Shown here piece after piece: positions 1-64,000 of a stretch of 64,000 nucleotides of DNA. The first letter of the stretch is position 1, and each line of letters begins with the position of its first letter. The stretch lies in assembly GCA_964016885.1 (NCBI GenBank), contig OZ024742.1, positions 101,432,001 through 101,496,000 of the forward strand, in the 5' to 3' direction. Source of the DNA: Eledone cirrhosa (taxonomy: Eukaryota). Under the pieces are notes generated by a model. The model saw only the letters and a list, made by a program, of their open reading frames with translations, did no database searches and was not told the origin of the DNA. Both the position numbers and the translations under genes were made by a program.

Positions 1-466
1 AACAAGGTACCAAGGGCGAGCCGATCCCTACATGGTGGCATACTTTTGTTGACTTCACTCTTCTTGAACTCCACGCTACTGATCTTGACAGTGAAATCAA
101 TGCTGTCATTTTTTTGTGTTAAGTTTTTTCTAAGTGGATATTATTACTTTAACAGTGATTAATTGTAGTCTAATATATTAATAAATTACATGCATTGTTC
201 AGAAGGTTAGATGCTTTTTCTGTAAATGTAGGATATCCTGTAGATCAAAATGTAGACATGATGGAGCAAAACGGATATTCAGAAAGAAATTAACAATTGT
301 CACACAAAGTAATGTTTGCTAAAAAAAATGAGAGTCATGTAGAGTAATTAACATAAATAAATAAATTATTTTGCAGACTCACACATCAAATAAAGTTTTC
401 ATTTGATTCATTAAAGCAGTAGAAAAAGAAGAAAAGGAGAGAGACACAAACATTCCACACACCACA

Positions 467-568
467 AAGGGCGTTGGAGCCTCTCTTTAGCACATTTATG
501 AGGCAAGCCAAGACACTCACAGCATTACCGTGATTGATAGCGTGGCTAAAGTGCTGGCACAACCAAGT
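467..568 (-). mobile_element. 3' fragment of CRE-clade non-LTR retrotransposon (RLE C-terminus)
   Basis: Minus strand reads WLCQHFSHAINHGNAVSVL (cf. CRE-type LFQRLS.AIQRGNA..IL); similar to 1159-1253. Confidence 0.55.
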
Positions 569-1158
569 GAAGCAAAGTTTTGGTTGGAAGAGGATGATAA
601 ACATGACAAATACCAATAATTCTGGTTGAATTTATATCTTTACTTCACTTCAGCAAAAAAAAAAAAATATGATGACTTCGAATCGTAAATATAAAGTTTG
701 ATTATAATATTCACAAATAAATATAGTGTTCAATAAGGCTTCTGGGTTGTGTGGGAGTCTCTTTGTTTACCATACAATGTTCTCTTTAAAAAGTGACAAG
801 TTGTAGTCAGACAGTATGTAACAGCAGAGGTAGTTGTAAACTCTGTTATGGTGAGGTTGTGTTGCACAAGCGCAGTGGCAAGGAAGTGTTGTCTAGGAGA
901 AGAGGCAGAAGACTGAGAGTTGTTGAGAGGGCCGGAATGTTTGGCTTAGTGCTACATCTTTCTACTTGCTAGAGCAACTCCGTGTGATGTCCCCTTTTTG
1001 AGAGACAAGAGCAGAATGTGTGTAGAAGCTAGTTAATCTCTGAAAAACTGCAAATGACTCCCTTCTCCAGACCAGGAGACGTCAGATTTTGAAACAAAAG
1101 AAAATGAGCAAAGTGTTGACCAGAGGTCAGCATATGTAGTCACAATGACCTACACCAC

Positions 1159-1880
1159 AGGGCATTGGAGCATCTCTCTAATACATTTTTGAGGCAAGCC
1201 CAAGACAGCATTACTGCGATTGATAGTGAGGCTAAGATGCTGGCACAACCAAGTATACTCACGAGCATCACTGGATACTTCGGTATGAAGAGCCACCAAC
1301 AATGACAAGAACATCGTTGTCAACGGCCCAGTTCTCTCATACGTCTCGAATGCCAGAGGCTAGAAAAATAGTTTGACAATAATTCACGATATTTTATTCG
1401 GTTCAGCTACGGCACCAGTGACCCACACCTTTACCACAACATCCAGGATGTGGGAAGAAGCAAAAGAGTCACTAGCTGTGGCATTCCCAGTGCCAGGTTT
1501 AGGACAAATGAGGCCCCTTACTTGGACCCTGAAGGAGGTAATTCATCGTAAAAAATGTTTATGGCAGGAAGATAGACTCTCCCCCCCACCAGGCCAATGA
1601 GACCCTGTGCTTAAGCACAATGGTAAATCCGGCACAGGGCATCCCAAATGAGACATCTACTTTTTACACAGGGACAAATGGTAAGACCATTTGATCTCTT
1701 TCAAACAACTCTGGACAATCCAACCAGCTCCAGAATTAGGTTTAGCTAAGAGAATGTTTTGCTTTTCGCAAAGGTCACTACAATAATATTGTTGAATAAA
1801 ATCGATGATATAACTCCTTGAGACGGAAAAAAAGTGAACTGCTTACAATAACAGGAACCTCGTTGTCAACAGTTTAACTC
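1159..1880 (-). mobile_element. Degenerate CRE-clade LINE 3' end (restriction-like endonuclease), interrupted by a MITE
   Basis: Minus-strand remnants LELVGLSR..KRSNGLTICPCVKSRCLIWDA-TASDSFASSH...PLAFET...EYTWLCQHLSLTINRSNA match the CRE RLE pattern (KRPDGLT.IPW..GR.LVWDAT, PLAVET, WLFQRLS). Confidence 0.65.
1488..1637. mobile_element. hAT-type MITE
   Basis: TIRs CAGTGCCAGGTTTA / TAAATCCGGCACAG; 8-bp TSD ggcattcc (1480-1487) / ggcatccc (1638-1645). Confidence 0.75.
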
Positions 1881-2107
1881 CCACAGACGTTTTGAACTCT
1901 ACTGACTGGAAAAATAGTTTGCCGATAATTCTTGGTATTTTTTTTATTTTACACTACGTTGCAAATGGGTTTCCCCGAGAACTTACAGCTACAACGTGGT
2001 ATATGTCACTTAACATTAAGATTTTTGGTATCAAGATAAACAGAAATCTGGTGTCAACAATAATAGATTCTGCTATGAACAATTAATAGCATCATATATT
2101 TAAATTA

Positions 2108-2255
2108 GGCGGCGATTTGGCAAAGTCGTTAGAACGTCGGATGGAATGCCTTGTGGCATTCATTTCGGCTCTCTGCACTCTAAATTCAAAACCTGCCAAG
2201 ACGAACTTTGCCTGTCATCCTTTCGAGGTCGATAAGAAAAGTACCTTGTCCAGTA
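2108..2255 (+). mobile_element. tRNA-derived SINE (family B, diverged)
   Basis: GGCGGCGATTTGGCA head, TTCAAA B-box-like motif, core CTTTGCCT.TCATCCTTTCGAGGTCGATAA shared with many copies in the window. Confidence 0.75.
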
Positions 2256-2460
2256 GTGGAGACAATATTTTCTCTCTCTCATTAACTCTCTCCTTCTCTG
2301 GAAGAAATCAACTGTTTTCAGACATGGAGAAAAGGGGAATTCCGTCAGGTTTAAAGTGCCCAAACACGCCCCTACAACTCCATCAGGTGTTACGGTTCCA
2401 TACATACATATATTTCAGATTTTATGGCATCTCTTAGTCTTTTATTGGTATTTTCTTTTT

Positions 2461-2835
2461 AATAATAATGAAATTATTGTGTACAGTGCTCAGGTGCTAC
2501 AACTCATCAAAGGTGCATGTATAGTACATAGAACAATGTACAAATGTCAGGAAAATGAACTGTACGAGTCATGAAATACATGTGTGCGTGTGTATGGAGG
2601 GGGGGGGGGATCAGGTGTAGTGTTGGTGAATCTCAGGAAGTATGGAGGTTTTAAAGGATGCAGTGTCTCGATAGCTAACAACTGATGCAGGTAGTTTGTT
2701 CCATGCTTCAGCAACTCTGAGCGTGAAAAAATATTTCCGAAAGTCATGAGAGCTGTGCTGTTTTCTGACTTTGTAGGCATGCCCACGTGTGTTAGACACA
2801 TGGAGATCAAAAAGATGCTCACGGTTGATGTTGGG
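2461..2835 (-). mobile_element. CR1/L2-group LINE 3' end
   Basis: NTRGHAYKVRKQHS..FFTLRVAEAWNKLPASVV; (ATT)n tail; homologous to 45055-45375. Confidence 0.85.
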
Positions 2836-4097
2836 AAGATCTATCTTTTTGATAGATTATTAAAGTTCACATGCCATTAAAAGAAATAATGTATTCTTTT
2901 TTAAGAATTTGACAGCTACTTTTAGCAGCTCAAGTGATCACATAGATACTTCCTCATGGACGTGTCAGTATGATGAAGTGGCGTAAGTCACTTCTGGGAG
3001 CAGTGACAGCTCTGGAATTTTTGAATCAACCACAAAATTTAAACTTTTCAAAATAATATTATAAAAATATATATACGGTTTTTTTTTAAAAATAATTTTA
3101 GTTGACTAGATTATATTTTAAACACTGCTTCATAGGAAAAAAGTGTCACCTCAAAATAGTGATGTGTATGTATCGTAAATACACAGACCACCATCACTAC
3201 CTCAATTATGTCTTTACTTGCTGTACCCAGTTGAATTCTTCTCGTGGGAATATCTAACTTACAATCTATGTATTAATAATGTTACTGAAGCTGGAGACAA
3301 GCACCAACCAATAAGGACCACTGCGATTTAGAATATGATTAGAAAGAGCAGTAAACTAGATTTTGTTACGATCATCTGTTGGTGATGTTACTTAGATTTC
3401 TAAATTTAAAACTGATAACATAATTGGGACACACCCCCACACACACACACTCCACTTCAACTTTCTTCGTGTTTAAGATAAAATTACAGACCGTAGTTCT
3501 TCTTCACTGGACCCATGTTAACCTACTGGCCTAGAATTTAGTGAACAGTAGAGAAGTAACTAGTGTATAGAGTAGAATACATAGACAACAACAACAATGA
3601 AAAGAAGAAAATAGGGAACGCTGTTAATTATAAAGAAGATAAGTTATCAACAGCAGATAAATAAAAATCTATCATAATATCATCACTTTAGAAATGTATC
3701 TTCTCAGCAAAACAAATTTCCTTTCAAGCAGGATGTATAGAATTACAAATGGTACTTAATAAATGAAGGTAAAGTTTAGGTTTTCTTCTAGTAGTTTGTT
3801 TATATACGTTTCGTTGGTGTGTTTTTTTTACTATAATTACTTTGTACTGAGTTTCCTTCTCCCACTTTTACTTGCATGGGACAGTAGGAAATGAAGACGG
3901 TTGAGCAAAACGTCTGTATGAGTAAATCAGACGAGTGACGTATTTGAATTGGAGTATCTTGTTCTGAAATCATCATCATCATCATCACCATCACCACTAC
4001 CATCATCATCATTTTTACATCACCAGAGGGTGTTTGCATAGCTACGGCTTCCTAGAACTGTATTTCTATGGAGATACGAAATATATATATATATATA

Positions 4098-4251
4098 TAA
4101 TGAAGGAAGTGTGGTAAGGAACCAGGTCGCACCACAGTACTCGATACTTAGGTTAGTAGAGTGGGTAATAGGTAATTGAACACTACTGGGTTACTTCAGA
4201 TGTAGCTGTCGAAACGGCCGGAGCTCAGCCATCGGGGTCATGACTCTTTTC
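4098..4251 (-). mobile_element. Penelope-like mini-element (family P1) with 5'-inverted partial hammerhead
   Basis: Homologous to 34267-34438 and 35212-35324; embedded in (TA)n; the inverted piece carries GAAA-CGGC..GCCA-TC-GGGG. Confidence 0.6.
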
Positions 4252-4387
4252 ATATATATATAAAGGACATGCGTGACCGAAAGGGGTCTTTACCCATTAT
4301 ATATATATATATATATATATAAATGAAAGGTATAGAAAATATTGTAGCAAGAAGCCGACAGTATTCCATAATATATATATATATATA

Positions 4388-4737
4388 ATGGGTAAAGACC
4401 CCTTTCGTACACAAACGGCCAAATGGGATTTGTACCTAGAACATTATTCCCCTCGGAGGCACAAGTCCGGGCAAGGTTGTTTGTGGAAGACCAGCAGTCA
4501 CCTATGCATACCAGTCTCTCCTTTCCACGCCACGGATGTTATCCAAAGGAAAGGCAATATCTGATACAGCTTGGCACCACTGACGTCGCAACTCATTTCT
4601 ACAGCCGAGTTAACGAGCAATGTGAAATAAAGTGTCTTGCGCAAAGACAAAGTGTCACTCAGTCCGAGAATCGAAAACTCCCAAACTCCCAATTGCAAGC
4701 CCAACCAACGCATAATCAGTAAGCCATACGCCTTCAC
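4388..4737 (-). mobile_element. tRNA-derived SINE (family A)
   Basis: Minus-strand head GTGAAGGCGTATGGCTTACTGATTA..GTTTTCGATTC; core CTTTGCGCAAGACACTTTATTTCAC; tail ..GAAAGGGGTCTTTACCC; other copies at 9771-10020 and 29355-29625. Confidence 0.8.
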
Positions 4738-4758
4738 TATATATATATATACATACAT

Positions 4759-4876
<118 letters not shown>

Positions 4877-4894
4877 TTTAGTGGCGCTAAATAA

Positions 4895-6447
4895 AGTAAA
4901 ATGCTCTAAGCCAGTATTATTTTTATTTTTATTTTTATTTAATTTTAGTGACTGGATGGCTATGCTGTTCGTAGTTGCTGCGACCTGAATTTCTAATCAC
5001 ATGTTGGTGACAGAATTGTGTGTGCAAAATTGGCTTGAAATGATTCTTGAACAATGTTTTAATGTTGACCTGTGATTTTCTGCATGTAGTGGTTGTTTAT
5101 TGTAATAATCCAGCATGCATTTTCTTGAGTTATGATGTAATTGTTACGCTTAATATATTACTATGTATATTTAACCTGTGAGCATATATGTATATATATA
5201 TGTATGTATATGTTTATATATATGCGTGTATATGTATGTGTATATATATATAATATATTGAATATGTAAACAATTAGTCCTGCTTCTATTGCTAATTGTG
5301 CATGAATAATAACTTTGCCAATTACTTTATAACAACTAATATATTGTGACTGCTTAAATTCTATCACACGCTAACCTAAACCTGCTTATGCATGGCTCCT
5401 TTTTATGCCTTAAATGTATTTACTTGTTTCACTCAGCAATACCATATATTAACCACATGTACTGGAGTGAGGCCTGTGCCTTTGTGATACCTTTCTATAT
5501 ACTTGTGAACACCAATTGGCTACCTAGTTCGGGTACCTACTGACATACCTTGTGTATGTATAGTATGATGGTCATTCGAATTACTGTGGTCCTTTGTGAT
5601 GTACTAAAAGATCTCTTCACGCATGTATATAGACTACTGACATTATACTCACTTATGTTGCTAAGAACTGCGCTTGTAATAACTTGCTTCTCTAAGGACT
5701 CATAACATATAACTTTTTCTCGATTTATTAAATATTTTTAATCTTTTTTAATTTAATTTTATCTTATTATTATATTATTTTATTATACTTTTTTATATTA
5801 ATCTATTGTATTTTAATTTATTTTTAGTATATATTTTTTATTTAATTATTTTACTTTATTTCATTATACTTTTCTTCATTTCATTTTATTATATTATCTC
5901 TATTATTATTTTTTATCTTTATTTTTATATTTTTTATTACTTTAATATAATTTATATTATGTTTTAACATTTGCCTGTATTTTCTTATGTACTTTTTATG
6001 TATTTTTTATGCATTTTTATGTATTTATTATGTTCTTTTTAATGCTTTTACACTTTTTGATTTTAAATTCTACAATTTTGAGTGCCATCTACTGTGTCTT
6101 CATCTTATTGAATCCAATTGTACCTTGGTATTTTGCAGTGATGCTTAGTAACCCCAGCATGAACCTATTTGTTAGCTTTCTCCAATCCCCTATTATTTTT
6201 TCTGATTGTTCGTGTGACTAAGTTATTGTGGAGCTTATACTCAATACGGTATTTGTTGAGCTCTGATGATTCCTGCCTAAAGGTGAGGATGAAACATTGT
6301 TAGTGAATAAAGACTGTTTGAGTATGTAAGCGTTCTTTGGTTTCTTTTGCATATAACGGCTCTGTCTATGTACATTGAGCTAACACAATACTGCAATGGT
6401 ACAGTACGGTGAGTAGGTGTTTATGCACATACGCTCCGAACTTCACG

Positions 6448-6450
<3 letters not shown>
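4895..6450 (-). pseudogene. Highly decayed Penelope-like retroelement (RT remnant) with an oppositely oriented hammerhead-bearing pLTR
   Basis: Minus-strand remnants YNVSSLYTC (~5622-5648) and HTQGMSVGT (~5533-5560) resemble PLE RT motifs DV.SLYT and G.AMG; hammerhead motif plus AATAAA at 6260-6311 on +; flanked by (TA)n. Confidence 0.45.
6260..6304 (+). ncRNA. Minimal type I hammerhead ribozyme motif (PLE-type)
   Basis: gct-CTGATGA-t-TCCT..AGGA-t-GAAA-CattG-TT-agt, followed by AATAAA. Confidence 0.55.
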
Positions 6451-6481
<31 letters not shown>

Positions 6482-6486
<5 letters not shown>

Positions 6487-6888
6487 ATATTAAATCATGT
6501 TTTTTCAGTACGTCCTCGTCAGATAAAATACATGAATTGATGTATGACATACCTCAACGGTCTTGATGGTTCAATTCCCGTATTGGCAGTTCAATTCCAG
6601 TATTGGCAGTTCAATTCCAGTACTGCCAATACTGGAATTGAACCATCAAGACCGTTGAGGTATGTCAATCATCAATTCATGTATTTTATCTGACGAGGAC
6701 GAACTGAAAAAACAGCACAGTACCTTCGAAATATATATAATAAAACATATATTTTGATTATGTGAATGTCTTCATTTATTAATATTCTGAATAATATTAA
6801 TAACTCCAGAAAACTTCTTTGTAGAGTGCTTTTAATCTATTGTAAAACTATATTCATTGAGTAATCAATGAACCATATTAATCTTTGG

Positions 6889-6891
<3 letters not shown>
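6482..6891 (+). mobile_element. Penelope-like mini-element with long inverted repeat
   Basis: Arms ~6498-6600 and ~6622-6714 are near-perfect reverse complements; hammerhead at 6684-6745; (TA)n on both sides. Confidence 0.7.
6684..6745 (+). ncRNA. Type I hammerhead ribozyme motif, intact core
   Basis: TTTTAT-CTGACGA-GGA..ACTG..CAGT..TTC-GAAA-TATATA-TA-ATAAAA; 6-bp stem I, palindromic stem III. Confidence 0.75.
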
Positions 6892-6937
<46 letters not shown>

Positions 6938-6938
<1 letters not shown>

Positions 6939-7212
6939 AGTTATGTAATAAACAACATAAGATAATTAATTCATTTACCAGTGGTTTCTTGAAGAGCTTG
7001 ACACTTATGTCCGTCTTCATTCATCAGAAAATTTTTTTAGAATAATAAAATATTTTTCTGATGAATGAAGACGGACATAAGTGTCAAGCTCTTCAAGAAA
7101 CCACTGGTAAATGAATTAATTATCTTATGTTGTTTATTACATAACTAAAAAGCTCTGTAGCCTACATAGAGCACTCTTTTTTCCTTTACCTTTCCTTCGG
7201 AAATACTTCATT
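6938..7212 (+). mobile_element. Penelope-like mini-element with perfect ~93-bp inverted repeat
   Basis: 6938-7031 is the reverse complement of 7054-7147; each arm contains a full hammerhead motif. Confidence 0.7.
7056..7111 (+). ncRNA. Type I hammerhead motif (mirror copy on - at ~6974-7029)
   Basis: CTGATGA-a-TGAAGA..GACAtaagTGTC..TCTTCA-a-GAAA-CCactGG-TA. Confidence 0.7.
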
Positions 7213-7224
7213 TATATATATGTA

Positions 7225-7471
7225 TGTAGCGAAATCTGCCCACGTCTTGAACCTTGGGTGACACCTAAAAGTCAAATTCTAGGTCACCATCCTTTTCGGT
7301 GTAGACACGTTCATGCGTGGGCGATCCCTCGAGGCAAGGAGACAGAAAGCGACAGGTATATAAAGCCTATATTTTCTCACGTTTTACACAGAGAGATCGG
7401 AGCCGTACTCTATATTACAAGCTATGTAAAGATTCACCGCTTACTACAGGCCGCAGAGGTTTACAGGCCAT

Positions 7472-7565
<94 letters not shown>

Positions 7566-7617
7566 CTGGTCTCAAACTACACCAGCCTCATGAACCAACA
7601 ACAAAATAACATTGTCA
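7225..7617 (+). mobile_element. LTR (gypsy-like) with a decayed PBS-like remnant
   Basis: TGTAGCG...TTGTCA termini; homologous to 31498-32077; followed by (t)tcgcgactcctgg. Confidence 0.6.
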
Positions 7618-8161
7618 ACCTTCGCGACTCCTGGTAACTTGTTTATTGTTCTTTTTGACTGAAGTGAAGTAAACCTTTTTATATATAAAGTAAATCAGCT
7701 ATTCTTGTTATTTCATCTAACAACCATTTTATTATATCTAACAACCAACCACTGATACCTATCGTTTACATATATACCATTTTCTACTATCGAGTACTCT
7801 GGTGAGTAATGGTTTAACAGGTTTTTACTGCATCCATTTTGAGAGAGAGAGGTAGGGAAGGACAGAGGAGAGAGAAGGAATGTAGTGATGTTGATTAGAG
7901 ACATCCGCAATATGGTTGAGTGAAGCAGGAAAATACCCCAGAGAATCGTTCTGTATATTAAATATAAATACGGTGGTGTTTTACATATGTAATATGATGA
8001 TTTGAAAAACCTCAATCAACTGAAATTATCTTGTTTTTTGTTGTTGTTGGTGTTGTTTTGTTCCTTTTTCTTTAGATTTTAAACACCCATAGAGCTTCGT
8101 TTATTAAATATTTTGATAATATCAATTGATCGAAGTTTTTTTTCACTCACTATATTACATA

Positions 8162-8750
8162 CTAGCAGATGTACCCGGCGTTGCTCGGGAAATGAATGAC
8201 AGCCTGTTTGTCCGTATAAAGAGAGCCAAAGGTTGAGCAAAGAATTGAAATGTAATTGTAAAAAAAAGTTTAACAAAATGGGTGTACAGTGACATGATTG
8301 AGTGAAATAAACGGCAACATAAAAACAATTCATGGGGTAGCTTGAGTTAATTGACGTGAATGATTTCAGGTCCGGCCTTGCTGTAGTAGGTATGAATAAG
8401 GGGATAAAGATGGAATAGACGCACCGTATGTCCTTCAGTAGACTAAACCCTATGCGTAAGATGGCGCTGCTACTACCACGTTGACCATCCACTGGACATA
8501 GAAATATCATTCCTTGAAGCAAATCGGCCTAGTATTTGTACACAGACAGATACACACACAAAATCGATTTTTCGGCCCCAATATCGATTTTTTTTTCAAA
8601 TTTGTTTTTGTTCAAAACCTGTTCTGGCATATAAGCAACATGTGTGCCAAATTTGGTTGAAATCGGCCTAGTACTTCAAAAGTTAAAAGGAGCCAGTATT
8701 TGTACACAGACAGACACACACACAGGCCGACTTGCTTTTATATATATAGA
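8162..8750 (-). mobile_element. Non-autonomous Helitron
   Basis: Minus strand A|TC...CCCGAGCAACGCCGGG hairpin..CTAG|T; same 3' hairpin as 17434 and 21253. Confidence 0.85.
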
Positions 8751-9180
8751 TATGATACGCGACCGATATTTGCACTTAGTATGTAGAATGGTCCACTGGG
8801 GTATTTTCTCTTAGCCAAAATATTAAACGCTTTCTAACTTTTAATTCATAAAGTCGAAAGTGTGAGAAAGAAGGCGAGATAGAAAAAAATTGTCCTTTTT
8901 ATAATGTAAGAGGATAATTATTTTTGAGGATATCAGCAAAACTGTTATATGGATACTTATGGAACGGACCTCTGTCAGTTTCAACAATAAACGTTCATGT
9001 TGTTCAATCAACAGAACAACCAGTTAATTGAGCATTCCACAGACACGTGCACCCTAAACATATTTTTCAGGGAGATTCAGTATGACAAGTGTAATAATTT
9101 GAATTTTAAGCACAGTATATCAGATGGGCTTCCAAATAGTTTCCGTCTACCCAATTTCATCTACATAGTGTGGGTCGAGC

Positions 9181-9374
9181 CAGACTTGCCAACTTCTAAA
9201 AACCCAAACGGAGAGTACCATGAAAAAAGTGCCCCAAAACGGGGAGGAATGAGGCAAAATGGGGAGATTTTACATAATGAAAGCTATACCTAATTTCACA
9301 AGAGATGACATCTCTCACCCACCCCAAAGTGGGTGGGAGATCTCCCCGTCGGACGGGGAGAGTTGACAGGTCTT
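9181..9374. mobile_element. hAT-like MITE inserted in an older SINE (~8960-9440)
   Basis: TIRs CAGACTTGCCAACT / AGTTGACAGGTCTT; imperfect gtcgagc/gtcgaac duplication. Confidence 0.55.
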
Positions 9375-9770
9375 GTCGAACTGAGGCTATGGTAAATGAC
9401 ATCTGCATAAGATGCCATGCAGAGGGATCGAACCTGGGCCTAATTATTTACGAATATAAAGTCAAATCAAGCCAACAAAAGAGCTTCCGTGCAGTCACTA
9501 GAAATGGTAGAAATAACAGCAAACTCTCTCTTAAATTACACCATATCATATTTGTATACATTGGATAAACTGCACACACACACATATCATTTATGTTGGA
9601 TGGCTTAACATATGGGTAGATCTGGTCATTCCAGTTAGCAAAAGATCATGATGTAATAATCTAAAGCACTCGACGTTAAGCAAATCATCCGTCATAGATG
9701 GAGTATATCGTGGTTGGTGCAGGTATGAAATTAAATATTTAAAAGACAATATATATATAATTAAATCACA

Positions 9771-10020
9771 AATGACCATAGGATTTGCGCCTAGAAAGTA
9801 CCCCCTCCAAGGCACAAGTCCAGGCAAGGTTGTGAAAGACCAGCAGTCACCTATGCATACCAGTCTCTCCTTTCCACGCCACCGATGTTGTCCAAAGGAA
9901 AGGCAATATTCGATACAGCTTGGCACAACTGGCGTCGCAACTCATTTCTACAGATGTGTAAAGTGGAGCATCGTGAAATAAAGTGTCTTGCTCAAGAACA
10001 CAACGCAAAGCCATGTCGGA
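9771..10020 (-). mobile_element. SINE family A, 5'-truncated
   Basis: Homologous to 4420-4660. Confidence 0.8.
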
Positions 10021-10140
<120 letters not shown>

Positions 10141-10303
10141 ATCAGCATATAGAGAGAAGTAGACATTTGCTCCTTCTACCTGGAGTTGCGACCGATAGAG
10201 AAAACAACACCATACTTCGCGACAGGGCATATCAAGGACCGAAATAACGGAGGTAAACTTTGTTTCATCGTTATTTATTTCTGTTATTTCTGCTCAAGTT
10301 CTA

Positions 10304-10362
10304 GCTGTCTGGTGAGGTCATAGCTGTTGAATAATGGTTGTCATCGAAATATATATAACTGC
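10304..10362 (+). ncRNA. Type I hammerhead motif with one core substitution (CUGGUGA), in PLE-like mini-element 10140-10512
   Basis: GCTGT-CTGGTGA-GGTcATAGCTGTT gaat AATGGTTGTcATC-GAAA-TATATA-TA-ACTGC. Confidence 0.6.
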
Positions 10363-10975
10363 GAATAGGAAGAAACGAAGTTGATTTTAACCTGTTGACT
10401 TACACTTCTTGTTTTTAAATTACTCCGGAGTATACAGACCCACCTGCGCACTGCGTTGAGTGCTCTACCCTGCATACTGAAGTATCAGTAACTAACCAAC
10501 ACATGCTCACATTTATATATATATATATGAGTGTGTGTTTTTGCGAGTCTGTGGGAGTGGGGCTTTATATGTGTGCGTCTGTGAATGTGCTTGTAGACAC
10601 CTGACCAAAAGCACTGTTAGCTTAAGTGAACCATAAAAACGAGGAGTGGCACCCCCAGAGTGAACCTGTCTATAGAATTCTTTCTGCATTTGTTATTCTA
10701 AATATAGTTTTTTAAGAATTCCCTTTTCTTTAAACCCATCAACCAATGACCTCCACACATCCCAATTACCACCCTCTCCTACCACCAGAAAAGATATGAA
10801 TACCACCATATTACTTGGGCACCAGCTTCCTGATGATTTCTCTCGAATGAAACAGTTCTAGTCCTGTAGAAGCCTTTCTATATTAAATATTTATACTCTG
10901 CTTTGTATTGAGTACCTTACCTACTGTGGTTACCCCCGATTGAACCCGGGATAAACTTATATATATATATATATA

Positions 10976-11196
10976 TGATAATAATGGAGCTGCGGCGCTG
11001 CAAATGGGTTACATATGAAAAAGTTTGTCCTCATCAGTGGCCTTCCAACCGTCGTAGGCATTTCATCGCATTAAAGGCCATATACCTCAGGTTGGTGCGA
11101 GCAACGGCTAAAAAAAGTCGTTGGGACACGTAAATAAGGGGGACGCTAGGGTAAACAAACAAAATGGTTTAAGCAACAGAAAGTGATGAAGAAGAA
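10976..11196 (-). mobile_element. Short non-coding element (family R) in (TA)n carrying a rearranged hammerhead
   Basis: Homologous to 27704-27875 over the motif and the 3' tail TTCATATG.A.C.CAT..GCA.C..CGCAGC..CCATT. Confidence 0.65.
11031..11100 (-). ncRNA. Candidate non-circularly permuted (rearranged) hammerhead ribozyme, copy A
   Basis: UCGCA CCAACC UG AGGUA UA UGGCCUU UAA UGCGA U GAAA UGCCU ACGAC GGUUGG AAGGCCA CUGAUGA; four helices supported by covariation with copy B. Confidence 0.75.
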
Positions 11197-11218
11197 ATAT
11201 ATATATATATATATATAT

Positions 11219-11614
11219 GGAAAGTTATATTTAAATTGTTGGGTTACAACTAGTAAATATTTATAACTGATATAAAAGCACTCAACAAGTATTTGGAGTA
11301 TATTTACGATATTAAATAAATGGAAACTATATTTATAAAACCATATTTATTTCATTATATATATTTCAGGGATATCATATTAACAATATGTTATGCCTTC
11401 CTCAGACAAAATACAATATAGACAGTTTTTGCGAAATCAACTTTTTCAAATACAAGTCGATGTTGAACGGTATGTCAAATCTATTTATCTATAAAACTGT
11501 CTATATTGTATTTTGCCCGAGGAAGGCATAACATATTGTTAATATGATATCCCTGAAATATATATAATGAAATAAATATGGTTTTATAAATATAGTTTCC
11601 ATTTATTTAATATC

Positions 11615-11617
<3 letters not shown>
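11219..11617 (-). mobile_element. Penelope-like mini-element with ~125-bp inverted repeat
   Basis: 11305-11429 is the reverse complement of 11493-11617 (2 mismatches); flanked by (TA)n. Confidence 0.7.
11351..11410 (-). ncRNA. Type I hammerhead motif (mirror copy on + at 11512-11571 has CCGAGGA)
   Basis: TTTGT-CTGAGGA-AGG..CATATT gtt AATATG..CCT-GAAA-TATATA-TA-ATGAA. Confidence 0.7.
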
Positions 11618-11653
<36 letters not shown>

Positions 11654-11659
<6 letters not shown>

Positions 11660-12133
11660 GCCACCGGAAATAACAGCTGTGAAATATACAGCGCCATCTA
11701 CCTGTTAGCTAGCTACTCAACGTGAAACAAAAGAACCCTTAGAACCTACCAGAATAAACGCCTACACATCGACTAAACAACAAAGGATTGTTCCTGTATA
11801 AATAGAGTGGTTCCTAACACTTTCGCCAGTCGACATTTGGCAGAGTCAACTCGCGCATCGTTGTTCCTTTACTCTGCCACGCTTTGTCACTCACACACGC
11901 ATTGCCTTGTACCCCGTATCGTCGATTTATGTGAAAATAAATAGCTGATCGAATTTACATCTCGCCTTGCTTCCTCCTTTCAACTTGTGCTTTCGTCTGT
12001 CCATCCTCAACAGTTCTTTTAAGGGCTATATGCGACAACAGTCCTTTTAAGGGCTATCTTCATATCTGATCAGACCGTATGCGATAAGAGTCCTTCTAAG
12101 GGCTATTCTCGGATCTGATCAGAAGTCGCTACA
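11654..12133 (+). mobile_element. Solo LTR in (TA)n
   Basis: TGTA...TACA termini; TATAAAT at ~11797; AATAAA at ~11936; short internal direct repeats. Confidence 0.6.
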
Positions 12134-12201
12134 TATATATATATATATATATATATAAATAACAGGAGGCTGGACTGGTGTAAATCCTTGAAAGGTTTAT
12201 T

Positions 12202-12259
12202 ATACTATGATCATTTCAATGACCGGGTTCCATATGAATCCGGTGATATCATCAGGTAT
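12202..12259 (-). ncRNA. Type I hammerhead motif, intact core, in PLE-like mini-element 12158-12478
   Basis: ATAC-CTGATGA-..ACCGGATTC atat GGAACCCGGT..-GAAA-TGATCA-TA-GTAT-AATAAA; palindromic stem III; 28-bp inverted repeat 12158-12185/12299-12326. Confidence 0.75.
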
Positions 12260-12475
12260 TCGAAATATAACAAAGGAATATGTAAAAACCATGGGTCCAT
12301 TTACACCAGTCCAACCTCCTGTTATTTTTATTTATAATTAACTCCGTATTCGCACGACCAACTACACAAACGAAGACGGGTGAACTGCACTACGTTGAGT
12401 ACTCTCTACAATATTACACCAAGATTGACCATACGGAATGACCAATTCTATCCGGTGGTTAACCAACAAACCTAA

Positions 12476-12551
<76 letters not shown>

Positions 12552-12557
<6 letters not shown>

Positions 12558-14868
12558 ATTATTATTATTCTTTGAGTCTCAGTCATTGATGTTATTTAAC
12601 TGGAAAGTTTGCTGAAATGAATATCAAGCCGCTACCTGCAGCCTCAGATATTCAGGTCGTATCGGAGGGTTCTTGCTGTTCCCAGCAAGCATGCCTTTTG
12701 AAGTGTTCCAAAAAGCGGGGCTGAACTAACTTTCTTTAACCATCCTTGGAAACTCTTTGAGGTAGTACCTAGTGCGCCTATGACAATCGGGACGACTCTG
12801 ACTTCATGGCAGTTCCAAATCCTTTTTACCTCCCACTGGTATCGCTTAATTTTCTCCCTCTCCTTTTCTTGCACTCTCGTGTCGAATGGGCAGGCTATAT
12901 CCACAATCAGGCACGATCTTTTTTCCTTCTCCAAAAACACCATGTCAGGCCTATTGTGTTCCAGTTTCTTATCCGTTTGTATCCTAAAATCCCATAGCAC
13001 CTTCACCTGATCGTTTTCTATCACCGACTCTGGCTTATGCTCATACCACTTCTCAGAATGTGGTAAATTGTTAACTTTGCATAGGTACCAGTGGATCACC
13101 CTGCCCATCACATAATGTCTGCAGCCTTTATAGTGAGTCTGGGCTAGGTGTTTACACTCGGATACAATGTGAGCCACAGTCTCCTCTCTCTCTCTCTCTC
13201 TCTACAGATCCTACACAGTGGGCTAGCCTCCTCCTTTTAAATATGGTGTTTCACCCACTTCGTTTTGAGTGCCTGCTCTTGCGCAGCCATTAGCATTCCT
13301 TCTGTAGCCTTTTTAAGGTCTCCTCTTTTTAACCAGTTCCATGTCTGTGGATCTCTAAATTCAGTTTTCTCAAAGAAGGTACTATGAAGGGATTTTTTAT
13401 GAAGGTTGCTCTTCCTCCTTGTTGTTATTTCCTCCTTGGACATCCCCTGGTCTATTGTTCTCTCCTTCAGTACAATTCTGAGCATTGGCTCCCTACTGTC
13501 GGTCACGTATTTGTACAGGTTGTTTTTCTCCATCTGAACACAGTCCTCTATGCTGATAAGACCTCTTCCACCTTCAGATCTCTTTAAGTAGAGTCTATCG
13601 ACATCCCTCCTCTTGTGGAACATGTTGTAGATAGTCAATAGCTTCCTAGTCTTCCTATCCATTTCTTTTTGTTCAGCAACATTCTATTTCAGAATTCCCG
13701 CACTGTACCTAATAATAGACACATCTTGGGAATTCACTGCAATTATGACATTCCTACTATTTAGACGTGGTTTTTATACGCTCCTTACTCTCCTAATGTA
13801 CTCAAATCTTATCAATTCCTTCATTTTTTTGTTCTTGATGTCATCTGCCTCCAGAACACTTAAATATTTGTATCCTTCTTCAGTGTCAATTTCCTTTATC
13901 ATCTCACCTGTTGGTACCTGTATTCCGTTGCTTCTGCTCAATTTACCCCTCTTCACCACTAGGACTCCACACTTATTAATACCAAATTGCATACATATAT
14001 CACTGCTGAAAATACGGACAGTGTCAACAAGTACATCTAACTTCTTCTCACTCTTCCCAAAGAGTTTAAGATCGTCCATGAAGAGGAGGTGGTTGATGGT
14101 AAGCTCTCCTTTTCCCAACTTGTATCCTGCTCTCACTTTTCGCAGTATAATGGTCAGGGGTATCAGGGCAAGGACAAACAACAGAGGGGACAGACTATCT
14201 CCCTGGAAGATACCTCTCTTGATCTTCACGTCTCCCAAGGATTCTCCACCCGATGTTAATTCTGTTTCCCAGGACTTCATACTTGTGCTCAACAACTGTC
14301 TGATGTTATCTGCCACCTTGAAGATCTCTAGGCTTTTGGTGATCCAAGAATGAGGTACCATGTCGAATGCCTTTTTGTAGTCTATCCATCCCATGGAAAG
14401 ACCAGTGTGTCACCTATTGCAAATCCTCATTACCATCTTATCAATAAGTAGCTGGTCTTTTGTACCACGGGACTTCGTTCGGCATCCTTTCTGTTCGTCC
14501 GGTTGTTTGTGTGGAGGTGATGGTAGATTTCCTCAGACACAATGCTTGTTAACAATTTCCATATTACGGATAGACATGTGATAGGTCTATAGTTGGTAAC
14601 ATCATTACCCTTGATTCGGTTTTTCATTACCAGGACTGTGGTACCTTTTGTCAACCACTCTGGTACCTCACCCGACATCAAGAAGTCATTGAACATGGTT
14701 GTTAGTTTCGGGTGGAGGGATATTATATTTTTAATCCAATACCCCTGCACACCATCTGGGCCTGGTGATTTCCAGTTGGTTAGTTTTCTGGCCTGCCCTT
14801 TAAGAGTTTCAACTGTGATACTTAAATCAGTTTGTTGGTGTGCTTGTTCACTAATCTCCTTTTGTACT
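12552..14868 (-). mobile_element. R4/Dong-clade LINE (RT+CCHC+RLE), 5'-truncated, frameshifted older copy
   Basis: KSPGPDG, DYKKAFD, GIFQGDSLSP, FMDD, RPDMV..DIACP in several ORF pieces; (TAA)n tail. Confidence 0.93.
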
Positions 14869-15843
14869 GTCTCGCTGCAGTCCTGGGTCAAGCGAAGACC
14901 GAGAGGGACCGCTTGGAGACTGGAATGTCTTCAGGCGCTCACAGCCCTCGACCAATTGGGCAATGTGATCGGTGGAAACTCCACCTTGGCGTTCTATAGA
15001 GGATTAGTGGGGGGGGGGGAAGAGCGACGACGTACTTGGGGAAACTCTAGGCGTCGACGAAAATAAACTAGCCAATCTCTTCGGAAGAACTTTCGGGCCG
15101 GGGCCTATGGACAACTTCCAGAAATCCCTGGCCTGGCAGTGCTACCAAGGAGCTTTGCCAGTTCGGGATAAACTCTACAGGCATGGAGGTGCCGTCAGCC
15201 GGGCATGTCCGAGATGCGCGCAGGGCGACGAAACCGTCCTGCACGCACTCGTCTAGTGTCCGAGCATTGCTGACTTGTGGGTTTATGTTGAACACCTGCT
15301 GTCGCGTGTAGGACAGATCCAACTATTAGCCGGGAAGGGCAGACAGTTTTTATCTGCCTGGTGGCCATGGCGAAAGAGATAGTATGGTGGACACGTTTGA
15401 AAGGGCTGAAGACGAGCACTTACCTCTTCGGTGATGCCCTGATTAACTTTTTCAAATTTCATTTGAAAAGGAAAAATCAGGGTAGATAGGGAAGTGCTCT
15501 CTTCCCAGCATTTTGTTGAAAGATGGGTGAGAGAGGCAAGAATGGCCTGAGTAAATGGGCCTACTCTGAGTATGTGTCTGTAAATTAAAGGTGGAAAACT
15601 GGGAGAGGGCACTTGCCCTGGTGGTCAGGGTCACTGTGGCCTTTTAATGGGCTTTCTCCACGAATGTCCCTCGGAAGTCTCCCCCGTATTGGGGAATTTT
15701 TCATTGTTATTTTTTTGTTACATCCTCTGTTTTTGTTTTTTACACGTAGAAATGTCCATTTGTACCGTCCTGTATTGTCCTGTACTGTCCTTAATGTCTA
15801 CGTTAAGTAAACCCTTGTGGTTAATAAAGTTAATAAAGAAAGC
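14869..15843 (+). mobile_element. Tx1-clade LINE 3' fragment
   Basis: Homologous to 36830-37810 (LQSWVKRRPR, MDNFQKSLAWQCY, CPRC..ETV.HA); AATAAA at the 3' end. Confidence 0.85.
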
Positions 15844-16656
15844 ATTATTATTATTATTATTATTATTATTGTTATTGTTATTCCTTGAATCTCAGTCATT
15901 GATGTTGGTTAACTGGAAAGTCCGTTGGATTGAATATCAAGCCACTACCTGCAGCCTCAGATATTCAGGACGTATCGGAGGGTTCTTGCCGTTCCAAGCA
16001 AGCATGCCTTTTGAAGCGTTCCAAAAAGCGTGAAGGGGCCGATTTTCTTTAACCATCCCTGGAAACCTTTGGAGATAGTCCCCAGTGCGCCTATGACAAT
16101 CGGGATCACTTTGACTTCATGGCAGTTCCAAATCCTTTTCACCTCCCACTTTAGGTCCTGGTATCGGTTAATTTTCTCCCTCTCCTTCTCTTGCACTCTC
16201 GTGTCGAACGGGCAGGCCACATCCACAATCAGGCACGATCTTTTTTCTTTGTCCACAACCACCAGGTCAGGTCTATTGTGTTCCAGTTTTTTGTCCGTCT
16301 GTATCCTAAAATCCCACAGCACCTTCACCTGACTGTTCTCCATCACCGCCTCTGGCCTATGCTCATACCATTTCTCAGAATGTGGTAGATTGTTTACTTT
16401 GCACAGGTGCCAGTGGATCACCCTGCCCATCACATCGTGTCTCCAGCCCTTATAGTGGGTCTGGGCTAGGTGTTTACACTCGGACACAATGTGAGCCACA
16501 GTCTCCTCTCTCTCTCCACAGATCCTGCACAGTGGGCTAGCCTCCTCCTTGTAGATATGGTGCTTCAACCACTTCGTTTTGAGGGCCTGCTCCTGCGCAG
16601 CCATTAGCATTCCTTCTGTAGCCTTTTTGAGGTCTCCTCTTCTCAACCAGTTCCAT

Positions 16657-16690
<34 letters not shown>
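15844..16690 (-). mobile_element. R4/Dong LINE, young 5'-truncated copy in (TAA)n
   Basis: CRIC..HIVSEC, RHD and RPDLVVVD motifs; nearly identical to 44230-45020; (TAA)n on both flanks. Confidence 0.95.
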
Positions 16691-16696
<6 letters not shown>

Positions 16697-16700
16697 CACA

Positions 16701-17120
16701 GGCGGTGGATTGGCAGCATTGGTCGAGTGTCGGATGCCATGCTTTGGCGCATAGAGTTACGGCCCTTGCCATTCTGAGTTCAAATCCCGCCGAGGTTAAC
16801 TTTGCCTTTCATCCTTACGGGGTCGATAAAATAAAGTACCAGTAATACACTGGTTAATTGCTGGCCTTGTTCCTAACGTAGAAACAATTATTATTATTAT
16901 TATTATTATTATTATTGTTGTTGTTGTTGTTGGATGGATAGGCAGTATCGGTAGAGGGTCGGACGCCATGCTTTGCAGCATAGAGTCACGTCTCTTTATG
17001 GTCTGAGTTCAAATCCTGCCGAGGTTAACTTTGCCTTTCATCCTTACGAGGTCGATAAAATAAAGTACCAGTCATGCACTGGAATAATTGCTGGCCTTGT
17101 GCCAAAAGTAGAAACAATTA
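16701..17120 (+). mobile_element. Two tandem family-B SINEs (16701-16890, ~16931-17120)
   Basis: GGCGGTGGATTGGCAG head, GAGTTCAAATCC B box, GCCTTTCATCCTTACGGGGTCGATAAAATAAAGTACCAG core, ATTATT tail. Confidence 0.85.
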
Positions 17121-17290
17121 TTGTTGTCATTGTTGTTGTTGTTAGTAGTTGTAGTAGTACAGATTAAAGTTTAAGCAAAAAACAAATATTTGCTCTACGG
17201 TTTTATATATACTTTTTTATTATATATTTATATATACAATCCTTATCGAGCCCTCTTCGGATTTTGGATTTGGGTCTTCGTTATTATTAT

Positions 17291-21252
<3,962 letters not shown>

Positions 21253-23230
21253 CTAGAAGTTTAGCCCGGCGTTGCTCGGGTTTGTTCATTTGCTATGAAA
21301 AGTTACAAACAGGTAAACGTAGCTTGAAAGCGCATAAGGTTATCAATTAAGTGCATAAAGCAGTTGAACCGGTTATTAATAGTTACGAACCAATTAGCCT
21401 TTTGGACAATCAATGATGGGTTAATAATCTTCCAATAGCGAATTTAGTAGACTAAAGTTGCAACATGGTGGCCCTGATGCCGCTGGGTGTCAGATCTGTC
21501 CGCTATGGGTGACCCTACCAGTTTTCCAGACGACATAGCTCCAACACCTCCAACACCTGCACCAACATCTATAGCACCTCTTTGTAGACGATATTGCGTG
21601 TCATCCCTTGAGGAGTGTAAGCAAAAAGTCCATTCCTGCTCCCTACGCGGGAACAGGCAACATAAAGTTGGCCATGGGAGAAGCATGGCTCTCCCAAATG
21701 GATGCCCTCCACCGACAATGTTTTCCCTTGTGACTTGTTAATGGACATGGCAAAACATGGTCTCACCGGAAATTGGGATCGCCGGAAATCGAACGGGATA
21801 TCTGACGCCGAGAGGAAAGGTTTATCCTTGGAATGAAAACATTCTCCCCTCTCCCACACCCCGTTACAATGGTGGCCTCAATTAAGTGGGGCGTCAGTGA
21901 CTTGACGACCATGCGAGTACCGTTGCACTGCTTTGGTGGACGCAAGTTCCTTATTAGCATAATGGGACAGTGACCCTAAGCTTAAGAATGTGAGGTGGGA
22001 GCACTGGGGGCTCAAGGTAATTTAATAACTCAACCGGATAATTAACGATATCGTCGGGGTCTGACGTCCGGTCGATAGATTTGAAGATGTGTTCTTTACT
22101 GGAATTTTCTCAATCAGCTGCTCGTTAATAAAATTAACCATGGTATTTTTCGGAGCAAGGATGGCTCTTTCGCTGAGCCAATCGAGGTTTTTAAAGTTAG
22201 ATGAGACATTAGGAAAAACTGCTTCCCAAAGGTCAGAAGGGCTGCTCACAATGTTGCACAGGGAGTCGATTTCTATGCCACCCTTGTCACTCGCAGGGAT
22301 CTTGCCCTCACCAAGCGACAGAGAGAGTAAAGCAGTTAAATTATAGAGAGGGGGAATATACGGGACGCTCCATTTGATCATATACATTGTTTCTCTCTCT
22401 GCAGTGTTGTCATATAGGGAGTGAAGAGCGACAGAGAGAGTATAGCAGTTAAATTATAGAGAGGGGGAATATACGGAATGTTCCATTTGATCATATACAT
22501 TGTTTCTCTCTATGTAGTGTTGTCATATAGGGAGTGAAGATCGACAGAGCGAGTATGTCGTTATGACTGTTTGTTGTTGTATAAAATGATGTGTTGCTTA
22601 GTTATCAAAGTTTTTTTCGCGTTCCCGAACGAATAGGGGGAATGATCTATTATATATAGAGAGAAGAGCGACGGATAGAGTGAAGCTAGTGTTAAACCTC
22701 GAAGCACGAAGAGAGTAAAGCAGTTAAATTATAGAGAGGGGAAATAATCTATTGTAGAGAGAGGGAAGAGCGACGGAGAGAGTAAAGCTATGGTTGTTGT
22801 GTTGCTTAGGTTTCAAAGTTTGTGTCGCGTTCCTTCAAAAGAAGTTTTGTCGTTGTTCTAAATTGTGATAGAGTAGTAGACGGAGGCAGTAACCTTTTAA
22901 AGAGAGTTGCAGAGGAGATTGAGAGTGGAGTAGAGGAAAGGATGAACTTTTTAAAGAGAGTTGCAACATGTATGTAGTTTCATATATTTTTTATGGTAGT
23001 AGTGAGAGGAATGAAGCGTGTAAGAGAGAGGGTTACAGCATGTATTTAGTTTTATCGATTTTTTTTCATAGAAGCAGGAAATGTTTGGCAAAAATAATTA
23101 CGCGTTGACCTGCCCTGGTAAATTTGGAGCACATTGGAAAAAAAATCATCAAAATCGGTAGAGAAATATGGAAATGCATAAAAATCATACACACACACAC
23201 AGACAGACATCTACCGTTATATATTTATAT
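21253..23230 (-). mobile_element. Second Helitron copy, internally deleted, head-to-tail with the first
   Basis: Same 3' end CTAG..GCCCGGCGTTGCTCGGG and same 5' end; helicase C-terminus only. Confidence 0.92.
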
Positions 23231-23366
23231 AGGACTGCTCTATTTTACCATCCTGTCCAGCCAGCGGATTACCCACGGAGCTCGGATATTTGGATTTTTA
23301 TTTAATTGCTCTTATATATATATATATGGTCTGGTCTTGTAGCTTGTTTGAAACATTGTGGAATAC

Positions 23367-24040
23367 GAGATACAAATACGACTAAAAAATAAGTTTGGTT
23401 ATTTGGAAGCCCGACAATGCGTGTTTGGTATAAAAAATGCCAAGGTAACAAGAAAGTAGAAGAATAAAAAGAACACAGTGAAGTGAAGTAAAAGAGTGAG
23501 GACAATAGAAAGTTACCTCATCAATGTTTAATGATTCCAAATTACATCGTGTGCTGCGTTTATTCCATGTTTGTAGATAACATGCAGCGTGCTACAAGTA
23601 TTTAGATGGCTCTTCAATCACCATTTCATTTCATCACAAACTTATGTTACATCATAAATTGTTTTCGCCTCATTTTATAGAAAAATGGATTTTAATGAGC
23701 GAATTATTTATTAACAACGTTGATAGACAGATACATAAAAACCTAATAATATAATTCATTGAACAATAATAATAAAGGAAAGAAAAAAAAGAGGAGGGGA
23801 TCAATTCACCATCAAGTGCCACTATCGGCTGCACCTCCCAAATAGTTTCGGATTTTCCATCCATTTTCAAGAAGAGTCTGAGAAATGTCGTGAGTGGCTG
23901 TTCGATTTTCGAACTTCACTTCTTTTACTTCACTGTGTTCTATTTATTCTTCAACTTTCTTACCTTTGCATCTTTACCAAAGACGCATTGTCAGGCTTCC
24001 AAATAACCAAATTTATTTCTTAGTCGTATTTGTACCTCTC
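23367..24040. mobile_element. Long-TIR (foldback-type) MITE
   Basis: ~23367-23500 is an imperfect reverse complement of ~23914-24040. Confidence 0.6.
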
Positions 24041-24303
24041 ATATATATGTGTATATATGTGTGTGTGTGTATGTGCATGAGTTAGTGTATCTGTAACTCA
24101 ACAAGTGATAAAAATATATATAACCTGGATACCCATAAAACTGGCCAATATCTAAGTTTTAAATCGGTTGCAGTAGAACAGAGCCAGTGACCAACTCGTA
24201 AACAGTGTGATGAACATTTTGACAAGAAATGATGCGTAAATGTAAATTGAAGTAAACAGTTGTTCATGTTTTTGAGTGGTTAATGTGACTCTTCTATGAC
24301 GAA

Positions 24304-24494
24304 CCGTATATACTCGAATATAAGTCGAGGAATAGGTAACCAAAAAAATCAATGGGAGAAGTGGAGCAGGCTTATATTCGAGGTCAATATTTTGACTATT
24401 TTCACCAACTTTAAATTTTACGCAAATAGTTTAGATTTTTGCCCATTTCTCAGTCACAAAATAGTGGGGTTGGCTTATATTCGAGTATATACGG
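24304..24494. mobile_element. Tc1/pogo-type MITE
   Basis: TIR CCGTATATACTCGAATATAAG at both ends, TA on the right; a 63-bp relative lies at 50555-50617. Confidence 0.75.
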
Positions 24495-24512
24495 TAATTG
24501 CTGTATATATAT

Positions 24513-26728
<2,216 letters not shown>

Positions 26729-27016
26729 TGGTGAAATTGGGAACAGCACGGAAAATATATTTAGGGATCTGTTTTTCTTTGTTTTCCTTCTTTGATTCGT
26801 CAAAGTGATATTGAAAAAAATGAGAGGGACGATTTAAAAAAAAAAAAATGACTTTTTATAATGTATATAAAATATATAAAATATAACCGGTTTTGATGTA
26901 TCAGTGAAATCCATCTTATAAAATGTTGAGTATTACAATTAAAAAGAATTAAAAAGAATTAAAAATTAAAAATTAAACATTTAAAATTAAGTGTTGAGGC
27001 AAGTTTGGCAATATAT

Positions 27017-27300
27017 ATCTCTATATATATAAAATTCTTTTTCTGTCTGTCTGTTCCTGTGCATTCTGAAACGTCTGGACCAAATCAAATCAAATTTTAC
27101 AATGTAATAGTATTAGACCCCTGGAGTGTCAACATGTAATTTTTATTTTCATTCGGATTAAAAAAATATATTTTATCTGAAATAACCTTTCTATAGTGAA
27201 CTATAGGCAGATCTCACACAATGCAGCCTCGACAGAAGAATATTGCTCGACTATGGCAGACAATAGATATACCCAGGACACCATAGTGAAATACCAATAT
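27017..27300 (+). mobile_element. Helitron-like 5' end fragment
   Basis: TCTATATATATAAAA..(TCTG)n..GGACCAAATCAAATCAAATTT core like the other Helitron 5' ends. Confidence 0.45.
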
Positions 27301-27358
27301 ATGGAACATTACATTCATGTAACATTCTTTCTTTATTTTAATTTATATTCTTTTTGAA

Positions 27359-27477
27359 GTTCCGATGAGCTGCTCTAATTTTACCTAAGTTAATTATCTT
27401 CAACTGAACCTGATCAATAATGATCTATAATCATTTGATCCAGAAACATTATATGGAGTAGCGATACAATTGTAAAC
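27359..27477 (+). ncRNA. Degenerate type I hammerhead motif
   Basis: GTT-CCGATGA-GCTGCTC..(80 nt)..GAGTAGC-GATA-CAATTG-TA-AAC; two core substitutions. Confidence 0.5.
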
Positions 27478-27603
27478 GGACATTATTAATATTATTATTA
27501 TTATTATTATTCTCTACATTCCTTACATTAAACTAAAACTATGTTGACAATCTTTTAATAATGTCTTCCTTGTGAAATTTGTGGTCTTGTTTTGCTTAAC
27601 TAG

Positions 27604-27708
<105 letters not shown>

Positions 27709-27782
27709 AAAATGGCGTGCTGCGTTGTTGCGGATGTGATCCATATGAATTAAAATATAGAGTAAGAAACCAGGACTATCCG

Positions 27783-27852
27783 TCATCAGTGATCTTCTGG
27801 CCATCATAGGTATTTCTTCGCATTAAAGATCATATACCTCAGGCCAGCGCGA
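27783..27852 (-). ncRNA. Candidate rearranged hammerhead ribozyme, copy B (in family R element 27704-27875)
   Basis: UCGCG CUGGCC UG AGGUA UA UGAUCUU UAA UGCGA A GAAA UACCU AUGAU GGCCAG AAGAUCA CUGAUGA. Confidence 0.75.
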
Positions 27853-28114
27853 GCAATAACTAAATAAAGTTATTATATATATAGATATATATAACTGGCA
27901 GTGAATCTAAAACCCAGCTCTTACAGTCAGTTAAGTTAAAACATCTGCAATTCATGACTTCTAATGGTTCAGAGGGGATTGTAAAAGTTTAAGTACAGCA
28001 ATTTAATGAGATATATGTCTTTAAGGGGGGGGAGGGGGAGCATTATTAACCGTTCGTCAGAAGACTGCCACCCTACTCTTGCCCTAATGTGTCGTCCACC
28101 TCGTGGTCACGGCC

Positions 28115-28780
28115 GACAGGATGAAGAAAACATTGCTCTGGAGGACGGCGAGGATGACTCCACATCGTGGGGCTCGCACTTGCGGGTTGTCAGCTCTGCT
28201 CTGATAGTAATGAGTAGGGATGTGGTCCGGGTGAGCCAATAACGGTGGAAGTCTCCACTGCTATAGGCTCAACCACAAACCCATCAGAGAGCGGTCGATA
28301 CTTTGACAGTTTGCGCTATTCGGCCTGGCGAACGTACGTTACGAATGGACGACAAAATGATTTTTACTTATTTTTGAACAGTTGATGTCAAATTGTCTTA
28401 ACAATTGTTTTAACGGGGTCCCGCATGCTGGCCTCCCCACAGCTCCGGTGGACAGGATGGAGAAGGCGTTTTCCCGGAGGATAGTAAGGGAGATGCGCTG
28501 GAAGAGCCATTCCAATTCGCGAGGCCCACACCTGCGGCTGGCCAGCTCAGCGCCTATGGTGGTGAATAGGGAGGTAGCCCTAGGGCCAAGTACACCAGAA
28601 GTCTCCACTGCCAAGGGCACGACCGTGAATCTGTCGGAGAGCGACCAGTACTTGGAGAATTTGGCCTCCTCAGTCCGACGTGCAGCAGTACCTGGGTTAG
28701 TCGCAGACGGCTCTTCCAGCGCATCTCCTTTACTATCCTCCGGGGAAACGCCTTCTCCATCCTGTCCGCCGGGACCCCAT
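28115..28780 (-). mobile_element. Two tandem CRE-clade 3' fragments plus an inverted duplicate
   Basis: EEAKFSKY..VPLAVETSGVLGP..WLFQRISLTILRENAFSIL (28400-28708); RKLSKY..EPIAVETS (28115-28335). Confidence 0.75.
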
Positions 28781-29215
28781 TTGCTCACTATACGGATTAA
28801 TAGGCAAAGTTATAAACTATTGTTTCTACCGGTTGGAAGTCGGTGTTACAGTTCTATGGCTTTCAGTTTTCACGAGATGTATTAGTATTGTTTTAACAAT
28901 TGTCTTAACTCGGGCCGCAACTCATTGTATCTTACACTCTTACCGGCTACATAGTCTCTTCCGTGTATATACAGCAAAGCTTCTAATTAAAAAACGGTAG
29001 TTGTATCGACTTTACGTTTATCTTAGGTAGATATAACTCTGTGTGTGTGGAATTGACATATAGTAGGAAGCTAGATGGGTCATGTTCGTTCTGGTTTAGT
29101 TTCATGTTTCACTGTTGTATGTTCAAATACTGCTGGAACAGATATTTGTGCATGCGCACACATGCACACACACTTATATGTGTGTGTGTGTGAATAAATA
29201 GATAAATAAATAACT

Positions 29216-29304
<89 letters not shown>

Positions 29305-29354
29305 AGCATATACAGATACTTAAGTTTCGTTGGGTTGTTTATCCTTACTCTTCG

Positions 29355-29625
29355 GTTTTGCACCTGGAAAGTCCTCCAACTCCTGAGGCACAAGCCGGGG
29401 CAAGGTGTGTTTGTGAAAGACCAGCAGTCGACCATGCATGTCAGTCTCCCCACTCCACTCTACCGATGTTGTCCAAGGGAAAGGCAAAGACCGATACAGC
29501 TAACTTACTGAGTAAACTGGAAATGTTTTGCTCAAGAATACAATGAACCACCCGGTCCGAGATTCGATCTCATAACTTTACAATTGTGAGTTCAACGCTC
29601 TAACCACAAAGCCACGCGCCTTCAC
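29355..29625 (-). mobile_element. SINE family A
   Basis: GTGAAGGCGCGTGGCTTTGTGGTTAGAGCG head; homologous to 4388-4737. Confidence 0.8.
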
Positions 29626-29632
29626 ATGTATA

Positions 29633-29947
29633 TCATCATCATCGTTTTACGTCCATTTTTTCCCCACTTGTATGGATTGGACGGTCCTTCTCAGCACAGC
29701 CTCATTCCACTTGCCGCGTTTCCTCGTCATCTCCTTTGTGAGTCTCAGCAATTTGAGGTTAGCTCTCACTACATCTGCCCAAGTCTTTCTTGGTCTACCT
29801 CGACTGCGGCTTCCTTTCCCTGGGATTTTCTGACATATCTTCACCCTGCGCATCTCATGTCCGTACCAACGCAGTTTTCTTTCCTGTACACCACCTCGGA
29901 TTTCTCTTATACCCAGTTTCTCTTTCAGTTTATCCCAGCTCATACAC

Positions 29948-29950
<3 letters not shown>
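29633..29950 (-). mobile_element. RTE-clade LINE 3' end
   Basis: KLRWYGH..GSRSRGRPRKTW; (GAT)n tail. Confidence 0.8.
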
Positions 29951-29995
<45 letters not shown>

Positions 29996-30009
29996 ACACA
30001 CACACAGCA

Positions 30010-30830
30010 GCCCATCTCGAAGACGGCATTGAGCTAACAGCTGGTCTCAAGTTATCAAACCTAACATAATTCGCAGATGACATTGTTTTAACTGCGCCTT
30101 CAATTCAGAAAGCACAAGATCATTTAAATCGCATAATATACGAAGCACACACTGTTGGCCTGTAACTAAACGTCGCAAAAACTGAGTGAATGTGTTGAAA
30201 CATTGATAACGATAATGGAATATTTGCAAATAATGCTCAACTCGTTAGCTTTACATACTTAGACTCAAAGGTCATCAGCTGTAATCACACTGATGAGGAA
30301 GACATACTTGACAGGAGAACATTAGCCTATAAGGCAATGAATGACCTTCGACAAATTTGGAAAGCGAACACCAGTAGTCATCTGAAGTTACGGATGTATA
30401 ATACACTATGTCTGCCAGTGTTTCTTTATATCTGAAAGACACGGATCGTGCATACGCAAAGATAAAAACGAGCAGTGAACATATTTCACACAAATTATCT
30501 GTGCCTCATCTGTGGCGTAACATACCAAGATCGATAACAAATGCAGAAATTTTCACATACACAGCAATCACATCTCTATGTTCAGGTTCGAAACCAGCAA
30601 TTGACATGGATGGGTCATCAAATCCGGCATACAATTAGTAACTTTCACGATGAGTGTCTTCTGATACATCAACTATCAGGAGATCACCACAAGAGACAAA
30701 GACCGAAGACCACATTCCAAAGAATGGTCACAAAAGACCTGACTGCAAAAGTCACCGCAATTCAGGAAAAAGCCAATGATAGAAATGCTTCGGCAGCTCA
30801 TATTTTATCTCCCTCATGGCATTATGACAT
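30010..30830 (+). mobile_element. Decayed RTE-like RT fragment
   Basis: FADDIVL, FTYLDS and QLTWMGH..RQRPKTT remnants. Confidence 0.6.
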
Positions 30831-30831
30831 T

Positions 30832-31020
30832 GGTGGATTGGCAGTATCGGTAGAGGGTCGGACGCCATGGTTTGACGCATAGAGTTATGGCCCTTTCCAA
30901 TCTGAATTCAAATCCCACCGAGGTTAACTTTGCCTGTCATCCTTACGGGGTCAATAAAATAAAGTACCAGTAATGCACTGGGTAATGGCTAGCCTTGTGC
31001 CAAAAGCAGAAACAATTATT
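30832..31020 (+). mobile_element. SINE family B
   Basis: Near-consensus copy. Confidence 0.85.
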
Positions 31021-31348
31021 TTAAGATGGTTTATGTATGTGTACATATTACTGTGTTCTATTATTTCATTTGAAGTAATAAATATTGATTAATTGATTGA
31101 CACACACACACACATATATATGCTTAGAATTGATGGTTGCGTAAATGAGTACTCAATACAATAGTAGAGATTAATATATTCTTTATCAAAGCCAAGTTTG
31201 AGTCTTGTTACCCTGGAGTTTCTCCTGTATGGACCGAGGCGACAGCAAGGAAATCAGGCGCCTTTGTCCACGTTTTTCCGACTCCATGTCACTTTCCCAA
31301 ATTTTATCAACTTTTATTCATAGTGATCGACAATTAATATGAGACGCA

Positions 31349-31410
<62 letters not shown>

Positions 31411-31497
31411 ACTTTGGGAGAGAAACATGTGTAATGAGAAATTGATATTTGCCACTCCACTTTAAGACACACGCACCATACAAGTACAATATATATA

Positions 31498-32077
31498 TGT
31501 AGCGAAATCTGTCCGCGCCTTGAACTTTGGGTGATACCTAGGGATCAAATTTTAGGTCACCACATTTATTGTGTTAACAAGTTCATTCGTGGGCTGACCC
31601 CTCAGGTTGGGGGACAGGAAGTGACAGCTATATATAGACCCTGTATCAAGCTATCAGACACAGAGATATCGAAGCGCTAGGATACACAACTAATATGTAA
31701 GGATTTACTGCTATCAATAGACCCCCAGTGGTCTACAGCCAGAGACATCGGAGCACCCCACTACAGAACAAGCTATATAAAGATTCACCACTATTCAACA
31801 GACCCCATGAAGTCTACAGATACACCCAGAGCGATTGGAACCCTCCTATACAGAACACAAATGGGGAAGATTCACCGCTGTATGCAGTTCACGGTATTTC
31901 TCAGTTACGACAGACCATTCAGAGATATACATATCATAATCTCTTACTAACACGGTCTAACAACTACTACCACGGTCTCCAAATTCCAACAATAACAATT
32001 ATCTATCGCTCGCTGTTTTCACAGAAACAACAACAGACTACAACAGCCTACACATCAACAACAAAATAATATTGTCA
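31498..32077 (+). mobile_element. Solo LTR in (TA)n with ~3 diverged ~75-bp internal repeats
   Basis: TGTAGCG..TTGTCA; homologous to 7225-7617. Confidence 0.7.
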
Positions 32078-32094
32078 TATATATATATATATAT

Positions 32095-34259
<2,165 letters not shown>

Positions 34260-34266
34260 TATATAT

Positions 34267-34438
34267 AACGAAGGAATTGTGGTAAGGAACCAGATGGACC
34301 ATAACGCACCAAAGTACTCAATACTTAGGGTAGTAGAGTGGGTAATAGGAACAAGTATAAATAAAACATTTTTATTTAGTCCAGAAATAGCCGTCGTAAC
34401 GGCTTCAGCTCTGCCGTCGGGGTCATACTTGTTCCTAT
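34267..34438 (-). mobile_element. Penelope-like mini-element family P1
   Basis: Homologous to 4098-4251; 14-bp inverted repeat ATAGGAACAAGTAT; inverted partial hammerhead. Confidence 0.6.
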
Positions 34439-34503
34439 ATATATATATGTATATATAAACATTTATGTTTGTCGGACTTCCGATAAATTAAATACAACTT
34501 CTA

Positions 34504-34536
<33 letters not shown>

Positions 34537-34598
34537 TATGTATGTGTTTTAAAGTGGAGTGGGAAAAATTGTATGATCAAATACTGCGGGAACTGATT

Positions 34599-34673
<75 letters not shown>

Positions 34674-34940
34674 TAAAACATGTCTATAGAATCACAAGAT
34701 AAAATATATACTATTTCCTCTCCCAATTAGCATAATTAACTATATAAAAATCGAATAGACCAGGCTATACGAATGAGGCTTCTATGAAGGAATCTCCAAC
34801 AAATAACCAAAACTAGCGCTTCGCGTCGGCCGTAGTGGAATATTTATCGAATATTTCGACAGCGTAATCGCCTAGATACAGTCAACTAAGCAGAATTAGG
34901 TTTAAAATAAACTAGGAGAAAATAGAATACATTTAAATAC

Positions 34941-35024
34941 CTCTACCATGGTTTCGTCCGTGTTTTGAGTTTTCCAATAATTATGTAATAATTATATAAA
35001 CTCGAGCGCTGGATTCTTCAGGAA
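34941..35024 (-). ncRNA. Type I hammerhead motif, intact core
   Basis: TTC-CTGAAGA-a-TCC..GAGTTT..AAACTC..GGA-c-GAAA-CCATGG-TA-GAG; palindromic stem III. Confidence 0.75.
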
Positions 35025-35211
35025 GCTCGCTCATATCTAGACATTAAATTTTCCAAAACGATCGCGCCAAGAATTCATTTCAAAATGGCTAAAAATCGTG
35101 ACGTAGTCGCGGTCAAGTTGGAAGGGGTGTGGTAGTTGCTTACGACTGGTGTCATTTTTGCTAGAAAGCGCAGCACAATATATATATATATATGTGTGTA
35201 TGTATATATAT

Positions 35212-35324
35212 ATAGGAAAAGAGTCAGGACACCGACTATTTTTCTATTACCCACTCTATTACCCAAAGTATCGAGTACTCTGGTGCGTTATGGTCCACCT
35301 GATTCCTTACCACACTCCTTCGTT
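35212..35324 (+). mobile_element. Penelope-like mini-element family P1
   Basis: Same 3' tail ..GATTCCTTACCACACTCCTTCGTT; short 5' inversion. Confidence 0.6.
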
Positions 35325-36825
35325 ATATATATATATATATATATATATAATAAGGGTTGACGGACCCAGCATATTTATCAATGCCAGTACCGGTTGTATC
35401 TCAGCGCACTCCATGGGCAATGTAAGATACATTACCAGAGTATGCACAAAGTTATTTGCTTCAACACAACACACGTAAAACGGGTGCCTATAAGGTTCTC
35501 GGACTCGAGTTTCTGCCGCACTAATACAGCAGTAAGGTGCACAGCACCATCTGTCTGCATATATTATGCAACAATGCACAATCGGCTTATGAGGCTTCAT
35601 CAGCGGGTATCACCTAATCAATAACCAATCGATCGACAGAATCCTACGACCAGTCTATGCCGACCATGACTGTTTGTGACGACTGACATGGTAAAGCTAT
35701 TAGCAACTGGCACCCGATAGGACTCTATCTCTCAACTAGCCACTGATTTACAAATTTTACGTGGGGACGGGAAGCTAAAAAGAATCAATCTTTTCGTTCC
35801 TGTCATAAGAACTCAGCCAACGAGTCTCACACACAAATTATCAAGGGGTGAAAAGATGGCCATTAGAAATAGCAGTTCACATTGATATAAAATAGAATGG
35901 TAGTATTCGGTTCATGTCTCCAAGCCCCATGGCTAGAGGAAAGCAATGGTAACAATGATAGTGCCAAGAACCTTTAACAGACTTTAAATGCGATCATCCA
36001 TGATATAGCAATATAGTAGCGAGCTGAAATGTGTCAGCCGCTTGCGTAGATAACCAGTCTATTTCCCAACTTAAAAGAGTGAGAGACAAAATTAATAGCA
36101 GGAAAAAAGAGTGTATATCAAAACAAAAACACAATAAATATATATATATAAAGAGAGAGAGAGAGAGAGGGGGGGGGGAGAGATCCGTTCTAGCAGTATT
36201 TGATCATACTATAGAAAAACATGAAACTAAACACCATAAAGGAATATGACCCATCACTCTACTATATGTGCCAATTCCATTGCCATTATTACCCTGGCGG
36301 CTAACAACATTCAAATGGTATGTTTTCGTTCCTGTGTCATAACTCTTAGAGTTGTACTTTAAAAAATTTAAAAGAATCTCGTGTCATTCAAAATGTGTTA
36401 AGTACTTAACTGTATTTGGAGACTTTATTGCATAGAGGGGGAAAAAGAAGAAACAATATTTAGAAGTGACATTTCCTCTCAGGCAAACCTTCTCTAAAAC
36501 CCACTTGAGAAAAAAGCAAAACACTGAGCCCCAATGTAAAAGGCGCCAAGACATGAAATGGCAGCAGATGCTTGAGTTAAAGTCTGTTTACAAGTTGATT
36601 GGGTTTGAAGGAAGTATTGGTAGATTTCTTTTAAAAATAATTATCCATATTTAAAATGGGAAAAAAAGTTAACAACTGGAGAACACACTCACTCACACAA
36701 CACATTAATAGAGACAGAGAGACCAACAGACAGGCAGATAAGTAGATAAAGAGAGAGAGTGATGGATAGGTGGATAGATAAATAAATAAAGAAAGATGGA
36801 TAGATAGAAAGATAGATAGATAAAT

Positions 36826-39800
36826 TTCTTTATTAGCCACAAGGGGACAAATACAAATGGGGAGTTTACATACAGGTATATGAAAATAAAACTATTAATA
36901 AAATAACAATTGCAATCCTCAATAGGGAGGGGGGGCGTTACACAGGGGTTGTACACACCCCGAAAAAATGTACAACCCTCATCTTCAGGAGCACCAAGAG
37001 TGAGTACTCCTTTCCTCTCTTCCTCTTTTTCCTCAACCGACAGGCTTATATAGAGAGAAGGCCCAACCACTCGGGCTATCTTTGCCACATTCACCCACCT
37101 TTTATAAAATTTGCTGGGGTACAGCACCTCTCTCTCTATCCTGATTCTTCTTCGAAAATGATATTTGAAAAAACGAATCAGTTGTTCGCCAGAGAAAAAG
37201 GTGTCTGACCTCAGCCCTTTTAACCTCGTCCACCGTATAACCTCTTTCACCATAGCCATAACACATAGGAAAACCGCCTCTCTCTCGTTTTTGAAGGAGG
37301 GTGGTGGTTTGATAATGACAATGGACTCGGTGGTCAACTGCATTGGTCCCACCCGCGACAATAGTCGTTCTACATAGCCCCACAGGTCGGTAACGCCCGA
37401 GCAGTGTACAAATGCGTGCGCGACGGTTTATTCGTTGCGCACGCATCTCGGACAGATCTTTTTCGAAGGGTCCCTGCCCGGGCGCCCGTGTCTGTAGAGT
37501 TTGTCTCGAACTGGTAGATCTCCTCGGTAGCACTGCCAGGCCAGGGACTTTTGGAAGTTGTCCATCGGTCCCGGGCGGAAGGTCCTACCGAACAGACTGG
37601 CCAGTTCGTCCTCCTCTACGCCTAGAGTTTCTCTGAGCGCGTCGTCGCACTTGCTGCGGACCAACCCTCTATAGAATGACGAAGTGGAGTCTCCACTGAT
37701 CGCCGGGTCCGTTTGCCAGAGGATTGTGAGCGCCTGAGCACATTCGATGTGCCAGTCGCCCATTTTCCTCGGTCTTTGCTTGACCCAGGACTGCAGCTCG
37801 GTCAGCGAGACGAGTCGTGGGAAGGCTCGCCTCACGAACGGGGCCCACACCGATTGTCCGGTGAGGTATACGTGGAGATGCCGCAGCCTGAGCGCGTGTT
37901 TGCGCATCGTCAGCCACGGCATCACCAGCCCTCCGTTGGAAGGGTGTTGGCAGCAGATGGATCTTCTCACCAAAGGAGCCCGTTTCTTCCAGAGGAATTG
38001 GAAGAGCGCGCGCTCCATTTTGGTGAGTGTTTTGGCTGGACAAGGCACGACGGTCTAGCGGTAGTAGATGACGGACGCTATAAAAGTGTTCGCCATCTCC
38101 GCTCGACCTTTCAAGGAAAGTTTGCACTCAGCCCACTTCTGGGTGAGCGCAAACACCTTGGCCGTCACCTCGTTCCAGTTCTTCTCTACCTGGAGGTCCG
38201 GACCAAACCAGACCCCAAGCAGCTTTACCGGTCCTTCCGTCCAGCGTCCGACGACGCCATCGGAAAGCATCGGTTTGCCTCTCCACGTTCCGAGTTACAA
38301 ACCGATGGATTTGTCCCGGTTCAGCTTCGCTCCTGTGAAACTTTCGTATTCCTCCAGTAAGGTGCCAACCTCCCCGATTTGTGAGGTGCTCGATACTATT
38401 ACTGTCATGTCGTCGGCGTAGGCCGACATCGTTTTTCGCAGTCCCGGTTCCAAAGGGATGCCCTGTAATAGCTCCAACTTCCGCAGTAGTGGCTCGAGAG
38501 TCAGTACGTACAGAAGGGAGGAGAGAGGGCATCCCTGTCGGATGGATCGCGTGATATGGAACGGCTCCGAGAGGTAGCCGTTCACCTTGAGCAGATGTTG
38601 CTGTTATGCATTGCAGCAATCCAGCTCCTGAACACGGATCCGAAGCCTGCCGCCTCGAGCACCGCATCCAGGTATCGATGGTCAACCCTATCGAAAACCT
38701 TAGACTGATCCAAGTTGATCAGGGCCCCACCGAAGCCGGGTTTACACCCTACCCTCTCTATGATGTATCGCATGAGGTGGAGGTTGTCGTGTATGGACCT
38801 GGTCGGGATTGCGCATGTCTGCGCTTCTCCCACCAGGTTTTCGACGACAAGCGCCAGCCTCTTTGCCAACACCTTGGCCAAATTCTGTAACTCTGTGTTT
38901 AGCAGAGTTATGGGCCGGAAGTTGCCTATGTCATCCTCCTTATTCTCGTCCTTCCTGACTAACGTGATTACGCCCTTGGTCACAGAACTGGGAATTCTCC
39001 TGTTCTGCTGCCAGTTGCAGTAAACCGCTTCCATTAGACCGGAGAACAAGTCCGGCATTGCTACGTAAAATTCGTAGGGTAGACCGTCGAAACCTGGAGA
39101 TTTGCGTTTGCCGCATTGGCTCAGCGCGTCCCCTATCTCAGCGGCCGAAATCGGCCTTTCGCAGAACTTCGCCTCGCCGTCCGAGAGTCGCGGCAGGCCG
39201 TCGAGGTATGGACTGAAATCCATAGCCCCTCCCGGCGCGGCGCCCTGCCCGAACAGTTGAGCAAAGTGCCGCTGAAAGGCCGCGCACATCTGCTTCGGCT
39301 CACGTATCACGCGTCCGTCTTGGTCCTTCAAAGACCGAATCGTGGACTTGTTGCCACTTTTCGCCTCCGTCACTCGGGCCCCGTCGTTTCCCAGAGCACA
39401 TATTTTGCTCCTGACAACGCAGCCTTCGCGCTTTGCGTCGAAGAACTGGTCCAAGGCCGTTCTCGTCGCTAGCACGCTGGCTACGTTGCCACTCCTAAGT
39501 GCCTCTTCTACTTTATCTACCAGTTCCTTTTCGGTCTTATTTTTATCTAACAATAATTCTTTACTAAAACCTATCGAGTCTAATCTAACTACCCTCTTGA
39601 GAGAGTACGACCATCTGTTGTTGACAATGGCCCCTGTCAAGTTCTGCTTAACTAAAGTGCTAATCCGTCTACTGTAGGCTTTGCATGTCGGTAACGACAA
39701 GTTCAGCTTCCAGTAGCCGGGTCCCTGTCTATGGGTTCTATCAAGGTTGACTAAGCAGGTCACTAGTTTGTAATCTGAATAGGCAACCATGAACATTTGT

Positions 39801-41826
39801 GGACAGCTTAACATGTCCCTATCACTAACTCTAACTAGAAATCTATCTAGGTACGATCTAGATGTTCCGCTATGGTTGGTCTACGTCCACAGTGACACAG
39901 TTGGAAAATCTAGTCGATATCTATCGGCCGATTAGCTGTTTGAGGCTGTTACAGCCCCCTCTATCGGGACATGCTCCCACATAGTCCCAGCGTGCATCTA
40001 GGATTCCATTCCAGTCTCCCACTAATAGCAGGGAGCGGGACGTTCCCAGAAAAGTCTCTAGACGTTTGAAGAAGTCTGGCCGCGGTGTCCCGGATGGGGC
40101 ATATGCGGCCACCAGCCTGAAGGCTCCACCTTCACTGCCGTCAACGTACCGTCTGTGTTACGAGGTCCAGGTGCTTCCGCAGCAAAACGGCAACCTCGCC
40201 CCCACCTCCCGGCTGACAGTGAGATGCGTAGTTCTCAAAGTCGTCGAAGATGGGGGCCAGTTGTCGCTCGCTGTGGATCCTGGACTCGCAAATGGCTACT
40301 ACATCCACACTGTGCGACCTGAGGTCGTTTAAGAGTTTGCCCTATTTCCAGGGCATCCCCAGGCCGCGTACATTCACACATCCAACTCTTATATTGGCCA
40401 TGTTGGTGCTGAAAAATTAAAAGAAGAGGAAAAGAAATCACTCACCTCTTCGTCTCCTGGGGACCAGGCTGCACAATTTCCATGGGGGTGTTGGAGGGGT
40501 TGTTTGGTGGGGTGGTGTTTCTGACGGGTGGGGATGGAGATGTTTGGTGGGGAGGGGGTGTCTGGTAGGATGGGGGTGTCTTGGGTGGGGGTGGGGAAAC
40601 ATTTTAACAGGACTCGATTGTAGGGTTTGACGCAGGGGTTACCTACGTCGTTAGGAATTTTTTCTTTTAACTATTTATGCGTGTCCATGGAGATCCTAAT
40701 CATTTTAAGATTAGGATTCTCCGAAGAGTATGTAAAAGTTTTCCCTTCGGTCTCCACCGAAGGGTTTTGATATATGGCGTCTGTTAAAGTTTTATTGTTA
40801 GTATTTATGTAGGTGTAACATTTTTGTTGTGTTGTGTTGCTTTTTGTCTGTGGTTCTTGTGTGTGTTTACGTTTTGTAGTAGGTGTTTTGTTTTCAGGAG
40901 GGGGTGTTTTTGTTTGTGCTGTTTGCGTCGCTTGTGTTGGTGTTTGTGTGTTTGTTGCATCTTTGTTTGTGTTATGTCTTTTCTTTTTTCTTTTTACTGG
41001 TCGGAAAGGCTCTCTCTCATCGTCACTGGGTGACGATGATGAAGCCTCATCCGTGTTGTTGGGGAGGGGTACATTTTGGGGAGCTGTTATGTGTGTGGGT
41101 GTTTCTGGAGTTGTTTTAGGTGGGGAGGGGTTGGGTGGGACTGTTTGTCGTTTGTTTTGTTGTCACTATTTTGTTATGTTGATGTTGTTGTGGTGGTGGT
41201 GGTGATTGTTGTGCTGGTGTTGCAGGTGTTGGCAGTAGTACCTTTTTTTTTGCTAGTTAGCCGAGGACAGGAAGCTCTCAGGTGACCCCTGCTTATGCAG
41301 TGGTAACTTGAGGGCCGCCTACCATCGACCGAAATGTTTATGTCCACCCAGCATCACACGTTCCGGGATCCTAGCTATTCGTTCTGGTGTCATTTGGACC
41401 AGAACTTCCAGCCTAGTTCCGCTGAACAGGTCGCCGGAAGACTTATCTACCGATATTATTGAGTCTTTTTCGAGGTTTAAAAATCCACATAGTACCCACC
41501 AAATATCAATATTTGGTGTGGTACTTTGGATTTTTATTTTCTGTGTTCTTTTCCCCATGTAAGTGGGGAAAAAGGTGAACAGCGGTGACACAATTGGCGA
41601 CACAGAATATTTCTGTGCCGTCAATTGGTCTTTCATTAGAATGGATAAACTCCCGTAGAGTCTACCCTTCTGAATAAAAACAATGTCTTTTAATGCATTT
41701 TTTAAAGCCAACTCAATTTCGCCTTGTGAAAGTTGAGTCGGTTTTCGGGTTTTGTTTGAGACTGTCCTGAAAATCACAGTTTTCAATGCAGCTTCTCTTC
41801 GCAAATCTGGAGGAGAGTTTATGGAG
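36826..41826 (-). mobile_element. Near full-length, decayed Tx1/L1-clade LINE
   Basis: ORF1 with zinc-knuckle remnant (YHCISRGHLRASCP); ORF2 from 40401: VNVRGLG, GDWN, SDYK (APE), KSPGFDG, RPITLLN, IRQGCPLS, YADD, CPRC; AATAAAG plus (ATCT)n tail. Confidence 0.93.
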
Positions 41827-41880
<54 letters not shown>

Positions 41881-41881
<1 letters not shown>

Positions 41882-44800
41882 TCGCCTGATTTTGGCACTC
41901 TTTGCTACAATGCGTTGCTTCAATTCCTCTATGATAATATTTAGCTTTTTACTCCTAGTTTTGTATTTTATTTCCAGTCTATTTTTAGTGCCTATGTTTT
42001 TTAGTGTCCCATTCAGTAGTGACTCAAGCTTTCCTATGTCATTTCTCATTTCCCCGATTTGCCCACTCAGTCGCTTCTTCCACCACGGCTCTGCTCTTTC
42101 TTGTCTGTTGTTTCCTCTCGCTTTTATACCAAGTAGTTTCCTCACCGTATTTGCTGTTGCTTTGAGGATATTGTTGCACTGGTGAAGACTCCTCGCCTCA
42201 AGGTATGGGATGACTTTGTTTACCTTAGCTGTTGTTTCTTTTAACTTTTTCCTGTCTACAAATCTTAGGTTCATAGGTCTCCCACTATCATTGTTCAACT
42301 CATCTACCACTAAATTTAGGATGTCAACCGAATCTTGTCCTAGCCCGTCAGCATTCATCTCCTCAGTGGCCGTATCTCTGTTCCAGGTATTATTTATCTC
42401 AGTATTCAGATCATTGTCTGCTTCGGGTGGTTCCTCCGCTCTCAGGGCCTCCTCACCTTCATTTCCCGCCGGCTCGCTTGTCTGGCATACTACACCCGCC
42501 ATCTCCAAGCCATTCTCTCTGCTCAGTTCCTCCAGTTCCAGCTCGCTTATCCACCCATTAGTTCTTATTACCCGAGCCTGCCCGGCCAATTTTTGTTCAT
42601 CTAATTTAAATAAACCAATCTCGTTCCAGATGTTATGCATCCGTCTCCTGTAGCCCCTCTCCTTGGGGTTACTTTTCAGGTAGCATTGCATAACAGTTCT
42701 ATTCAATTCTTTCGTCCAGTTGGTTCTGGCCCCTTTCCTTCTTCTTCTTCCTCCAACATCAGCAGTATTTCGTTGACAGTCAGGTTCCTGCTGCTGAGCC
42801 AGGGGGCACCTGTTGGGTGAGAGTCTGTCACATGACGTTCTAGTCTCCCTCCACCCGAAGCTGACGGCCATGTTCAATGACTGCTTGGTGTCGGGTGAGG
42901 TGCCAGAGTGGTTGACAAAAGGTACCACAGTTCTGATAATGAAAGACCAAATCAAGGGTAATGATGTTACCAACTATAGACCTATCACATGTCTGCCCGT
43001 AATGTGGAAACTGTTGACGAGCATTGTGTCTGAGGAAATCTACCATCACCTCCACACAAACAACTTGTTGCCGGACGAACAGAAAGGATGCCGAAAGAAG
43101 TCACGTGGTACAAAGGACCAGTTGCTTATTGATAAGATGGTAATGGGGAATTGCAGGAGGAGACACACTGATCTTGCCATGGGATGGATAGACTACAGAA
43201 AGGCATTTGACATGGTGCCTCATTCCTGGATCACCAAAAGCCTGGAGATCTTCAGGGTGGCAGATAACATCAGACAGTTGCTGGGCAGGAGTATGGGGTC
43301 CTGGGAGACAGAGTTGACATCAACTGGAGTATCCTTGGGAAGCGTGAAGATCAAGAGAGGTATCTTCCAGGGAGATAGCCTGTCCCCTCTGTTGTTTGTC
43401 CTTGCCCTGATGCCCTTGACCATTATGCTGCGAAAAGTGAGAGCAGGATACAAGTTGGGAAGGGGAGAGCTTACCATCAATCACCTCCTCTTCATGGACG
43501 ATCTTAAGCTCTTCGGGAAAAGTGAGAAGGAGTTGGATGTGCTTGTTGACACTGTCCGTATTTTCAGCAGTGATATATGTATGCAGTTTGGTATTGGTAA
43601 ATGTGGAGTCATTGTGATGAGGAGGGGTAGGTTGAGCAGAAGTAACGGGATCCAGATACCAACAGGTGAGATGATAAAGGAAATTGACTCTGAGGAAGGA
43701 TACAAGTATTTGGGCGTTCTGGAGGCTGATGGCATAAAGAACAAAAAAATGAAGGAATTGTTAAGAACTGAATACATTCGGAGAGTAAGGAGCGTATTGA
43801 AGTCACATCTGAACAGCAGAAATGCCATAAGCGCAGTAAATTCCCGAGCTGTGTCTATTATTAGGTACAGTGCGGGAATTCTGAGATGGAATGTTGCTGA
43901 ACAAAAAGAAATGGATAGGAAGACTAGGAAGCTATTGACTATCTACAACATGTTCCACAAGAGGAGTGATGTCGATAGACTCTACCTAAGGAGATCTGAG
44001 GGTGGAAGAGGTCTTATCAGCATAGAGGACTGTGTTCAGATGGAGAAAAACAACCTATACAAATACGTGACCTATAGTAAGGAGCCAATGCTCAGAGCTG
44101 TACTGAAGGAGGGGACAGTAGGCCAGGGGATACCCAAGGAGGAAATAACATCAAGGAGGAAGAGCAGCCTTAAGGGAAAATCCCTTCATAGTACCTTCTT
44201 TGAGAAAACTGAATTTAGAGATCCACAGACATGGAACTGGTTGAGAAGAGGAGACCTCAAAAAGGCTACAGAAGGAATGCTAATGGCTGCGCAGGAGCAG
44301 GCCCTCAAAACGAAGTGGTTGAAGCACCATATCTACAAGGAGGAGGCTAGCCCACTGTGCAGGATCTGTGGAGAGAGAGAGGAGACTGTGGCTCACATTG
44401 TGTCCGAGTGTAAACACCTAGCCCAGACCCACTATAAGGGCTGGAGACACGATGTGATGGGCAGGGTGATCCACTGGCACCTGTGCAAAGTAAACAACCT
44501 ACCACATTCTGAGAAATGGTATGAGCATAGGCCAGAGGCGGTGATGGAGAACAATCAGGTGAAGGTGCTGTGGGATTTTAGGATACAGACGGACAAAAAA
44601 CTGGAACACAATAGACCTGACCTGGTGGTTGTGGACAAAGAAAAAAGATCGTGCCTGATTGTGGATGTGGCCTGCCCGTTCGACACGAGAGTGCAAGAGA
44701 AGGAGAGGGAGAAAATTAACCGATACCAGGACCTAAAGTGGGAGGTGAAAAGGATTTGGAACTGCCATGAAGTCAAAGTGATCCCGATTGTCATAGGCGC

Positions 44801-45016
44801 ACTGGGGACTATCTCCAAAGGTTTCCAGGGATGGTTAAAGAAAATCGGCCCCTTCACGCTTTTTGGAACGCTTCAAAAGGCATGCTTGCTTGGAACGGCA
44901 AGAACCCTCCGATACGTCCTGAATATCTGAGGCTGCAGGTAGTGGCTTGATATTCAATCCAACGGACTTTCCAGTTAACCAACATCAATGACTGAGATTC
45001 AAGGAATAACAATAAC

Positions 45017-45054
<38 letters not shown>
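41881..45054 (+). mobile_element. R4/Dong LINE with 5' inversion, inserted in (TAA)n
   Basis: 41881-~42840 is the N-terminal region on - (WTKELNRTVMQCY..GYRRRMHNIW); ~42843-44930 is RT/CCHC/RLE on +; (TAA)n on both sides. Confidence 0.93.
42843..44930 (+). CDS. Uninterrupted RT-zinc knuckle-RLE reading frame of the Dong element (5' part missing or inverted)
   Basis: NYRPITCL, DYRKAFD, GIFQGDSLSP, LFMDD, CRIC..H..C, RHD, RPD..D..K; no stops. Confidence 0.9.
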   Translation, partial: VSLHPKLTAMFNDCLVSGEVPEWLTKGTTVLIMKDQIKGNDVTNYRPITCLPVMWKLLTSIVSEEIYHHLHTNNLLPDEQKGCRKKSRGTKDQLLIDKMVMGNCRRRHTDLAMGWIDYRKAFDMVPHSWITKSLEIFRVADNIRQLLGRSMGSWETELTSTGVSLGSVKIKRGIFQGDSLSPLLFVLALMPLTIMLRKVRAGYKLGRGELTINHLLFMDDLKLFGKSEKELDVLVDTVRIFSSDICMQFGIGKCGVIVMRRGRLSRSNGIQIPTGEMIKEIDSEEGYKYLGVLEADGIKNKKMKELLRTEYIRRVRSVLKSHLNSRNAISAVNSRAVSIIRYSAGILRWNVAEQKEMDRKTRKLLTIYNMFHKRSDVDRLYLRRSEGGRGLISIEDCVQMEKNNLYKYVTYSKEPMLRAVLKEGTVGQGIPKEEITSRRKSSLKGKSLHSTFFEKTEFRDPQTWNWLRRGDLKKATEGMLMAAQEQALKTKWLKHHIYKEEASPLCRICGEREETVAHIVSECKHLAQTHYKGWRHDVMGRVIHWHLCKVNNLPHSEKWYEHRPEAVMENNQVKVLWDFRIQTDKKLEHNRPDLVVVDKEKRSCLIVDVACPFDTRVQEKEREKINRYQDLKWEVKRIWNCHEVKVIPIVIGALGTISKGFQGWLKKIGPFTLFGTLQKACLLGTARTLRYVLNI

Positions 45055-45057
<3 letters not shown>

Positions 45058-45985
45058 AATTATTGTGTAAAGTGCTCAGGTGCACTACAACTCGTCAATA
45101 TAGTACATAGAATAATACACAAATGTCAGGGAAGTACATGTGTGTATGTGTTAGCTGTTCTGTTGGCGGATCTCGGGAAGCATGAAGGCCTTAAAGGATG
45201 CAGTGTCTCGACAGCTAACAACTGATGCAGGTAGTTTGTTCCATGCTTCAGCAACTCTGAGCGTGAAAAGATGTTTCCGAAAGTCATGGGAACTGTGCTG
45301 TTTTCTTACTTTGTGGGTATGTCCACGTGTGTTAGACACATGGAAATCGAAAAGGCACTCAGGGTTGTTGTTGGCAACATGGTTAACAATTTTTTGGGTG
45401 TTTACCAAGTCAGTTGCCAGGCGTCGGAGCTTCAATGAATTCATGCCCAGGGAAGCAAGGCGCTCAGAGTATGGTAGATGCCTGATGGATGGTATTCGCT
45501 TGGTTGGACGTCTCTGAACAGTTTCCAGGCGGTCAATGTCCTGAGCAAGGTAGGGGTTCCAGACTGGTGATGCAAATTCTAAGTGTGGTCGCACCATAGC
45601 TGTATACAGCCTTAAATAGATATCTGGAGAGCGGCTGACAAAGGTCTTGCTGAGTGATGCTAAGACACCCTCGGCCCTCTTGACAATTTTAGAGACGTGC
45701 CTCGTCCAACGCAAACCTGGGCATTACTGTCGCTGCTGACAGTAATGCCCAGGTCACGTTCACAAGAATATGTCTTGATATTAGTGCTGTGGAGGGAGTA
45801 TGTGAACGCTGGGTTTTTACTCCCAAAATGCATGGTGGTGCACTTGTCCACAGCTGGCTTGAGTTGCCAGTCTGAGATCCACTGTTGCATTGTGTCCAGG
45901 TCAGACTGCAAGCAAGATCTATAGTGTTCAGGATCTGTCCTTTTTATCTCAAGGTACAGTTGAAGTCGTCTGCGTACTTTGATCC
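45055..45985 (-). mobile_element. CR1/L2-group LINE 3' portion
   Basis: KYADD, ERDLGI, LYTAMVRPHLEFASPVWNP, ETVQRR, TRGH; its (ATT)n tail is the Dong target tract. Confidence 0.9.
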
Positions 45986-46072
45986 GTTCTCCCCAAAAGT
46001 TACATATTGATAGATAGTTAGAGAGAAGGGGGGGGGGTGAATAAATAGATAGATAGATAAAGGGATATATAT

Positions 46073-46751
<679 letters not shown>

Positions 46752-46810
46752 CAAACACACATATACAGAGATAAATGATAAATAGACAGACAGATAAGAG
46801 AAAACGATAG

Positions 46811-46841
<31 letters not shown>

Positions 46842-46842
46842 G

Positions 46843-46925
46843 ATTTCTTTATTTGCCACAAGGGCGCACAAGAAAAGGGGACAATACAAAGACATGACGG
46901 GGATTTTACATACAGTCGTGTAAAA
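46843..46925 (-). mobile_element. Tiny Tx1 3' end in (GATA)n
   Basis: Similar to 36826-36875; (GATA)n on both sides. Confidence 0.6.
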
Positions 46926-48443
46926 AAAAAATATTAAAAATATTAAAAATATTAAAAAATAGATAGATAGATAGATAGATAGGAAAAGTAAAGTTTTACA
47001 GAATACGCATTTAAGTTTAACAGAAGAGAAATCCTAGTCCTAGTAGAGAGCCACAATATAGCACTGTCCCGTTACATTGAAAGTGGCATCATGGTTGGAC
47101 AAATCTCAGTAAGCTTTTCTTGAGTTCAGTGTCTGGCATTGAATCTGTGGAGACCACGAAACTGGAATAGTAGTAAGCTGTGCTGATGTGTCTCACCAAT
47201 CAGTCTATACGAAATCCTAGCTGCATGTAGAACGGTCGGGCGGTCGTACTACAGGATAAACACATTGCTTCCTATCAGAAAAAAAATATATAAATGAAAT
47301 AAAATATACAAACTCAACAGGGGGTTATGAAATGTTACGTTTCAACAGAAGAACGAATAGGATGGATTACTGGAATGGGACAATCGGACAGAAGAACTAG
47401 GTCTGATAATCAGACAGAAACTTCGATCTGATGATTTGGAAGAAGAAAACTGACTATCCTAGTGAACAGCAGAGGCCTTCTTACAGAAAAGGTGGGTATT
47501 AATTTATTTTATAAAACGTGTACGAACTGGGAAAGCGCAAAAGAATGAGAGAAAGAGAGAGTGACAGAGAGAGAAAGTGTTTCTGTGAATACGTGAAAGT
47601 GATTTTTAGTGTTGTTTTGTATATTTCACTATTTCTAGTGAGAATACTAGAACATTACTTAATGAAATAGATTTTGGTGTGTAAGCATGCTTAAACTCGT
47701 TGTTTAAATATTTGCACGCACGCAACTGAATATATATATGTATATATGTATATATATGCGCGCGTGTGTGTGTGTAAACAACAAATGAGGGATATTTACA
47801 TATTTATAGTATACAATAATGAAAGTATTTTTAAAAAATTAAATAATAAACAAGAAGAGAAAAATAGAACAAAGAGAGAGAAAGAAATTTTTTAACACCC
47901 CCCGCCCCTCCAATCATTGCCTCCCCAGTTCTGGTCTCAATAGAAAGCATCCAGTCCACTCTGTAAAGTGGTAGTGCTGGTGTCACAACAAAAAGCACCT
48001 AGACTGCACAGTAAGGGGGTAATGCTGGTGCCTTACCAAAATACACCCAGTCTACACTATGGCAGTAATACAAGTCAAGATAAAATGCTCCCTGTACACT
48101 CTGTAAAGTGATTGGTGTTAGAAAAGGCATCCAGCCATAGAAACCAAGATGTAGTCACCTGACCTGTCTAACCACAGTATGTGACAGCCTGGCTAACCTG
48201 TGCATGGAAAATAGATGTTAAATGGCGATGGTGATAATGATGAAGGTGAAAGTGGAGGGGGGAAACTGTGCCCCAGCGACAAAATGGTGAAAGTATTTCT
48301 TTGAAGAACAGCCAGCGACCCCCCACTGCATAGACTATTCCACATCACAGAGCTCCTTCTTCCTGATTTTGCAGAGAAAAATTGAAGTCCGTAGGCAGGA
48401 AAACTCTAAATGGAAAGAGCTGGAAGCTTTCTGCAAGACACTA

Positions 48444-48624
48444 CGAGGGTCAGCTCAAACGTTCATAGGCTGACCAAGATACTCTCGTGGAATGACCAAA
48501 TGAGGGGGGTTTGTTTTTTTAACATAGTCCCTGGAAAGAAAAAATACAGTTATTAATAAGAAGATTCCACAACTCTCGCATCACTCCTTCACAATCAGCC
48601 TATGAACTTTTCAGCCTACCCTCA
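48444..48624. mobile_element. mariner-type MITE
   Basis: TA|CGAGGGTCAGCTCAAACGTTCATAGGCTGA ... TCAGCCTATGAACTTTTCAGCCTACCCTCA|TA. Confidence 0.75.
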
Positions 48625-49178
48625 TATGTCTGACACTCCCCCAGCCCCTAAAAGACCAAAAGACAAAGTTGCCCATGACATGATTTGAATTTATAGCACA
48701 GGGAGCTAGGATTAAATACCACAAGATATTTAATTCTGAGCTCTAAAGACTGCCAATTTGTTTAATCAACAATTAATAAAACAATTAATTAGTGAATCTT
48801 CCGTGTATAAATATGTCGGGTTTCGGCATCCAGCGGTTGGCATAATCTTATGTCCAAACCTTGCTAGTAGGCATTAAACGATGATGATAATGATGATGAT
48901 GATGATGATGATGATGATAGTGGTGGTGATGGTGGTGGTCACGGCGGTGGCGGTGACGGCGGTGGCGGTATGATGATGATGATGGTGGTGGTGATGGTGG
49001 CAGCGGCGGTATGATGATGCTGGTGGTGGTGGTGATGATGATTCCCCCCCCCCCCCCACCAATGTTTGTTTTTTTAAAACCTAGTTACCAATATCAGTAG
49101 AAGAATTTCCAACTTGTCCTCTAAAATCTGAAAGAGATTATTGTATTTACAGAACTTTGAGATACCAGTTTGAAAAAG

Positions 49179-49266
49179 ATGTTGAATGTAAGCAAACTAT
49201 TCTCGTCTCACAGAGTCCTTGTTGTCATAACTGGGTTGCTACTTATTGCTGTTTTCCTTTTTATGG
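49179..49266 (+). CDS. Coding exon 1 of carbohydrate sulfotransferase (cytoplasmic tail plus TM anchor)
   Basis: Acceptor tttacag|49153; MLNVSKLFSSHRVLVVITGLLLIAVFLFM; phase-1 donor G|gtaagt joins in frame to |AT GAC at 52826. Confidence 0.8.
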
Positions 49267-49572
49267 GTAAGTAAATTCTGCCATTTGGCCATTTTATGGA
49301 GGTTATATTAATGGTATTTACTGTGAGGAAAGATTGAGTGTCACATCATTCATTTCCCCTTTAAATCTATATAAAGACTTGGATCAAGCCCTTATCAACT
49401 TCTTTAATCCTCTTGGCACTGCAGGCGACTGAAGTCACGATAGAGTAATCTCCCCTTAATACATAATATAGTATCAAGAGAAGCAATTCATTAAAAACAA
49501 TTAGCCTCCAGAAGATTAAGTACCACTTGAAGAGGAAGAGGTGGTTAGAGAAGGAAGTGCTACTTTCTAGTG

Positions 49573-49934
49573 CAGCATTTCTCAACCTTTTTACACTTGT
49601 GGGACCCTTGAAATAGTTTTCATGTCTCAGGGAACCCCTGCATAACAATTATTATATACCATTATTAATATCTAAAAGCCGTAATTCTATGCGTCGACGC
49701 CATGCGTTGACGCATAGAATTACGGCCCTTGCCATTCTGAGTTCAAATCCCGCCGAGGTTAACTTTGCCTTTCATCCTTACGGGGTCGATAAAATAAAGT
49801 ACCAGTAATACACTGAGTAATTGCTGGCCTTGTGCCAAAAGTAGAAACAATTATTAATATCTAAAAGCATTAGCATATTTATCAGTTTCTTGTGGAATTC
49901 TAGGGTTCCAGGGAACATCGGTTAAGAAACGCTG
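49573..49934. mobile_element. hAT (Charlie/MER5-like) MITE containing a family-B SINE
   Basis: TIRs CAGCATTTCTCAACC / GGTTAAGAAACGCTG; 8-bp TSD ttctagtg; SINE TSD attattaatatctaaaagc at 49661 and 49850. Confidence 0.85.
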
Positions 49935-50062
49935 TTCTAGTGTGTTTTATGAAAGATGTGTAAAGGCTGTGAGATTGATGAAGTTGTTGTTTTTCATCCC
50001 TGCATTGTACCCAATGTTTTGGGTCATTATAGTCAATAAAAGAAATCATTATTATTTATCTA

Positions 50063-50255
50063 GGGCGGTGGATTGGCGGCAGTGTCGGTAGAGGGTCGGA
50101 CGCCATGCTTTGACGCATAGAGTTACGGTCCTTGCCATTCGGAGTTCAAATCCTGCCGAAGTTAACTTTGCCTTTCATCCTTACGGGGTCGATAAAATAA
50201 AGTACCAGTAATACACTGGGTATTTGCTGGCCTTGTGCCAAAAGTAGAAACAATT
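50063..50255 (+). mobile_element. Full-length family-B SINE
   Basis: 15-bp TSD attattatttatcta at 50048-50062 and 50253-50267. Confidence 0.9.
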
Positions 50256-51300
50256 ATTATTTATCTATTTGTTTATTTCTGTAACTATGTGTTGTTTGAT
50301 GTGTCCGTGCATTAAGTATATGTGTATCAGATAATTTTGATCATTAATCAAAACATCTTACTAATATTTGAAGAAAATATTTAAAGATGGGTTTGTTAAT
50401 TCAAATGTTTATCGTATCTTTACTAGTGAGCTGATTATTGCGAACATTAGCAGTATTAGAGTAGAGAATTTAATTTTCAAAGTGATGCAGTCATAGTACT
50501 TTTCAAAAATGTCTTGCTAATGTGGTTTCATGTGGAATAGGATATTAAGAGTTACCGTATATACTTGAATATAAGACAAGGAATTGGACGAGTCAGCTTA
50601 TATTTCAGTATATACGATAATAATTTGAAACTGTGTTTTAAATTTTCAGAAAGTAAAACTAATTAATACTTTCAAATGCGAACAAATTAAATATTCATAC
50701 ATTTTATGAGCAAACAAAATATATTTATGCACTTCAAATCCAGTCCAAAATAAATGAGGTCATGTAGGTGTCATGACAAAAAAACACACAGTCCACGCTG
50801 TAATGTGGCCGTGTAGGTTACACCGTAAAAACCTCCCAGTCTACAGCCGTAGAAAACCCACCAGACAGTCCTATACGAGCAAGACAACCAATCTTGCCTC
50901 AAGTGGGAAAATTCCCGTCCAAACCCATGCTAGCGTGGAAGATAGACGTTAAACGATGATGATGATGATGATGAAATGTAAACAAAATATATTTATGTAC
51001 AAAATAATAAGTACTGTAGTTGTAAATCTCTTAATTCAAATCAGTTTCTCATTAAAAAAAAATTCTTATTTTAAATAAATTCTGAATCATGAAGGTTCAA
51101 AAAGTCTAGAGTTTTTAAGGCATAATAAAAACGTTAGATGTGGGGAGGGTGTCATTTAAAAAATCTAACTTTTTTTGTTATATTTTTTAATGTTTTCACA
51201 TTTTGGGACTGGCTTATAATCATGTTTCATGTACTTTATACAGTATCATGTGTTGTAGACATTAGAATTTATATAATTTTAGCTAAATCAGAGAGGTTAA

Positions 51301-51870
51301 CTCTTAACTTCCTGTAATGAATTAGCAGAAAATATCTAAAAACAGGTTTATTTATTCAAATGTTTACAGTAGTTTTACTAGTGGACAGATTGTTGTGAAA
51401 CTTTACAGAATTAGAATAAAGACTTTCATTTTTAATGTGATGCAGTTATAGTGCTCTTTTGTACTTTTCAAGAATATATTGAGGCACATGGAGGCACATC
51501 GCTTAGTGGTTAGAGCATTAGCCTTGCAATCGAAAGGTTGTGAGTTCAATTCTCAGACCGGGTGATGTGTTGTTTCCTTGAGCAAGACACTTTATTTCAC
51601 ATTGCTCCAGTTTACTCAGCTGTAGAAATGAGATGATAGGGACTGGTGTCCCTATCATTCCACTGCAAAGTGGTCGTGGAGGTGCCACAGCAAAAAAGCA
51701 CCCAGCACTCACTGTAAATGAGGTTGGTGTTAGGAATGGCATCCAGCTGTAGAAATCAAGCCAGAATCAGTTCCGTCCCACCTTCGCAATCAGGGAAAAG
51801 CGGACGTAAAAATGATGTAATGATGTAAGTAATTGCTAATGTGGCTCCCTGTGGTACAGGGCATTAAGAG
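51301..51870. mobile_element. piggyBac-like MITE interrupted by SINE C
   Basis: TTAA|CTCTTAA ... TTAAGAG|TTAA; related copy at ~50350-50553. Confidence 0.55.
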
Positions 51871-52059
51871 TTAATATGAACAGTGCAGGGGTAATTTAAA
51901 ATCAAGTTCAGGCTACCCCCAGGGGTAATATGAAAGCAATTTTTCAGAGTACCAGGAGTTTGAAGTCTTTATAATGGGGTTGGCTTTTTCATTCCCCCAC
52001 CCTCCACTCAATATTTTATAAACTATAACTGTCCTTGGTAAATTTGTGTCAGAATCATA

Positions 52060-52785
52060 TGTTGTATAAAGCACCTTGCTCTTTATCATTTGAGTTCAAA
52101 TCCTACTGAAGTCAACTTTACCTTCCATCTTTCCGACGTTCATAAAATAAAGTACCAGTCAATTACTGGGTTTGATTTAACTAACTATACTTCTCACTAC
52201 CAAAAGAAAAAAAAAAATTTTTTTGGTCTTGTTAGAAGGCATTATTTTTTATCCCGCCGAGGTTGACTTTGCCTTTCATCCTTACGGGGTCGATAAAATA
52301 AAGTACCAGTAATGCACTGGGTAATTGCTGGCCTTGTGCCTAAAGTAGAAACAATTATTTTTTGTAATTTTAGGGCGGTGGATTGGCAATATCGGTAGAG
52401 CGTCGGACCCCATGCTTTGCAGCAAAGAGTTACGGCCCTTTATGGTCTGAGTTCAAATCCCACCGAGGTTAACTTTGTCTTTCATCCTTACGGGGTCGAT
52501 AAAATAAAGTACCAGTAATGCACTGAGTAATTGCTGGCCTTGTGCCAAAAGTAGAAACAATTATTTTTTGTAATTTTAGGATTAGCAGAAATAGTAGAGA
52601 AGTGGATAAGTTGCTATTGCAGTATTTGTTCTGGCTCTTAACATTCTGTGTTCAAATCTTGCTGTGGTCAACTTTGCCTTTCATCATTCTGTGGTTGATA
52701 AAGTCCTGATTACATATTGGGGCTGATATAATTGACTTTCCCTTTCCCCAAATTGCTGGTCTTGTGATAATGTTAGAAAAAATTA
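52060..52785 (+). mobile_element. Four tandem family-B SINEs
   Basis: Repeated core GCCTTTCATC..GATAAA; 21-bp TSD attattttttgtaattttagg at 52354 and 52560. Confidence 0.85.
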
Positions 52786-52825
52786 TTTTCTTTATTTTCA
52801 CCTTTCTTCATATATTTATTTCTAG

Positions 52826-53850
52826 ATGACAAGATAATGCTCTGTAAAACAACAATGATCAGCAACAGTTCAGAGCACAAAGATAAACTAAGTGGGAAAA
52901 TGATTATCGACAAAAAGAATCATTTACTCTACTGCTCAGTGCCAAAAGTTGGTTCTACTTTCATGAAACGTCTTTTGCTCATTCTCAGTGGCAAAGTTAA
53001 CAAAAGCTCTATTTTTGAAATTAAGACTAAATTGGCTCATAAAATAAAATTAGAAAGCCTGAATATTTTAGATATGGATTCAGTCTCCATCAATGGATGT
53101 TTCACTGACTTTCATAAGCTTCTTGTTGTTCGGAATCCATATGAGAGATTATACTCAGCCTATCTTGACAAATTTGTGAGACCAAATGGTTTTTATTATA
53201 AACTTGGGAAAAAAATCATTAGAATGTTTCGAAGAAAACCGACTTCTCGAAGTCTATTTTGTGGAGATGATGTGACATTTCCTGAATTCATAAAATATTT
53301 CATATATTCATTGCGAATTGGAAACCTCACAGATCCTCATTTCACACCCATACACATGCTTTGTCGGCCATGCCAATTTGATTACAAAGTCATAAGACTT
53401 GAAGATATTTCTGAGGCACTTCCCAAGTTTTTACATTCTATAGGAATAAACTTCATATCACCAAATGATTATCTAAGGGAAACAAGATTACAGGATGAAG
53501 CACAACACACATTATATTTGTTTGAAAGAAATAGTCCCCTAGTTAAAAATTGTCTCTCAACTACAGAGGTACTAAGGCGTCTGTGGAAGAGGGATCAAAT
53601 TAGAGGTTTCATAAAAACAGATTTTTCTTTCCCTATAGAGGGCATGCCTTATCTGCCAAATTCACAAATATTTAAAATGTTTTTGTCTTACTACAAAATA
53701 TCTTATCAGAAGAATGGAAGGGCTAGCTATCAAAATGCCATGCTCTCAGCATACTCACAGTTGTCTCCAGAAGATTTGAAAGTGACACAACAATATCTAG
53801 AAACAGACTGTAAGTTATTTGGTTATAAATCATTACAGATGGAATATTAA
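52826..53850 (+). CDS. Coding exon 2: carbohydrate sulfotransferase catalytic domain (Sulfotransfer_2; CHST8-14/HNK-1ST family, CHST11-like)
   Basis: Acceptor tttctag; 5'-PSB YCSVPKVGST, 3'-PB VRNPYERLYSAY, HF.P..LCRPC..DY, terminal D..LFGY. Confidence 0.93.
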
Positions 53851-54880
53851 GGGCTGTTCTTTACTGAATTGAAGGTATGTTCCTTTGTAATTTCTATTAT
53901 CATTTAAATTTTTTGTTTGCCCTAACACCTGCTCTAAGAACATAAATTAAATCAATATCATCTGACATTAGTTGATATTGTTTTGCATTACATCAGCCCA
54001 AATGAAACAGACTTATGAGCAAAGGCATTCTAGATATGACCATCTTGTCATTTTGTATATCTAGGACAGCATTGTCCAATGTGTCTTTCCTTTTTTATAA
54101 GACAGTAGAGTGAGATTTAGGTACTATTTCTAGCAGACCAAACTACACATAGAAGCTTTCTTATTGATTGAATAGAAAAAGTAACCACTGAAATTAGTCA
54201 AACAGTAACGAGCATAGAAGTATTTCAATTAACTAAGTTTTGGAGCGAGTTAGCAACATAAATCATAGATTTAAATAACAAGATTGTTCAGGAAAAAATT
54301 GAGCCTAGAAACTCATCAGGCTGGAGCTTAAGACTCCCTCCTGGATGATGGCTAGGCAATCAAAAAATTAACTCTCAGCTGCTACTGTTAGTTCAAAATG
54401 AGTACCAGCAATTAGCTGGGGTTTTAACCCTGCAATGGGTGGCATCCTGTCCAGGGGAGAGTCTTGTACTCTCAGTTGCTTCATACCATGGAAACTGGGA
54501 TAAGCACCAGTCTGATAAACCTCTGGATTTGAGACAGACTGTAGCTTTTGTAGGTACTCATTTTTCAGATGCGTGGTGAAATGAAGTGCCTTGCTCAAGG
54601 ACACAACCCACTGCCTGTTTCATGTATCAAACTCATGACCTTATGGACAAATTTTGCTCCTATCTAGCTTGTACTTACAGAGACATACTTACCTAGTTAA
54701 CTATTTATATTCACGAAGTATAGTGTATGATTATGATATAAATAACAGTAGGAAAGTATTATTCTACATATTCCATTCAACATAAATTTCAAGTTATATA
54801 TCAGCTCTAGTGTTACATAATCTTTAATGTACTATACTGGCACAGAACACCTGCTTCTTCAGGAATCCTCAAAAATATAT

Positions 54881-57066
54881 AAAAAGCACCCAGTCCGCAC
54901 TGTAAAGTGGTCATGTAGGTGTCACGACAAAAAGCACCCAGTCCACACTGTAAATTGGTCATGTATGTGTCATGACAAAAAGCATCCAGTCCGCACTGTA
55001 AAGTGGTCGTGTAGCTGTCGCAACAAAAAGCACCCAGTCCACACTGTAAAGTGGTCGTGTAGCTGTCACGACAAAAAGCACCCAGTCCACACTGTAAAGT
55101 GGTCGTGTAGCTGTCGCGACAAAAAGCACCCAGTCCGCACTGTAAAGTGGTCGTGTAGCTGTCGCAACAAAAAGCACCCAGTCCGCACTGTAAAGTGGTC
55201 GTGTAGCTGTCGCAACAAAAAGCACCCAGTCCACACTGTAAAGTGGTCGTGTAGCTGTCGCAACAAAAAGCACCCAGTCCACACTGTAAAGTGGTCGTGT
55301 AGCTGTCCCAACAAAAAGCACCCAGTCCGCACTGTAAAGTGGTCGTGTAGCTGTCACAACAAAAAGCACCCAGTCCGCACTGTAAAGTGGTCGTGTAGCT
55401 GTCACGAGAAAAAGCACCCAGTCCGCACTGTAAAGTGGTCGTGTAGCTGTCACAACAAAAAGCACCCAGTCCGCACTGTAAAGTGGTCGTGTAGCTGTCA
55501 CAACAAAAAGCACCCAGTCCACACTGTAAAGTGGTCGTGTAGCTGTCACAACAAAAAGCACCCAGTCCGCACTGTAAAGTGGTCGTGTAGCTGTCACAAC
55601 AAAAAGCACCCAGTCCGCACTGTAAAGTGGTCGTGTAGCTGTCACAACAAAAAGCACCCAGTCCGCACTGTAAAGTGGTTGTGTAGCTGTCACAACAAAA
55701 AGCACCCAGTCCGCACTGTAAAGTGGTTGTGTAGCTGTCACAACAAAAAGCACCCAGTCCGCACTGTAAAGTGGTTGTGTAGCTGTCACAACAAAAAGCA
55801 CCCAGTCCGCACTGTAAAGTGGTCGTGTAGCTGTCACAACAAAAAGCACCCAGTCCGCACTGTAAAGTGGTCGTGTAGCTGTCACAACAAAAAGCACCCA
55901 GTCCGCACTGTAAAGTGGTTGTGTAGCTGTCACAACAAAAAGCACCCAGTCCACACTGTAAAGTGGTCGTGTAGCTGTCGCAACAAAAAGCACCCAGTCG
56001 ACACTGTAAAGTGGTCGTGTAGCTGTCGCAACAAAAAGCACCCAGTCCACACTGTAAAGTGGTCGTGTAGCTGTCGCAACAAAAAACACCCAGTCCACAC
56101 TGTAAAGTGGTCGTGTAGCTGTCACAACAAAAAACACCCAGTCCACACTGTAAAGTGGTCGTGTAGCTGTCACAACAAAAAGCACCCAGTCCGCACTGTA
56201 AAGTGGTCGTGTAGCTGTCGCAACAAAAAGCACCCAGTCCACACTGTAAAGTGGTCGTGTAGCTGTCACGACAAAAAGCACCCAGTCCACACTGTAAAGT
56301 GGTCGTGTAGCTGTCACAACAAAAAGCACCCAGTCCGCACTGTAAAGTGGTCGTGTAGCTGTCACAACAAAAAGCACCCAGTCCGCACTGTAAAGTGGTT
56401 GTGTAGCTGTCACAACAAAAAGCACCCAGTCCACACTGTAAAGTGGTCGTGTAGCTGTCACAACAAAAAGCACCCAGTCCACACTGTAAAGTGGTCATGT
56501 AGCTGTCACAACAAAAAGCACCCAGTCCACACTGTAAAGTGGTTGTGTAGCTGTCACAACAAAAAGCACCCAGTCCACACTGTAAAGTGGTCATGTAGCT
56601 GTCACAACAAAAAGCACCCAGTCCACACTGTAAAGTGGTCGTGTAGCTGTCACAACAAAAAGCACCCAGTCCACACTGTAAAGTGGTCATGTAGCTGTCA
56701 CAACAAAAAGCACCCAGTCCGCACTGTAAAGTGGTCGTGTAGCTGTCACGAGAAAAAGCACCCAGTCCGCACTGTAAAGTGGTCGTGTAGCTGTCGCAAC
56801 AAAAAGCACCCAGTCCACACTGTAAAGTGGTCGTGTAGCTGTCGCAACAAAAAGCACCCAGTCCGCACTGTAAAGTGGTCGTGTAGCTGTCGCAACAAAA
56901 AGCACCCAGTCCGCACTGTAAAGTGGTCGTGTAGCTGTCACAACAAAAAGCACCCAGTCCACACTGTAAAGTGGTCATGTAGCTGTCACAACAAAAAGCA
57001 CCCAGTCCACACTGTAAAGTGGTCGTGTAGCTGTCACAACAAAAAACACCCAGTCCACACTGTAAA
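54881..57066 (+). repeat. 48-bp tandem array (~45.5 copies) derived from a SINE-C internal segment
   Basis: Unit AAAAAGCACCCAGTCC(A/G)CACTGTAAAGTGGTCGTGTAGCTGTC(A/G)CAAC; runs directly into the SINE tail 57067-57228. Confidence 0.95.
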
Positions 57067-58017
57067 TGAGGTTGGCATTAGGCAGGGCATCCAGCTGTAG
57101 AAACCAAGCCAAAATCAGTTCTGTATGAGCAAGACATGGTCACTTCACTTGGCATTGCTCACAACAGGATAACTCATCTAACCCATGCTAGTGTGGAAAA
57201 ATGGAGGTTAAACGGTGATGATGATGATAGATATACAGTTGTCTCCGGTATTCGCAGGGATTACATTAATAGAGCACCCACGAAGAGTGAAAAACCCCGA
57301 ATATTGGACATGGTATTTCTTCATATGTATGAAGAAATGCCTTGAAAACGTTAAACATATCTGAGGACCTTACGAGTGCAGAGTCAGGTTTGATCTATGA
57401 TAGATCCTGCCTTGAGCTGATCGTCAGAGAAACATATGTAATATGTTAATAAATTGTGTTTTAATGCATCACTGATTCCTCGTTATCTATAAGTATATAC
57501 TCTGCTCCGCATGAGCATCGAGTGTTCAAATGGCATACCGCCTACAGACGCATTTATTACAACCTTACAACAACTATATATTCATATATATATATAGGTA
57601 TGCAAAAGATAAACAGAAATAACGAAGCAAACGATGCAGTACAATGAAGAATTATAATATTAGTTTTATGCTTGAAATACACACATATGGCCATATTGAC
57701 AGTATCACTTGATTCATTTTCATGTTTTTAGTACTAAATTATATTTACATAAGTCTGAACAGCCCACATGACATGCATTTACAAGTTGGTTCAAAGTCAT
57801 TAGAGAAAGAATGGCATAGGAAAGATCATTTGTATTCACTTTCAAATGTAAATATAAATAGAACAATTGAATAGAAATAACTTGTGACTGATTTTTTTTT
57901 TCCATATACAAAGCAAACGTTCTTAGTTACAAAAACAATAGCTTCCATTTCTTTTTTAATCTAAAAAAAATAACAGGCTTTATTTTAATATTTTCCTACT
58001 TTAAATATTCTCTAAAA

Positions 58018-61000
58018 TATTGGTTCCCAACCATTTTTTAAAATATGGACACCTTTGATTTCTATTTTACTCTGGAGGACCCCCCACTGCCATGTAATGT
58101 TTTAAAAAATCATATTTGGAGTATGCAATGAGCCATAAAATTGTAAAGTCAAAGTACCTGTAGCGACCCCTAGGGCTGGAACTCAGAACTTATAAGAGTT
58201 GCGTCCCTTTGTGATGGTCATGACCCCATGGGGACTATATATTTGAGAGCGTGAGACCATACTCTCTCTCACTTTTCACTCGCCGCAGCTGAAGAGATGA
58301 CTTCTGCCTTCTCTCTCTCTCTTTACACGCTCCAGTCTTGAAGTCGAGATGCAACTCACCAACAGCCTAAGAGCCTACAGCCTACTCACTACTCATGGTA
58401 AAATATATGTATTGTTCCATTATTGACTTCTATGAAGTAAAACTTTGTATAAACACGTACAACCATTCTTATTCTTTCTAAAAATATTACAAGTAATATG
58501 TTTATTAATACCAACCTTCTAAGGTGGTGACTCCGAAAAAAAAAAGAATAAGAATGGTTGTACGTGTTTATACAAAATTTTACTTCATAGAAGTCAATAA
58601 TGGAACAATACATATATTTTACCATGAGTAGTGAGTAGGCTGTAGGCTCTTAGGCTGTTGGTGAGTTGCATCTCGACTCCAAGACTGGAGCGTGTAAAGA
58701 AGAGAGAGAGAGAAGGCAGAAGTCATCTCTTCAGCTGCGGCGAGTGGAAAGTGAGCTTCTGGCGACTGGAGACCCACTGGGGATTATAGGAGGTTAAACG
58801 CTATGACCGTCCCGGATAGATATCCGATCCCCCATCTCCAGGATTTTGCATCTTCATTGCAGGGTTGTAAGATTTTCTCCAAACTCGATTTAGTGCGAGC
58901 TTACCACCAAATTCCGGTCAGGAAGGAAGATATTCCGAAAACAGCAATTACAACTCATTTTGGATCCTTCGAATTTTTTACCATGGCCTTTCGGACTCAG
59001 GAATGCCGCTAGCACTTTTCAGCGGTTCGTAGACGAGGTCACTGTGTTTTGGACTTCGTTTATGCTTACATAGACAATCTTCTCATCGCTAGTTCCTCTC
59101 CAGAAGAGCATATGCGTCACCTGGACCTTTTATTTAGCCGACTCCAGGATTACCGCGTTCGAGTGAATCCCACAAAGTGTGTTTTTGGTTTCGCTTCACT
59201 GAATTTTTTAGGTCACATCATCGACGCAGAGGGTATTCGACCCCTTCCTCAACGAGTTAAAGCTATACAGGATCTACCTCCGCCTACTACACTTCACCAG
59301 TTACGTCACTTCTTAGGCCTTATCAATTTTTATAGACGTTTCGTTCCTCATTGTGCAAAATTACTATCTTCCCTTACCGAGATTTTGAAAAATCGTTGTA
59401 AGAAGAATGAGGATATTTCCTTGACACAAGGACAGCTCAAAGATTTCCAGACTGCCAAGACAACACTTGCTAGTTCATCTTTGCTAGCCCACCCGGTACC
59501 AGAGGCCAAGCTTTCGCTTTGTGTTGATGCATCTGATACCGCTGTGGGAGCAGTTTTACAACAGTATAACACTGGAAACCAACAACCTTTGGCATTTTTC
59601 TCCAGGAAGCTGAAACCAGCAGAAATGCGTTACAGCACATTCGGTCGGGAGTTATTAGCCATATATCTGTCGTTGAAACATTTTTCTCATATTCTCGAGG
59701 GAGGAACTTTTACAGTTTTCACTGACCACAAACCTCTGACCTTCGCTTTGCGGGTTAAAGCTGACAAATATTCACCCAGAGAGACAAGGCACCTTGATTA
59801 CATTTCGCAGTTTACTAATGATATACAGCACATTGCTGGCTCACTTAACACAGCTGCAGACGCATTGTCACGTTTACCAATCAGCTCGATTTCGTCATCC
59901 CAGGAGATCAATTTAAGTCGTTTAGCAGCAGACCAACCTGCACTCGAATCGTTGGACACTGCATCACCCGAGTTTGCGACTTGCAACTTGAAATATCTGC
60001 CCTTGTCGACCACCGACAGGCAGATCCTATGCGACGTATCGACGGATTCATCCCTCCTGAGACTCACCGTCAAATTGTGTCCCTTGCTTTGCACAGCATT
60101 TCTCACACAGGAATTTCAGCCACAGTAAAGCTCATAATGGCTAGATTTTTTGGCCCAATATGAGGTGAGAAATTACTGTCTGGTGCCGTTCCTGCACACA
60201 GTGTCAAAAGTCTAAAGTCCACAGACACATCTGGACTCCACTTGGTACTTTCAGTACTCCAGATGCTCGTTTTCAACACATCCGCATCGATATCGTTGGA
60301 CCTTGGCCATTCAGTAGTGGATATTCTTACCTTTTGACCTGCATTGATCGTTTTTCACGATGGCCTGAAGCCATCCCCTTAAAGGACATTACCGCTGAGA
60401 CTATAGCGCATGCCCTGGTATCAGGGTGGATTACCCGCTTTGGCGTACCAACAGCAATCACCACAGACTGTGGTAGATAATTTGAATCTCATCTCTTCTC
60501 AGAGCTGACAAAAATCATTGGTGCTCAATGAATCCGGACAGCAGCTTATCATCCTGCTTCGAACGGAATGGTGGAACGTTTCCACCGCCAATTAAAGGCC
60601 ACTCTTCACGCCTATCCAGACTCTCTATGTTGGAACGAGTACCTTGCTATTGTGTTATTAGGAATTCGGTCATCAATAAAGGAGGACCTTCGGTTCTCCC
60701 CAGCCGAATTATTGTATGGTGCTCCTCTAGCGTTGCCTGGTCAACTGCTTGCCCCTGTTGATCTTGCTTTTCAGGATCCTCTTTCATATATATCTCGTAT
60801 GCGCTCATTTTCAGGATTTACTGCCAATGGATACTAGGAAACAAACAATTAAAACTGCAGTCCCGAGGGATATTGCCTCGTGGACACATGTCTTCGTCAG
60901 AAACAATGCGGTTACTCCACCCCTCACACAGCCATACTCTGGACCCTACCGTGTGTTAACACGCACTGACAAACATTTCACAGTAGGCATTAAGGGGTTC

Positions 61001-62402
61001 AGAGAGACAGTTTCGGTGGATAGATTAAAAAGGGCATTCACTGACGCTCATACACCCGAGCCACAAATACCCCAATCTTTCTCTCTTGTGCATACACCTG
61101 CTCCTTCTGCCCCACCCTCACCTACATACAAGACCACGACCCGTTCCGGTCGAAGAGTCCGCTGGCCCAAAAAACTTTGCCAAACTTTTTTGTATGAACT
61201 GGCTACTGGAGCCTTTTTGTTTTCTTTTTTTATTGAACTATGTATGCATGTACCTTTTGATTTTTTGTTACTGTTTCATGCCTGTGGGTTCGCTACAATT
61301 ACCTTCGGGCTTTTCGTCTATTGTCTGGAGAAGGGTACTGTAGCGACCCCTAGGGCTGGAACTCAGAACTTATAAGAGTTGCGTCCCTTTGTGACGGTCG
61401 TGACCCCTAGTGTCACATTCACGAACTAAACGGAGTTACATCCCCATGGGGCTATATATTTGAGAGCGTGAGACCATACTCTCTCTCACTTTCCACTCGC
61501 CGCAGCTGAAGAGATGACAAGTAATGTTTACTAATACCAACCTTCTAAATACCAATTATGGAAAATATGAAGAATGTATTTTTAAAAAAACACCACACAC
61601 ACCCCATGGCCCTACCCCCACCCCACAGACATTCCTAGCCAATGCCCCCTATGAAGGGGCATCCAGCCGTGGAGGGCTTACTAAGCAAAGGGTTGTGTAG
61701 ATTTTTCAGTCATTTCAAAGACATGACAATCTATTGTTTACACTCAGTACATGTAAAATGGTTAGTGTTAGGAAGGGTATCCAACCATAGAAAGCTTGCC
61801 TAACAAAGGGTCGGGAGGACTCTTCAGTTGTGTCAAATACATGACAACCTCTCCTGTGTACTCAGTAGAATGTGAGACCATATATAAGCAAGATAACAGA
61901 CTCCTAGCCTGTCTGGGAGATCAGTAGCCCCACTTCAGTACTGACTTGGTTAATGTAGACCCATCCAACCCTTGCTAACTGGGAAAGAAGACGTTAAATG
62001 ATGATGATATATACATATATATATGTATATATGCGTGTGTGCATAACAGAAAAGTGCCTTATGAAATAAAACATATCAAACTGTAGTTGCTTACAATTCT
62101 AGTAAATATATATATATATATGGGTGTGTCTATAAATTTATTTACATTTCATCAGCACTTCTAGTTTTATTTCTTGCTGTCATTACTGTTATTACTGATG
62201 CTCATTTTCTTTTTAAACACTATCATTTCATTTGGTTTCTAGGGAATTTTTTTTACTAACTTCTTTGGTTAACATTTTAAAAAAAATCTATTTTCTTGTA
62301 ATAAACACTGTCTCAAGTAAAATTGTTCATGGACCCCTAAAATACTACTGTGGACATCCAATTTACTATTTTGCTTGTGTGGGCCCCAGTTGAGAACCAC
62401 TG
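58018..62402. mobile_element. hAT MITE shell hosting nested insertions
   Basis: TATTGGTTCCCAACC / AGTTGAGAACCACTG with perfect 8-bp TSD ctctaaaa (58010-58017, 62403-62410). Confidence 0.75.
58159..61549 (+). mobile_element. Ty3/gypsy LTR retrotransposon, gag/PR deleted, pol frameshifted
   Basis: LTRs 58159-~58522 and 61339-61549; PBS TGGTGACTCCG; PPT; TSD tacc; RT DYRRLN..DRYPIP..YIDN, RNaseH DAS/ELLA/TDHKPL, integrase DIVGP/NGMVER, GPY motif. Confidence 0.93.
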
Positions 62403-63764
62403 CTCTAAAAAGTAATATTTTCATTTATTTTTTACTATGTTTTGTGCTGAACAAATAGTGCATGTTGTTAGCACTGCTGAGTCAAGATAAACTTTTGAAA
62501 AATGTCCATAGTGTGTTTTTACTTAAATGTCTAACATCAAAGTAACAGACACTGAAACTATTTCTAGTCAGGTGGGCCTGGATGAAGTGGATATGCAGTT
62601 AGTATAGATTAGTAATAGTGAACGAATCTTTGCCAGTTTGTATGGCCTCCTAGGTTTTGGATGTAACATTTTTGTCCTAGATATAGGAGCATTACACTAA
62701 CATATAGTGATAACAGAATAATGAGAAAAAGGTGCAAATTTTGATACAAGTATCAAATTTGATGTGAAAACTAATAAAAAATCAAAATCAACATCTGGTG
62801 ACCTTCATCATCATCATGGCTTACTCTTTTTTCTGTTCCATGCTGGGACACCACTATATTTTTCAAAATGGCTGTTGTTCATAATAAGCTATTGTTATTT
62901 GAAACATATATGCCAGTCTCCAAGATGGTGGACACTTTTCCAATATGGCAGCAAAGTTGTTCTATATTTAAATATTTACATTCATCATCATCATCATCAT
63001 CATCATTTTACATCTGCTTTTCAATGCTTTCATGAGTTGGATGAATCTTTTCCAGCTCAGCTTCCTTCCACTTATATCATCTCTGTGAGGTTCAGCATTT
63101 TGAAATTAGCTCTAACCACTTCTGCCCAAGTTTTTCTCGGTCTTCCTCTACTGGTATGTCTTCTCCCAGCATTCATCATCTATATACATCACAATTAATT
63201 AAATCTAGATTTTGTCAATATGGCCACAACATTGATGCTATATTTTTCAAAATGGCTTCCAAAGCTACAAATGATATTTCTTGTTCACAATAAGCTATTG
63301 TCACTTGAAACACATTTATTCGGACTAATTTAAATATGTAGAACTATCTTTTAGCACTTAAATTATGATTAAATCAACTGAGGTTTTTCCCAGTCAAAAA
63401 AATTCTAATGTTCATTTTACTCAAATGGGACAATAGCTTAGTAAATATATGTACAGACCCATAACTTCTAATGGAGCCATAGGGGCACTGTAACAGCTTA
63501 CGACAAGCCTTGGGGATTTAAAACCTGGTGGGGTCCATCCCTTTCAAGGTTTGAACACAGATATTTCCAGAGCAGAAAAGAGAGTAATAGAGAGGAAGTG
63601 AGAAAGAGATATAGAGGAAGAATCAACCCAATACTAGACAGGTACTTTTTTTAAGCTCGAAAGGATGAAAGGCAAAATTGACCTCAGTGAGATTTGAAGT
63701 CAGAGCACAGAATGGTTTCAATTGCAGATGGTTTGGTCAAAAGCATTCACGCTGTAATATGATA

Positions 63765-63957
63765 GTACTGGTGCCACAATAAAATGTACCCAGTACATTC
63801 TGTAATGTGGTTAGCATTAAGAAGGCATCCAAACCGAGAAACCACACCAAACTAGAATATATAAGCAGGATGTTGTCATCTGATCTGTCAAATTTCAGAA
63901 CGTGACAACCTGTCTAACCCGTAGCAGCATGGAAAACGGATGTAAAATGATGATGAT
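63765..63957 (+). mobile_element. SINE-C-type 3' portion (single 48-bp-like unit plus (GAT)n tail)
   Basis: GGTGCCACAATAAAATGTACCCAGTACATTCTGTAATGTGGTTAGCATTAAGAAGGCATCC..GGATGTAAAATGATGATG. Confidence 0.65.
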
Positions 63958-64000
63958 ATACGCATGATTATGAATATAAAACAGTAACAAACCGTTAAAA

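What the first reader, a model, noticed from the sequence alone, without database searches (positions are those of the whole stretch)
10976..11196. Short non-coding carrier family (R) for the rearranged ribozyme sits in microsatellites
Seen: both motifs lie in 170-220 bp ORF-less elements (10976-11196 and 27704-27875) with a shared 3' tail (TTCATATG.A.C.CAT..GCA.C..CGCAGC..CCATT) abutting (TA)n or (GA)n. Inference: these are 5'-truncated pLTR ends of a Penelope-like lineage, or a non-autonomous retrozyme-like element whose RNA is processed by the rearranged ribozyme.
Basis: partly seen in the sequence, partly recalled or inferred. Interest (0 to 1): 0.7.

Follow-up and report, generated by a model that had tools for sequence, protein, structure and literature searches.

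The report
Naiad retroelement ends with rearranged hammerhead
Two short repeats in octopod microsatellites look like leftover 3' ends of Naiad-type retrotransposons, and they hold a hammerhead ribozyme core wired in an unusual order, which suggests that these elements, reported to lack canonical hammerheads, carry a rearranged one (self-cleavage not yet tested).

Summary
Two minus-strand elements (10976-11196, 27704-27875) share a core (71 of 93 nt identical) and a 3' tail, and all four ends abut microsatellites. The core holds every conserved hammerhead nucleotide in register. The order is cleavage site, GAAA, CUGAUGA; the stem II partner lies upstream, so the CUGAUGA block is split. A helix plus hairpin bridges A9 to position 10.1. 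Seven compensatory changes between the copies support the fold. Read by eye, the same architecture sits in the 3' UTRs of 8 published Naiad Penelope-like consensus sequences (two Octopus, corals, a hydrozoan, two unassigned). Two nematode Naiads carry contiguous type-CSG hammerheads. Naiads target (TA)n and were reported to lack canonical hammerheads. The retrozyme reading has no support (no tandem copies, one motif per locus). Not shown: cleavage, genome-wide copy number, a linked ORF. Copy 1 is complete but has a 10.1-11.1 mismatch and a competing fold; copy 2 lacks the bridging strand. The carrier is a known kind of element. I found neither the ribozyme arrangement nor its link to Naiads in the papers searched.

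The parts
10976..11196 (-). E1: 221-nt 3'-end remnant of a Naiad-type Penelope-like element, complete split-core hammerhead fold
11129..11196 (-). E1 U-rich upstream 3'-UTR stretch, absent from E2
11124..11128 (-). E1 bridging helix E, 5' strand (pairs 11026-11030, directly after A9)
   Evidence: 5 of 5 pairs; pair probability 0.54-1.0
11102..11123 (-). E1 hairpin H, 7 bp with one A-C mismatch, joins helix E to position 10.1
   Evidence: 2 double changes against E2
11096..11101 (-). E1 position 10.1 (C, 11101) and displaced stem II strand (pairs 11066-11070)
11090..11095 (-). E1 helix X, 5' strand (pairs 11045-11050); by position the stem I-II interaction helix
   Evidence: 3 of 6 pairs with double change
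11074..11087 (-). E1 block S: stem III strand 11082-11087, A17 at 11081, predicted cut between 11081 and 11080 (triplet AUA), stem I strand 11074-11080
11056..11070 (-). E1 block G: stem II strand 11066-11070, 11.1 = U at 11065, GAAA 11064-11061, stem III strand to 11056
11026..11050 (-). E1 helix X 3' strand 11045-11050, stem I strand 11038-11044, CUGAUGA 11037-11031, helix E 3' strand 11026-11030
10976..11019 (-). E1 conserved 3' tail
10958..10975 (.). (TA)n at the 3' end of E1
11197..11218 (.). (TA)n at the 5' end of E1; also the 3' end of a neighbouring type I hammerhead element
27704..27875 (-). E2: 172-nt remnant, truncated at the 5' base of hairpin H, so helix E cannot form
27854..27875 (-). 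E2 hairpin H, 7 of 7 pairs
27783..27853 (-). E2 core: 10.1 = C (27853), stem II strand 27848-27852, helix X 27842-27847, stem III 27834-27839, predicted cut between 27833 and 27832, stem I 27826-27832, 11.1 = A (27817), GAAA 27816-27813, CUGAUGA 27789-27783
27704..27749 (-). E2 conserved 3' tail
27607..27705 (.). (AT)n(AG)n compound microsatellite at the 3' end of E2
27874..27893 (.). TA-rich run at the 5' end of E2

Best explanation
E1 and E2 are 5'-truncated 3' ends of an old Naiad-type Penelope-like retrotransposon family in an octopod genome. They were most likely copied by target-primed reverse transcription into (TA)n tracts, with reverse transcription stopping after about 220 and 170 nt (inferred). 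Their conserved core is a non-circularly permuted hammerhead ribozyme. 5' to 3': helix E strand, hairpin H, stem II strand, helix X strand, stem III / UH cut site / stem I, a 3-nt linker, stem II / GAAA / stem III, helix X strand, stem I / CUGAUGA, helix E strand. This equals a type-CSG hammerhead reopened between A9 and position 10.1, with the RNA ends leaving through a new arm (E plus H) that holds A9 next to stem II. Shown: two related copies, microsatellite flanks, core nucleotides in register, covariation. Read by eye: the same architecture in Naiad 3' UTRs. Inferred: intact family members self-cleave after the UH triplet (about 0.7), 105-129 nt from the 3' end, and in tandem pLTR-ORF-pLTR arrays this would trim read-through transcripts to unit length. 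Cleavage is probably slow or protein-assisted, since integrated copies keep the uncut 3' end. E1 may cleave weakly (about 0.4); E2 probably does not (about 0.15).
For: Core register: stem I 7-8 bp directly before CUGAUGA and directly after UH; stem III 6 bp directly after GAA; in both copies. A split-core descriptor finds only these two loci in the window (score 25 each). In 60 locally shuffled windows, both strands, it found 2 loci scoring 20 and 21, and none in SGC order with stem I at least 7 and stem III at least 6. Covariation: in helices H, II, X, III and I, 30 of 31 pairs form in E1 and 31 of 31 in E2; 7 pairs change on both sides and 3 on one side. Placing the same 22 substitutions at random keeps all 31 pairs in 80 of 200000 trials. 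Strand: the one-sided changes in stems II and III are G-U pairs on the minus strand. Naiad link (PMC8557442): Naiads prefer (TA)n, lack canonical HHR, have unexplained 'HHR_half_core' cases and are remnants in cephalopods. Of 19 CTGATGA places in the Naiad consensus file (places 26-44), by eye: 7 show the full E-H-II-X-S-G-X-C-E fold (three Acropora, Naiad_Obim, Naiad_Ovul, two unassigned), 2 show it partly, 2 are contiguous type CSG (nematode entries), 1 is unclear, 7 show no such fold. One more full fold and one SGC-like fold were among the 30 of 91 places seen for other core spellings. The clear split examples have G10.1-C11.1 and helix E starting right after A9. Host: the window's sulfotransferase is 79% identical to an Octopus vulgaris protein and 61% to Argonauta. 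Position 9/10.1 tolerates an inserted nucleotide in CChMVd (PMC3705267) and metazoan PLE hammerheads (PMC4209133). AUA is a natural triplet (PMC1636495 abstract).
Against: No cleavage assay or transcript data. No RT or GIY-YIG remnant next to either copy, so the Naiad assignment rests on RNA architecture and target site, not a linked ORF. E1/E2 differ in sequence from every cephalopod Naiad 3' end seen, and the comparison was by eye, not computed. 10.1-11.1 is C-U in E1 and C-A in E2, whereas G10.1-C11.1 is described as highly conserved. The pseudoknot-free minimum-energy fold of E1 is a rival rod (-28 kcal/mol, z -1.5); helices H, X, III have pair probabilities near 0.1 and stem I 0.01 (the method cannot form pseudoknots). 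Plus-strand z-scores are as good as or better than minus-strand. Helix E is seen in only one of the two copies, so it has no covariation in the window. The structure was drawn from these two sequences, which inflates the pair statistics. No CUGANGA fold was seen in the displayed 3' ends of Naiad_Mmer, Naiad_Adux, Naiad-1_Skow or the entries preceding the Naiad_Esco and Naiad-2_Pfla headers. Only single-nucleotide insertions at 9/10.1 are documented in what I read.
Confidence: 0.78

Rival explanations
1. The motif descends from a hammerhead but no longer cleaves; the fold is kept as the 3' recognition signal for the Naiad reverse transcriptase.
For: Integrated copies keep the uncut 3' end. In the Anolis Poseidon element, ribozyme mutants insert normally and uncut RNA is the main substrate (PMC11167929). 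E1/E2 have a mismatched 10.1-11.1. A split CUGAUGA block has no tested precedent that I found.
Against: All core nucleotides are kept in register in both copies and in Naiads of several phyla whose helices differ entirely in sequence. That pattern is expected from selection on catalysis.
Confidence: 0.2
2. E1 and E2 belong to a short non-autonomous family (SINE-like or retrozyme-like) mobilised by a Naiad RT, with defined ends and possibly a circular RNA stage.
For: Short and without coding signal. Non-autonomous PLE derivatives exist (MRC1 in PMC8557442; retrozymes as pLTR derivatives in bioRxiv 10.64898/2026.07.22.740005).
Against: No tandem arrangement and one motif per locus; retrozymes are defined by tandem type I units. 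The 5' ends differ by 73 nt and E2 ends inside the fold, as expected from random truncation.
Confidence: 0.15
3. The motif is a rearranged twister ribozyme, cleaving in the UAA linker between stems I and II.
For: The stem I / UAA / stem II stretch resembles twister block A in the alignment seen.
Against: The partner of the would-be P2 is not followed by GA and the pseudoknot strand, and block B is absent. The linker varies in sequence and length (1-5 nt) among the Naiad examples. Rfam gives no twister hit.
Confidence: 0.02
4. Chance arrangement of short motifs in two copies of an ordinary repeat.
For: Only two sequences in the window; no Rfam hammerhead match at E up to 1.
Against: Shuffle, covariation and permutation controls, and independent examples in Naiad consensus sequences.
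Confidence: 0.01

Closest known systems
Type-SGC and type-CSG non-circularly permuted hammerheads (Eckert et al. 2023, PMC10085705)
   Same: Same cyclic order of blocks, a short linker from stem I to stem II, and an extra helix next to stems I and II. E1/E2 have the same helix neighbours as CSG-1 as read from its oligos.
   Different: There CUGAnGA is joined to its stem II strand, and the paper assumes this block cannot be interrupted by more than 1-2 nt. Here the chain is opened at that point and bridged by helix E and hairpin H. Their examples come from metatranscriptomes, soil DNA and one bacterium, with no retrotransposon link in the parts I read.
Naiad Penelope-like elements (Craig et al. 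2021, PMC8557442), especially Naiad_Obim and Naiad_Ovul
   Same: (TA)n target, abundant short 3' ends, cephalopod remnants, the same split fold near the 3' end, and a similar U-rich loop in hairpin H (by eye).
   Different: Helix sequences and tail differ, so this is a separate family. 10.1-11.1 is mismatched here. No ORF is attached. The paper reports no canonical hammerhead in Naiads and marks only core or half-core matches.
Canonical PLE type I minimal hammerheads (Cervera and de la Pena 2014, PMC4209133)
   Same: Hammerhead core near a PLE 3' end; tolerance of an extra nucleotide at 9/10.1; five such motifs occur in this window.
   Different: Those have order C-G-S with a weak palindromic stem III and are thought to act as dimers. 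This one is pseudoknotted with a non-palindromic 6-bp stem III and could act as a monomer.
Non-LTR retrozymes (bioRxiv 10.64898/2026.07.22.740005)
   Same: Short, non-coding, hammerhead-bearing, derived from PLE ends.
   Different: Retrozymes are tandem units with type I hammerheads; E1 and E2 are solitary, with a permuted core.

Membership tests
Hammerhead ribozyme | C3 U4 G5 A6 N7 G8 A9 directly after the stem I strand | tested here: met
   both copies, stem I 7-8 bp
Hammerhead ribozyme | G12 A13 A14 then A15.1-U16.1 and stem III; H17 not G | tested here: met
   stem III 6 bp, H17 = A
Hammerhead ribozyme | Stem II closing the core, usually G10.1-C11.1 | tested here: inconclusive
   5-bp helix with an upstream partner; 10.1-11.1 is C-U (E1) or C-A (E2); G-C in the clear Naiad examples by eye
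Hammerhead ribozyme | Site-specific self-cleavage | not testable with these tools
   needs in vitro transcription
Type-SGC / type-CSG hammerhead | Cyclic block order S-G-C | tested here: met
Type-SGC / type-CSG hammerhead | CUGAnGA contiguous with its stem II strand | tested here: not met
   bases after A9 do not pair with those before GAAA; the partner is about 60 nt upstream
Type-SGC / type-CSG hammerhead | [quoted passage not shown] | tested here: met
   helix X, 6 bp, 3 double changes
Naiad PLE | ORF with N-terminal GIY-YIG, CxC motif and RT | tested here: inconclusive
   no RT or GIY-YIG Pfam match in 52 flanking frames; absence is expected for truncated copies; no Naiad protein query was run
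Naiad PLE | Insertion bias for (TA)n | tested here: met
   E2's 3' side has (AG)n before the (AT)n
Naiad PLE | pLTR / partial tandem or inverted arrangement | tested here: not met
   none at either locus; Naiad_Ovul and Naiad_Esco are also listed as 'no pLTR', so the feature is not universal
Naiad PLE | Sequence continuity with a Naiad consensus | not testable with these tools
   no eukaryotic genome collection; architecture matched by eye only
Non-LTR retrozyme | Tandem units, each with a hammerhead | tested here: not met
Non-LTR retrozyme | Type I hammerhead | tested here: not met
   order SGC
Non-LTR retrozyme | Circular RNA form | not testable with these tools
   no RNA-seq
Twister ribozyme | P2 3' strand followed by GA, pseudoknot strand and P1; block B | tested here: not met
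   comparison by eye with the alignment; Rfam

The most novel reading that the evidence does not exclude
Naiad retrotransposons do carry hammerhead ribozymes, but non-circularly permuted ones that descriptor searches missed. Nematode Naiads have contiguous type CSG. Cnidarian, cephalopod and other Naiads have an arrangement outside the six block orders, in which the CUGAUGA block is split from stem II and rejoined by a fourth arm. It is catalytically active, and is a natural intermediate of permutation by tandem duplication of PLE ends. The type-CSG ribozymes found in soil DNA may come from nematode Naiads (hypothesis).
Probability: 0.62. Interest if true: 0.86.

Novelty: new variant of a known kind. 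Interest (0 to 1): 0.74.

Why it matters
[quoted passage not shown] If their 3' ends hold a rearranged hammerhead, that argument changes and the unexplained 'half-core' matches are explained. It would put non-circularly permuted hammerheads, reported from metatranscriptomes, soil DNA and one bacterium, into animal chromosomes at high copy number. It would also break the assumption that CUGAnGA must be contiguous with stem II. The cut site and all six helices are predicted to the nucleotide, so a one-week in vitro assay can test it. The two window copies themselves are probably inert remnants.

Tried and rejected
Rfam at E up to 1: 49 matches, none a ribozyme and none at either element. Canonical type I, II or III reading of E1/E2: stem II does not form in sequence order, and the descriptor assigns SGC. 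An early idea that the upstream flank pairs with the GCA-containing tail to bridge the core was dropped, because the bases it uses form hairpin H, which covaries and recurs in Naiads. Pairing of the tail 8-mer over the cleavage site is possible in both copies but weak (-4.3 and -5.5 kcal/mol); left as a lead. Twister, HDV-like, pistol and box C/D readings were considered; twister was compared with the alignment, the other three only against recalled consensus features, and none fits. The tails have no stable fold (z +1.1 and +0.2). Relatives outside the window: none in phages (E1 core); 6 short chance-level hits in plasmids (E2 core); 0 matches to a 27-letter pattern in bacterial and archaeal genomes. 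The RLE-like fragment upstream of E2 (28339-28809) lies about 460 nt away with no sign of continuity and no Pfam match. Promoter/terminator scan near E1 at chance level; no tRNA genes. Perreault 2011 passages gave nothing on position 10.1; a search for 'A9 and G10.1' found 0 papers. Unchecked: eukaryotic genomes, RNA-seq, viral and metagenome contig collections, a computed alignment with the published Naiad sequences, 61 of 91 places for other core spellings, and CTGATGA places 61-62.

Full report
Observation. E1 (10976-11196) and E2 (27704-27875) match each other at 78% over 88 nt, E about 1e-15. The ungapped core is 71 of 93 nt identical. No third copy appears in the window by nhmmer, a descriptor or a covariance model run without filters (140 bits for the two training copies, at most 18 bits for the other 27 hits). 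The shared 3' tail is real: score 44, reached by 0 of 20000 shuffles, with 36 the best unrelated slice of 3456. The spacing before CCATT is 1 and 3 nt rather than 2. All four ends abut dinucleotide runs, although only 1.9% of non-run positions lie within 10 nt of one. Of 52 reading frames tested around the two loci (chosen from 133 listed), none matched an RT or GIY-YIG family; two weak unrelated matches fell below cut-off. The host is an octopod: a sulfotransferase ORF in the window is 79% identical to an Octopus vulgaris protein and 61% to Argonauta hians.

The RNA motif. On the minus strand each copy has all conserved hammerhead positions in register: stem III strand, U16.1, A17, stem I strand; then GAAA with the other stem III strand; then the other stem I strand followed directly by CUGAUGA. 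That is the S-G-C order of Eckert et al. 2023 (PMC10085705). Stem II, however, does not form from the bases after A9. Its partner lies upstream of the cleavage block, followed by a 6-bp helix X whose other strand precedes stem I. Further upstream sit a 7-bp hairpin H and, in E1, a 5-nt strand that pairs with the five bases right after A9 (helix E). The fold is therefore a type-CSG ring (compare CSG-1 as read from its oligos) opened between A9 and 10.1, with the RNA ends leaving through a new arm made of E and H. [quoted passage not shown]

Support within the window. In helices H, II, X, III and I, 30 of 31 pairs form in E1 and 31 of 31 in E2. Seven pairs change on both sides and three on one side. 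Sliding the partners by 1-3 columns drops pairing from 94% to 28-51%. Scattering the same 22 substitutions at random preserves all 31 pairs in 80 of 200000 trials. The split-core descriptor scores both loci 25; in 60 locally shuffled windows it found two loci, scoring 20 and 21. These numbers lean favourable because the structure was drawn from the two sequences.

Results against, within the window. Helix E is present in E1 only, since E2 is cut off by (TA)n at the base of H. Position 10.1-11.1 is C-U in E1 and C-A in E2. The pseudoknot-free optimum for E1 is a different rod, and plus-strand folding z-scores are no worse than minus-strand. Rfam reports no ribozyme here, but it also misses five ordinary type I motifs in the window.

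The carrier. Craig et al. 2021 (PMC8557442) describe Naiad PLEs as preferring (TA)n, lacking canonical hammerheads, surviving as remnants in cephalopods, and having some 'HHR_core' or 'HHR_half_core' matches that fit no descriptor. I read their consensus file through text searches and parsed pairings by eye. Of 19 CTGATGA places in the Naiad file (places 26-44), 7 show the complete order E, H, II, X, S, G, X, C, E. These are the three Acropora entries (near-identical), Naiad_Obim and Naiad_Ovul (near-identical), and two entries in parts 12 and 19 that I could not name. Two show it partly (the first entry of the file, and Naiad_Esco). Two are contiguous type-CSG hammerheads (the entries preceding the Naiad_Hcon and Naiad_Hpol headers, both nematode by the table order). 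One is unclear and 7 show no such fold. Among 30 of 91 places seen for other core spellings, one more complete split fold (part 9, Clytia by position) and one SGC-like fold (part 16) appeared. That gives 8 clear entries in 5 unrelated sequence groups. In these, helix E starts directly after A9, H ends at or one base before G10.1, and 10.1-11.1 is G-C, while helix sequences differ completely. Matches broken by line ends are missed. Several Naiad 3' ends show no such motif (Mmer, Adux, Skow-1 and two others), so it is not universal. E1/E2 are not copies of any cephalopod consensus seen, though the loop of H resembles that of Naiad_Obim/Ovul. The Naiad assignment therefore rests on architecture, position near the 3' end, target site and host, not on a linked ORF.

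How it most likely works. An old Naiad-type family was reverse transcribed from its 3' end into nicked (TA)n tracts, and most copies stopped early (inferred from established PLE behaviour; notes abundant short 3' ends). E1 kept 221 nt and the whole fold; E2 kept 172 nt and lost the helix E strand. In the intact element the ribozyme would cut 105-129 nt from the 3' end. In pLTR-ORF-pLTR tandems this could trim read-through RNA, as hypothesised for PLE hammerheads. Because integrated copies retain the uncut end, cleavage is probably slow or conditional. The Anolis Poseidon hammerhead needs the element's protein, and uncut RNA is the main insertion substrate (PMC11167929). The backbone between A9 and 10.1 accepts an extra nucleotide in CChMVd and in metazoan PLE hammerheads, which makes a branch there plausible, but I found no tested case of a whole arm. 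I put the carrier assignment at about 0.8, the fold at about 0.9 and catalysis by intact members at about 0.7.

Rivals. A non-cleaving RT-recognition fold (0.2) explains uncut copies but not strict core conservation across phyla. A non-autonomous or retrozyme-like family (0.15) lacks tandem units, type I motifs and a shared 5' end. A twister reading (0.02) rests on a resemblance of the stem I / UAA / stem II stretch to twister block A, but the other blocks are missing and that linker varies among Naiads.

Novelty. The carrier is a known kind. Ten literature searches (most pertinent 41, 50, 69, 71) returned no title or abstract linking permuted hammerheads to Naiads or describing a split CUGAUGA block. 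The library covers only Creative Commons PMC papers and bioRxiv, and most listed papers were not opened. Papers seen: PMC10085705 (outline, text parts 2-4 of 8, sections 16 and 18 part 1, supplement parts 1, 2, 4, 8 of 42 and one search; its SGC and CSG alignments were not read); PMC8557442 (passages, section 7, supplement parts 1 and 25 of 59 and six searches); bioRxiv 10.64898/2026.07.22.740005 (part 1 of 5 and passages; supplements closed); PMC11167929, PMC4209133, PMC3088659, PMC3705267 (passages); PMC1636495 (start of abstract in a listing). Hammerhead numbering and the HDV, pistol and C/D consensus features are recalled knowledge.

Verdict. A real feature, a new variant of a known kind, interest 0.74. 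The two copies are likely inert leftovers, but they point to an unrecognised rearranged hammerhead at Naiad 3' ends with an exact, cheap test.

Noticed in passing
window C3 at 6690(+), 57361(+), 35021(-), 12255(-), 11405(-): Five ordinary type I minimal hammerheads with palindromic stem III, missed by Rfam. Three sit in inverted repeats (6498-6714, 11299-11623, 12148-12336), as PLE ends often do. The 6690 and 11405 elements are 68% alike over 191 nt. 10.1-11.1 is G-C in only one of the five.
   Followed up: partly
window 11197-11405: The type I hammerhead element at 11405(-) runs directly into the (TA)n that forms E1's 5' flank, so two PLE-type ends share one TA tract.
   Followed up: partly
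PMC8557442 supplement, CTGATGA places 34 and 35: Two nematode Naiad 3' ends fold by eye as complete contiguous type-CSG hammerheads with linkers like CSG-1; one further entry (part 16) looks type-SGC.
   Followed up: partly
window 11010-11021 and 27740-27751: The conserved 8-mer starting the tail can pair across the cleavage site in both copies (-4.3 and -5.5 kcal/mol); possible off-switch, weak.
   Followed up: partly
window 42798-44930(+), 12551-14720, 15844-16658: Non-LTR retrotransposon with RVT_1 and zf-RVT in three copies, 88-99.8% alike.
   Followed up: no
window 17424-19628 and 21243-22453: Helitron-like PIF1 helicase fragments.
   Followed up: no
window 28159-28809(-): Partly duplicated fragment resembling the C-terminal endonuclease region of CRE-type non-LTR elements (recalled resemblance; no Pfam match).
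   Followed up: no
window 52777-53850(+): Carbohydrate sulfotransferase ORF, 79% identical to an Octopus vulgaris protein.
   Followed up: partly
window 54881-57066: 48-bp tandem array, 45.5 copies, 96% matches, with a related stretch at 47934-48148.
   Followed up: no
window 59013-60128(+) and 38582-39880(-): LTR-type RT/RNase H fragment and a second LINE RT fragment.
   Followed up: no
window 6938-7147 and 58421-58600: Long near-perfect inverted repeats, MITE-like, that give sub-threshold miRNA matches.
   Followed up: no
window 16683-17158, 30832-31022, 49696-50301, 52251-52584: Multi-copy short interspersed repeat family, 85-97% alike.
   Followed up: no
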